Assembly (NCBI GenBank): GCA_030917985.1
Contig: JAUPTR010000156.1
Coordinates: forward strand, 1 to 32,250
Reading direction: 5' to 3'
Origin: Pseudomonadota bacterium
Lineage (GTDB): Bacteria; Pseudomonadota; Gammaproteobacteria; Burkholderiales; SCOH01
DNA length: 32,250 bases
Shown: positions 1-32,250 of the stretch, piece by piece
Layout of the letters: each line of letters starts with the position of its first letter
How positions within the stretch are numbered: position 1 is the stretch's first letter
The notes under the pieces: generated by a model
Databases searched by the model: none
What the model was told of the DNA's origin: nothing
Seen by the model: only the letters and a program-made list of their open reading frames with translations
Position numbers and translations under genes: made by a program

Positions 1-129
1 GAGCTTGCTGAACACCTGGCTCGCCACTTCGCTGGCGTCCGGCCGCTTCATGCCGCGCATGCCGTAGCCCATGCCGTAGCCGCCCATTGCCTGCATGCCG
101 CCGCCACCGATGTTATTGATGGTTGTCAT
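1..129 (-). CDS. Small Gly/Met-rich protein, first 43 codons only (continues past the left edge)
   Basis: Absent from the ORF track because it is too short inside the window. The reverse complement of 1-129 reads MTTINNIGGGGMQAMGGYGMGYGMRGMKRPDASEVASQVFSKL with no stop. GGAG (complement of 137-140) lies 7 nt upstream of the ATG (complement of 127-129). Function cannot be assigned from 43 aa. Confidence 0.45.
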   Translation of the reverse strand, partial: MTTINNIGGGGMQAMGGYGMGYGMRGMKRPDASEVASQVFSKL

Positions 130-256
130 CTCCACACTCCATTGATTTGGAGCTTGCAGGCTACGCGCGGTGTGTATCGGGCAAATCAGCAGTTTGTATC
201 GCGGGCGATACATTACGATGCAGTGCGCCACCACGGATGTGGAAAGATTCGCCTGC

Positions 257-278
257 AGGTCGGATTTCAATCCGACCT
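257..278. repeat. REP-type hairpin, family A (AGGTCGGATT-TC-AATCCGACCT)
   Basis: Perfect 10-bp inverted repeat with a 2-nt loop, just downstream of the kinase stop (290). No T-run follows. The core GTCGGAyTTCArTCCGAC recurs at 25740-25757. Confidence 0.6.
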
Positions 279-289
279 ACAACGGCAGC

Positions 290-1420
290 TTATTTTCGTG
301 GCAATACCAGCCGTGCCAGCAGCCCGCCTTCCGGACGGTTGAGCAAGGTCAGTTGCCCGCCATGCTGGCGCGCCAGCTCCAGCGCAATCGACAAGCCCAG
401 TCCGGCACCGCCGCTGTGGCGGTTGCGTGATTCTTCCAGCCGCACAAATGGCTCAAACACCGAATGAATACGGTTTTCCGGAATCCCCGGCCCGTGATCA
501 CTGATCTCGATCACCAGTTGTTCGGCGCTATCCTCCACATGGATATCCGCCCGCTGGCCATATTGAATCGCGTTGTCGAGCAGATTGCCGACACAGCGCC
601 GCAGCGCACCGGGCAAGGCCAGCAGCGGTGCGGCCTGGCCGGATACATTGACTTGCTGGCCGGCTTCCAGCGCATCCTCGGCCAGGGTCTCCAGCAGGGC
701 CTGCACGTCCAGCATCTGCCAGCTTTCGCTCTGCGCCGCGCCGCGCAGGTAGCTGAGGGTGGCGTCGAGCATATTCGCCATTTCCTCGATATCCGCCTGC
801 AGCTTGTCGCGATCGAGCGATTCGGCCAGGCGCGTGGTGCGCAGGCGCATGCGGGTCAGCGGTGTGCGCAAATCGTGGGATACGGCGGCGAGAAAACGGC
901 CGCGCTCCTCCAGTTGCAAACGAATGCGCTCCTGCATGCGATTAAAGCCGCGCGCTGCCTCGCGTGCCTCCAGCGGGCCGGTTTCCGCCAGCGGCGGGCT
1001 GCTGAGATTGTCGCCAAGGCGGCCGGCCGCCTGCGCCAGTTGCGCCACCGGCTTCACCAGCTGCCGTGTACCAAACCACAAAGCCAGCAGCACCGCGCCC
1101 AACTGCAGCAGCTGCGCCAGCCACAGCTCGGGCGGCGGGCGGCGCGGTATCTCGCGGGCTTCGCCTGGCGGCGGGCCGGGGTGAAAATCGCGCGCGGGCC
1201 CGGCATCCATTAATGGATCAAAGTCCGGTGGCGCTGGCGGCATACGCTGCGGGCCGCGTTGCCATTCGGCGGGTGGCGGGCCGTGGTGTTTGGGTGGGCC
1301 GGCAAAAAACTTCAGCAGCAGCAGGCCGGTCAGCAGGTGGCTCACCAGCATCGCCGCCAGCACCAATGCAAACAGGCGGCCAAACATCGAATCCGGTAAC
1401 AGGCGTTGCAGGCGGCTCAT
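290..1420 (-). CDS. Two-component sensor histidine kinase (EnvZ/PhoR-like) with a proline-rich periplasmic loop
   Basis: 376-aa ORF with two TM segments and a HAMP-like linker. H-box FLAAVSHDLRTPLTRM, N-box NLLDNAIQYG, G-boxes DHGPGIP and GGAGLGLSIA. Start overlaps the regulator stop by 4 nt (1417-1420). Confidence 0.9.
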   Translation of the reverse strand: MSRLQRLLPDSMFGRLFALVLAAMLVSHLLTGLLLLKFFAGPPKHHGPPPAEWQRGPQRMPPAPPDFDPLMDAGPARDFHPGPPPGEAREIPRRPPPELWLAQLLQLGAVLLALWFGTRQLVKPVAQLAQAAGRLGDNLSSPPLAETGPLEAREAARGFNRMQERIRLQLEERGRFLAAVSHDLRTPLTRMRLRTTRLAESLDRDKLQADIEEMANMLDATLSYLRGAAQSESWQMLDVQALLETLAEDALEAGQQVNVSGQAAPLLALPGALRRCVGNLLDNAIQYGQRADIHVEDSAEQLVIEISDHGPGIPENRIHSVFEPFVRLEESRNRHSGGAGLGLSIALELARQHGGQLTLLNRPEGGLLARLVLPRK

Positions 1421-2139
1421 TTGTGCACTTTCGCGTCGAACAGATACCCCTCACCGCGCACGGTTTTCAGCAAGTTTGGCGCTTTCGGGTCATCGTTGAG
1501 TTTTTGCCGCAGCCGCGATACCAGCAGGTCGATGCTGCGGTCGAATGCCTCGGCGGCCCGGCCGCGTGCTGCATCCAGCAACTGGTCGCGCGTCAGCAAG
1601 CGGCGCGGGCGTTCTAGAAACACCCACAGCAGGCGGAATTCGGCATTCGACAGCGGGATCAGCAAGCCATGCGGGTCGGTCAGCTGCCGCGTCACACGAT
1701 TCACGCGCCAGAGGTCAAAGCCGACTTCATCACCGGCGGCCAGCTCGCCGCTATCGGCCGGCCCGTTGCCGCCGGCACTGCGCCGCAACAGGCTGCGGAT
1801 ACGTGCCACCAGTTCGCGTGGATCAAACGGCTTGACCACGTAATCATCGGCGCCAATCTCCAGCCCCAGCACCCGATCCGCCGCCTCGCCACGCGCGGTG
1901 AGCATGATGATCGGCACATCACACTGCGCCCGCAGCGCCCGGCACAAGGCAATGCCATCCTCGCCCGGCAGCATCAGGTCGAGAATCACCAGCTCAAACC
2001 GCCCCGGCGCAAATGCCTGGCGCATCGCAGCTCCATCGGCCACCGCCGTGGTGTCGATGCCATAACCACGCAGATAATCACCCAGTAAAACGCAAATCTC
2101 GCTGTCGTCATCCACCAGCAACACCCGAATCGGCGTCAT
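1417..2139 (-). CDS. OmpR/PhoB-family response regulator
   Basis: The ORF track gives 1417-2289, but the receiver fold starts at MTPIRVLLVDDD (ATG = complement of 2137-2139). LVILDLMLPGEDG is the phospho-Asp region. The C-terminal winged helix reads RLLWVFLERPRRLLTRDQLL...LRQKL...IKTVRGEGY. Confidence 0.9.
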   Translation of the reverse strand: MTPIRVLLVDDDSEICVLLGDYLRGYGIDTTAVADGAAMRQAFAPGRFELVILDLMLPGEDGIALCRALRAQCDVPIIMLTARGEAADRVLGLEIGADDYVVKPFDPRELVARIRSLLRRSAGGNGPADSGELAAGDEVGFDLWRVNRVTRQLTDPHGLLIPLSNAEFRLLWVFLERPRRLLTRDQLLDAARGRAAEAFDRSIDLLVSRLRQKLNDDPKAPNLLKTVRGEGYLFDAKVHK

Positions 2140-2331
2140 GCCCTGCTCCAGACTTATTGATGCCTGAAGACTAGCGGATTGGCATGCCCGGCGTGTAAGC
2201 GCTTTGTACCAAAACAGATACAGAGGCAAGGTTTGACCAGGATCGATAGTAGCGACAATCCCAAGGCCAATGGCTGGGCGCAACACCAATAATCAAGGGC
2301 AGACACGTGCCGGGCCGGCTATTTTTAATCC

Positions 2332-5859
<3,528 letters not shown>

Positions 5860-5866
5860 AACCATC

Positions 5867-7336
5867 ATGAATCAAGTTACGCGAGAAACCATTCTCATTG
5901 TCGACGACATGCCGGAGAACATCAGCATTCTGGCTGAAATCCTGCGTCAGGACTATCGCGTGACCTTTGCCACCAACGGCCCGGATGCACTTGCCGCTGC
6001 CCGCGAAAAACCCAGGCCGGGGCTGATCCTGCTGGATGTAATGATGCCGGGCATGAGCGGCTACGAGGTGTGCCAGCAATTGAAGACATTGCCGGAAACC
6101 GCCGGCATCCCGGTGATTTTCCTCACCTCCAGGGCGGATGTCAGCAACGAGGAAATCGGCTTGCAGATGGGTGCGGTCGACTACCTGCACAAGCCGTGTC
6201 ACCCGGCTATCGTCCGGCAGCGCGTGCGTAACCACCTGGCCCTGCACAACTACACGCAGGCGCTGGAGCTGCGCGTGCACGAGCGCACCCGCGAGCTGGA
6301 ACAAACCCGCATCGAAATCATCCGCCGCCTGGGGCGGGCAGCAGAATACCGCGACAACGAAACCGGCATGCACGTATTGCGCATGAGCTCGTGCTGCCAC
6401 AAGCTGGCGATTGCTGCAGGGTTGTCAGCGGAGCGGGCCGAATTGTTGCAATTGGCAGCGCCAATGCACGATATCGGCAAAATCGGCATTCCCGACCATA
6501 TCCTGCTGAAACCGGGCAAGCTCGACAGCGACGAGTGGGCCACCATGCAACGCCACGTGGAAATCGGCGCGGAAATCATCGGCGAACACCGCTCCGAACT
6601 GCTGGCGATGGCGCGGCTGGTGGCCCTGACACATCACGAACGCTGGGACGGCCACGGCTACCCGCACCACCTGGCCGGAGAAGACATTCCGATCGAGGGG
6701 CGCATCTCGGCCATCTGCGATGTCTTCGACGCCCTGCTCAGCAAGCGTCCCTACAAGGAGGCCTGGCCGGAACAGCAGGCGGTTGACTTTATCATCTCCC
6801 AGTCCGGCAAGGCTTTTGATCCGGCACTGGTGAATCTGTTTATCGAACTGGTGCCGGAGCTGAACCGGATTCGCAGCCTGTATCTGGATGAACCTGCGGA
6901 GCAGGCGCAGGCACAGAAGCTGGTACAGCTGATCTACGTCAGCGCCGCGCGGCAGGAGATGGATCAGGCGACGCTACTGCAGATACTCGACAGCGCAATC
7001 CGCCATAACACCCGCAACAAACTCAGCGGCATGCTGCTGTATGCCCGCGGCTCCTTCATCCAGGTGCTGGAAGGCAGTGAAACCGCAGTTGCAGAAACCA
7101 TGCGCCGCATCTGCGACGACCCGCGCCATCACGATATCCAAACCCTGACGCAAGATGTCATCAACGAACGCGAGTTTGCCCAGTGGGCCATGGGTTTTCA
7201 TTGCCTGAACCGTGATGACGTGGCAAAACACCCGCATTTCACCCTGTTTCTGGAAAGAGGCTTCGATCCCGCCGACATCAACGCAACGCCCGGCATTGCG
7301 ATGGCTTTGCTGAAACAGTTTGCCAACCAGGCGTAA
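5867..7336 (+). CDS. Response-regulator receiver + HD-GYP phosphodiesterase + C-terminal BLUF domain protein
   Basis: 489 aa. REC aa 8-122 (LILLDVMMPGMSG). HD-GYP aa ~150-330 (HDIGKIGIPDHILLKPGKL; HHERWDGHGYP). BLUF aa 352-445. Starts 7 nt after the hybrid kinase stop. Confidence 0.9.
   Translation: MNQVTRETILIVDDMPENISILAEILRQDYRVTFATNGPDALAAAREKPRPGLILLDVMMPGMSGYEVCQQLKTLPETAGIPVIFLTSRADVSNEEIGLQMGAVDYLHKPCHPAIVRQRVRNHLALHNYTQALELRVHERTRELEQTRIEIIRRLGRAAEYRDNETGMHVLRMSSCCHKLAIAAGLSAERAELLQLAAPMHDIGKIGIPDHILLKPGKLDSDEWATMQRHVEIGAEIIGEHRSELLAMARLVALTHHERWDGHGYPHHLAGEDIPIEGRISAICDVFDALLSKRPYKEAWPEQQAVDFIISQSGKAFDPALVNLFIELVPELNRIRSLYLDEPAEQAQAQKLVQLIYVSAARQEMDQATLLQILDSAIRHNTRNKLSGMLLYARGSFIQVLEGSETAVAETMRRICDDPRHHDIQTLTQDVINEREFAQWAMGFHCLNRDDVAKHPHFTLFLERGFDPADINATPGIAMALLKQFANQA
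6920..7201 (+). other. BLUF (blue-light FAD sensor) domain-coding segment of the 5867-7336 gene
   Basis: LIYVSAA..RHNTRNKLSGMLLY..FIQVLEGS..DDPRHHDI..FAQWAMGF. Tyr357, Asn381, Gln399, Trp440 and Met442 have the same spacing as AppA Y21/N45/Q63/W104/M106. Confidence 0.8.
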
Positions 7337-7411
7337 GAGGCTGTTCACGATCTGTCGCCATTCGCTCAAGTACGGCAGCCCGCATACCCCCACTCAGAAA
7401 GCCCGCAACCC

Positions 7412-7876
7412 ATGTGGCACGCCCTCGAAACCCGCATTCCCCCGCCACTGCTGATGCTGCTGTGCGCCGCAATCATGTCCGGCATCGATCAACTCTGGCC
7501 GCAACAATGGCTGTCGCAGCCAATTGCCGGCGGCATGGGGTTACTGCTTGCAGGGTGCGGGGCAATGCTCGATCTGGGTGGCTTGCTGCATTTCCTGCGC
7601 GCCCGCACCACCATCAACCCGCTCAAGCCAGCCAGCAGCAGGGTATTGGTAACAAATGGCATATATCGTGTCAGCCGCAACCCGATGTATGCCGGCATGT
7701 TGCTGATGCTGGGCGGCTGGGCAGCTTATCTCGCCAATCCCCTGGCTCTTGCCGGGCTGCCTCTGTTTGTGGCCAGCGTCACCCGCCTGCAGATTGTGCC
7801 GGAAGAGCGCATCCTGCTGCGCCTGTTTGGGCAGACGTATGCAGATTATTGCCGGCAGGTGCGGCGCTGGCTGTAA
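7412..7876 (+). CDS. Isoprenylcysteine carboxyl methyltransferase / PEMT-family membrane methyltransferase
   Basis: 154 aa with 4 hydrophobic segments. Family signature GIYRVSRNPMYAGMLLMLGGW and C-terminal EERILLRLFGQTYADYCRQVRRW. Confidence 0.8.
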   Translation: MWHALETRIPPPLLMLLCAAIMSGIDQLWPQQWLSQPIAGGMGLLLAGCGAMLDLGGLLHFLRARTTINPLKPASSRVLVTNGIYRVSRNPMYAGMLLMLGGWAAYLANPLALAGLPLFVASVTRLQIVPEERILLRLFGQTYADYCRQVRRWL

Positions 7877-8133
7877 GTGCCGCAAATAGGCAGGCAAGCA
7901 GCCCGTCGGACTTGAGGCTGCTCTTCAACGCTGGACGTTGCCACGGCTCAACGGGCACAATCGCCCCCCGGCAAGCCGGTACGGGACGAAGGCGGGCATG
8001 GTCATGGACGCGGCCGAAACACGCTCCGGCTGTGGCAGAAAGCCTGGCAGGAGTTTATTCAAACGGCATGAATTTTCTGTTTCAACAGTCTTTTTAGTGT
8101 AAAATTTAGAGTAATCATTCTTATTTTTCGGAC

Positions 8134-8568
8134 ATGAACAAAGTGAATAACGTTAAGCGCACATTCTCCACCGGTTTCACCTTGCTGGAACTGCTGATCG
8201 CATTGGTCATCATCGGTCTGCTGGTGGGCGTGGTAGCGCCCAATCTGTTCAAAAACGTTGGCAAATCTGAAGTTACCACCGCCAAGCAGCAGATCGAATC
8301 GCTGTCGAAGGCCATCGACCAGTATCGCCTCGACACCGGCCATTTCCCTTCCACCGAACAGGGCCTGGCTGCGCTGAACCAGAAACCAGCCGACGAACCG
8401 AAATGGAACGGCCCGTATCTGAAGAAAGAAGCACCGCTTGATCCGTGGGGCAAGGCCTATATTTACAAGGCGCCGGGCGAGCATGCCAACGATTACGACC
8501 TGAGCTCGCTGGGCAAGGATGGCAAACCAGGTGGAGAAGGTGAAGCCGCCGATCTCGGCAACTGGTAA
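8134..8568 (+). CDS. gspG: Type II secretion major pseudopilin, GspG-like
   Basis: Prepilin leader and cleavage/methylation site ...FSTG|FTLLELLIALVIIGLL. GspG body: AKQQIESLSKAIDQYRLDTGHFPSTEQGLAAL, WNGPYLKK, LDPWGKAYIYKAPGEH..DYDLSSLGKDGKPGGEGEAADLGNW. Confidence 0.92.
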   Translation: MNKVNNVKRTFSTGFTLLELLIALVIIGLLVGVVAPNLFKNVGKSEVTTAKQQIESLSKAIDQYRLDTGHFPSTEQGLAALNQKPADEPKWNGPYLKKEAPLDPWGKAYIYKAPGEHANDYDLSSLGKDGKPGGEGEAADLGNW

Positions 8569-8818
8569 AACCTGAACACGATCCTGCTGCACGGCCCTGA
8601 TCGGGACTCATGCGCTGCTCAAAACACACAAGGTACGCCCAGTTCTAGCCTTGCCATGCTCGGCAAGAATCCGGGGCAGTCCTCATGTACTACAGTACAT
8701 TCCGGTTTTTGCGCTGCTCTTCATCCCGCTGAGGGCCGTTCGCGACGGATCGAGCCCAGGTTTACCCCTGTTTGGCGATATACAACCCTGAGATAGATTC
8801 TGAAACACACTGATCTGC

Positions 8819-10003
8819 ATGCAACAGTTTGAAGTCAAAGCGCTGAAAGCCCAGTCAGTTGTCGTACTGAAACTGGATGCCGCCAGCAGCGACGATGCCC
8901 GCAACCAGGCCACCCAGCAGGGCGTGCGGGTGATCTCGGTGCACGCGCTGCGTCAGGGCTGGATGCCGGCCTGGCGCGCGCAGCGTTTTAATCTGGTGCT
9001 GTTCACGCAGGAGCTGCTGGCGCTGCTGGATGCGGGTCTGTCGCTGATCGAAGCAGTGGAAACACTGGCGGAAAAGGCACACGACGAGAGCCAGGATGTG
9101 CTGCGCAAGCTGACCGAATCGCTGTATCAGGGCCAGTCTCTATCGCAAGCGTTGCAGCATTTTCCGCAGGCTTTCCCCGAGCTGTATGTTGCCAGTGTGC
9201 GCGCCTCGGAAAAAACCGGCGACATCGTGCCGACGCTGCAACGTTTCGTCACTTATCAGCAGCAGGCCGACACGATTCGCAAGCAGATCATCTCGGCGTC
9301 GATTTATCCAGCGGTGGTGTTTGTGGTCGGCATTGTGGTTGCCTTGTTCCTGCTGGTCTATCTGGTACCGAAATTCAGCCGCATTTATGAAGACATGAAC
9401 AGCGACCTGCCCTTTCTCTCGCGCATGTTGCTGAAATGGGGCAGTTTCGCCAGTGACAATATGTCGCTGGTGTTGCTCGGCATCGGCGGCATGACTGCAC
9501 TGGCCATCTACGCCGCCAGCAACGCCCAAGCCCGCGCCCGCGCGCTGACCTTGTTGTGGCGCATCCAGTCGCTGCGCGAGCGCTGGTATCTGGTGCAATT
9601 GTCGCGCCTGTACCGCTCTGCCGGCATGTTGCTGCGTGGCGGCATTCCGGCCGTCACCGCGTTCAGCATGGTTGGCGGCCTGTTGCACCCCACCCTGCGG
9701 CCACGGCTGGACAAGGCGATCAGCCGCATCCGCGAAGGCCAGCCGATTTCACTGGTGATGCAAAGCTGCGAGCTGACCACGCCGGTGGCAGTGCGCATGC
9801 TGCGGGTGGGTGAAAAGAGCGGCAAAATGGGCGACATGATGGAGCGTATCGCGCTGTTCTATGATGAGGACACCGCGCGCTGGGTGGATGTATTCACCCG
9901 CGTGTTTCCGCCTTTGCTGTTACTGATTATCGCGCTGTTCATCGGCACGATTGTGGTGAGTATGTACATGCCGATTTTTGAACTGGCCGGAGGCCTGCAA
10001 TGA
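8819..10003 (+). CDS. gspF: GspF/PilC-family inner-membrane platform protein
   Basis: 394 aa with the duplicated T2SSF repeat architecture and 3 TM segments. N-terminus MQQFEVKALKAQS... is typical of GspF. Stop overlaps the ATG of the next gene (ATGA at 10000-10003). Confidence 0.9.
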   Translation: MQQFEVKALKAQSVVVLKLDAASSDDARNQATQQGVRVISVHALRQGWMPAWRAQRFNLVLFTQELLALLDAGLSLIEAVETLAEKAHDESQDVLRKLTESLYQGQSLSQALQHFPQAFPELYVASVRASEKTGDIVPTLQRFVTYQQQADTIRKQIISASIYPAVVFVVGIVVALFLLVYLVPKFSRIYEDMNSDLPFLSRMLLKWGSFASDNMSLVLLGIGGMTALAIYAASNAQARARALTLLWRIQSLRERWYLVQLSRLYRSAGMLLRGGIPAVTAFSMVGGLLHPTLRPRLDKAISRIREGQPISLVMQSCELTTPVAVRMLRVGEKSGKMGDMMERIALFYDEDTARWVDVFTRVFPPLLLLIIALFIGTIVVSMYMPIFELAGGLQ

Positions 10004-11667
10004 GCCGTATCAGCCTTGGTGATATCCAGGCTGCGCGCCAGACCATGCGCACCAGCGGCGAACCGTTCTGGGATGCCCTGCGCCAGCGCGTGCCATTGCA
10101 GAACGGCGAACTGCTGCGGGCCGTGGGCGAAGCGCTGAAAATGCCGACGCTGGCGATGCGCGAGATGCAGCAACTGACCCCGGCTTTCGACCTGATCGCC
10201 TACGCCGATGCGCTGCAGCGCCAGTGTATTGCCTTCCGCGATGCGCAAGGCGAATTGCTGCCGGTAATCGGCACCCCGTTTGATGCGGCATCAATCCAGT
10301 GGGCAGAAACCCGCCTGCCGGCAGCCGGTATCTGGCATCTGGCCGAGCCGGCGGATATCGTTGCCTATCTCTCCAGTTATGAAGAAACCCAGCGCGCCAT
10401 TGATGGCGTGCTGAATCAGGGCAGCGAAGGCACCGGCCAGAGCGCCAACGTTGAAATCATTTCGCTCGCCAGCATTGCCGAAGACAGCAGTCAGACAGTC
10501 AAGGCGGTCAACTCCACACTCTACGACGCGCTCAAGTCGCTGGCTTCCGACATCCACCTGGAAACCACACCCGGCGGGCTGACGGTGAAATACCGCATCG
10601 ACGGCGTGTTGTGCCACGTTGGCCAGATTGGCGGGCTGGACATGGCGGAGCAGGTGATTTCGCGCCTGAAGGTGATGTCGGAACTGGACATTGCCGAACG
10701 CCGTGTGCCGCAGGACGGGCGTTTCAAGATTTCCGTGAACAACCGCGAAATCGACTTCCGCGTCTCGATCATGCCCAGCCTGTTTGGCGAAGATGCGGTG
10801 CTGCGGGTGCTGGACAAACAATCGCTGGCCGACCAGATGAAAAGCCTGCGGCTGGAAACGCTCGGCTTTGATGCACCCACCGTGGAAATGATGCGCAAGC
10901 TGGCGCAGGAACCTTACGGCATGTTGCTGGTAACCGGCCCGACCGGCTCGGGTAAATCCACCACGCTCTATGCCGCCATTTCCGAAGTCAACAACGGCCA
11001 GGACAAGATCATCACCATTGAAGACCCGGTGGAATACATGCTGCCGGGGGTGCTGCAGATTCCGGTCAACGAGAAAATAGGCCTGACTTTTGCGCGCGGC
11101 CTGCGTTCGATCCTGCGTCACGATCCGGACAAGATTCTGGTGGGCGAGATCCGTGATGCCGAAACCGCACAGATTGCGGTGCAGGCGGCGCTCACCGGCC
11201 ACCTTGTCTATACGACAGTGCACGCCAACAGCGTGTTCGACGTGATCGGCCGCTTCGCCCACATGGGTGTCGACACCTACAGCTTCGTCTCCGCACTCAA
11301 CGGCATTCTGGCGCAACGACTGGTGCGCAAGATCTGCGAACACTGTGCCGAGCCGTATCAGCCAGATCACCAGCTAATGCTCGATTCCGGCCTCGATCCG
11401 GATAAAGTCAGCGACTTCACCTTCCGCCTCGGCCGTGGCTGTGGCCATTGCCGTGGCACCGGCTACAAGGGCCGCAAGGCGCTGGCGGAAATCCTCAAAC
11501 TCAACGACACGCTGCGCGAGCTGATCATCAGCCGCGCCCCGGTCAGCCAGCTGAAAGAAGCGGCGCGCAAGGCCGGCATGCGTTCGCTGCGCGACATTGC
11601 CATCAGCACCGTGCGTAGCGGTCAAACCACATTGCAGGAGATCAACCGTGTTACGTTTGTCTCCTGA
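10000..11667 (+). CDS. gspE: GspE/PilB-family secretion ATPase
   Basis: 555 aa. Walker A GPTGSGKSTT, Asp box IITIEDPVEY, Walker B ILVGEIRD, His box TGHLVYTTVHAN. Tetracysteine zinc motif CEHC...CGHC. Confidence 0.93.
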   Translation: MSRISLGDIQAARQTMRTSGEPFWDALRQRVPLQNGELLRAVGEALKMPTLAMREMQQLTPAFDLIAYADALQRQCIAFRDAQGELLPVIGTPFDAASIQWAETRLPAAGIWHLAEPADIVAYLSSYEETQRAIDGVLNQGSEGTGQSANVEIISLASIAEDSSQTVKAVNSTLYDALKSLASDIHLETTPGGLTVKYRIDGVLCHVGQIGGLDMAEQVISRLKVMSELDIAERRVPQDGRFKISVNNREIDFRVSIMPSLFGEDAVLRVLDKQSLADQMKSLRLETLGFDAPTVEMMRKLAQEPYGMLLVTGPTGSGKSTTLYAAISEVNNGQDKIITIEDPVEYMLPGVLQIPVNEKIGLTFARGLRSILRHDPDKILVGEIRDAETAQIAVQAALTGHLVYTTVHANSVFDVIGRFAHMGVDTYSFVSALNGILAQRLVRKICEHCAEPYQPDHQLMLDSGLDPDKVSDFTFRLGRGCGHCRGTGYKGRKALAEILKLNDTLRELIISRAPVSQLKEAARKAGMRSLRDIAISTVRSGQTTLQEINRVTFVS

Positions 11668-12439
11668 CGTGATCGCCGTTGGCCTCTCGCCCGCCGGGCT
11701 GGTGATGAGCCGCATCAACCGCCTGACGCGCCGTGAAAAGCGCCATCAGGCACTGCAGTTTCCCTGCAGCCTGACGCTGGCAGAGGCACTGGAACAGCTC
11801 GGGCAGCAGCTGGCGCAAGCAGAATGGCAAGCTGCCGCCGGCCTGCGGCTGGTGTTGTCCAACCACTGGCTGCGTTTTGCCGTGGTGCCCTGGAGCGAGC
11901 AGCTGGCCAGCCCGGCAGAGCGGCAGGCGCTGGCGCAAGGCCTGATCGAAGAGCTGTATGCAGAAAAAGCCAGCCGCTTTGTGATTCGCATCAGCGAATG
12001 CGGCTACGGCCGGCCGGGGCTCGCCGCAGCGCTGCCACAGGCAGAACTGCAACAACTGCAGGCACTGGCACAGCAACATGGTCTGGCGCTGCAATCGCTG
12101 CGCCCGCTGCTGATGGAAGCGTTTGCCCAGCAGCCACACAATTTGCGCGGCAATGACGGCGCGCTTGCCTGCCTCGAACCCGGTAAGCTCACCTTGCTGC
12201 TGCAGCAGAATGGCTGCTGGCAACAGGTGCTCAGCCGCAGCCTGGCCTTGCAGCAGCCCGGCGCATTGGCACCATTGCTGACACAAATGTTTGCCCAGCT
12301 CGAACAACTCCCGGCGCAAGTGCTGCTCGCCTGCCATGGCGTGGACAGCCGCCTGGATTCGGTTGCCGGTGTGCCGGTGCAGATGCTGGCGCCCGCCCCC
12401 AACTGGCCTGCGCCAGTGCTGCAAATGGCAGGAAGCTGA
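11648..12439 (+). CDS. Cytoplasmic assembly protein, PilM / GspL-cytoplasmic-domain-like (tentative)
   Basis: Position directly after gspE. No TM segment, about 263 aa. Start taken as the GTG at 11648 (20-nt overlap with gspE) rather than the ATG at 11597 (71-nt overlap). No diagnostic motif is visible by eye, so the assignment rests on gene order and size. Confidence 0.5.
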   Translation: MLRLSPDVIAVGLSPAGLVMSRINRLTRREKRHQALQFPCSLTLAEALEQLGQQLAQAEWQAAAGLRLVLSNHWLRFAVVPWSEQLASPAERQALAQGLIEELYAEKASRFVIRISECGYGRPGLAAALPQAELQQLQALAQQHGLALQSLRPLLMEAFAQQPHNLRGNDGALACLEPGKLTLLLQQNGCWQQVLSRSLALQQPGALAPLLTQMFAQLEQLPAQVLLACHGVDSRLDSVAGVPVQMLAPAPNWPAPVLQMAGS

Positions 12440-12440
12440 C

Positions 12441-12956
12441 ATGGCCCATCTCGATCTCGATTTTGTCCGCACATCGGCCCGCTGGCCGTGGCTGGGCGCC
12501 TGTCTGGCGCTGCTGGCGCTGTTGGCACTGGGCTGGGTCTGGCAACACGGCAACACGCTGGGGCAGCAAATCCGCCAGCTCGATACGCAGCTTGAGCACT
12601 CCCGGCAACAAGTGCGCGAACGCAACAAGCCGGTGGCGGCGGAAGATCCGCAACAACTGGCCGCCGCCTTTGCCCTGCGCCGCCAGTGGCGCACCGACTG
12701 GAATGTATTGTTCGAGGCGCTGGAGCAGGCACAGTTCAAGGGCATTGCGCTGCAGCAAATCGCGCCGGATGCGGCCAAGAGCCAGCTGAAACTGGCCGGC
12801 GAAGCCTTGTCTGAAGCCGATCTGCACGACTATCTGCGACGCCTGCAACAAACCGGCCGCCTGCGCGAGGCGGTGTTGAGCCAGAGCGGCATTGACGAAA
12901 CACAGCCACACAAGCCGATCCAGTTCCAGATTCAGGCCGAATGGGTGCAGCCATGA
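12441..12956 (+). CDS. Bitopic inner-membrane assembly protein, PilN-like (tentative)
   Basis: ATG at 12441, 1 nt after the upstream stop. Short cytoplasmic N-terminus, one TM (WPWLGACLALLALLALGWVW), a coiled-coil segment, then a periplasmic alpha/beta region. This is the PilN/GspL-periplasmic layout. Confidence 0.55.
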   Translation: MAHLDLDFVRTSARWPWLGACLALLALLALGWVWQHGNTLGQQIRQLDTQLEHSRQQVRERNKPVAAEDPQQLAAAFALRRQWRTDWNVLFEALEQAQFKGIALQQIAPDAAKSQLKLAGEALSEADLHDYLRRLQQTGRLREAVLSQSGIDETQPHKPIQFQIQAEWVQP

Positions 12957-13486
12957 GTCAACTGATCTGGATTCTGCAACACTGGCGTAGTTATCTCGGC
13001 GTAGTCGGCCTGGCGGGCTTTAGCTGCCTGTGTCTGGCACTGGTGCTGCTGCTGATGTGGCTGCAACCGCTGCGCCATCAGCAACACACATTGGCCCAGG
13101 ATCTGGCCGCGCTGCAGCGGCCAGACGTGCAAAATCAGCAAAGTGAACGCCAAAGCCTGCGGCTGGCCGATTTCTACCGGCAGTTTCCGCACCTCAACAG
13201 CGCGCCCGACTGGCTGGATCAGATCGACCAGAAGCTGCGCGCGCACAAACTGGTGCTGAAACAGGCCGATTACAAACTGGTGCGCGAACGCAACAGCCCG
13301 CTGCTGCGTTATCAGCTCAATCTGCCGGTGAGCGGCGATTATCTGGAAATCCGCGCCTGCCTGCAGGAACTGCAGCAGAGCATGCCGTTCCTGATCATTG
13401 AAGACGTGACATTGGAGCGCGACAGCACCACACAAACCGTGGTGCAGGCCAAGCTGCGCCTGAGCCTGATGTTTGGAGGCAGCTGA
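12953..13486 (+). CDS. Bitopic inner-membrane assembly protein, PilO/GspM-like (tentative)
   Basis: ATGA overlap with the upstream gene (12953-12956). One TM (YLGVVGLAGFSCLCLALVLLLMWL) followed by ~130 periplasmic aa. Size and topology match PilO/GspM. Confidence 0.5.
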   Translation: MSQLIWILQHWRSYLGVVGLAGFSCLCLALVLLLMWLQPLRHQQHTLAQDLAALQRPDVQNQQSERQSLRLADFYRQFPHLNSAPDWLDQIDQKLRAHKLVLKQADYKLVRERNSPLLRYQLNLPVSGDYLEIRACLQELQQSMPFLIIEDVTLERDSTTQTVVQAKLRLSLMFGGS

Positions 13487-14061
13487 TGCAGAGCAAGCGT
13501 ATCCTGCTGCCGGCACTGGCCATCACTGTCGCTTTGTCCTTGTGGGTAAGCCTGCGCCCGGCGCCCGAAGATGATGTGGAACTGGCACGGCCAAAACGGG
13601 CAGCCAGCACACCGGCCCAGCCGCCAGCCGAAAACCGCAAACCGGCCGGCAACACGGCAGCCAGCAACGCGCCACCGCCAGACAACAGCAATATGCCGCA
13701 GGAATGGCAACTACGGCATGAAGGTGCCAATGCCGCGCAGGTGAACCTGTTTGCCAGCAACACGCCGGCCGCGCCGGTGCTGGTGGATGGAGTGGAAGCC
13801 GGCAAGCCGGCAAAACCGGCCAAGGCGCCCCCGCCCCCGCCACCGATGGCACCACCGCTGCCGCTGCAGTATCTGGGGCGCATGCTCGACGGCAGTGTGG
13901 CGCAACTGTTTGTCAGCCATAACGGCGACAACCTCGCCTTAAAACCGGGCGACACCGTGGCCGGCAGTTACCGGCTTGACAGCATCCAGACCAACCGCGC
14001 GGTATTCACCTACATGCCGCTGAACCAGACGCAAACCATGATTTTCGGGGAACAGCCTTGA
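13486..14061 (+). CDS. Periplasmic Pro-rich linker protein, PilP/GspC-like (tentative)
   Basis: 1-nt overlap with the upstream stop. N-terminal signal/anchor (ILLPALAITVALSLWVSL), long Pro/Ala-rich linker (KPAKPAKAPPPPPPMAPPLP). C-terminal beta-rich module YLGRMLDGSVAQLFVSHNGDNLALKPGDTVAGSYRLDSIQTNRAVFTY, as in secretin-binding PilP/GspC HR domains. Confidence 0.45.
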   Translation: MQSKRILLPALAITVALSLWVSLRPAPEDDVELARPKRAASTPAQPPAENRKPAGNTAASNAPPPDNSNMPQEWQLRHEGANAAQVNLFASNTPAAPVLVDGVEAGKPAKPAKAPPPPPPMAPPLPLQYLGRMLDGSVAQLFVSHNGDNLALKPGDTVAGSYRLDSIQTNRAVFTYMPLNQTQTMIFGEQP

Positions 14062-16391
14062 AGCACACAAAACTGACAATATGCTGGGTGTTGATCGCCA
14101 GCCTGCTCGGGGGCTGCGCCAACGACCTCAAATATCGCGATGCCAAACGCCTGCAGGCCGAAAACAAGCCGGAAGAAGCGATGCAGGTACTGGAATCGCT
14201 GACCTTCGAATACCCACAGCACAGCGAATACAAATCGGCGCTGGCCACGCTGCAGGAGCGCCAGTCGAACCGCCTGCTGGCCGAGGCCGACAACTACCGC
14301 ATCACCGAAGATTTTGCCAACGCCGCCATCACCTATAACAAGGTGCTGAAGTTCCAGCCGGGCTCGCCACGCGCCCGTGCCGGCCTGGAAAACATCGAGC
14401 GCGACCGCCGCCATGCCAGGCTGCTGGCCGAAGCCGACACGGCCATGCGCAAAAAGGATTACGACGCAGCGCTCGACGAACTGAACCAGATACTCGACGA
14501 AAACCCGGCACACGCCAAGGCCAAAAGCCTGAAGCGACAGATCGACAACACCCGCAACCGCGAAGCCATCGCCAGCAGCCCGCTGAAAGCCGCACTGAAA
14601 AAGCCGATCACGCTGGAGTTCCGCAATGCACCGATCCAGTCGATTTTCGAGGTGATTTCGCGCAGCGCCGGGGTCAGCTTCATTTTTGACCGCGACTTGC
14701 GCAGCGACCTGAAAGCCACGTTGTTTGCCCGCAACACATCGGTGGAAGATGCCATCAATGTGCTGCTGGCCACCAATCAGCTGGAAAAGAAAATCCTCAA
14801 CGACTCCACCCTGCTGATCTACCCGAACCAGCCGGCAAAGCAGAAGGAATACCAGGATCTGGTGGTGAAGAGTTTCTACCTCGGCAACGCCGACCCGAAA
14901 CAGACACTCAACCTGATCAAGACCGTGGCCAAAACCCGCGATGTGTATATCGACGAACGCCTCAATATGCTGGTGATGCGCGATACGCCGGAAGCCATCC
15001 GGGTTGCCGAAAAACTCATCGCTGCGCAGGATCTGGCCGAGCCGGAAGTGGTGCTGGAAGTGGAAGTGCTGGAAGTGTCCACCGCCTTCCTGATGAACCT
15101 CGGCCCGCAGTTTACTGACAAAGTCAGCGTCAGCGTCAACCCCACCAGCAATGCCGACGGCAGCACCAGCAGCGGCAAGCTGACCTGGGATCAGGTAAAG
15201 AACTTCAACAGCGGTATGGTCAGCGTCAATGTCGGCGATCCGGCAGCGGTGTTCCACATGAAAAACACCACCGGCGACACCAATGTGCTGGCCAATCCGC
15301 GCATTCGGGTAAAAAGCCGCGAAAAAGCCAAGGTGCATGTGGGCGACAAGGTGCCGGTGATCACCACCACCACCAACGGCACCAGCGGTGCCATTTCCGA
15401 GAACATCAGCTACCTCGATGTGGGCGTGATGCTGGAAGTGGAACCGCAGGTGTATCTCGACAGCGATGTCGGCATCAAGGTGGGGCTGGAAGTCAGCAAC
15501 ATCGTCAAGGAAATCACCTCGAAAAACGGCCTGGTGGCCTATCAGGTGGGTTCGCGCAAGGCCAACACCGTGCTGCGCCTCAAAGACGGCGAAACCCAGG
15601 TGCTGGCCGGCCTGATCAGCAAGGTCGAGCGCGAAAATGCCGACCGCCTGCCCGGCCTCGGCAATATCCCCGGCCTGGGGCGCCTGTTCTCACGCGTCAG
15701 CAACGACAACTCCAAATCCGAGATCGTTTTGCTGATCACGCCGCGCATTGTGCGCACGCTGGCACTGCCGGCGGCGGCCGACAGCGAATTCATGTCCGGC
15801 ACCGAAGCCGATATCAGCACCCGGCCGCTGCGCCTCAAACCGGCGGCGGCGGTGGATGTGCGTGGTGCCGATGCCGGCAGTGGCACAGTGGCATCCGGCA
15901 TGCAGGCTGGCAGTACCGGCCAGTACATGAGCCCGCAACTGCTGCCACCGGAAAGCCCGCAACCGTTTAACCCGCCGCAAGCCGCTGCCGGCGCCACAGC
16001 GCTCAAGGTATCGCTCAGTTCGCCGCAGCGGGCGCGGGTTGGCAGCGAATTCAGCGTCAGCGTAATCGCTGAAGTCGATACCCCGGCATCTGCCGTGACA
16101 ACCGACGTGATCTATAACCCGGCTTATCTGGAAATGACCAGCGCACGCGCGGGTGACCTGAGCCGCAACGCACAGTTCGACAGCAAGAATGCCCCCGGCC
16201 GGGTGATGCTGAGTGTGCAGAAACAGGATGGCCTGCGTGGCCGCGGCCCGCTGGCCACGCTCACCTTCCGCGTCAAGGAAAAAACCAATCTGCCGCTGTG
16301 GCTGGGCATCGGCCAGGTACAGGCCAGCTCGCTGCAAGGCACCGAAATGCCGGTATCAGCGGCCGAGCCGCGCAGTCTGGAAGTGGAATGA
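14058..16391 (+). CDS. Outer-membrane secretin (GspD/PilQ family) lipoprotein with N-terminal TPR region and C-terminal cohesin-like domain
   Basis: TTG start at 14058 overlaps the upstream TGA. Lipobox LLGG|C (Cys20, nt 14115-14117), then TPR-like helical repeats aa ~25-170. N-domains: ITLEFRNAPIQSIFEVISRSAGVSFIFD...; VVKSFYLGNADPKQTLNLIK...LVMRDTPEAIRVAEKLI. Secretin core: VLEVEVLEVS...NVLANPRIRVKSREKAKVHVGDKVPVITTT...LPGLGNIPGLGRLF...SEIVLLITPRIV. A Pro/Ala linker precedes the cohesin-like module. Confidence 0.9.
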   Translation: MKHTKLTICWVLIASLLGGCANDLKYRDAKRLQAENKPEEAMQVLESLTFEYPQHSEYKSALATLQERQSNRLLAEADNYRITEDFANAAITYNKVLKFQPGSPRARAGLENIERDRRHARLLAEADTAMRKKDYDAALDELNQILDENPAHAKAKSLKRQIDNTRNREAIASSPLKAALKKPITLEFRNAPIQSIFEVISRSAGVSFIFDRDLRSDLKATLFARNTSVEDAINVLLATNQLEKKILNDSTLLIYPNQPAKQKEYQDLVVKSFYLGNADPKQTLNLIKTVAKTRDVYIDERLNMLVMRDTPEAIRVAEKLIAAQDLAEPEVVLEVEVLEVSTAFLMNLGPQFTDKVSVSVNPTSNADGSTSSGKLTWDQVKNFNSGMVSVNVGDPAAVFHMKNTTGDTNVLANPRIRVKSREKAKVHVGDKVPVITTTTNGTSGAISENISYLDVGVMLEVEPQVYLDSDVGIKVGLEVSNIVKEITSKNGLVAYQVGSRKANTVLRLKDGETQVLAGLISKVERENADRLPGLGNIPGLGRLFSRVSNDNSKSEIVLLITPRIVRTLALPAAADSEFMSGTEADISTRPLRLKPAAAVDVRGADAGSGTVASGMQAGSTGQYMSPQLLPPESPQPFNPPQAAAGATALKVSLSSPQRARVGSEFSVSVIAEVDTPASAVTTDVIYNPAYLEMTSARAGDLSRNAQFDSKNAPGRVMLSVQKQDGLRGRGPLATLTFRVKEKTNLPLWLGIGQVQASSLQGTEMPVSAAEPRSLEVE
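16000..16388 (+). other. Cohesin-like beta-sandwich module at the secretin C-terminus
   Basis: ALKVSLSSPQRARVGSEFSVSVIAEVDTPASAVTTDVIYNPAYLEMTSARAGDL...GRVMLSVQKQDG..GRGPLATLTFRVKEK. This follows the cohesin type-I pattern (V.V....G..F.V.V......A..F.L.YD...L). Confidence 0.6.
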
Positions 16392-16864
16392 CAGCGCCCC
16401 GGCCACGCGGCTTCACCCTGATCGAAATTCTGGTCACACTGGCGATTCTCGGCATTCTCGCCAGCATTGCCGTGCCACTGGTGCAGATCAACGCGCAACG
16501 CGCCAAAGAGGTAGAGCTGCGCGCCGCACTGCGCGAGATTCGCGGCGGTATCGATGCCTACAAACAGGCCGTGGACGATGGCCGGGTGCCCAAAGCCGCC
16601 GACGAAAGCGGGTATCCGAAAAAGCTGGAAGACCTGAGCAAGGGCGTGGAAGACCAGAAATCGCCGAGCAAGCAGAAAATCTACTTCCTGCGCCGCATCC
16701 CGCGTGATCCGATGGCACCCTCCGGCGGCAGCGATAGCGACAGCTGGGGCCAGCGCAGCTATAAAAGCCCGCCAGACGATCCCAAAAGCGGCGACGATGT
16801 CTACGACGTGTATTCACGCTCGGCGGCCAAAGGCCTCAACGGCGTACCCTACCGGGAATGGTAA
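16388..16864 (+). CDS. Pseudopilin with prepilin-type N-terminal cleavage/methylation site (GspG-like paralogue 1)
   Basis: ATGA overlap with the secretin stop. MTAPRPRG|FTLIEILVTLAILGILASIAVP. GspG-like helix AKEVELRAALREIRGGIDAYK. C-terminus ...DVYDVYSRSAAKGLNGVPYREW. Confidence 0.85.
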   Translation: MTAPRPRGFTLIEILVTLAILGILASIAVPLVQINAQRAKEVELRAALREIRGGIDAYKQAVDDGRVPKAADESGYPKKLEDLSKGVEDQKSPSKQKIYFLRRIPRDPMAPSGGSDSDSWGQRSYKSPPDDPKSGDDVYDVYSRSAAKGLNGVPYREW

Positions 16865-16866
16865 GC

Positions 16867-17247
16867 ATGCCAGATCCACGCAAAGCCGGTTTCACCCTGA
16901 TTGAACTGCTGGTGGTGATGGCCATCATCGCCACCCTGCTCACCATTGTTGCCCCCCGCTACATGGGCAGTATCGACCGCAGCAAGGAAACCGCACTCAA
17001 GGAAAACCTCAACACCCTGCGCCAGAGCATCGACAAATATTACGGCGACAACGGCCAGTATCCGGCCACGCTGGATGCGCTGGTCGAAAAACGCTACATC
17101 CGCCAGGTGCCGCTCGACCCGATCACCGAGCGTAACGACAGCTGGGTGACAAGCCCCCCGCCCGACAAGGATCAGACCGGTGTTTATGATGTACACAGCG
17201 GCGCCGCCGGCAAAGCCAGCGATGGACGGCCTTATGCGGAATGGTAA
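16867..17247 (+). CDS. Pseudopilin with prepilin-type N-terminal cleavage/methylation site (GspG-like paralogue 2)
   Basis: MPDPRKAG|FTLIELLVVMAIIATLLTIVAP; KETALKENLNTLRQSIDKYYGDNGQYPATLDAL; C-terminus GVYDVHSGAAGKASDGRPYAEW. The ATG at 16867 is preferred, but the in-frame ATG at 16858 is possible. Confidence 0.85.
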   Translation: MPDPRKAGFTLIELLVVMAIIATLLTIVAPRYMGSIDRSKETALKENLNTLRQSIDKYYGDNGQYPATLDALVEKRYIRQVPLDPITERNDSWVTSPPPDKDQTGVYDVHSGAAGKASDGRPYAEW

Positions 17248-17782
17248 ACACAAACAGCAGGGTGTCGCCTACCTCGGCCTGATGTTTGTGGTGCTGTTCA
17301 TGGGCATGATGGTTGGCACCTATATCGAAAGCTGGAGCACCACCGCCCAGCGCGAACGCGAAACCGCCCTGCTCTGGACCGGCAACGAATACCGCAAGGC
17401 GATCCGCAACTATTACGAACTCAGCCCCGGCGGCAACAAGCAATACCCGAAATCACTCGACGACCTGCTCGAAGACAAGCGTTTTGTCACCGTGCAGCGC
17501 CACCTGCGCCAGCGTTATCGCGATCCGCTAGGCAGCAAGGACGACTGGACGCTGATTACCGACGCCAACGGCCAGATCACCGGCGTCGCCAGCAGCTCGC
17601 CACGCAAACCACTGAAAATCGCCAACTTCAGCCCGGAAAACCAGGATTTCAAAGGCCGGCAACATTACAGCGACTGGAAATTTGTCTACACCCCAAGCGC
17701 CACCCAGACAGGCACACCCGGCACCCCGCCGGGCATCAATCCGGGCCAGCCACCCGGCCCTGCCCCGCAGCCGGGCAAATAG
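17234..17782 (+). CDS. Atypical pseudopilin-like protein (no Glu at +5) with a Pro/Gly-rich C-terminal tail
   Basis: Start chosen at MRNGKHKQQG|VAYLGLMFVVLFMGMMVGTYI (14-nt overlap with the upstream gene). It has the leader plus hydrophobic helix of a type IV pilin-like protein, but VAYLG replaces FTLxE. The tail is TGTPGTPPGINPGQPPGPAPQPGK. Confidence 0.6.
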   Translation: MRNGKHKQQGVAYLGLMFVVLFMGMMVGTYIESWSTTAQRERETALLWTGNEYRKAIRNYYELSPGGNKQYPKSLDDLLEDKRFVTVQRHLRQRYRDPLGSKDDWTLITDANGQITGVASSSPRKPLKIANFSPENQDFKGRQHYSDWKFVYTPSATQTGTPGTPPGINPGQPPGPAPQPGK

Positions 17783-17873
17783 CCTGCACAAATCGGCAGC
17801 CGGTGGCATAATGACTGCGGCATGAAAAATGCGCAGCAAAACACAATACAAAACAGAATACGAGGGAGCAACA

Positions 17874-18521
17874 ATGAAAGACGGTTACTGGCTGGTAGGG
17901 TTTCAATACGAAGTCACCGGCACGCTCTACAGCCTGGGGCGGATTCCGCAGTGCAAGGTGGCAATGCTCAAGCATCTGAAACCGGGTTCCAGAGTGCTGA
18001 TTGCCGGCGTCGGCCATGGCACCGAGGCAATCGAGGCAAGCAAGCTGGGCATGCACGTCACGGCAGTGGATCTGTCGAAAACCATGCTCGATCACCTGCA
18101 GAAACGCATCGACAAATACCAGCCGCCAACACCGATCCGCGTGGTGCATGACGACATTTTCAACATCAAGGATGTCGAGCAATACGATATGGTGATCGGC
18201 AACTTCTTCCTCAACGTGTTTGGCGAAAACATGGTGCAGAAGGTGGCCAACCATCTGGCGACGCTGGCCAAGCCGGGTGGCTATTTCGTTGTCGGCGATT
18301 TCATGTTGCCGGAAAAAGGCTGGCGCGGCTGGCTGCAGCGCCTCAACTGGTATGTCGCCATCGGCATCTACAGCGCCACCACCGAAGCGGAGCTGCACCC
18401 GGTGTGGAACTACGCCGGGCTGGTGGAAGGCAGCGGTTGCAAAGTACAGGAAATCCAGTATTTCCGCATCCTCGGCCTCAAGCTTTACTGGTCGATTCTC
18501 GGCAAGAAACCCGGTGGTTAA
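17874..18521 (+). CDS. Class I SAM-dependent methyltransferase
   Basis: GAGGGAG RBS 6 nt upstream of the ATG at 17874. Motif I VLIAGVGHGTE, acidic motif II TAVDLS, post-I/III DMVIGNFFLNVF...LAKPGGYFVVGDF. Confidence 0.8.
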   Translation: MKDGYWLVGFQYEVTGTLYSLGRIPQCKVAMLKHLKPGSRVLIAGVGHGTEAIEASKLGMHVTAVDLSKTMLDHLQKRIDKYQPPTPIRVVHDDIFNIKDVEQYDMVIGNFFLNVFGENMVQKVANHLATLAKPGGYFVVGDFMLPEKGWRGWLQRLNWYVAIGIYSATTEAELHPVWNYAGLVEGSGCKVQEIQYFRILGLKLYWSILGKKPGG

Positions 18522-18530
18522 ACCCACGCA

Positions 18531-19079
18531 TTGATACGCGGCATGCCTGCAAGCCAATCCCCATGCGCCCTGCAGCCATGCCTGCAAGCCAATACCGGCG
18601 CGGCTTGCAGGCCGGCATGGAAGAACTGGACACGATGGCTGTTTCTCGCGCTGCTGTGCGCGCCAATCTTTGCCGCCGAGCTACCGGATGAAACCGGCAA
18701 AAAGGCGGAAATCCAGCTCACCCTGCTCAACGGCGACCGCTTTGATCTGCAACAGCAGCGTGGCCATCCGGTGCTGGTGATGATCTGGGCCAGCTGGTGC
18801 CCGATCTGCCTCGGCGAACTGCCGCAACTGCAACAGTATTATCAGCGCCAGCAAGCCAACGGGCTGCGCCTGATCGGCCTGAGCCTCGACGACAATGACA
18901 CGGTGATCCGCGAGGCAGCGCAAAAGGCCGGCATCAGCTTTCCGATTGCGCGACGCAATGCCCCCGGCAACTACGACAATCTCGACAAAACCCAGGTGAC
19001 GCCGCTGTTTTACCTGATAGGCAGCGATGGCAAGGTGCGCTGGCGGCGCATTGGTGCGGTCAGCAACAGGCTACCCTGA
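18531..19079 (+). CDS. TlpA/ResA-like periplasmic thiol:disulfide oxidoreductase (thioredoxin fold); start codon uncertain
   Basis: VLVMIWASWCPICLGELPQL (CxxC) and a redoxin-like body, with signal-like WLFLALLCAPIFA|AE. The only in-frame ATGs upstream of the signal peptide (18531, 18543) place a REP element inside the N-terminus. Confidence 0.75.
   Translation: MIRGMPASQSPCALQPCLQANTGAACRPAWKNWTRWLFLALLCAPIFAAELPDETGKKAEIQLTLLNGDRFDLQQQRGHPVLVMIWASWCPICLGELPQLQQYYQRQQANGLRLIGLSLDDNDTVIREAAQKAGISFPIARRNAPGNYDNLDKTQVTPLFYLIGSDGKVRWRRIGAVSNRLP
18545..18613. repeat. REP-like element, family B (half copy plus full hairpin GCCTGCAAGCC-N11-GGCTTGCAGGC)
   Basis: Perfect 11-bp stem at 18580-18590 / 18602-18612. 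GCCTGCAAGCCAAT is also present at 18545-18558. The 43-nt unit CTGCAGCCATGCCTGCAAGCCAATACCGGyGCGGCyTGCAGGCC recurs at 19111-19154. Confidence 0.7.
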
Positions 19080-19110
19080 CCACTGGCCGCCAAGCCGCTC
19101 CGGGGTTGGG

Positions 19111-19154
19111 CTGCAGCCATGCCTGCAAGCCAATACCGGTGCGGCCTGCAGGCC
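19111..19154. repeat. REP-like element, family B, second copy
   Basis: Differs at only two positions from the 18571-18613 unit by my alignment. Lies in the gap between convergent genes (TlpA-like stop 19079, TonB-like stop 19164), the classic REP location. Confidence 0.7.
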
Positions 19155-19163
19155 TGTGCCTGA

Positions 19164-20036
19164 TCAATGACAACGACTACCCGGCTCCATCGGCGTGAAC
19201 AAACCACCACTATCGCCCGAGCCGGGCTTGATGCAGATTTCCAGAACCATCGAATCGGTGGCGCGCAGCATGGCGGGCGGGAAGGGTGAAAACGGCGCGG
19301 CAGATTCGAACAGCTTGTTGACGTAGGCGATTTCGGCCTGCTGGTCGGCAGCCCACAACACCCGGAAACTTTTCACCGTGCCATCGGCGTTGAGCACAAT
19401 GCGCACCGCGGCGGCATTGCGGCCGGCCTCCTTGTGGCTGCGTTTGACGAAGCGGGCAGTCTGGTTGAGCTTGCGATACAGCGCGTCAAAATACATTTCC
19501 AGCGTAAACGGCTCGACTTGCGACAGGCGCGCATTCTGCTGCGCCAGTTCGCGTTTTTCCTGCGGGCTGACGGTTTCGGCCGGTGGCAGGCTGCGCGCCG
19601 CAGCCAGTGCAGACTGGGCCAGTTGCTGGGCGGTTTGCGGCCGTGCCGGGGCAGGATTGAGGAAATCGTCGATTTCTTCTTTTTCGGCGCGGGTCCAGCT
19701 ACGTTTTTCTTCCACTGGCGGTGGCACGGCCAGCGGCAATTTGACACTGCTTTCGCCTTTTGCAAGCAAGGGCACAAGCGGCCGGGGCGGTTTGACGGGG
19801 CTGGGCGGACGGGGCGTTTTCGGCTTTGGCAAATCACGCTTGCGGCTGTTGAGCCGGCTGGGCGGCGGCAGCGCTTGCGGCTTGGCCACGGTCACGGTCA
19901 ACGGCCCGCCGGGCTTGGGCTGCGCCACCGTTTGCGGCATGGACACATGCAGCAGCAAAACGCCCAGATGCAGCAGCAGCGCGGTGGTCAAGGCAACGCC
20001 GAAGCGTTTTTCCTCCGGGCTGATGATGATCTGCAT
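19164..20036 (-). CDS. TonB-family (TonB C-terminal domain-like) membrane protein
   Basis: N-terminal anchor FGVALTTALLLHLGVLLLHV and Pro-rich spacer KPKTPRPPSPVKPPRPLVP. C-terminal GRNAAAVRIVLNADGTVKSFRVLWAADQQAEIAYVNKLFESAAPFSPFP fits the TonB_C pattern. No exbB/exbD genes are adjacent. Confidence 0.6.
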   Translation of the reverse strand: MQIIISPEEKRFGVALTTALLLHLGVLLLHVSMPQTVAQPKPGGPLTVTVAKPQALPPPSRLNSRKRDLPKPKTPRPPSPVKPPRPLVPLLAKGESSVKLPLAVPPPVEEKRSWTRAEKEEIDDFLNPAPARPQTAQQLAQSALAAARSLPPAETVSPQEKRELAQQNARLSQVEPFTLEMYFDALYRKLNQTARFVKRSHKEAGRNAAAVRIVLNADGTVKSFRVLWAADQQAEIAYVNKLFESAAPFSPFPPAMLRATDSMVLEICIKPGSGDSGGLFTPMEPGSRCH

Positions 20037-20175
20037 GTAAAACCTGAATGTCGGTGAGTTGATTGCGAACCCGGCAGTTTACACGATCCCGCTACCAGAC
20101 AGCCGCCAACACGCGGTGTTATCCGGGCGGGCTGCTAAGATGAAACCATGGCTACATCTATCGACAGGAGATTCC

Positions 20176-20520
20176 ATGGCAAGCCACGCTACACTGCACA
20201 TCCAGTTTCCCGCTGATCCACAACTCAAAGCCAGCGTCACCTCGCTGTTCAAGACACTCGAACGCGATTTCAGCGAAATCCATCTGCGTGAACATGCGGC
20301 AGAGCTGGGTGCGGAGGCGCTAGCAGAGGTTGAACGCCTGCTGGGCGTGTTTCCGCTGGAGTATTTCAGGGTGGACGATTACGTCAAACAGAACGGCGAA
20401 CTGCGCGTGACATTCAATATCCCGCACAAGCCGAATGATTTTCTGCCCGCATGGGCTGCCCTGCTGAAACGGGCCGGCGTAGATGCCCGAGGCGGCGGCA
20501 TGGATATCGATCCGGATTAA
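20176..20520 (+). CDS. Hypothetical 114-aa protein, 2 nt upstream of the FapA/DUF342 gene
   Basis: AGGAG at 20166-20170, 5 nt before the ATG at 20176 (the ORF track starts earlier, at 20059). Stop is at 20518-20520 and the next ATG at 20523. No recognisable motif, no TM segment, acidic C-terminus. Confidence 0.55.
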   Translation: MASHATLHIQFPADPQLKASVTSLFKTLERDFSEIHLREHAAELGAEALAEVERLLGVFPLEYFRVDDYVKQNGELRVTFNIPHKPNDFLPAWAALLKRAGVDARGGGMDIDPD

Positions 20521-20522
20521 AC

Positions 20523-22151
20523 ATGGATGACGGTGAGCAGCGCCTGCCCAAGCTGACGCTTGAGGCTCAGGAACATCGCCTGAGCGCGACATTTACGCCT
20601 GGCGCGGGCGTGGTGCCGCCAACGCAGGAGCAAGTGCAGCAACTGCTGCAACAGCAGGGCTATGGTAACTGGCATGTCGAGCAAAAGGCACTGCAGGCGT
20701 TTATCAACAGTTGCCGCCAGGCCACACACGCCATCAGCGCTGATATCGGCGAACAGCGCGATGCCGAGTTCATTTTCAATATTTCATCCGACAAGCTCAG
20801 CCTGTATCTGACCTTGCTGCCGGCCGAAGGTGGCGAGCCGATTGGCGACAAGGTGGAACAGGCGCTGATGCAGCAAGGCATTCTGCACGGCATTCTGCGC
20901 GACGAGCTGGATGCCGCGCTCGCCAAGGGCCAGTGCGAAAACGTGCTGATTGCCCAGGGCGACCCGGTTCAGCCGTCGCGCGAAGCCAGTTTCGTCAGCC
21001 TGCTCGACAATATCCGCAATCGCAAACGCCACTCCGATGCCGACAAGGTGGTGGATTTCCGCGATCTGGGCAATCTGCTGATCGTGCAGCCGGGCGATGC
21101 GCTGATGCGGCGGATTCCGGCACAGCCCGGCAAAAACGGCATTGATATCTTTGGCCAGAGCATTCTCGCCGAAGCGGTGCAGGACACGCCCTTCCCCGCC
21201 AGTATCAAAGGCGCGCAGCCCGCCGACGACGACCCCGATCTGCTGCTGGCAAGCAGCCCCGGCCAGCCGGTGCAGCACGATAATTGCGTGGTGGTGAATC
21301 CGGTGATCGAAGTCGCCAATGTCGATCTCGACAGCGGCAACATCACTTTTGAAGGCACGGTGCGGGTGCTGGGCGATGTGAAAGCCGGCATGCACCTGAT
21401 TGTGACCGGTGACGTGCTGGTGGAAGGCACGGTGGAATCCGCCGAAGTGGTGGCCGGTGGTGATGTGTCGGTGAGAGGCGGCGTGATTGGCCATGCGGAA
21501 GTTGTCGCCGGCTCGCTGGAGCGCCCGGATGCTGCCAGTCGTATCCGCTGCGGTGGCTCGCTGCAGGCGCTGTTTCTGGAAAACACCCATGTCGAGGCGA
21601 GCAAATCGATTCTGGTGGAAAACAGCGTGCGCCAGTGTGACCTGACCGCAGGCCACACCATCCAGGTCGGCAAGGCAGGCAACAAGCTGGGGCACATCAT
21701 CGGCGGCCGCTGCCGCGCCACTCACACCATTCACGCCGGCAGCATCGGCACCAGCGCGGGCACGGCCACCAGAATCCTGGTTGGATTTGACCCTTATCTG
21801 CACAGCGCACTGCTGGCGAAAGAGAAAACCATCAAGGCGAAACAGGCTGAATTACATCAGCTGGAGCAACTGCTGACCTTTCTGGCGCAAAACCCGCATA
21901 AGGATAAGGGTGGCATCGGTTCCAAGGCCGAACACACACGTGAAAAGCTGCTGCAGGACCTGGCCGATACGCAACAGGCACAGCAAAACCTGGCGGAACG
22001 CCTGAATCTGGCCAGCCACGCGCGGGTGATCAGAGAATTAGCCATCTACAGCGGCGCAGAGATCCATATCGGCAACACCGTGTGTCATGTGCGAGAAGAT
22101 GCCGGCGCGATGACACTGATGCTGGCCGACGACAAGATCGTGCTGGAATAA
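20523..22151 (+). CDS. FapA-family (DUF342) protein
   Basis: 542 aa from MDDGEQRL.... N-terminal FapA_N-like region (LSATFTP...PTQEQVQQLLQQQGYGNW.V...ALQAFI). Central beta-helix repeats GNITFEGTVRVLGDVKAGMHLIVTGDVLVEGTVESAEVVAGGDVSVRGGVIG. C-terminal coiled coil. Confidence 0.85.
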   Translation: MDDGEQRLPKLTLEAQEHRLSATFTPGAGVVPPTQEQVQQLLQQQGYGNWHVEQKALQAFINSCRQATHAISADIGEQRDAEFIFNISSDKLSLYLTLLPAEGGEPIGDKVEQALMQQGILHGILRDELDAALAKGQCENVLIAQGDPVQPSREASFVSLLDNIRNRKRHSDADKVVDFRDLGNLLIVQPGDALMRRIPAQPGKNGIDIFGQSILAEAVQDTPFPASIKGAQPADDDPDLLLASSPGQPVQHDNCVVVNPVIEVANVDLDSGNITFEGTVRVLGDVKAGMHLIVTGDVLVEGTVESAEVVAGGDVSVRGGVIGHAEVVAGSLERPDAASRIRCGGSLQALFLENTHVEASKSILVENSVRQCDLTAGHTIQVGKAGNKLGHIIGGRCRATHTIHAGSIGTSAGTATRILVGFDPYLHSALLAKEKTIKAKQAELHQLEQLLTFLAQNPHKDKGGIGSKAEHTREKLLQDLADTQQAQQNLAERLNLASHARVIRELAIYSGAEIHIGNTVCHVREDAGAMTLMLADDKIVLE

Positions 22152-22256
22152 TCCGGCAGCGACACAAACCGGCACAACGCAGCACGCTGCGGCAATTGAA
22201 ATAGCGCTGCAGACGCAGTAATCTCGGCGCTTCCCTTTGCCTGCAGCCCTTTCCCC

Positions 22257-23456
22257 ATGAGCACTCCCAGCAAACCCCTAGCCGGCGTCAAGGTCATCGA
22301 ACTCGGCACCCTCATCGCCGGCCCGTTCGCCGCACGTATCCTGGCCGAATTCGGCGCCGAGGTGATCAAGATCGAATCACCCGACGGCGGTGACCCGTTG
22401 CGCAAATGGCGCAAGCTGTATGAAGGCACCAGCCTGTGGTGGCTGGTGCAGGCGCGCAACAAACAATCGCTGACACTGAATCTGAAACATGAGGCGGGTA
22501 AACAGATTCTGCGCGAGCTGGCGGCGGAAGCCGATATCGTCATCGAAAACTTTCGCCCCGGCGTGATGGAAAAACTCGGCCTCGGCTGGGAGCAGCTATC
22601 GGCACTCAACCCCGGATTGGTGATGCTGCGCCTCTCCGGCTTTGGCCAGACCGGCCCCTACAAGGATCAACCGGGCTTTGGCGCGGTCGGTGAATCGATG
22701 GGTGGCTTGCGTTATGTCACCGGTTTTGCCGACAGGCCCCCGGTGCGCACCGGCATTTCCATTGGCGATTCGATTGCCGCCCTGTGGGGCGTGATCGGCG
22801 CGCAGATGGCCTTGCGTCATCGCGAGGTCAACGGCGGCAAGGGTCAGGTAGTCGATGTCGCCTTGTACGAAGCGGTGTTTGCGATGATGGAAAGCCTGGT
22901 GCCGGAATTCGACGTGTTCGGCTTCGTGCGCGAACGCACCGGCAACATCATGCCCGGCATCACACCATCCAGCATCCACAGCAGCAGCGATGGCAAACAT
23001 ATCCAGATCGGCGCCAATGGCGATGCGATTTTCAAGCGTTTCATGGCCGCGATTGGCCGCAGCGACCTGGCCAACGATGCCAGCCTTGCCGACAACGCCG
23101 GTCGCGATGCGCGGCGTAATGAAATCTACGCATTGATCGACCAATGGGTAAGCCAGCACACTGAAGCAGAAGTGCTGGCGACGCTGGAACAGGCAGAAGT
23201 ACCGGCATCGCGCATTTACTCGATTGAAGACATGTTCCGCGATCCGCAGTTTCTGGCGCGTGGCATGCTGCAGCAAGCCAGGCTGCCGGACGGCAAACCG
23301 TTCCATATTCCCGGCATTGTGCCGAAACTGACCGAAACGCCGGGTAGTACCGAATGGCTGGGGCCGGCGCTGGGCGAGCATAATGCGGCAATCCTGCAAC
23401 AGCTGGGCTACAGCGCGGCGCAAATTGATGCGCTGCGGTCAGCCGGCACAATCTGA
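22257..23456 (+). CDS. Family III CoA transferase (CaiB/BaiF family)
   Basis: 399 aa. LAGVKVIELGTLIAGPFAARILAEFGAEVIKIE, LNLK...GK.IL..L...ADIVIENFRPGVMEKLGLG, conserved GFG..GPY and the catalytic Asp region (IGDSIAA). Confidence 0.88.
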   Translation: MSTPSKPLAGVKVIELGTLIAGPFAARILAEFGAEVIKIESPDGGDPLRKWRKLYEGTSLWWLVQARNKQSLTLNLKHEAGKQILRELAAEADIVIENFRPGVMEKLGLGWEQLSALNPGLVMLRLSGFGQTGPYKDQPGFGAVGESMGGLRYVTGFADRPPVRTGISIGDSIAALWGVIGAQMALRHREVNGGKGQVVDVALYEAVFAMMESLVPEFDVFGFVRERTGNIMPGITPSSIHSSSDGKHIQIGANGDAIFKRFMAAIGRSDLANDASLADNAGRDARRNEIYALIDQWVSQHTEAEVLATLEQAEVPASRIYSIEDMFRDPQFLARGMLQQARLPDGKPFHIPGIVPKLTETPGSTEWLGPALGEHNAAILQQLGYSAAQIDALRSAGTI

Positions 23457-23469
23457 ACCTGAGGACACG

Positions 23470-24177
23470 ATGATGCGACCGATTGCCATTTTCCGCTTTG
23501 CCAACATCGAAGGTGCCGGCTATCTCGGTGAATTTCTCGAAGGCCACAATCTGCCATGGCAACTGATCGCCATCGACCAGGGCGAAACGGTGCCGACCGA
23601 CCCGCAGGCCTATTCCGGACTGGTATTCATGGGTGGGCCGATGAGCGTCAACGACGATTTGCCGTGGTTGCCACCGCTGTTCGCGCTGATTCGCAAGGCG
23701 CATGCGGCCGATATTCCGCTGCTGGGCCACTGCCTGGGCGGACAATTGATTGCCAAAGCACTGGGCGGGGTGGTGTCGCGCAACCCGGCGAAGGAAATCG
23801 GCTGGCTGCCGCTGGAAATTAGCAACGTCCCCGAGGCGCAACACTGGTTTGGCGAAATCAAGCACTTTCTCGGTTTTCACTGGCATGGCGAAACCTTCTC
23901 ATTGCCGCCGGGCGCGGTGCGGCTGGCCAGCAGCGCCGACTGTGCCAATCAGGCCTATGCGCTGGGCAAACATCTGGGCATGCAGTGCCATGTGGAAATG
24001 ACCGCAGACATGATTCTGGACTGGTGCGAAAGCGGTGCTGGCGAAATTGCCGCCAACCCGATTCCAACGGTGCAACAGCCGCAACAGATGCAGATCGACA
24101 TGCAGCAAAGGCTCGAAGCACTACACGCCGTGGCCGGGCGGCTTTATACTCAGTGGCTTAAAGGGCTGGCACACTGA
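23470..24177 (+). CDS. Class I glutamine amidotransferase-like protein (GuaA N-domain type)
   Basis: GAGGA RBS at 23461-23465 with the ATG at 23470. Nucleophile elbow LLGHCLGGQLIA; His/Glu pair in MQCHVEM. Confidence 0.85.
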   Translation: MMRPIAIFRFANIEGAGYLGEFLEGHNLPWQLIAIDQGETVPTDPQAYSGLVFMGGPMSVNDDLPWLPPLFALIRKAHAADIPLLGHCLGGQLIAKALGGVVSRNPAKEIGWLPLEISNVPEAQHWFGEIKHFLGFHWHGETFSLPPGAVRLASSADCANQAYALGKHLGMQCHVEMTADMILDWCESGAGEIAANPIPTVQQPQQMQIDMQQRLEALHAVAGRLYTQWLKGLAH

Positions 24178-24217
24178 CGCCCGGCTTCACATCAACACCC
24201 GCATTAAGGAAAAACAG

Positions 24218-24697
24218 ATGACATTCCAGACTCCCGACCTGTGCGACGAAAACGAAGGCAAGGTTAAGGTAGCCACCCCGATGTTCCAGGCTTATGGCGG
24301 CAAAGCCCGCTTCCATGGCCAGATTCAGACCGTTAAAGTATTCGAGGACAACGTTTTTGTACGCGATATGTTGTCCGAGCCGGGCACGGGCAAAGTGCTG
24401 GTGGTCGATGGCGGCGGCAGCCTGCGTTGTGCGCTGGTGGGCGATCTGATCGCAGCCATGGCTCAGAAAAACGGCTGGGAAGGCATCATTGTTTACGGCT
24501 GCATCCGCGATTCGGGCGTGATCAACGGCATCGACATCGGCGTGCGTGCACTGAACACCAACCCGCTGAAGAGCATCAAGCAGGGCGCGGGCTACAAGAA
24601 CGTGGCCGTGACATTTGCCGGTGTTACCTTTGAGCCGGGTCAATTCGTCTACGTTGACGAAGATGGCATAATCGTTTCTGAAACAGCCCTGCTGTAA
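24218..24697 (+). CDS. rraA: RraA-family protein (RNase E regulator / 4-hydroxy-4-methyl-2-oxoglutarate aldolase family)
   Basis: AAGGA RBS. MTFQTPDLCDE...VKVFEDN..VR..L.EPG.GKVLVVDGGGSLRCALVGDLIAAMAQKNGWEGIIVYGCIRD is the canonical RraA sequence pattern. Confidence 0.9.
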   Translation: MTFQTPDLCDENEGKVKVATPMFQAYGGKARFHGQIQTVKVFEDNVFVRDMLSEPGTGKVLVVDGGGSLRCALVGDLIAAMAQKNGWEGIIVYGCIRDSGVINGIDIGVRALNTNPLKSIKQGAGYKNVAVTFAGVTFEPGQFVYVDEDGIIVSETALL

Positions 24698-24739
24698 TTC
24701 AGTACGCCACCACGCAGGGCGCCAGACAGGGAGACTGAC

Positions 24740-25720
24740 ATGAGCAAGCTGATTGATCGCTTCGGCAGACATATCGACTATCTGCGCCTGTCACTCACCG
24801 ACCGCTGCGACCTGCGCTGCAGCTATTGCATGCCGAAAGGCTTCCGCGATTTTGAAGAGCCGGAACACTGGCTGACTTTCGATGAACTGGAACGCCTGAT
24901 CGGCATTTTTGCCCGCATTGGCGTGGGTCGCGTGCGCATCACCGGCGGCGAACCGCTGTTGCGGCGCAACCTGCCCGAGCTTGCCGGGCGTTTGTCCGCC
25001 CTGCCCGGCCTGCGCGATCTCTCGCTTTCAACCAATGCCACCCAGCTGGATCGTCATGCCGACGCGCTGAAACAGGCGGGTATCAGCCGCATCAATGTCA
25101 GCCTCGATTCGCTGAAAGCCGAACGTTTTGCCAAGATCTGCGGCCGCGACAGCTATTCAAAAGTGATGTCTGGCCTGCTTGCAGCCAAAAGTGCAGGCTT
25201 CGCGCCTATCAAGATCAATATGGTGGCGATGAAAGGCGAAAACGACGACGAAATCGACAATATGGTCGAGTTTTGTCACGAACATGGCTTTATTCTGCGC
25301 CTGATCGAAGCCATGCCGATGGGTGACACCGGCCGCAACACCCAGTATCTGGATCTGCAACCGATTGCCGACCGCCTGAAACACAAATACGGCCTGATCG
25401 AACACAGCACGCCACTGGGTGCGGGGCCGGCGCGTTATCTGGGTTCGGCTGACGGCCAGTTCAATGTCGGTTTCATCACGCCGATTTCGCAGCACTTCTG
25501 CGCCACCTGCAACCGCGTGCGGTTGTCGGTGGATGGCACTTTGTACATGTGTCTGGGTCAGGAAGAACGCTACGAATTCCGCCCGCTGCTGCGCGGAGGT
25601 GCCAGAGATGCCGAAATCGAAGCCGCGATCCGCGACGCAATTGAACTGAAACCGGAACGCCATGAATTCCGCGAGCAGCCGCTAAAGCTGGTGCGGTTCA
25701 TGTCGATGACCGGCGGTTAA
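24740..25720 (+). CDS. moaA: GTP 3',8-cyclase MoaA (radical SAM, molybdenum cofactor biosynthesis)
   Basis: YLRLSLTDRCDLRCSYCMP (CxxxCxxC), RITGGEPLLR, and the C-terminal second cluster CATCNRVRLSVDGTLYMCL. Confidence 0.93.
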   Translation: MSKLIDRFGRHIDYLRLSLTDRCDLRCSYCMPKGFRDFEEPEHWLTFDELERLIGIFARIGVGRVRITGGEPLLRRNLPELAGRLSALPGLRDLSLSTNATQLDRHADALKQAGISRINVSLDSLKAERFAKICGRDSYSKVMSGLLAAKSAGFAPIKINMVAMKGENDDEIDNMVEFCHEHGFILRLIEAMPMGDTGRNTQYLDLQPIADRLKHKYGLIEHSTPLGAGPARYLGSADGQFNVGFITPISQHFCATCNRVRLSVDGTLYMCLGQEERYEFRPLLRGGARDAEIEAAIRDAIELKPERHEFREQPLKLVRFMSMTGG

Positions 25721-25736
25721 AACACGCCTATCTCCG

Positions 25737-25760
25737 TGGGTCGGACTTCAGTCCGACTCA
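25737..25760. repeat. REP-type hairpin, family A (GTCGGACT-TC-AGTCCGAC core)
   Basis: Inverted repeat between convergent moaA and the GGDEF gene. The core is nearly identical to the hairpin at 257-278. Confidence 0.6.
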
Positions 25761-25806
25761 GCGTCAATCGCCATCGACGACGTTGAGCAGACGTCCGGGC
25801 AGCCAA

Positions 25807-26940
25807 TCACACCGCCACCATCAAACCCGCCGCCATCGTCCGGTTGCGGCCACTTTCTTTCGCCCGATACAAGGCGTCGTCAGCGCGCTGAAACATCCGG
25901 TCCGGATCTTCGTGGCGAATATATTCCGCCACGCCCAGCGACACGGTCACCCGCAGTTCGGTATCTACCGCGTAATAACGGCTGCGTTCAACCGCCAGGC
26001 GGATGCGCTCGGCGGTGATACGAGCTCCTGCCAACGGCGTTTGCGGCAGCAGGATGGCAAATTCTTCGCCACCATAACGGCACAATACATCGGTCTGGCG
26101 CAATTCGGCCTGGGCAATTTCCGCCACCCGTTTCAACACCAGATCGCCCGCCAGATGGCCGTAGTCGTCATTCACATTTCTGAAGAAATCGATATCCAGC
26201 ATACACAGCGACATCGCGCCGCCATGGCGGTCGGTGCGCATACTCTCCAGCCGTAATACGTCGCGCAGATGGCGGCGATTGAATACGCCAGTGAGTTCAT
26301 CGCGGATTGCCATATCGCGTATTGTCTGCAGCGCCACCTCCAGCTCCTGGTTACGCGCCTCCAGCTCGCTATTCTTGGTATTGAGCTTGCGCCGCAACTT
26401 GCCAATATAGCCGCCGAGAATACTGATCTGCAGCAGCGTCACGGCAAACGCCACCCCCATCAGCATTTCCACCCGCAACTCCACCTGCGTCGGCTGGTAA
26501 ACCGCCAGCAAGGCAATCATCGCCGCGTAGCCAGACAGCGCCAGCAAAGTCATCGCCATGAACTGCCGGGTACGAAACTGGAACAAGCCATAGAGATACG
26601 CCGACACCGCCAGCAATAAAAATGCCCCGCGCGCCGGCCCGGCATGAAACATCACGTAAAACACCGGCAAGATCGACGCCAGCAACTGCGCAAACGTCAG
26701 ACTTGGATCGGCAAAACGCAAATTGAAACCGGAACGGATTGCGATATAAAACGCCAGATTGATCGGAATCATCAAGGCGAGATACGCCACCACCACCGGC
26801 CAGGCAAAAAACCCCAGATGCCAGCACGACAAGGTCAACAGCAACGTAAAGCCATACGAGCCAAAGGCCAGGTACAAGCGTCGCAGGCGCAGCGCCTGCT
26901 GTGTGGCTAATTTGGTGTGAGGGGCGGATTCGATATTCAA
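25807..26940 (-). CDS. Membrane-anchored diguanylate cyclase (GGDEF) with RxxD inhibitory site
   Basis: Five to six TM segments, a coiled-coil linker, then the GGDEF domain (DIDFFRNVNDDYGHLAGD; RYGGEEFAILL). I-site RQTD lies 5 residues before GGEEF. Start set at the TTG (complement of 26938-26940), preceded by GGAGAA. The upstream ATGs at 27039/27066 run into a REP element. Confidence 0.85.
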   Translation of the reverse strand: MNIESAPHTKLATQQALRLRRLYLAFGSYGFTLLLTLSCWHLGFFAWPVVVAYLALMIPINLAFYIAIRSGFNLRFADPSLTFAQLLASILPVFYVMFHAGPARGAFLLLAVSAYLYGLFQFRTRQFMAMTLLALSGYAAMIALLAVYQPTQVELRVEMLMGVAFAVTLLQISILGGYIGKLRRKLNTKNSELEARNQELEVALQTIRDMAIRDELTGVFNRRHLRDVLRLESMRTDRHGGAMSLCMLDIDFFRNVNDDYGHLAGDLVLKRVAEIAQAELRQTDVLCRYGGEEFAILLPQTPLAGARITAERIRLAVERSRYYAVDTELRVTVSLGVAEYIRHEDPDRMFQRADDALYRAKESGRNRTMAAGLMVAV

Positions 26941-27020
26941 CGGGGTTCTCCGACGTATGCTTGAGTTATCGACCAATACCCTGGGAAATGCAGGTTGAGT
27001 TGCGACAACAGGCCATTGCG

Positions 27021-27086
27021 CTGCAAGCCGCACCCACATTGCCTCACAGTCTGGTCTGCAGGCCAATACCAGAGCGGCGTGCAGCC
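27021..27086. repeat. Degenerate inverted pair of family-B REP-like units (BIME-like)
   Basis: 27021-27043 CTGCAAGCCGCACCCACATTGCC resembles the reverse complement of the family-B unit (CTGCAAGCCGCGCCGGTATTGGC). 27055-27086 TCTGCAGGCCAATACCAGAGCGGCGTGCAGCC resembles the forward unit. Located in the divergent GGDEF/coaBC intergenic region. Confidence 0.5.
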
Positions 27087-27205
27087 TTGCTGCTCAATCC
27101 GCAGAACAGGCACACGTCGCACTCCCGCCAACAAAACCATGATCAATTTGGCCGCCCCCTGCCCTTGCGGTAAACTTGCGCCATCTTTTTGCTTCGGCGT
27201 GGCCC

Positions 27206-28393
27206 ATGTCGCACAACCACAAAACCATCCTGCTCGGCATCACCGGCGGCGTTGCCGCCTATAAATCGGCGGAACTGACGCGCCTGCTGGTGAAAGCCGG
27301 TTACACGGTGCAGGTGGTAATGACCGATGCCGCCAGCGAGTTTGTCGGCCCGGCAACGTTTCAGGCCTTGTCGGGGCAGCCGGTGTTTACCAACCAATGG
27401 GATAAACGCATCGCAAACGGCATGCCGCATATTGATCTGTCACGCGATGCCGATGCAATCCTGATCGCCCCGGCCAGCGCTGATTTTCTGCGCAAACTGT
27501 CACACGGAGCGGCGGATGATCTGCTGTCGACGCTGTGTTCGGCACGCGATTGCCCCTTACTGGTGGCGCCGGCGATGAACCTGCAGATGTGGGAGAACCC
27601 GGCCAACCAGCGCAACGTGGCGCTACTGCGCCAGGATGGCATCGCCATCCTCGGCCCCGGCTGTGGCGAGCAGGCCTGCGGCGAAGTTGGCGACGGCCGC
27701 ATGCTGGAGCCGGAGCAGTTGTTTGAATTGGTGGAGAATTTCTTCCAGCCCAAGCCGCTGCACGGCAAACAGGTGGTGATTACCGCCGGCCCGACCTTCG
27801 AGCCGATTGATGCGGTGCGTGGCATTACCAATTCCAGCTCGGGCAAGATGGGTTATGCGATTGCCCGCGCCGCGATTGAAGCCGGTGCCAAGGTGACGCT
27901 GGTGAGCGGGCCAACGGCCTTGGCCGCGCCGATGGGCGTAAACCGCATCAACGTACAAAGCGCGCAGGACATGCTGCAGGCGGTGCTGCAGCAAATCGGT
28001 ACAGCGGATATTTTCATCGGCGTGGCGGCGGTGGCCGATTACGCGGTGAAAAACCGTAGCGAACACAAGATCAAGAAAAGCGACGCCGACCTGACTATCG
28101 AACTGACGCCGAATCCGGATATCCTCGCCACCGTTGCCAGCCTGCCGGCGGCGCCATTCTGTGTCGGTTTTGCCGCCGAAAGCCAGAATCTGCTGCAATA
28201 TGCCGACGAAAAACGCCGTCGCAAGAATATCCCGCTGCTGGTGGCCAATCTGGTGCAAAACGCGCTGGGCGCCGACGACAATGAGGTGATCCTGCTCGAC
28301 GATGCCGGCCAGCACCCGCTGCCACGCGCACCCAAAAAACAAATTGCACGCGAACTGATCCGGCACGTTGCCGAGATGCTCGCATCTGAATAA
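27206..28393 (+). CDS. coaBC: Bifunctional phosphopantothenoylcysteine decarboxylase / phosphopantothenate-cysteine ligase
   Basis: [40 protein letters not shown] (flavoprotein domain) and [29 protein letters not shown] (CoaB domain). Start at MSHNHK (27206) rather than the track's 27176. Confidence 0.93.
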
Positions 28394-28410
28394 ACCTTCC
28401 GGAACCCATC

Positions 28411-28860
28411 ATGACCACTGTTGACCTGCAAATCCTTGATGCACGTATCCACGAAAATCTGCCGGCCTACGCCACCGATGGCGCCGCTGGCCTCGATCTG
28501 CGCGCCTGTCTCGATGTGCCGCTGGATATCCACCCGGGCGAAACCAAGCTGATTCCGACCGGTATTGCAATTCATCTGGATAATTCCAAACTGGCGGCCA
28601 TGATCCTCCCGCGATCGGGGCTGGGCCACAAACACGGTATCGTGCTCGGCAATCTGGTGGGGCTGATCGACTCCGATTATCAAGGGCAGATTTTTGTTTC
28701 GTGCTGGAATCGTGGTAAGGAAAGCTTCACCATTCAGCCACTGGAGCGGATCGCGCAGATGGTGATTGTGCCGGTGGTACAGGTGCAATTTAACCTGGTC
28801 GATAATTTTGATCAGAGCGAGCGTGGCGCCGGCGGCTTTGGCAGCACTGGCAAACACTGA
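28411..28860 (+). CDS. dut: dUTP diphosphatase
   Basis: All five dUTPase motifs are readable: [31 protein letters not shown], and C-terminal [10 protein letters not shown]. Confidence 0.95.
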
Positions 28861-28870
28861 TCGACATGCG

Positions 28871-28913
28871 GCAATAAAAAACGGCCGGAAACCCCGGCCG
28901 TTTTTTTTATTGC
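28871..28913. terminator. Bidirectional rho-independent terminator between convergent dut and the 533-aa gene
   Basis: GCAATAAAAAA-CGGCCGG-aaacc-CCGGCCG-TTTTTTTTATTGC. GC stem at 28882-28888 / 28894-28900, flanked by an A-run and a T-run that are themselves complementary. Confidence 0.85.
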
Positions 28914-28925
28914 GCCAGAAAACAC

Positions 28926-30527
28926 TCAGGCGTTGCTGAAGCTGATACGCTCGAAATCCGGGCCCCGCTCGATCAGGCTTTCAAAACGCAGACGCTTACC
29001 CTGTTCTCCGATAAAAATTTCCACAATACGCCCTTGCTTGAACCAGCCAATCGGCACCAGCAGGCTTTCCTGTGTGCGCAATGCAGCCATGGTTGGCAAC
29101 CACAAGGCCGGTACCAGGTTGTCGCTACCTGTCGGGCTCAGGCCGACTGCCCGCATTGCCGCTGCCTTGGGCAGGCCAGGCAACATGCGCAGGCCGATCG
29201 ACAATTCATCATCTTCCGACAGGGCAATCCAGCGCACCATACCCACACTGAACCCCGCTGCATCGTCCGGACGCACCGCCAGCAGTTGATTGTGTGCGAC
29301 ACGCATACCCGCACCGGCTGCGCGGCTCAGGCCAAAACCAAAGGCACTCTGGTCAAATATGCCCCATTGCTCGGACGGACAGGGAGGAATTTGCGCGGCA
29401 TCCGCCGAGGCCAGGCCGGAATGGCCGAACATCTGGATCGCGGTAATGTTCTGCCCGCGCACCTGCGACACCGACTCTTGCGGTAAGGGCCGGCCGGTGA
29501 GGCAATGAAAAATCGAATCCAGCGAGCACACCACCTGCGCCGAACCCGACGCCGTGCGGCGCTGATAGGCGCGCTCTTCACCACCCTTGCACCATTGCTG
29601 GAAGCAGCTGACCATGACGCTGATACAGACATCGGCGACAAACTCTTCACCCAGGCCCAGTTGTGATGGGGCCTCGCCCATGCGCAGCAGCTTGATGCGC
29701 TTGGCAATACTCTTGGCCAGCTGGCTGGTGTCGAGATAACGTGCACGGGCCGCTTTAGGGGGCGTTTGATGCAAGATGCCGGCACCATCCAGATCGACAG
29801 ATACCTGCGAGGTGGCGGCGCCGATCATTTCCTTGTGCACAGTCACATAATTGGCCCAGCGATCAAGCAGACGATCCAGCCACAACATCAGTTTGGCGGA
29901 GTTGCCGCTGGGGCGTACCGTATCCAGCAGCAAGGCCTGCACGTAGGCAGCAGTGCAACTGCTGGCCTGGGCATTGGTGTTCTGGCTATCCTTGACCCCC
30001 CGTAAAGCCCAGCCGGCTTCAGATACCAGATAGAAACCGTGCAATGCCTGCCACAGGCTGACCGGGACGGAACGATACGCCAGCGCGTGTTCGCGAATTG
30101 CCAGTCCGGTGTAACGAATACAACGATGATTGACCAGCGCGGCATGCTCCTTGACACTGGCCTCGCCTTGCAGGCAATCCTGCAGCACGATCTGATACGA
30201 ACTGGCCAGCACCTGCCACATGGCCACATTCGCCTGCCAGGCGTTCAGCTCTTGCGCGGCAAGCGGCATGGGTTTGCCCATGTACTTCCTGGCGTTGGCA
30301 TCCTGCAGGAAAATGATGTTTTCACGCAGCATTTCCAGTGTTTTCAGGCGCTCCAGCGGCTCCAGCGCCACCTGCGTCAGGTCGGTCAGCGCGGCCAGCA
30401 ACTCGCGGTGAGCCTGCGGCACGTTGATCATCGGCAGCAGCGCCAGCCACTGGCGGCAGCTGCGCTGGTCGGTAAATTCCGGATTGATCAGCGGATTGAG
30501 CTCGGGCAATGCGGGCAGTTCACTCAT
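28926..30527 (-). CDS. Hypothetical 533-aa protein: helical N-terminal region plus beta-rich C-terminal region with a partial PilZ-like motif
   Basis: Long clean ORF with normal composition whose start overlaps the HIT gene stop by 8 nt. The C-terminal third contains WGIFDQSAFGFGL (a D-x-S-x-x-G match) followed by beta-strand-like segments. No clear RxxxR is seen upstream, so c-di-GMP binding cannot be asserted. Confidence 0.7.
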   Translation of the reverse strand: MSELPALPELNPLINPEFTDQRSCRQWLALLPMINVPQAHRELLAALTDLTQVALEPLERLKTLEMLRENIIFLQDANARKYMGKPMPLAAQELNAWQANVAMWQVLASSYQIVLQDCLQGEASVKEHAALVNHRCIRYTGLAIREHALAYRSVPVSLWQALHGFYLVSEAGWALRGVKDSQNTNAQASSCTAAYVQALLLDTVRPSGNSAKLMLWLDRLLDRWANYVTVHKEMIGAATSQVSVDLDGAGILHQTPPKAARARYLDTSQLAKSIAKRIKLLRMGEAPSQLGLGEEFVADVCISVMVSCFQQWCKGGEERAYQRRTASGSAQVVCSLDSIFHCLTGRPLPQESVSQVRGQNITAIQMFGHSGLASADAAQIPPCPSEQWGIFDQSAFGFGLSRAAGAGMRVAHNQLLAVRPDDAAGFSVGMVRWIALSEDDELSIGLRMLPGLPKAAAMRAVGLSPTGSDNLVPALWLPTMAALRTQESLLVPIGWFKQGRIVEIFIGEQGKRLRFESLIERGPDFERISFSNA

Positions 30528-30945
30528 GGGTCAGGCCTGTATTCAGAGCAAGGGCAAGCTGCTGGCGCACGTGCGGCAGCAGATCAGGAAGGCCGTACAC
30601 CGCGCCATCGCGCTGCACCGGGCCCCACCGGGGTTGTGGAAAATGCCGGTCATCGGCAAAACGCGGCATCACATGCCAATGCACATGGGGTGTCATGTTG
30701 CCGAAACTGGCCAGATTGATTTTTTCCGGCTGCAGCAACTGGCGCAGCACACGTTCAACCGCAAATACCACCTGCATCACGTGTTCGGATTCAGCCTGCG
30801 GCAGATCGGTCATTTCCTTTTCATGGCGATTGAGAATCACGCGGCAGAAGCCTGGGTAATAAGGATCATCGACCAGCACCACCCGGCATAAAGGGCTTTG
30901 CCAGATCATTTCTCCACCCTGCTGTTGACACAATTCACACGCCAT
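30520..30945 (-). CDS. HIT-family nucleotide hydrolase/transferase
   Basis: Histidine triad HVHWHVMPRF, N-terminal CELC, and PGFCRVILNRH. Confidence 0.88.
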   Translation of the reverse strand: MACELCQQQGGEMIWQSPLCRVVLVDDPYYPGFCRVILNRHEKEMTDLPQAESEHVMQVVFAVERVLRQLLQPEKINLASFGNMTPHVHWHVMPRFADDRHFPQPRWGPVQRDGAVYGLPDLLPHVRQQLALALNTGLTHE

Positions 30946-31000
30946 AAGGCAACACCCGTTTCCGATCAGTTATCAATGTCGGCAATTTTGTTGATGTGTA

Positions 31001-31483
31001 TTACACAGCTTCGAAACAGCCCAGTTGCAGATTCTTGCGCACTTTACCGGCTTCGAAAACCCGGCCATTCATGGCGATGTATACACCATGCGGCAAAGCC
31101 TGCAGCGCCCCAATGGCAAAACCGGTGTTGAATGTCGCATCGCTGTTACGAAAGCGCGCCGGGCTCATGGCGCCGGTCAATACAATGGTTTTACCACCGA
31201 CCACACGCAATGCTTCCGCAGTCTGCGGCATGGTGTCGGTGCCGTGGATGATCAGGATACGCTGTTCCGGCGCGTTGGCGACACTGCGGCTGATCAGGGC
31301 CCGATCTTCGTCGGTCAACTCCAGGCTGTCTTTCTTCAGGATAGACTCAACGCGGCATGGCTCCAGTACGCCGGCTTCCCGCAGAATATCCCCCACCATG
31401 GGCTCACCGATCTGGTAGTCACTCTTGGCATCAAAATAGACCTTATCGAAGGTGCCGCCAGTGGTGAAGATACAGATGGACAT
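31001..31483 (-). CDS. Stand-alone asparaginase N-terminal-domain protein (160 aa)
   Basis: MSICIFTTGGTFDK carries the asparaginase TGGT nucleophile motif. IIHGTDTM is the second Thr motif. The protein ends after about one domain. Confidence 0.8.
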   Translation of the reverse strand: MSICIFTTGGTFDKVYFDAKSDYQIGEPMVGDILREAGVLEPCRVESILKKDSLELTDEDRALISRSVANAPEQRILIIHGTDTMPQTAEALRVVGGKTIVLTGAMSPARFRNSDATFNTGFAIGALQALPHGVYIAMNGRVFEAGKVRKNLQLGCFEAV

Positions 31484-31518
31484 CGCGCCCCTCCTTGTTT
31501 ATTAGCCTTTAATTATAC

Positions 31519-31545
31519 AAAAAAATTGCCGCCCGAGGGCGGCAA
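31519..31545 (-). terminator. Rho-independent terminator of the Fe-S oxidoreductase gene
   Basis: On the minus strand: TTGCCGCCC-TC-GGGCGGCAA followed by TTTTTTT (complement of the A-run at 31519-31525). Lies 50 nt downstream of the stop at 31596. Confidence 0.8.
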
Positions 31546-31595
31546 TTATTACAAGTACATAAAATGACGGCTATCCGTAGATTTACGTAGCCGCT

Positions 31596-32250
31596 TTACA
31601 ACAGCACTCGCTCAATCCCGCCGTTATTAGCCTTGCCCACGTAATCCACCAGCCACTGCTCGCCAAGAATCTTCTTCGCCATTTCGATCACGATGTAATC
31701 GGCAGTGGTGCCGGTGTCGTTGTCGTAACGCGACAGGCCCTGCAGACAGGCCGGGCAGGAGGTCAGCACCTTTACCTGCGAAGTGGCGTCTTCCTTGCGA
31801 ATCGCCGCCACCCCCTTCTCCAGCTCTTCCTGCTTGCGGAAGCGCACCTGGGTGGAAATATCCGGACGGCTGACCGCCAACGTGCCAGCTTCACCACAAC
31901 AGCGATCCGACAGATTCACCTTGTCGCCCATCAGTTCGTTGACCACCTTGATACCCTGATAGGTCTTCATCGGGGTGTGGCAGGGCTCGTGATACATGTA
32001 TTTCACGCCATCCACACCATCCAGCTTGACACCTTTTTCCAGCAGATATTCGTGGATATCCAGCAGGCGGCAACCCGGGAAAATCTGCTCGAACTGGTAC
32101 TTCAGCAGCTGATCCATACAGGTACCGCAAGACACGATCACGGTCTTGATATCCAGGTAGTTGAGCGTATTCGCCACACGGTGGAACAACACCCGGTTTT
32201 CGGTAGTGATCTGCTGGCCCTTGTCCTCGTTGCCGCCCGCCGTTTGCGGA
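31596..32250 (-). CDS. C-terminal part of an FAD/(Fe-S) oxidoreductase with cysteine-rich CCG domains (YdiJ/GlcF/GlpC-like); 5' end beyond the window
   Basis: The frame stays open to the window edge (..PQTAGGNEDKGQQITTENRVLFHRV..). The track's 'M' at 32192 is an internal GTG. CCG-type motifs: SCGTCMDQL, HEPCH, DRCCGEAG, LTSCPACLQG. Confidence 0.8.
   Translation of the reverse strand, partial: PQTAGGNEDKGQQITTENRVLFHRVANTLNYLDIKTVIVSCGTCMDQLLKYQFEQIFPGCRLLDIHEYLLEKGVKLDGVDGVKYMYHEPCHTPMKTYQGIKVVNELMGDKVNLSDRCCGEAGTLAVSRPDISTQVRFRKQEELEKGVAAIRKEDATSQVKVLTSCPACLQGLSRYDNDTGTTADYIVIEMAKKILGEQWLVDYVGKANNGGIERVLL

What the first reader, a model, noticed from the sequence alone, without database searches (positions are those of the whole stretch)
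5867..7336. REC + HD-GYP + C-terminal BLUF in one polypeptide: candidate light- and phosphorylation-gated c-di-GMP phosphodiesterase
Seen in sequence:
- A receiver domain (Asp57 in LILLDVMMPGMSG).
- An HD-GYP domain with both signature blocks intact (HDIGKIGIPDHILLKPGKL; HHERWDGHGYP).
- A BLUF signature at aa 352-445 (nt 6920-7201): LIYVSAA..RHNTRNKLSGMLLY..FIQVLEGS..DDPRHHDI..FAQWAMGF. Tyr357/Asn381/Gln399/Trp440/Met442 are spaced exactly like the AppA photocycle residues Y21/N45/Q63/W104/M106.

Established knowledge: BLUF is a FAD blue-light sensor. It is known fused to EAL domains (BlrP1, YcgF/BluF) and adenylyl cyclases (PAC/bPAC), or stand-alone (PixD, BlrB). REC-HD-GYP is the RpfG layout.

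Inference: I know of no characterised BLUF-coupled HD-GYP enzyme. A BLUF placed C-terminal to its presumed effector is the reverse of the usual sensor-first order. The protein would integrate a phosphorelay and light on a single c-di-GMP hydrolase.
Basis: partly seen in the sequence, partly recalled or inferred. Interest (0 to 1): 0.8.

Follow-up and report, generated by a model that had tools for sequence, protein, structure and literature searches.

The report
Receiver–HD-GYP enzyme with C-terminal BLUF sensor
One intact, conserved bacterial gene joins a phosphorylation-receiver domain, an HD-GYP enzyme domain of the kind that destroys the biofilm signal c-di-GMP, and a complete blue-light (BLUF) flavin sensor. 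Published censuses do not record BLUF joined to HD-GYP, so this is a credible but untested candidate for an HD-GYP enzyme controlled by both light and a phosphorelay.

Summary
ORF 5867..7336(+) encodes 489 aa with full-length Pfam hits to Response_reg (1.2e-25), HD_5/HD-GYP (1.5e-30) and BLUF (1.9e-30, model positions 1-92 of 92).

Every functional residue checked is intact and invariant in seven homologues (59-86% identity):
- REC: D13, D14, D57, K109.
- HD-GYP: E165, H169, H201-D202, H230, H256-H257, D285 and the GYP motif.
- BLUF: Y357, N381, Q399, W440 and M442, aligned without gaps to AppA Y21, N45, Q63, W104 and M106.

The BLUF part is a whole PixD/BlrB-type short BLUF protein. A roughly 10-residue, low-confidence linker joins it to the C-terminus of an ordinary RpfG-type REC-HD-GYP. 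It is under purifying selection (dN/dS about 0.2).

The exact protein is indexed in 56 blocks of the assembly collection, so it is not a chimera. A hybrid kinase (MASE3-PAS-HisKA-HATPase-REC-Hpt) sits directly upstream.

The fusion is rare. I found eight 90%-identity clusters, and the only named source is a Chitinivorax MAG. A 2022 census states that BLUF is not found with HD-GYP. My own searches were not exhaustive.

Verdict: a new variant of known kinds. Function is inferred only.

The parts
2332..5859 (+). Hybrid sensor histidine kinase (1175 aa): MASE3 membrane sensor, two PAS domains, HisKA, HATPase_c, REC and Hpt. It is the presumed phosphodonor for the REC domain of the next gene.
   Evidence: Pfam hits. 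Its stop codon lies 7 nt before the ATG at 5867. The same pairing occurs in the Chitinivorax MAG L002, where the two genes overlap by 4 nt. Hpt or REC-Hpt genes lie upstream in the P0005 and P0006 loci.
5867..7336 (+). Complete REC-HD-GYP-BLUF gene (489 aa plus stop codon).
   Evidence: The identical protein is indexed in 56 blocks of the assembly collection.
5891..6226 (+). Receiver (REC) domain, aa 9-120. Phospho-acceptor D57, acidic pair D13/D14, T87 and K109.
   Evidence: Pfam Response_reg E=1.2e-25. Residues checked. D13, D14, D57 and K109 are invariant in 7 homologues; position 87 is T or S.
6227..6340 (+). Long helical connector (S-helix-like) between REC and HD-GYP. It belongs to one continuous predicted helix, aa 113-161.
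   Evidence: AlphaFold2 model, helix H113-161. Galperin & Chou note that an S-helix commonly precedes C-terminal HD-GYP domains.
6341..6880 (+). HD-GYP phosphodiesterase domain, aa 159-338. Metal ligands E165, H169, H201, D202, H230, H256, H257, D285; GYP loop G264-Y265-P266; HDIGKIGIPDxILLKPGKL block.
   Evidence: Pfam HD_5 E=1.5e-30. 4mcw E=9e-56 with all ligands aligned. Invariant columns. Foldseek match to 4mcw, 4r8z and 9rbz.
6881..6919 (+). Short variable linker, aa 339-351. It consists of the ancestral C-terminal tail of REC-HD-GYP proteins (Y-x-D-x-P) plus about 8 extra residues.
   Evidence: Mean pLDDT is 58 for residues 341-350, the lowest internal block. The linker has the lowest amino-acid identity of any segment of the protein. 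BLUF-less homologues end at this tail.
6920..7201 (+). BLUF core, aa 352-445 (beta1-alpha1-beta2-beta3-alpha2-beta4-beta5). Photocycle residues Y357, N381, Q399, W440, M442; flavin-site residues R420 and H421.
   Evidence: Pfam BLUF E=1.9e-30, full length. Ungapped alignment to AppA. Residues invariant in 7 fused homologues and in 114 stand-alone relatives, apart from R420 in 108 of 114. Predicted topology.
7202..7333 (+). C-terminal helical cap of the BLUF module, aa 446-489. It is the part that short BLUF proteins use to talk to partner proteins.
   Evidence: Predicted helices 449-454, 456-464, 468-472 and 477-488. Stand-alone BLUFs of about 140 aa align end to end, including this cap. The BLUF part of the model aligns with whole TePixD, SyPixD and BlrB chains (about 139-145 aligned columns; target-normalised TM mostly 0.81-0.85). 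dN/dS is 0.13.

Best explanation
The gene encodes an RpfG-type response-regulator c-di-GMP phosphodiesterase (REC, S-helix, HD-GYP) that has a complete PixD/BlrB/PapB-type short BLUF photoreceptor tethered to its C-terminus.

Two inputs converge on the catalytic domain from opposite ends.

1. Phosphorelay input. The adjacent MASE3-PAS hybrid kinase passes phosphate along the route His, Asp, Hpt to D57. This acts through the long REC-to-HD-GYP helix, as in other REC-HD-GYP enzymes.

2. Light input. Blue light excites the flavin held by Y357, N381 and Q399. This rearranges strand beta5 (W440/M442) and the C-terminal helices. The linker is short and flexible, not a rigid helix. The BLUF module therefore most likely works by docking on, or releasing from, the HD-GYP domain of its own or the partner subunit. 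This resembles BLUF acting on EAL in BlrP1, or PapB acting on PapA, and it changes c-di-GMP hydrolysis.

The net effect would be that c-di-GMP turnover depends on both light and the kinase signal.

What is shown: domain identity, intact catalytic and photocycle residues, conservation, purifying selection, rarity of the fusion, and the operon partner.

What is inferred: flavin binding, the photocycle, c-di-GMP as substrate, the docking mechanism, and the sign of regulation. I guess activation by light, because every BLUF-linked phosphodiesterase in Table 1 of PMC8846402 is listed as activated by blue light.
For: - Three full-length domain hits.
- The HD-GYP part is closest to PmGH 4mcw (9e-56). 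All eight metal ligands are present, including the third-metal Glu (E165), where PA4781 has Pro.
- BLUF residues align without gaps to AppA Y21, N45, Q63, W104 and M106.
- All these residues are invariant across seven homologues down to 59% identity.
- dN/dS between the window and the Chitinivorax MAG gene is 0.19 for BLUF, 0.14 for HD-GYP and 0.09 for REC.
- The AlphaFold2 model has mean pLDDT 91.3 and the canonical BLUF topology plus helical cap. The linker block has mean pLDDT 58.
- The BLUF part of the model matches whole PixD and BlrB chains in Foldseek.
- The nearest BLUF relatives are stand-alone 139-146-aa proteins that align end to end.
- BLUF-less REC-HD-GYP homologues (about 70% identity) stop exactly where the linker starts.
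- The hybrid kinase with REC and Hpt is conserved immediately upstream.
- BlrP1 and PapB-PapA are precedents for BLUF control of a c-di-GMP phosphodiesterase through the C-terminal helices (PMC8846402).
- Rec-LOV-GGDEF enzymes are a precedent for integrating phosphorylation and blue light in one c-di-GMP enzyme (PMC13501900).
Against: - There are no biochemical data for any member.
- The relative placement of BLUF and HD-GYP is not established. pTM is only 0.65, only 7-8 sequences carry both domains, and model coordinates and PAE were not available to me.
- No unfused 'REC-HD-GYP followed by short BLUF' gene pair was found among 160 loci of the closest BLUF relatives. There is therefore no independent genomic evidence that these two modules work together.
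- HD-GYP substrate specificity (c-di-GMP, cGAMP or pGpG) cannot be read from sequence alone.
- The organism appears to be a non-phototrophic betaproteobacterium, and no other light-related gene was seen in the window.
Confidence: 0.6

Rival explanations
1. The BLUF module acts on the receiver domain and not on the catalytic domain. As PixD binds the response regulator PixE in the dark and releases it in light, the tethered BLUF would mask or expose REC. That would gate phosphotransfer from the Hpt domain, or REC dimerisation. Light would then control whether the phosphorelay signal gets through (AND-type logic).
For: The BLUF module is structurally a PixD-type short BLUF. PixD-PixE is an established BLUF-REC partnership (my own knowledge, not tested here). 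A REC domain is present in the same chain. The flexible linker would allow BLUF to reach REC in a dimer.
Against: PixE is a PatA-type regulator, and no PATAN domain was found. The REC protein downstream in L004 has only an N-terminal REC domain. The few residues shared by fused proteins but rare in BLUF-less relatives lie mainly in HD-GYP (C176, V231, L291, E327, R334, L338) and less in REC (I11, A90).
Confidence: 0.15
2. The BLUF module is a light-dependent protein-interaction output that recruits or releases a third protein, as in YcgF/BluF-BluR or BlsA. The REC-HD-GYP part is a conventional phosphorylation-controlled phosphodiesterase whose own activity does not respond to light.
For: Short BLUF proteins typically signal through protein-protein contacts. 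The fused BLUF keeps the same conserved C-terminal cap (PGxAxExLxxFA) as the stand-alone proteins. The stand-alone relatives sit in unrelated gene neighbourhoods.
Against: No conserved candidate partner gene lies next to the fused genes. The downstream genes differ between the window, L002 and L004. Keeping a covalent fusion down to 59% identity argues for coupling within the same protein.
Confidence: 0.15
3. The BLUF domain is photochemically inert, or serves as a redox, flavin or temperature sensor, or as a structural appendage.
For: No experimental data exist. The host looks like a chemoheterotroph.
Against: All photocycle and flavin-site residues are invariant in the fused proteins and in 114 stand-alone relatives, apart from R420 in 108 of 114. 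dN/dS is about 0.2. Degenerate domains normally lose such residues.
Confidence: 0.07
4. The three-domain ORF is an artefact: an assembly chimera, or a sequencing frameshift that merged two genes.
For: One related fragment (P0121) does look chimeric.
Against: The identical 489-aa protein is indexed in 56 blocks of the collection. The six places shown (ENA, JGI and an NCBI MAG) have identical neighbours. Two metagenome contigs are 99.7-99.8% identical at the DNA level. Seven diverged homologues keep the same reading frame and junction.
Confidence: 0.01

Closest known systems
RpfG / RpfC (Xanthomonas): the REC-HD-GYP response-regulator family (COG3437), including PA4781 (PDB 4r8z)
   Same: The layout is the same: N-terminal REC, a helical connector and HD-GYP, with all catalytic residues present. 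A hybrid histidine kinase with REC and Hpt domains is encoded alongside. The closest BLUF-less relatives are about 70% identical over aa 1-344.
   Different: This protein carries an extra 150-aa C-terminal BLUF module. The kinase input is MASE3 plus PAS domains; to my knowledge RpfC senses DSF through a different membrane input domain, which I did not test. Unlike PA4781, this protein keeps the third-metal Glu (E165), so it resembles PmGH (4mcw) at the metal site.
BlrP1 (Klebsiella) and BldP: BLUF-EAL blue-light-activated c-di-GMP phosphodiesterases
   Same: A BLUF flavin sensor is covalently linked to a c-di-GMP phosphodiesterase. Signalling probably runs through beta5 and the C-terminal helices to the catalytic domain of a dimer (PMC8846402).
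   Different: The catalytic domain is HD-GYP and not EAL, which is an unrelated fold and chemistry. BLUF is C-terminal, not N-terminal. A REC input is also present. BLUF sequence similarity to BlrP1 is weak (E about 1e-6, against 1e-16 for AppA and PixD).
PapB-PapA (Rhodopseudomonas palustris) and PixD, BlrB: short stand-alone BLUF proteins that regulate partners in trans
   Same: The BLUF module here is a whole short BLUF protein (core plus two-helix cap). The closest sequence relatives are 139-146-aa stand-alone proteins, and Foldseek matches whole PixD and BlrB chains. PapB controls a c-di-GMP phosphodiesterase through its C-terminal helices.
   Different: Here the BLUF is fused in cis to its presumed target, and that target is an HD-GYP enzyme and not an EAL enzyme.
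Rec-LOV-GGDEF dual-sensor diguanylate cyclases (LaRldC; Fuchs & Winkler 2026, PMC13501900)
   Same: A single c-di-GMP enzyme integrates receiver phosphorylation and blue light.
   Different: That family uses a LOV sensor placed between REC and the output domain, and the output is synthesis (GGDEF). Here the sensor is BLUF, it is placed after the output domain, and the output is hydrolysis (HD-GYP).

Membership tests
BLUF domain (Pfam PF04940) | Full-length match to the family HMM above the curated threshold | tested here: met
   105.3 bits against a 25-bit cutoff, E=1.9e-30, model positions 1-92 of 92.
BLUF domain (Pfam PF04940) | Photocycle residues: Tyr (AppA Y21), Gln (Q63), Asn (N45), and Trp/Met on beta5 (W104/M106) | tested here: met
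   Y357, Q399, N381, W440 and M442 in an ungapped alignment to AppA. They are invariant in 7 fused homologues and in 114 stand-alone relatives.
BLUF domain (Pfam PF04940) | Beta-alpha-beta-beta-alpha-beta-beta ferredoxin-like fold | tested here: met
   The AlphaFold2 secondary structure is E352-361, H367-383, E387-393, E396-404, H405-417, E421-432, E443-446. Foldseek matches PixD, AppA and BlrB. This is a prediction, not a solved structure.
BLUF domain (Pfam PF04940) | Binds flavin and shows a ~10-nm red shift under blue light | not testable with these tools
   Requires purified protein and spectroscopy.
HD-GYP c-di-GMP phosphodiesterase (RpfG family) | HD_5/HD HMM match, HD dyad, HHExxDGxGYP motif and the full set of metal ligands | tested here: met
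   HD_5 scores 106.6 bits against a 27.2-bit cutoff. E165, H169, H201, D202, H230, H256, H257, D285 and G264-Y265-P266 align to PmGH 4mcw and are invariant.
HD-GYP c-di-GMP phosphodiesterase (RpfG family) | N-terminal receiver domain with a phospho-acceptor Asp | tested here: met
   Response_reg scores 90.3 bits. D13, D14, D57, T87 and K109 are present.
HD-GYP c-di-GMP phosphodiesterase (RpfG family) | Hydrolyses c-di-GMP | not testable with these tools
   Requires an enzyme assay. The best NCBIfam hit (NosR-family c-di-GMP phosphodiesterase) scores 161.8 bits, below its 400-bit cutoff.
Short (stand-alone) BLUF proteins: PixD, BlrB, PapB type | BLUF core followed by a C-terminal helical cap of about 40-50 residues | tested here: met
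   Predicted helices span 449-488. The module aligns end to end with 139-146-aa proteins. Foldseek aligns about 139-145 columns with whole PixD and BlrB chains, with target-normalised TM mostly 0.81-0.85.
Short (stand-alone) BLUF proteins: PixD, BlrB, PapB type | Encoded as an independent protein of about 140-150 aa | tested here: not met
   Here it is fused in frame behind REC-HD-GYP.
BlrP1/BldP-type BLUF-EAL phosphodiesterases | EAL catalytic domain C-terminal to BLUF | tested here: not met
   There is no EAL hit. The catalytic domain is HD-GYP and lies N-terminal to BLUF.

The most novel reading that the evidence does not exclude
The fusion is a 'Rosetta stone'. It would reveal that the abundant stand-alone short BLUF proteins of Rhodocyclales, Chromatiales and related proteobacteria regulate HD-GYP phosphodiesterases in trans, as an HD-GYP counterpart of PapB-PapA. 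It may also have arisen more than once.

Three observations hint at this:
- Neither the REC-HD-GYP tree nor the BLUF tree supports a single clade of fused proteins (0/100 and 10% bootstrap).
- The two fused subgroups each sit beside different stand-alone BLUFs in the BLUF tree.
- Allochromatium warmingii has a short BLUF gene followed 80 nt later by an HD-GYP-like gene.

If true, blue-light control of HD-GYP enzymes would be widespread but so far invisible to domain-architecture censuses.
Probability: 0.15. Interest if true: 0.75.

Novelty: new variant of a known kind. Interest (0 to 1): 0.58.

Why it matters
- Every light-regulated c-di-GMP phosphodiesterase listed in the 2022 census table is an EAL enzyme (PMC8846402). 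HD-GYP enzymes are far less characterised (Galperin & Chou). I found no photoreceptor-linked HD-GYP described in the papers searched.
- A BLUF-HD-GYP enzyme would extend light control to the second, unrelated class of c-di-GMP phosphodiesterases.
- It would offer a natural test case for how one catalytic domain integrates signals arriving from both of its ends: phosphorylation through an N-terminal helix and light through a C-terminally tethered sensor.
- It could also give an optogenetic tool. PmGH-like tri-metal HD-GYPs are reported to take c-di-GMP all the way to GMP (my own knowledge).
- The limits are that it is built from well-known modules by ordinary domain shuffling, it occurs in a narrow uncultured lineage, and nothing has been measured.

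Tried and rejected
- **BLUF-only word-index searches.** These returned almost only stand-alone BLUFs and never the known positives P0001-P0007. I therefore do not use them as a census of long proteins with a C-terminal BLUF.
- **Search of 1.84 billion 50%-identity representatives with the HD-GYP-end-plus-BLUF query.** I re-scanned the best 150 hits with the window's own domains. None has both HD-GYP and BLUF; the '2-stretch' hits did not contain BLUF. The fused family itself is also missing, presumably because it is hidden behind a BLUF-less representative. This search is therefore only weak evidence of rarity.
- **GTDB scan with the single protein.** It found nothing.
- **Profile scans of GTDB genomes and of metagenomes.** Only the best 80 loci of each scan were inspected, giving 1 and 2 fused loci.
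- **Rosetta-stone test.** I looked for an unfused REC-HD-GYP gene upstream of close short BLUF genes. There was none in 160 loci. The only nearby cases were one reversed-order pair (L033) and two distant opposite-strand cases (L059, L119).
- **PixE/PATAN idea.** The REC protein downstream in L004 has no PATAN domain.
- **Link to the neighbouring type II secretion / pilus cluster through a c-di-GMP-binding MshEN ATPase.** The MshEN hit is below threshold (22.6 bits against 23.1) and the RLGxx...Q motif is absent. The adjacency is also not conserved in L002.
- **Neighbour-joining trees to decide one fusion event or two.** The result is unresolved.
- **Promoter and terminator scan.** Nothing exceeded the shuffled background.
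- **Assembly-chimera hypothesis.** Rejected.
Full report
**1. Observation**

The window has a single 489-codon ORF at 5867..7336(+). Pfam gives three independent domain hits, all well above threshold:
- Response_reg, aa 9-120, E=1.2e-25.
- HD_5, aa 159-321, E=1.5e-30 (with HD, E=1.5e-17).
- BLUF, aa 352-443, E=1.9e-30, covering all 92 positions of the model.

A sequence search of the PDB agrees. The middle domain is closest to the tri-iron HD-GYP c-di-GMP phosphodiesterase PmGH (4mcw, 9e-56), then PA4781 (4r8z) and V-cGAP3 (5z7c). The N-terminus matches PleD, MtrA and PhoP receivers. The C-terminus matches the AppA, PixD and BlrB BLUF domains (1e-15 to 1e-13).

**2. Functional residues**

- REC: D13, D14, D57, T87 and K109 are present.
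- HD-GYP: the residues aligned to the PmGH metal ligands are E165, H169, H201/D202, H230, H256/H257 and D285. The GYP loop (G264-Y265-P266) and the HDIGKIGIPDxILLKPGKL block are also present. At the position of E165, PA4781 has Pro. On this criterion the enzyme resembles the tri-metal PmGH type.
- BLUF: the alignment to AppA has no gaps over about 100 residues. It places Y357, N381, Q399, W440 and M442 on AppA Y21, N45, Q63, W104 and M106. R420 and H421 (the DPRH motif) are also present.
- All of these residues are invariant in an alignment of the window protein with six homologues at 59-86% identity. Position 87 is T or S.
- The five BLUF residues and H421 are invariant in 114 stand-alone relatives; R420 is kept in 108 of 114.

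**3. It is a real, selected gene**

The identical protein is indexed in 56 blocks of the assembly collection. The contigs read come from ENA, JGI and an NCBI MAG, and the six places shown all carry the same neighbours. Two metagenome contigs are 99.7-99.8% identical at the DNA level.

dN/dS between the window and the Chitinivorax MAG gene is as follows:

| Segment | dN/dS |
|---|---|
| REC | 0.09 |
| HD-GYP | 0.14 |
| BLUF core | 0.22 |
| BLUF C-terminal cap | 0.13 |

The BLUF part evolves somewhat faster but is clearly under constraint.

**4. Anatomy of the fusion**

The AlphaFold2 model (107-sequence alignment) has mean pLDDT 91.3 and pTM 0.65. It shows:
- a canonical receiver domain;
- one long helix (aa 113-161) running into the all-helical HD-GYP domain;
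- a dip in confidence at the linker (mean pLDDT 58 for residues 341-350);
- a beta-alpha-beta-beta-alpha-beta-beta BLUF core (352-446) followed by four short helices (449-488).

Foldseek aligns the C-terminal module with whole chains of the short BLUF proteins TePixD, SyPixD and BlrB (about 139-145 aligned columns; target-normalised TM mostly 0.81-0.85).

The closest sequence relatives of the module are stand-alone BLUF proteins of 139-146 aa. Sources include Azonexus, Thiodictyon and Zoogloea, at 44-55% identity. They align from their start codon (M-x-L-x-Q-L-I-Y-V-S) to their last helix.

Conversely, the closest BLUF-less REC-HD-GYP proteins are about 70% identical over aa 1-344. They terminate at or just after the Y-x-D-x-P tail that forms the start of the linker here.

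The simplest reading is that a complete short BLUF gene was joined to the natural 3' end of an RpfG-type gene.

**5. Context**

The upstream gene (2332..5859) is a 1175-aa hybrid kinase with MASE3, two PAS domains, HisKA, HATPase, REC and Hpt. Its stop codon is 7 nt before the ATG.

The same pair, overlapping by 4 nt, is present in the Chitinivorax MAG. The more distant members have REC-Hpt or Hpt genes upstream. BLUF-less relatives also follow large PAS-rich sensor kinase genes. This is the RpfC/RpfG design of a His-Asp-His-Asp relay.

Downstream genes are not conserved between members. In the window they are a PEMT-like methyltransferase and a type II secretion / pilus-like cluster. I found no other light-related gene in the window.

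**6. How common is it?**

In the full-length search, only the top seven 90%-identity clusters carry BLUF. The other 113 hits listed are REC-HD-GYP proteins without BLUF. One further fragment (P0121) has HD_5 plus BLUF. The only named source is 'MAG: Chitinivorax sp.', an unplaced betaproteobacterial genus.

Among the best 80 BLUF-encoding loci in 185,579 GTDB species genomes, one is fused: that same MAG. Among the best 80 in the metagenome collection, two are fused, and both are the window's own population. None of the best 150 representatives from 1.84 billion clusters combines the two domains.

Each of these searches has blind spots:
- The word-index BLUF searches never returned the known positives.
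- The representative library hides the family.

I therefore claim 'rare and phylogenetically narrow', not 'unique'.

Independent literature agrees:
- Randall et al. [quoted passage not shown]
- The Galperin & Chou HD-GYP architecture census has no occurrence of BLUF, LOV, 'photo' or 'flavin'.
- None of the 32 papers containing both 'BLUF' and 'HD-GYP' has both terms in its title or abstract.

**7. One origin or two?**

Neighbour-joining bootstraps give 100% support for the window/P0002-P0004 subgroup. They do not support a single clade of all fused proteins, either in the REC-HD-GYP tree (0 of 100) or in the BLUF tree (10%). In the BLUF tree the two fused subgroups sit beside different stand-alone BLUFs.

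Against independent origins, the junction has the same position and nearly the same length in all members. The fused proteins also share residues that are rare in relatives:
- C176: 7 of 7 fused, against 8% of 85 BLUF-less relatives.
- L291: 7 of 7 fused, against 11%.
- N448: 6 of 7 fused, against 4% of stand-alone BLUFs.

This question is unresolved.

**8. Mechanism (inference)**

Phosphorylation of D57 by the adjacent relay should act through the long connector helix, as in other REC-HD-GYP enzymes.

The BLUF module cannot use a rigid helical transducer, because the linker is short, variable and of low predicted confidence. The known precedents are BlrP1, where BLUF C-terminal helices press on the EAL dimer interface, and PapB-PapA, where a short BLUF regulates an EAL protein through its C-terminal helices. 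Both point to light-dependent docking of the BLUF sheet and cap onto the catalytic domain, in cis or across a dimer.

I guess activation by light, because every BLUF-linked phosphodiesterase in Table 1 of PMC8846402 is listed as activated by blue light. The logic for combining the two inputs is open. The Rec-LOV-GGDEF enzymes behave as OR-type gates (PMC13501900).

The rivals are:
- BLUF acts on REC, in the manner of PixD-PixE.
- BLUF is a separate light-dependent interaction output.
- BLUF is a non-photic domain.
- The ORF is an assembly artefact. This one is excluded.

**9. Verdict**

The protein belongs to both the BLUF and the RpfG-type HD-GYP families by every sequence-level criterion that I could test. 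The combination and the domain order are a new variant of known kinds and are uncharacterised.

The finding is of solid interest to specialists in photoreceptors, c-di-GMP signalling and optogenetics. It is not a new principle.

Noticed in passing
L033:2995-4447 (Allochromatium warmingii DSM 173, NZ_FNOW01000013.1): A stand-alone 140-aa BLUF gene (2995..3417) is followed 80 nt later, on the same strand, by a 316-aa gene (3497..4447). That gene has a marginal HD_5 hit (28.4 bits against a 27.2-bit cutoff) and an 'HHETPDGQGYP' motif. This may be a two-gene BLUF plus HD-GYP-like pair. No homologue of the second gene was found next to BLUF in the other loci.
   Followed up: partly
P0121 (259-aa JGI metagenome fragment): Its C-terminal ~190 aa are nearly identical to the Chitinivorax MAG protein P0003, starting at 'PYKEPWPEEKAIAF'. 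Its N-terminal HD-GYP piece belongs to a different HD-GYP protein (HHERWDGSGYPRGLSG...). It is either a recombinant or an assembly chimera at the conserved motif.
   Followed up: no
(search behaviour, not the window): The two BLUF-only word-index searches never returned the known C-terminal-BLUF proteins P0001-P0007. The 50%-identity representative library also lacks the fused family (best hit 151 bits). Counts of this architecture from these tools are lower bounds.
   Followed up: partly
window:8134-17247 (+): A type II secretion / MSHA-pilus-like cluster lies here. It has a GspG-like pseudopilin (8134..8568), GspF (8819..10003), a GspE ATPase (10000..11667), a T2SS-M-like gene (12941..13486), a 777-aa secretin with unusual extra TPR, STN and Cohesin domains (14058..16391), and a second pseudopilin (16858..17247). 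The ATPase has a sub-threshold MshEN hit but lacks the RLGxx...Q c-di-GMP-binding motif.
   Followed up: partly
window:25807-27066 (-) and window:20451-22151 (+): About 18 kb from the phosphodiesterase there is a 419-aa protein with a C-terminal GGDEF diguanylate cyclase domain and an unassigned ~250-aa N-terminus. A FapA-family protein is also present. No link to the BLUF gene was established.
   Followed up: no
window:3136-3172 compared with L089:1223-1253: A metagenome contig 99.8% identical to the window aligns in two pieces that overlap by 37 nt on the window and are separated by 29 nt on the contig. This implies an in-frame insertion or duplication of about 66 nt inside the MASE3 kinase gene in that population.
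   Followed up: no
window:6647-6673 (aa 261-269 of the REC-HD-GYP-BLUF protein): The window protein reads DGHGYPHHL. The cluster representative P0001 is listed at 100% identity (rounded) but reads DGLGYPHGL. This is two-residue microvariation right at the GYP loop within one population. The other members have H, K or T at the first position.
   Followed up: no
window:290-2289 (-): A HAMP-HisKA-HATPase kinase (290..1420) and an OmpR-type regulator (1417..2289) are transcribed divergently from the MASE3 kinase. The same arrangement occurs in the Chitinivorax MAG L002, so synteny extends upstream but not downstream of the BLUF gene.
   Followed up: partly

Follow-up and report, generated by a model that had tools for sequence, protein, structure and literature searches.

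The locus examined here raises a twofold question, namely, whether a compact set of genes that combines features of type II secretion systems (T2SSs) and type IV pili (T4P) constitutes a complete machine and what such a machine would do. The genes lie at positions 8134 to 17782 (+ strand) of the window, i.e., the whole 32,250-nucleotide stretch of DNA that was analyzed. Our preferred answer, to which we assign a probability of roughly 0.6, is that they encode a machine of the type IV filament superfamily that is compact but complete and is most likely a dedicated type II secretion-like exporter.

Organization of the operon

The operon comprises 11 intact genes, designated G, F, E, X1 to X4, D, and PP1 to PP3. 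A preliminary description of the locus had placed 11 open reading frames (ORFs) here and taken those from F onward for a single translationally coupled unit. The translations confirm the ORFs, as do public gene callers, which give the same X1-to-PP3 set on contigs carrying an identical secretin (263, 171, 177, 194 to 196, 777, 158, 126, and 182 amino acids [aa]). When recomputed, 9 of the 10 junctions proved to be overlaps or a 1-nt gap. Overlaps of 4 nt occur at F/E, X2/X3, and D/PP1 (all ATGA) and at X4/D (TTGA); E/X1 overlap by 20 nt, X3/X4 by 1 nt, PP1/PP2 by 7 nt (or a gap of 2 nt with an alternative PP2 start), and PP2/PP3 by 14 nt, while 1 nt separates X1 from X2. The only real gap, of 250 nt, lies between G and F. 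Translational coupling spans the operon.

A betaproteobacterial family of known layout

The operon belongs to a family that is common among Betaproteobacteria and matches the "unorthodox T2SS" of Ralstonia solanacearum. The latter was described in 2016 as seven core genes with four hypothetical genes between gspE and gspD (PMC5080846). In that study, the cluster with the four hypothetical genes is chromosomal, a second, seven-gene unorthodox cluster is located on the megaplasmid, and the four middle genes are treated as hypothetical inserts and given no function. The order of the Ralstonia type (G-F-E, four genes, D, three genes) is also that of the window, whose cluster corresponds gene for gene to a megaplasmid cluster of R. 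solanacearum (CP022791.1) that may represent either of the two published unorthodox clusters. Both contain gspG, F-like and E-like genes, four "hypothetical" genes, a GspD with a C-terminal cohesin domain, two GspG-like genes, and one further hypothetical gene, all of the same sizes, and in the CP022791.1 annotation the genes overlap in the same way, with recurring overlaps of 4 nt and one of 14 nt at PP2/PP3. The two copies share 40% protein identity in the secretin and 60% in the ATPase. They differ in the G-F spacer (25 nt in Ralstonia and 250 nt in the window) and in their surroundings, the Ralstonia copy adjoining an Rhs gene and the window copy a kinase/HD-GYP-BLUF pair.

The synteny check across Betaproteobacteria that the preliminary description had proposed revealed a conserved layout. 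The 11 genes are collinear in most of 80 betaproteobacterial species-level genomes (L001 to L080) from dozens of genera, with protein identities of 25 to 87%, and the conserved block has the same boundaries as the unit at 8134 to 17782. All seven core genes occur in order at 45 loci, the family secretins are 40 to 71% identical over their full length, and the X1 family includes 2271 representative clusters at 50% identity. Conservation of the operon across its carriers contradicts the reading that it is a decaying, nonfunctional duplicate of a T2SS or T4P cluster. That reading could appeal to the description of the locus as devoid of several canonical genes and to the several components that have no family match; however, the ORFs are intact and coupled without exception, the X1 family alone exceeds 2,000 clusters, and the "missing" functions have divergent counterparts (see below), and we regard decay as highly improbable.

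Literature searches yielded no functional study and no experimental data for any family member, and the family, although already known, appears to be functionally uncharacterized. The preliminary description had called it a distinct, probably uncharacterized branch. This appears to hold for its function and holds for its ATPases, which form a clade of their own, but not for its layout, which was already on record (PMC5080846; CP022791.1).

Assembly ATPase and platform protein

The preliminary description had also noted a mixture of T2SS and T4P hallmarks, and profile scores show that this mixture is real: G passes the GspG cutoff, E lies almost equally close to GspE and PilB, F and D fall below all cutoffs, and X2 is a PilN-family protein. 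Judged by these scores, the machine is a mosaic whose ATPase, platform, and secretin lie below every T2SS, type IVa pilus (T4aP), and MSH equivalog cutoff.

F (8819 to 10003, +) is a predicted polytopic inner-membrane platform protein of the GspF/PilC family, with two Pfam T2SSF repeats (E = 4.4e-51) and four hydrophobic segments. It scored 245.9 bits on the GspF equivalog (cutoff, 424) and 171 to 181 bits on the PilC models (cutoff, 700), and the HofC model likewise remained below its cutoff. E (10000 to 11667, +) is an assembly ATPase of the GspE/PilB/MshE class (Pfam T2SSE, E = 7.4e-124), and its translation includes a Walker A motif (GPTGSGKST) and a CxxC...CxxC tetracysteine motif. Its scores for GspE (488.5 bits; cutoff, 630.25) and PilB (480.8 bits; cutoff, 675.65) were nearly tied, as were those against the solved structures of PilB (366 bits) and EpsE (352 bits), and the N-terminal MshEN domain of Pfam scored 22.6 against a gathering score of 23.1.

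In a small neighbor-joining tree, the family ATPases (from the window, Ralstonia, Cupriavidus, Thauera, Nitrosospira, Variovorax, and others) formed a separate clade with 100% bootstrap support, outside canonical GspE and PilB. This clade grouped with canonical GspE in 6% of bootstraps, with PilB/PilF in 2%, and, weakly, with MshE in 57%, the latter being represented by a single Aeromonas sequence. The affinity to MshE is one argument for a second reading, in which the operon would encode a true surface pilus, i.e., an MSH-like adhesive or biofilm fiber with G as its subunit and PP1 to PP3 as its tip. The grouping nevertheless depends on that one reference sequence and on a neighbor-joining tree, and we consider a surface pilus unlikely, for further reasons given below.

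Inner-membrane proteins X1 to X4

The four small proteins between E and D have the topology given in the preliminary description: X1 is without a hydrophobic segment, and X2, X3, and X4 have one N-terminal segment each. X1 (11648 to 12439, +; GTG start, supported by the N termini of orthologues) is a predicted cytoplasmic actin-like protein. Neither the window protein nor any of 43 orthologues matched a Pfam or NCBIfam family, and a PDB sequence search with X1 was also negative. Its AF2 model (pLDDT, 83.9; pTM, 0.81) matched PilM (5eoy, 3e-10), cyto-EpsL (1yf5, 3.4e-10; TMt, 0.57), GspL (4pht_X), and PulL (5tkw) in Foldseek. On the strength of this predicted fold, X1 can be regarded as a counterpart of the cytoplasmic domain of GspL that is encoded on its own or as a short PilM.

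X2 (12441 to 12956, +) is a bitopic PilN-family protein (Pfam PilN, 32.7 bits; gathering score, 22.8) with a single transmembrane (TM) segment at residues 15 to 36 and a weak match to the GspL C terminus. The family consensus begins with a conserved cytoplasmic peptide, MxxLxLDF, which we take to resemble the PilM-binding peptide of PilN. X2 is the equivalent of the membrane and periplasmic part of GspL, and rare natural X1-X2 fusions (P0216 and P0274; 445 and 450 aa) restore a protein resembling GspL. X3 (12953 to 13486, +; TM segment at 13 to 41) is a bitopic GspM/PilO-like protein, passing Pfam T2SSM_b (23.6 bits; gathering score, 21.7) and falling short of PilO (18 bits; gathering score, 22) and NCBIfam GspM_XpsM (28.9 bits; cutoff, 60).

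X4 (13486 to 14061, +) is a putative connector in which a disordered, Pro-rich linker joins a TM anchor at the N terminus to a beta-domain at the C terminus; it has no PDZ domain. Residues 121 to 188 of its AF2 model had pLDDT values of >90, and the top 13 Foldseek matches were all to GspC HR, PilP, LspC, or GspB (3oss_C; TMt, 0.83; E = 4.7e-3), the HR domain of GspC being the best match of the beta-domain and PilP the next. Weak sequence signals point in the same direction (PilP, E = 0.24; GspC_delta, E = 0.002; T2SSC in 1 of 40 orthologues). The model thus assigns the beta-domain to the GspC-HR/PilP fold.

Given the predicted folds of X1 and X4, the T2SSM_b match of X3, and the X1-X2 fusions, "PilM/N/O/P-like" and "split GspL plus GspM plus PDZ-less GspC" are two names for the same four proteins. 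The implication that the functions of GspC, GspL, and GspM are lacking is therefore not supported, although the folds occur in an architecture other than the canonical one. Of the confident GspC/L/M profile matches that, according to the preliminary description, would refute it, X3 alone gave one, and marginally, the likeness of X1 and X4 being structural. The organization of the set as separate PilM/N/O/P-type proteins would also suit a surface pilus.

Major and minor pseudopilins

G (8134 to 8568, +; 144 aa) scored 174 bits on the GspG equivalog TIGR01710 (cutoff, 88.85) and matched Pfam T2SSG (E = 4.7e-42). Eight solved GspG structures matched it over its full length (best, 2kep, 2.6e-24), and their globular domains align with its C-terminal segment (...DLSSLGKDGKPGGEGEAADLGNW). 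Its prepilin motif is G|FTLLE. By these sequence criteria, the major subunit is a true GspG, which argues against a surface pilus.

PP1 (16388 to 16864, +; 158 aa) and PP2 (16858 to 17247, +; 129 aa) are putative minor pseudopilins and GspG paralogues, both with the canonical motif G|FTLIE. PP1 has an N_methyl match of 36.7 bits, scored 50.4 bits on the GspG model (below the cutoff), and matched PDB GspG 5wda over residues 9 to 138 (2e-8). PP2, for which public callers choose the alternative ATG equivalent to window position 16867, has N_methyl and partial T2SSG matches in Pfam, PDB matches, and 61.8 bits on the GspG model, again below the cutoff. On the GspH, GspI, and GspJ models the two proteins reached only 15 to 26 bits (cutoffs, 44 to 80), far less than on that of GspG, and the best E. 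coli match of both is GspG.

PP3 (17234 to 17782, +; 182 aa) is a pilin-like protein with a predicted class III signal peptide (QQG|VAYLG in the window; family consensus, QxG|FTYLxLL). In an alignment of 47 sequences, the Gly is invariant and Glu is absent at position +5. The window protein had no family match in profile searches; it matches pilin N termini weakly, and N_methyl was detected in 3 of 47 orthologues. PilK/GspK homologues invariably lack Glu5 and occupy the apical (tip) position (PMC13533445), and PP3 may likewise be a tip or initiator subunit. Because of the gene order and the Glu5-less PP3, PP1 to PP3 probably take the place of the I/J/K complex in initiation, and GspH, GspI, GspJ, or GspK homology was not detectable among them by models or by comparison with E. 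coli sequences. The preliminary description had reported no minor pseudopilins of GspH-to-GspK size; this needs correction, as the lengths of PP1 to PP3 are close to those of E. coli GspH, GspI, and GspJ (169, 125, and 195 aa) and only a GspK-sized protein (327 aa in E. coli) is absent from the operon.

Secretin

D (14058 to 16391, +; TTG start) is a predicted outer-membrane secretin (Pfam Secretin, 6.9e-39) and lipoprotein, whose Cys20 is invariant across 16 homologues. A TPR region at the N terminus is followed by N0 (STN), one Secretin_N, the core of the secretin, a linker rich in Pro and Ala, and, at the C terminus, a cohesin domain, with Pfam matches to TPR_19, STN, Secretin_N, Secretin, and Cohesin (28.7 bits versus 24.1). 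GspD typically carries an N1-to-N3 domain series, in place of which D has one Secretin_N. All of its equivalog scores are below the cutoffs (GspD, 146.7/351.35; PilQ, 146.4/284.35; MshL, 105.2/250.2). The equal scores on PilQ and GspD are compatible with a surface pilus, whereas the position of MshL as the lowest of the three speaks against an MSH-like one. About half of the family (38 of 78 secretins) carry the cohesin domain as part of D; at a few other loci (L016, L039, and L046), the secretins are without it and a protein with an HR domain carries it instead.

Gene neighborhood

The absence of a peptidase and of an obvious cargo gene from the window, as first described, was confirmed: a scan of 31 large ORFs throughout the window detected no prepilin peptidase, and none of the window ORFs is an obvious cargo gene. 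Nor was a conserved cargo or peptidase gene linked to the operon elsewhere, no flanking gene being common to more than 12 of 72 loci. The commonest flanking genes at these loci encode regulators and a lytic transglycosylase, and the methyltransferases and thioredoxin-like gene that flank the operon in the window are not conserved with it. Directly upstream in the window are a c-di-GMP-type regulator (REC-HD-GYP-BLUF) and a hybrid kinase. Such a pair would fit a surface pilus, but it is not conserved with the operon across loci. In the operon and its conserved flanks, retraction ATPases, adhesins (including PilY1/MshQ-like tip adhesins), large tip proteins, and MshM and MshN genes were not found.

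The cohesin domain and the neighboring genes bear on a third reading, which we consider improbable, more so than a surface pilus: the operon could be an outer-membrane export or display route for tag-sorted PEP-CTERM/exosortase substrates, with cohesin as their receptor. Rhombosortase (GlyGly-CTERM) and MYXO-CTERM proteins depend on T2SS, which offers a parallel, and 13 of 80 loci have PEP-CTERM ORFs no more than 10 kb from the secretin, often right after PP3 and on the same strand, although this number would be a marginal excess over the background expected from PEP-CTERM gene counts. The window, however, holds no PEP-CTERM ORF, half of the family has no cohesin, no exosortase gene is among the conserved neighbors, and the link between sorting tags and T2SS concerns other tags.

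Proposed machine

For the exporter that we favor, the following arrangement can be proposed. X1 would bind E at its N-terminal domain and X2 at its conserved N-terminal peptide, and X2 and X3 would form periplasmic dimers. X4 would dock through its HR domain on N0 of the secretin, so that the two membranes would be aligned. The lipid anchor would make D self-piloting, and the cohesin module is a candidate periplasmic docking site that would replace the absent PDZ domain of GspC. Cleavage of the prepilins would fall to a peptidase from another locus, probably PilD of the T4P. PP1, PP2, and PP3, with PP3 apical, would form the initiation (tip) complex, below which G would be polymerized by E and F; the resulting pseudopilus, short and confined to the periplasm, would push folded cargo from the periplasm through D.

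An exporter is favored by the GspG-type major subunit, the absence of a retraction ATPase, adhesin, or large tip protein, the X1-X2 fusions, the HR-cohesin proteins, the invariant Cys20, the 11 intact and coupled genes, their wide collinearity, the size of the X1 family (2271 clusters), the parallel with Glu5-less tip pilins, and a precedent in Shewanella (see below). Against it stand the cargo gene that was not identified, the scores of E, F, and D below T2SS cutoffs, the grouping of the ATPase with GspE in 6% of bootstraps, the pilus-style (PilM/N/O/P) division of the accessory proteins, the single Secretin_N, and the lack of GspH, GspI, GspJ, and GspK homology.

Comparison with known systems

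In Shewanella vesiculosa HM13, a second, reduced, noncanonical T2SS-like cluster has no recognizable GspCLM, GspHIJ, or GspN, and its gspD2 is experimentally required for correct localization of a single cargo (PMC6971210). Likened to the operon by description only, it provides a precedent for reduced clusters as dedicated exporters. It differs in its gene order (G2-E2-F2...K2...D2), its GspK-like gene, its adjacent cargo gene, its position within polysaccharide genes, and its host class (Gammaproteobacteria).

The MSH pilus shares with the operon the ATPase affinity, i.e., the weakly supported proximity to Aeromonas MshE, and TPRs connected with the secretin region, which in the MSH system are those of MshN. 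Gene order differs, MshL is the weakest of the three secretin models for D, and no homology to MshM, MshI/J/K, or MshA/B/C/D/O/P/Q was detected; the X1 profile gave no significant match to the first upstream ORF of the Aeromonas MSH locus (putative MshI).

A likeness also exists to PilMNOPQ of T4aP. In both, the secretin gene is immediately preceded by genes for four separate proteins of the same order, topology, and predicted fold, namely, an actin-like protein of the cytoplasm, two bitopic proteins, and a connector with a beta-domain in the periplasm, and X2 passes Pfam PilN. X1, in contrast, is about 90 residues shorter than PilM, with no PilM family match in 43 orthologues, X4 is TM anchored rather than a lipoprotein, the secretin has TPRs instead of AMIN domains, and the major subunit is GspG rather than PilA. 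No PilT/PilU, PilY1, or FimU/PilVWX-type minor pilin was found, nor was a PilT-like gene in the window. A T4aP core was rejected on the grounds of the GspG major subunit, the PilB, PilC, and PilQ scores below cutoffs, and the absence of PilT.

Compared with the canonical T2SS, the operon has GspL split over two genes, a GspC-like protein without a PDZ domain or coiled coil, no GspH, GspI, GspJ, GspK, or GspN detectable by sequence, and a lipoprotein secretin that carries TPRs, a single Secretin_N, and, often, cohesin. The scores of E, F, and D are below the equivalog cutoffs, the ATPase lies outside the GspE clade, and the gene order is G-F-E...D instead of C-D-E-F-G-H-I-J-K-L-M. The two systems nevertheless share a GspG-type major pseudopilin, a tetracysteine GspE-class ATPase, a GspF platform, an N0-bearing secretin, a GspM-like protein, the predicted cyto-GspL and GspC HR folds, the absence of a retraction ATPase, and, likely, the piston mechanism.

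Organization of the operon

The operon encodes the complete parts list of a type IV filament machine with GspG-type filament subunits. Its 11 ORFs, none of which is broken, lie on the forward strand at window positions 8134 to 17782 and specify the major pseudopilin G (8134 to 8568; 144 aa), the platform protein F (8819 to 10003; 394 aa), the ATPase E (10000 to 11667; 555 aa), four small proteins, i.e., X1 (11648 to 12439; 263 aa, GTG start), X2 (12441 to 12956; 171 aa), X3 (12953 to 13486; 177 aa), and X4 (13486 to 14061; 191 aa), the secretin D (14058 to 16391; 777 aa, TTG start), and the minor pseudopilins PP1 (16388 to 16864; 158 aa), PP2 (16858 to 17247; 129 aa, or 126 aa if translation starts at the ATG at 16867), and PP3 (17234 to 17782; 182 aa). 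Neighboring genes overlap by 4 nt at the F/E, X2/X3, X4/D, and D/PP1 junctions, by 20 nt at E/X1, by 1 nt at X3/X4, by 7 nt at PP1/PP2 (or are 2 nt apart with the later start), and by 14 nt at PP2/PP3; X1 and X2 are separated by 1 nt. These recomputed spacings agree with the operon and junctions listed in the preliminary description, and public gene callers returned the identical gene set from X1 to PP3 on contigs carrying an identical secretin.

G and F are separated by 250 nt (8569 to 8818). This spacer is predicted to fold far more stably than shuffled sequence (minimum free energy of -90.3 kcal/mol; z = -3.69) and has no match in Rfam. Because the corresponding spacer is roughly 0 to 40 nt long in other family members, the extra sequence here represents either a local insertion or an element with a regulatory or stabilizing role. 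Signals in a promoter and terminator scan were at background, scans of the window for Rfam families and tRNAs found none, and no DNA similarity to Escherichia coli was detected.

Major pseudopilin, platform, ATPase, and secretin

G scored above the curated GspG equivalog cutoff (174 versus 88.85 bits), and eight solved GspG structures aligned with it across the entire globular domain. F, E, and D belong to the Pfam superfamilies T2SSF, T2SSE, and Secretin, respectively, and all three scored well under the curated cutoffs of every specific system. For E, the scores were 488.5 bits with GspE (cutoff, 630) and 480.8 bits with PilB (cutoff, 676); F reached 246 bits with GspF (cutoff, 424) and was also below the cutoffs of the HofC and PilC models; and D scored 146.7 bits with GspD (cutoff, 351), 146.4 bits with PilQ (cutoff, 284), and 105 bits with MshL (cutoff, 250). 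Comparisons with solved structures ended in ties, both for E (366 bits for PilB versus 352 bits for EpsE) and for D (89.5 bits for GspD versus 81.8 bits for PilQ). D is a lipoprotein, with Cys20 invariant in 16 homologues, and comprises, from the N to the C terminus, a TPR region, an STN/N0 domain, a single Secretin_N domain, the secretin core, a Pro/Ala-rich linker, and a cohesin domain (28.7 bits versus a Pfam threshold of 24.1).

The four small proteins as a probable assembly platform

X2 and X3 were assigned by sequence. X2 exceeded the Pfam gathering score for PilN (32.7 versus 22.8 bits), and X3 exceeded that for T2SSM_b (23.6 versus 21.7 bits), with a subthreshold match to PilO. X1 matched no Pfam or NCBIfam family; a Pfam scan of 43 X1 orthologues gave nothing relevant, and a profile built from them matched no PDB sequence, even at an E value of 10. 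The identity of X1 was resolved by structure prediction only. Its AlphaFold2 model, computed from an alignment of only 9 database-derived sequences, was confident (pLDDT, 83.9; pTM, 0.81), and its top structural matches were an actin-like protein of unknown function, PilM (5eoy; 3e-10), and the cytoplasmic domains of EpsL (1yf5; 3.4e-10, TM score of 0.57 on the target), GspL (4pht), and PulL (5tkw), with FtsA ranking after them. In the X4 model, a transmembrane helix leads through a disordered Pro-rich linker to a C-terminal beta-domain whose pLDDT exceeds 90. The first 13 structural matches of this domain were GspC HR, PilP, and LspC or GspB, with no others among them (for GspC HR 3oss_C, a TM score of 0.83 and an rmsd of 2.5), and three weak sequence signals were consistent with the GspC-HR/PilP fold. 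X1 lacks hydrophobic segments, and X2, X3, and X4 have one N-terminal segment each.

Other sequence searches returned little. The X4 orthologue set gave only stray Pfam matches, and phmmer detected no signal between X1 to X4 and the E. coli Gsp/Hof set. Profiles of X1 and X4 compared by hhalign with single E. coli GspL, HofM, GspC, and HofP sequences were not significant, including the best of the set (X4 with HofP; E = 0.0013, probability of 19%), and neither was a comparison with an Aeromonas MshI candidate. We judged these single-sequence comparisons too insensitive to weigh against the fold results for X1 and X4.

Members of the X2 family share a conserved cytoplasmic N-terminal peptide, MxxLxLDF, which we take to be reminiscent of the PilM-binding peptide of PilN. 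In addition, two of the best 150 of 2,271 representative X1 relatives, P0216 (445 aa) and P0274 (450 aa), are natural X1-X2 fusions (hhalign probability of 99.9% to the X2 profile), with a GspL-like architecture that joins an actin-like X1 and a PilN-like X2 in a single polypeptide. GspL is the counterpart of PilM plus PilN, GspM that of PilO, and the HR domain of GspC that of PilP; therefore, "PilM/N/O/P-like" and "split GspL plus GspM plus PDZ-less GspC" describe the same thing. The assembly platform of the machine appears to be complete. The preliminary description had the operon lacking several canonical parts, most of which are present in divergent form (the folds of X1 and X4, the PilN match of X2, and the T2SSM_b match of X3).

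Minor pseudopilins

PP1 and PP2 carry the canonical prepilin motif G|FTLIE and are closer to GspG than to GspH, GspI, GspJ, or GspK. PP3 matched no family; its orthologue set gave only stray Pfam matches, and phmmer found no signal against the E. coli Gsp/Hof set. In an alignment of 47 PP3 sequences, an invariant Gly is followed by FTYLxLL, and the Glu at position +5 is absent. Glu5 is invariably absent from PilK/GspK homologues, which occupy an apical position (PMC13533445).

Distribution and earlier description of the family

The operon is an ordinary member of a widespread, functionally uncharacterized family. More than 6,800 D homologues were present in the database at E ≤ 1e-10, the X1 family comprised about 2,300 (2,271) clusters at 50% identity, and a secretin scan of one genome per species gave at least 583 matches. 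The best 80 of these were nearly all labeled Betaproteobacteria and included Thauera, Thiobacillus, Nitrosospira, Gallionella, Sideroxyarcus, Janthinobacterium, Massilia, Duganella, Variovorax, Rhodoferax, Herbaspirillum, Vogesella, Jeongeupia, and other genera. Carriers range from plant pathogens (Ralstonia), nitrifiers (Nitrosospira), and denitrifiers (Thauera) to sulfur and iron oxidizers (Thiobacillus, Gallionella, and Sideroxyarcus) and soil or water Oxalobacteraceae. Wherever the contig was long enough, tblastn with the 11 window proteins recovered the order G-F-E-X1-X2-X3-X4-D-PP1-PP2-PP3; the seven easily detected genes were collinear at 45 loci, and a median of 2,371 nt, enough for four small genes, separated the stop codon of E from the start codon of D. 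At two loci (L015 and L060), the G-to-X block runs in the opposite direction to D-PP1-PP2-PP3, and the operon is therefore separable between X4 and D into two divergent or convergent units. Identity to the window proteins was 40 to 87% for G, F, E, D, and PP1 to PP3 and only 25 to 65% for X1 to X4.

A Ralstonia solanacearum megaplasmid (CP022791.1) has an identical layout, annotated as gspG, two T2SS proteins, four hypothetical proteins, GspD, two GspG proteins, and one hypothetical protein. This layout matches the published "unorthodox T2SS" of the R. solanacearum species complex, which has seven core genes and, in one of its two clusters, four hypothetical genes between gspE and gspD (PMC5080846; PMC6428702). 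The architecture had already been described, though without a function (PMC5080846). The megaplasmid of Cupriavidus metallidurans CH34 also has a related cluster; F, E, X4, and D were the members detected there. Annotation across the family is inconsistent (GspD, PilQ, or "hypothetical"). When the literature was searched for functional studies of the "unorthodox T2SS," genome comparison papers were all that came up, and no report of a cargo or phenotype for the family was found.

Genomic context, cohesin domains, and PEP-CTERM proteins

Upstream of the operon are genes for a hybrid histidine kinase (2332 to 5859, +; 1,175 aa), a REC-HD-GYP-BLUF response regulator (5867 to 7336, +), and a small membrane methyltransferase; downstream are genes for a SAM methyltransferase and a thioredoxin-like protein. 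In other genomes, conservation of the operon does not extend to any of these neighbors. The combination of REC, HD-GYP-type HD, and BLUF (blue-light FAD) domains is unusual and links light sensing with c-di-GMP turnover. A few kilobases downstream, a gene for a FapA-family protein with N-terminal and beta-solenoid domains (20451 to 22151, +) and one for a GGDEF diguanylate cyclase (25807 to 27066, -) make up, together with the HD-GYP regulator, a c-di-GMP-rich neighborhood. The 566-aa ORF at 20451 and the 399-aa ORF at 22257, considered as pilB, pilC, or pilD candidates, actually encode this FapA-family protein and a CoA-transferase. A 533-aa ORF (28926 to 30527, -) matched no Pfam or NCBIfam family.

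When the 488 ORFs flanking the operon at 72 loci were clustered, no neighbor family was present at more than 12 loci; LuxR-type regulators and a lytic transglycosylase were the commonest. Across the family loci, no prepilin peptidase, retraction ATPase, or candidate cargo was linked to the operon.

At 38 of 78 loci, the secretin carries the cohesin domain as a fusion. At three others, the secretin lacks it, and a cohesin is found joined to an X4-like HR domain in a separate protein, whose gene lies immediately downstream in the opposite orientation (L016, 14332 to 15291, -; L039, 13329 to 14300, -; L046, 15622 to 16674, -). Either arrangement would set the cohesin in the periplasm beside the secretin, which makes it a candidate docking module. 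ORFs for PEP-CTERM proteins occur within 10 kb of the secretin at 13 of 80 loci and frequently follow PP3 directly, in the same orientation (e.g., L058, 5245 to 5742; L074, 13758 to 14255; L073, 11709 to 12635; L071, 15504 to 16373; L047, 15478 to 17397; L048, 14408 to 15187; L009, 15812 to 16984; and others), and none was found in the window. This frequency is too weak to claim a link; we regard it as a lead, not a result.

Position among type IV filament systems

A small neighbor-joining tree of assembly ATPases (21 sequences, 493 columns, 500 bootstraps) was built with references from annotated records, namely, E. coli GspE, EtpE, and HofB, Ralstonia and Acinetobacter GspE, Acinetobacter PilB, Neisseria PilF, Aeromonas MshE, a cyanobacterial homologue, and a plasmid T4b-like ATPase. 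Several of the multimegabase records (1.0 to 4.9 Mb) filed as plasmids appear to be chromosomes, whole or partial, and such records supplied the MshE (L092; Aeromonas caviae NZ_AP026896.1), PilF (L082; Neisseria gonorrhoeae NZ_CP119140.1), and PilB (A. baumannii; 3.7 to 4.1 Mb) references. The operon family, canonical GspE, and PilB/PilF each formed a group with 100% bootstrap support; the operon family grouped with GspE in 6%, with PilB/PilF in 2%, and with MshE in 57% of replicates. The identity of the window E was 36 to 39% to GspE, 34 to 36% to PilB-type ATPases, and 37% to MshE. The tree supports a distinct branch but cannot place it, since sampling was thin and the method simple. The interpretation in the preliminary description holds in part: the distinct branch and the mosaic character of the operon are real, most of the parts described as missing exist in divergent form, and the architecture had been reported before. 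Denise et al. left 884 "generic" systems unassigned (PMC6668835).

Membership in the MSH systems was rejected because of the MshL score and the missing accessory genes, with the weak MshE affinity as a caveat only. That affinity, together with the PilMNOP-style organization, favors a true surface pilus, the main rival to an export function; the parts list includes neither a retraction motor nor an adhesin, and we consider such a pilus unlikely. A broader reading would place the operon in a family of its own within the type IV filament superfamily rather than treat it as a derived T2SS, T4aP, or MSH system. Its ATPase would lie outside all three, GspG-like subunits and a minimal three-protein initiation complex would be combined with a PilMNOP-like platform, and a periplasmic cohesin, on the secretin or on a GspC/PilP-like protein, would take over cargo docking from the PDZ domain of GspC. 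The system might then serve a whole class of surface proteins such as PEP-CTERM substrates. Taken as a whole, this reading seems to us quite improbable.

A proposed model for export and comparison with the T2SS

We favor, with a probability of roughly 60%, an exporter in which a pseudopilus drives the expulsion of folded cargo through D. X1 would couple E to the membrane via the N-terminal peptide of X2, X2 and X3 would pair in the periplasm, and the HR domain of X4 would dock on the N0 domain of D. PP1, PP2, and PP3 may nucleate the filament, with PP3 at the apex, and G, after prepilin processing by a peptidase presumably encoded elsewhere, would polymerize into a short pseudopilus that expels the cargo through D. 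The lipid anchor may allow D to pilot itself, for which HxcQ is a precedent. In Shewanella vesiculosa, a reduced "noncanonical T2SS" is required to place one cargo on vesicles (PMC6971210); therefore, reduced clusters can act as dedicated exporters.

Since the four "hypothetical" genes appear to be the equivalents of GspL/M/C (PilM/N/O/P), the machine seems complete rather than defective and offers a clear genetic target in tractable hosts. With its three small minor pseudopilins, its split GspL, and its PDZ-less GspC, the operon is also a minimal T2SS-like design found in nature and could shed light on how a pseudopilus is initiated and how cargo is recognized.

Follow-up and report, generated by a model that had tools for sequence, protein, structure and literature searches.

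The gene at 14058..16391 of the window, by which we mean the whole 32,250-nucleotide stretch of DNA analyzed here, codes for a secretin, the outer-membrane pore of a type II secretion-like machine that is conserved in Betaproteobacteria and in which a GspG pseudopilin, GspE, and GspF occur together with an alignment complex of the PilM/N/O/P-like kind. The 777-residue product comprises, in order, a signal peptide with a lipobox, a TPR arm, an N0/STN domain, one further N-domain, the secretin barrel, a linker, and a C-terminal cohesin. The reading that we favor, with guarded confidence, is that the protein is a self-piloting liposecretin whose cohesin acts as a tethered periplasmic docking module, with a ligand that is probably not a classical dockerin. 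The TPR–N0–N–secretin–linker–cohesin architecture is common to thousands of homologs, and the window copy is an ordinary member of this large family rather than a rarity. We found no published description of a TPR-bearing lipoprotein secretin with a cohesin; databases already annotate the arrangement automatically, and NCBI lists close relatives as "cohesin domain-containing protein," so that what is new is the interpretation rather than the sequence.

Gene start and domain architecture

All features described here lie on the forward strand. The reading frame (coordinates include the stop codon) opens with a TTG in the context ...cagccTTGAag..., sharing nucleotides with the TGA that closes the ORF at 13486..14061 upstream. 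Back to the previous in-frame stop, no ATG, GTG, or TTG precedes 14058, and the later in-frame candidates (CTG at codon 6, GTG at codon 11, TTG at codon 12) would each drop the charged n-region, as expected if the TTG is the one start compatible with the signal peptide. Most of ~60 orthologous loci show the same 4-nt overlap (ATGA, GTGA, or TTGA), and ~14 of the loci use TTG as the secretin start. The signal peptide and lipobox (residues 1–20; 14058..14117) read MKHTKLTICWVLIASLLGG followed by Cys at residue 20, which is invariant in a 25-sequence family alignment; a lipobox Cys is retained in essentially all full-length members among 120 homologs. The lipobox context is LLGG/CAND, and across the family the +2 residue is A, T, L, V, or M, never Asp, so that both marks of a liposecretin (a lipobox Cys at the cleavage site and a +2 residue other than Asp) are present.

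The TPR arm follows directly (residues 21–172; 14118..14573) as three long/short helical hairpins and a capping helix, modeled confidently by AlphaFold (pLDDT 81–93) and matched by Pfam TPR_19 (32.5 bits, cut-off 25) and TPR_14 (26.8 bits, cut-off 23.5). A profile built from the family's TPR region matches consensus TPR proteins in the PDB (E 2.4e-29), with BcsC among its matches. Like the lipobox Cys, the arm is conserved throughout the family.

The N0 domain (STN; residues 183–256; 14604..14825) is recognized by PF07660 over residues 206–256 (35 bits, cut-off 28.4) and modeled as a beta-alpha-beta fold with pLDDT ~80; a single further periplasmic N-domain (Secretin_N; residues 269–328; 14862..15041) is supported by PF03958 (34.2 bits, cut-off 28.2) and by the AlphaFold model. 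The barrel and gate region (residues 330–566; 15045..15755) ends in ...SEIVLLITPRIV and matches PF00263 at residues 404–566 with 133.6 bits against a cut-off of 27.5 (E 6.9e-39), while Foldseek matches of the secretin region include PilQ, InvG, BfpB, and GspD. By PF00263 together with its N0- and N-type domains, the protein is a member of the secretin superfamily. A Pro/Ala/Gly-rich linker (residues 568–646; 15759..15995) follows, disordered in the AlphaFold model (pLDDT ~32). Its first ~30 residues (EFxSGTE...PLxL) are conserved across the family, with E577, F578, and T582 nearly invariant, and homologs lacking the cohesin end in shorter tails of 48–138 residues.

The C-terminal module (residues 647–777; 15996..16388) is, by sequence and by modeled fold, a bona fide cohesin. 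Pfam PF00963 matches residues 650–743 with 28.7 bits (cut-off 24.1), and a profile drawn from 29 homologous tails retrieves almost exclusively cohesins from the PDB (best E 5.7e-9). AlphaFold models residues 628–777 with pLDDT 92.8, and the top 50 PDB matches of the cohesin model in Foldseek are all cohesins, with TM 0.73–0.81 and 2xdh the best (E 1.4e-11). The domain scores of this protein are well beyond chance expectation. The initial annotation had proposed this entire structure (TTG start, lipobox at Cys20, about 150 residues of TPR-like repeats ahead of the N-domains, secretin core, ~80-residue linker, and cohesin-like module) and is confirmed throughout, with Secretin, Secretin_N, STN, TPR, and Cohesin all above their Pfam cut-offs. 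The full-length AlphaFold model, at pTM 0.30, says nothing about the packing of the TPR arm or the cohesin against the channel.

Operon context and cohesin distribution

The secretin gene belongs to an 11-gene operon whose order, G-F-E-L-N-M-PilP-D-ps1-3, is conserved in 80 loci drawn from at least 583 betaproteobacterial genome loci. GspG (8134-8568) scores 174 bits against an equivalog cut-off of 88.85; GspF (8819-10003) and GspE (10000-11667) are the best matches for their genes, below cut-off. The L/PilM-like gene (11597-12439), assigned from the Pfam/NCBIfam survey and conserved gene order, stands where the first gene of a possible pilMNOPQ-type series would be expected and is without a family match of its own. 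It is followed by a PilN-like gene (about 12441-12956) and a PilO/GspM_b-like gene (12941-13486), both from Pfam/NCBIfam, and, directly upstream of the secretin, by a PilP/GspC-HR-like partner (13486..14061) with a transmembrane helix, a Pro-rich spacer, and a beta domain. This partner is placed by a profile (A3) that matches Neisseria PilP 2ivw (E 6e-4), and it also has a weak GspC_delta match. Downstream lie three pseudopilin-like genes (16388-16864, 16858-17247, and about 17180-17782), identified by N_methyl/T2SSG matches and conserved synteny, the first with an ATG that overlaps the secretin TGA. The operon family is found in the chitin-degrading genera Chitinivorax, Chitinolyticbacter, and Iodobacter, which include close relatives, and, with equal frequency, in chemolithotrophs (Thiobacillus, Gallionella, and Sulfuriferula among them).

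The cohesin is carried by the secretin in 66 of the 120 closest homologs and in 33 of 81 loci. On a neighbor-joining tree it maps to the root, with ~12 changes; it seems to have been lost repeatedly, and on this distribution it is apparently an old but dispensable accessory. Repeated loss would mean that the machine works without it. No other operon protein shows a change in length or tail that tracks cohesin presence, and no flanking gene family tracks it beyond narrow clades.

A sister clade, newly recognized here, places the module elsewhere. In four loci (L024, L050, L060, and L078, with a partial fifth, L026) the secretin is without a cohesin, and the PilP/GspC-like gene is shifted out of its slot between M and D and itself carries a C-terminal cohesin (30.5–37.4 bits, Pfam cut-off 24.1), where canonical GspC has its PDZ domain. 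This fusion family comprises at least 194 clusters. Against the secretin-tail profile, the PilP-borne cohesins score 75–94 bits and scaffoldin cohesins roughly 30 bits per domain, which indicates that the secretin- and PilP-borne cohesins form one subfamily. The occurrence of that subfamily at the C-terminus of a periplasmic PilP/GspC-like protein suggests that the module docks proteins in the periplasm, at the channel base.

Comparison with known secretion systems

The secretin falls outside the named families with which it was compared. The GspD equivalog model (TIGR02517) gives 146.7 bits against a cut-off of 351.35, and Pfam and AlphaFold detect N0 and one Secretin_N domain rather than the four domains of a GspD-type N0–N3 stack, although the operon does encode GspG, GspE, and GspF as in the canonical T2SS. 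PilQ (TIGR02515; 146.4 bits, cut-off 284.35, no AMIN match) and MshL (TIGR02519; 105.2 bits, cut-off 250.2) are likewise rejected. The gene order of L/M-like, PilN, PilO, PilP-like, and secretin genes nonetheless resembles that of the type IVa pilus (PilQ with PilF/PilW/Tgl and PilMNOP), where a lipidated TPR element also accompanies the secretin; in the window protein both are predicted to reside in one polypeptide, and a GspG pseudopilin takes the place of the pilin as filament subunit. In the GspD–GspC pair, N0 is contacted by an HR/PilP-type domain of the inner-membrane partner, a contact that is predicted for the window system as well. It differs in carrying a PDZ domain or coiled coil in place of the cohesin, which in the window sits on the secretin and not on the GspC-like protein.

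The closest parallels to the lipid anchor are HxcQ of P. aeruginosa and the liposecretins BfpB and TcpC, which likewise have a lipoprotein signal peptide on the secretin, no separate pilotin gene in the operon, and a short periplasmic N-domain stack. The window protein departs from them in its TPR arm between anchor and N0, its C-terminal linker and cohesin, and its PilN/O/P-like operon partners, and similarity is confined to the shared secretin core. Periplasmic TPR regions are also joined to outer-membrane pores in the exporters BcsC, PgaA, and AlgK/AlgE, and some orthologous operons of the window family adjoin an EPS/PEP-CTERM regulator; the pore in those exporters, however, is a monomeric beta-barrel porin, whereas here it is predicted to be a secretin multimer, of 12–15 subunits in members of this superfamily, powered by the ATPase of a pseudopilus machine. 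The cohesin belongs to the same Pfam family and shares the beta-sandwich of cellulosomal scaffoldin and non-cellulosomal cohesins (A. fulgidus 2xdh, C. perfringens NagJ 2jh2). Sequence identity to these is only 15–20%, and here the module forms part of a PilP-like protein or of an outer-membrane channel from Gram-negative bacteria, where it is presumably periplasmic.

Proposed function and alternatives

If the protein pilots itself, Cys20 would be lipidated and Lol-sorted to the inner leaflet of the outer membrane, while the TPR arm would run outside the short periplasmic chamber down to N0 and stand in for a separate TPR-lipoprotein pilotin or stabilizer. HxcQ provides a precedent for self-piloting liposecretins (Viarre 2009, as cited in PMC12475490). 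The initial annotation suggested that lipidation and the TPR region together may replace a pilotin or a PilF/PilW-type partner. This is in keeping with the conservation of both elements and with the operon itself, among whose 11 genes Pfam and NCBIfam detect no separate lipoprotein or TPR pilotin. A specific sequence relationship to PilF, PilW, or Tgl is not seen, however: all three are absent from the top 60 PDB matches of the TPR profile, and the resemblance is that of TPR proteins in general. A lipid anchor and TPR arm serving as a built-in pilotin are thus consistent with the sequence, but unproven.

Solved secretin structures place the S-domain, which follows the final strand of the barrel, on the side of the periplasm. 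Were the C-terminus of the window protein to exit its barrel there, the 80-residue flexible linker would allow one cohesin per subunit to sweep the periplasm round the channel entrance. Cohesins are heterotypic docking modules; PilP and the GspC HR domain bind the secretin N0, and GspC carries a C-terminal PDZ domain or coiled coil. The cohesin may recruit cargo or an accessory partner, in a role functionally analogous to that of the PDZ domain or coiled coil of canonical GspC, and its ligand is probably not a classical dockerin.

The earlier suggestion that the module could tether a secreted substrate, a fiber, or a partner protein is best confined to docking in the periplasm, which the PilP-like fusion favors. 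A classical tether, holding dockerin-bearing enzymes or a scaffold encoded elsewhere at the channel or cell surface, would suit a true cohesin whose best structural match, 2xdh, is non-cellulosomal, as well as the origin of close relatives in chitin-degrading genera. We consider it improbable. A search of the window and of every ORF in the 80 related loci gave no paired dockerin-type Ca-binding loops and just one isolated single-loop match, so that a classical cohesin–dockerin pair is unsupported. Chemolithotrophs harbor the family no less often, the periplasmic S-domain side of solved secretins makes surface display of an enzyme or fiber unlikely, and the same cohesin also sits on an inner-membrane-anchored PilP-like protein. 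It is also conceivable, if rather unlikely, that the module plays no part in cargo choice and braces the machine, with cohesins binding each other, the TPR arm, the PilP-like ring, peptidoglycan, or an envelope protein and so stabilizing or anchoring the secretin in the manner of AMIN domains, GspB, or pilotins in other systems. One module per subunit on a long tether beside the barrel, supplied from either of two neighboring ring-forming subunits and with no cargo-like partner gene co-varying, would fit such a brace; an 80-residue disordered, poorly conserved linker would be unusual for one, and neither repeated loss without a visible compensating operon change nor the heterotypic docking known for cohesins favors it.

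A further alternative takes the machine as the outer-membrane exit for PEP-CTERM/exosortase-sorted proteins or protein–polysaccharide conjugates, captured in the periplasm by the cohesin, the TPR arm, or both. EpsA, the XrtB/PEP-CTERM-associated regulator (TIGR03020; 208–249 bits, cut-off 170), adjoins the operon in 10 loci, including 9 of the 54 whose downstream flank is long enough, and in many cases it lies directly against the final pseudopilin gene. PEP-CTERM proteins confirmed by NCBIfam adjoin the operon in L070, L080, L077, and L014, a motif search with further matches in other loci yields 8 ORFs in 7 loci, and one PEP-CTERM protein, P0127, carries a cohesin. GlyGly-CTERM and MYXO-CTERM cargo use the T2SS (PMC11980579), the outer-membrane route of PEP-CTERM proteins is not established in the literature (PMC1569441), and fusions of TPR and outer-membrane channel are typical of polysaccharide exporters, as the BcsC match recalls. 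Yet EpsA adjacency occurs both with and without the cohesin, the number of adjacent PEP-CTERM genes is near that expected from genomic frequency, and the window contains no EpsA, exosortase, or PEP-CTERM gene; we regard an exosortase-cargo receptor as distinctly unlikely. More speculative still is the full proposal that the operon family is the outer-membrane exit for PEP-CTERM/exosortase proteins or polysaccharide conjugates in Betaproteobacteria, with the tethered cohesin, borne by either the secretin or the PilP-like protein, as the periplasmic receptor that hands cargo to the channel.

Implications

To our knowledge, the recognition of folded cargo by the T2SS is unresolved, and we know of no general secretion signal; the PDZ domain of GspC has been only loosely implicated. 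The window family offers a well-understood docking module that folds autonomously and is flexibly tethered at the channel, and if the cohesin recruits cargo, the isolated 130-residue domain could be used to fish out its ligand, giving a direct handle on cargo selection. The family also represents a natural "all-in-one" secretin, with a predicted lipid anchor, TPR arm, and pore in one chain, useful for studies of pilotin-independent assembly. The frequent adjacency of EpsA hints that the family may be linked, in a way open to experiment, with surface proteins that depend on exosortase and with the floc or biofilm matrix. Were the cohesin indeed a receptor for such cargo, no type II secretion-like system would have had a defined, modular cargo receptor before it.

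Results

Secretin gene and domain architecture

The secretin gene is an ORF at 14058-16391 (+) that encodes 777 aa from a TTG start. In its context (...cagccTTGAag...) the start codon overlaps the stop codon (TGA) of the preceding ORF, as the initial annotation had proposed, and at the other end the ATG of a downstream pseudopilin gene (16388) overlaps the secretin TGA. Reading back from 14058, one meets an in-frame stop before any ATG, GTG or TTG. A 4-nt overlap with the PilP-like gene, in the form ATGA, GTGA or TTGA, recurs in most of about 60 orthologous loci, and in about 14 of the 60 the start is itself TTG; this recurrence supports the start at 14058. The N-terminus, MKHTKLTICWVLIASLLGG followed directly by CAND, reads as a lipoprotein signal peptide with Cys20, in keeping with the earlier reading. 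The lipobox cysteine is invariant across the secretin family, and no family member has Asp at +2.

In the N-terminal region, Pfam recognizes TPR_19 (32.5 bits; cut-off 25) and TPR_14 (26.8; cut-off 23.5), followed by STN (N0; aa 206-256, 35 vs. 28.4 bits), Secretin_N (aa 270-328, 34.2 vs. 28.2), Secretin (aa 404-566, 133.6 vs. 27.5, E 6.9e-39) and Cohesin (aa 650-743, 28.7 vs. 24.1). The full-length AlphaFold model places helical hairpins, as three long/short pairs and a cap, at aa 21-172 with confidence (pLDDT 81-93), N0 at aa 183-256, a single further N-domain at aa 269-324, the secretin region at aa 330-565, a disordered linker at aa 568-646 (pLDDT about 32) and the cohesin at aa 649-776; with a pTM of 0.30, it is uninformative for the placement of the TPR arm or the cohesin on the channel. 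A profile of the arm finds proteins built of consensus TPR at E 2.4e-29, so the region is a true TPR. Both the TPR-like repeats and the secretin with N-domains first read from the sequence are borne out. The top 60 TPR-profile matches gave no specific kinship with PilF, PilW or Tgl. Against the NCBIfam models the protein scores far under the cut-offs for GspD (146.7 vs. 351 bits), PilQ (146.4 vs. 284) and MshL (105.2 vs. 250), and it is therefore a secretin but an orthologue of none of the three.

Operon and neighboring genes

The secretin gene is the eighth in an eleven-gene, same-strand operon in the order GspG, GspF, GspE, L/PilM-like, PilN-like, PilO/GspM_b-like, a 191-aa protein, secretin and three pseudopilin-like genes. 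GspG is above its equivalog cut-off (174 vs. 88.85 bits), and the L/PilM-like gene had no family match. The 191-aa protein (13486-14061) has a TM helix, a Pro-rich spacer and a beta domain; its conserved domain matches Neisseria PilP (2ivw, E 6e-4) and, weakly, deltaproteobacterial GspC. These matches make it the partner of PilP/GspC-HR type; in characterized systems such a partner binds the N0 domain of the secretin. No pilotin gene is encoded among the eleven. The first two pseudopilins, ps1 (16388-16864, +) and ps2 (16858-17247, +), are GspG-like paralogues with a common C-terminal motif (VYDV[YH]S...G..PY.EW), and in the third (about 17180-17782), which has a Pro/Gly-rich tail at its end, Pfam recognized no motif for N-methylation. 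Minor pseudopilins of the GspI/J/K type were not recognized in this operon.

Just upstream of the operon lie a 1,175-aa hybrid histidine kinase with MASE3, PAS, HisKA/HATPase, receiver and Hpt domains (2332-5859, +) and a response regulator of unusual composition (5867-7336, +), in which a receiver is joined to an HD-type (HD_5) domain and to a BLUF blue-light sensor; together these may place adjacent genes under light or second-messenger control. Directly before gspG, an ORF of 227 aa (7414-8097, +) has no Pfam or NCBIfam match and is not conserved at that position among the 80 related loci. Downstream of the operon, a FapA-family protein (FapA_N and FapA beta-solenoid; 20451-22151, +) appears unrelated to the secretin finding.

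Identity of the C-terminal module

When 29 homologous C-terminal modules were made into a profile and PDB sequences were searched with it, the matches were almost exclusively cohesins (best 3l8q, E 5.7e-9; 4ums, E 5e-8). An AlphaFold2 model of aa 628-777 is all-beta with a mean pLDDT of 92.8. A Foldseek comparison of this model with the PDB gave nothing but cohesins among the 50 best matches, led by 2xdh, a non-cellulosomal cohesin of Archaeoglobus fulgidus (E 1.4e-11, TM 0.73/0.79), and then by Clostridium perfringens NagJ and scaffoldin cohesins. Together with the Pfam score, these profile and model matches identify the module as a real cohesin, upholding what had been called cohesin-like. 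An exhaustive HMM search placed it in the large cohesin superfamily, with 19,345 representatives at E <= 1e-3; multi-cohesin scaffoldins dominated the matches, and the single-domain top matches were fragments of secretin tails; a word-indexed search with the cohesin profile gave seven matches. The one new architecture from these searches was a PEP-CTERM-plus-cohesin protein.

Distribution, probable loss and transfer of the cohesin

A protein search with the secretin recovered thousands of relatives, of which the closest 120 have the TPR-STN-Secretin_N-Secretin plan in common. With each species represented by a single genome, a scan found at least 583 orthologous loci, nearly all in Betaproteobacteria, including Thiobacillus, Gallionella, Sulfuriferula, Rhodocyclaceae, Oxalobacteraceae, Variovorax, Rhodoferax, Chitinolyticbacter and Iodobacter; gene order is kept in the 80 loci that were fetched (designated by L-numbers below). 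Since two paralogous TPR-secretin-cohesin genes (proteins P0030 and P0045) lie on the same 242-kb contig of Sulfurirhabdus autotrophica, the system can be duplicated within a genome. NCBI names relatives "cohesin domain-containing protein", one being a Chitinivorax sp. MAG protein (85%-identity cluster).

Secretin C-terminal tails fall into two classes, of 48-138 aa without a domain and 174-234 aa with a cohesin. The cohesin is present on 66 of 120 homologues and in 33 of 81 loci; with the architecture common to so many independent homologues, a gene-fusion or assembly artefact is ruled out. A neighbor-joining tree of secretin cores has the root state "present" with about 12 changes, which indicates that the cohesin has probably been lost repeatedly. 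In a sister clade (L024, L050, L060, L078 and the partial L026) the secretin is without a cohesin, and the PilP/GspC-like protein carries one at its C-terminus, where canonical GspC has a PDZ or a coiled coil. Its gene has left the M-D slot, between the GspM-type gene and the secretin gene, and lies divergently beside the operon (L024:14332-15291, L050:13329-14300, L060:15622-16674 and L078:805-1890, all on the minus strand). These fusions score 30.5-37.4 bits against the Pfam cohesin cut-off of 24.1 and belong to a family of at least 194 protein clusters. Because their cohesins reach 75-94 bits on the secretin-tail profile, far above generic cohesins per domain, the two sets are, by profile score, a single subfamily that has switched between two neighboring subunits of one machine.

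All locus ORFs were clustered by all-against-all BLAST, and no genes tracked the cohesin except in narrow clades, where 5-6 related loci have a rhodanese protein and a protein with Ig-like repeats as neighbors. The latter, secreted and about 1,300 aa long, is encoded directly upstream of gspG in one cohesin-bearing subclade of Chitinolyticbacter, Variovorax and Rhodocyclaceae MAGs (L018:684-4658, L029:193-4242, L031:1-3825, L073:2-3013 and L075:1391-4141) and is a candidate cargo; in this subclade the gene for the rhodanese-domain protein comes after the operon. The lengths and tails of GspG, L, N, M, the PilP-like protein and ps1-3 showed no difference tied to the cohesin between cohesin-plus and cohesin-minus loci, and ps3 can have a Pro-rich tail in loci of either class. 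A lytic transglycosylase (SLT and LysM) lies near the operon in 13 loci (e.g., L064:18863-20353) and may open peptidoglycan for the machine.

Discussion

The domains of this secretin are identified and conserved, and across related loci the cohesin occupies two alternative fusion sites. The secretin-cohesin is a real, well-supported and undescribed variant of a known machine type, with domains already auto-annotated in databases. Such proteins are common in nature, the copy analyzed here being a typical member. Our literature searches found no paper combining secretin, cohesin domain and type II secretion, no description of a secretin-cohesin or PilP-cohesin fusion, and nothing relevant on non-cellulosomal cohesins or TPR-secretin fusions.

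HxcQ is a self-piloting liposecretin (Viarre 2009, cited in PMC12475490). From established secretin biology, lipidation of Cys20 and Lol sorting would make the present protein self-piloting in the same manner, and the TPR arm would stand in for a separate TPR lipoprotein. The chain would leave the barrel on its periplasmic side; such an exit means that each subunit, through its 80-residue tether, would hold one cohesin near the channel entrance on the periplasmic side. That the inner-membrane-anchored PilP-like protein can bear the module as well is consistent with action in the periplasm. Given this predicted tethered position and the shared module, we favor a role for the cohesin as a docking module that would recruit cargo or an accessory protein, by analogy with the GspC PDZ. 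However, no operon protein co-varies with it, nor does any flanking gene beyond narrow clades, no dockerin motif lies nearby, and the machine evidently works without it.

A classical dockerin tether would be possible only with partners encoded elsewhere: a regex search for dockerin-type Ca-binding loops found none in the six-frame window and one isolated single loop in the 5,903 ORFs of the 80 loci, and surface display is topologically unlikely. The position of the module is compatible with a structural brace, though the long disordered tether and repeated loss fit a brace less well. It is also conceivable, but improbable in our judgment, that the machine is linked to PEP-CTERM/exosortase cargo. 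The XrtB/PEP-CTERM-associated regulator EpsA (LuxR-type, TIGR03020), scoring above its equivalog cut-off, adjoins the operon in 10 loci, nine of them among the 54 whose flank is long enough, including L005:13909-14700, L059:13326-14132, L062:13355-14185, L077:13310-14113, L067:7112-7975 and L061:13954-14919; in many it directly follows the last pseudopilin gene, an adjacency that is clearly non-random. PEP-CTERM proteins (of the FxDxF family and others) adjoin operons in L070, L080, L077 and L014, and GlyGly-CTERM and MYXO-CTERM cargo employ the T2SS (PMC11980579); for PEP-CTERM proteins no route across the outer membrane is known (PMC1569441). EpsA adjacency is, however, independent of the cohesin, and the window holds no EpsA, exosortase or PEP-CTERM gene. 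PEP-CTERM adjacency alone, at 8 ORFs in 7 loci, is near the genomic-frequency expectation and was set aside as evidence.

As a docking module, the favored role, the cohesin on this secretin would offer a concrete handle on cargo or partner recognition in type II systems, and the TPR-lipoprotein secretin that carries it would represent a natural pilotin-less secretin.
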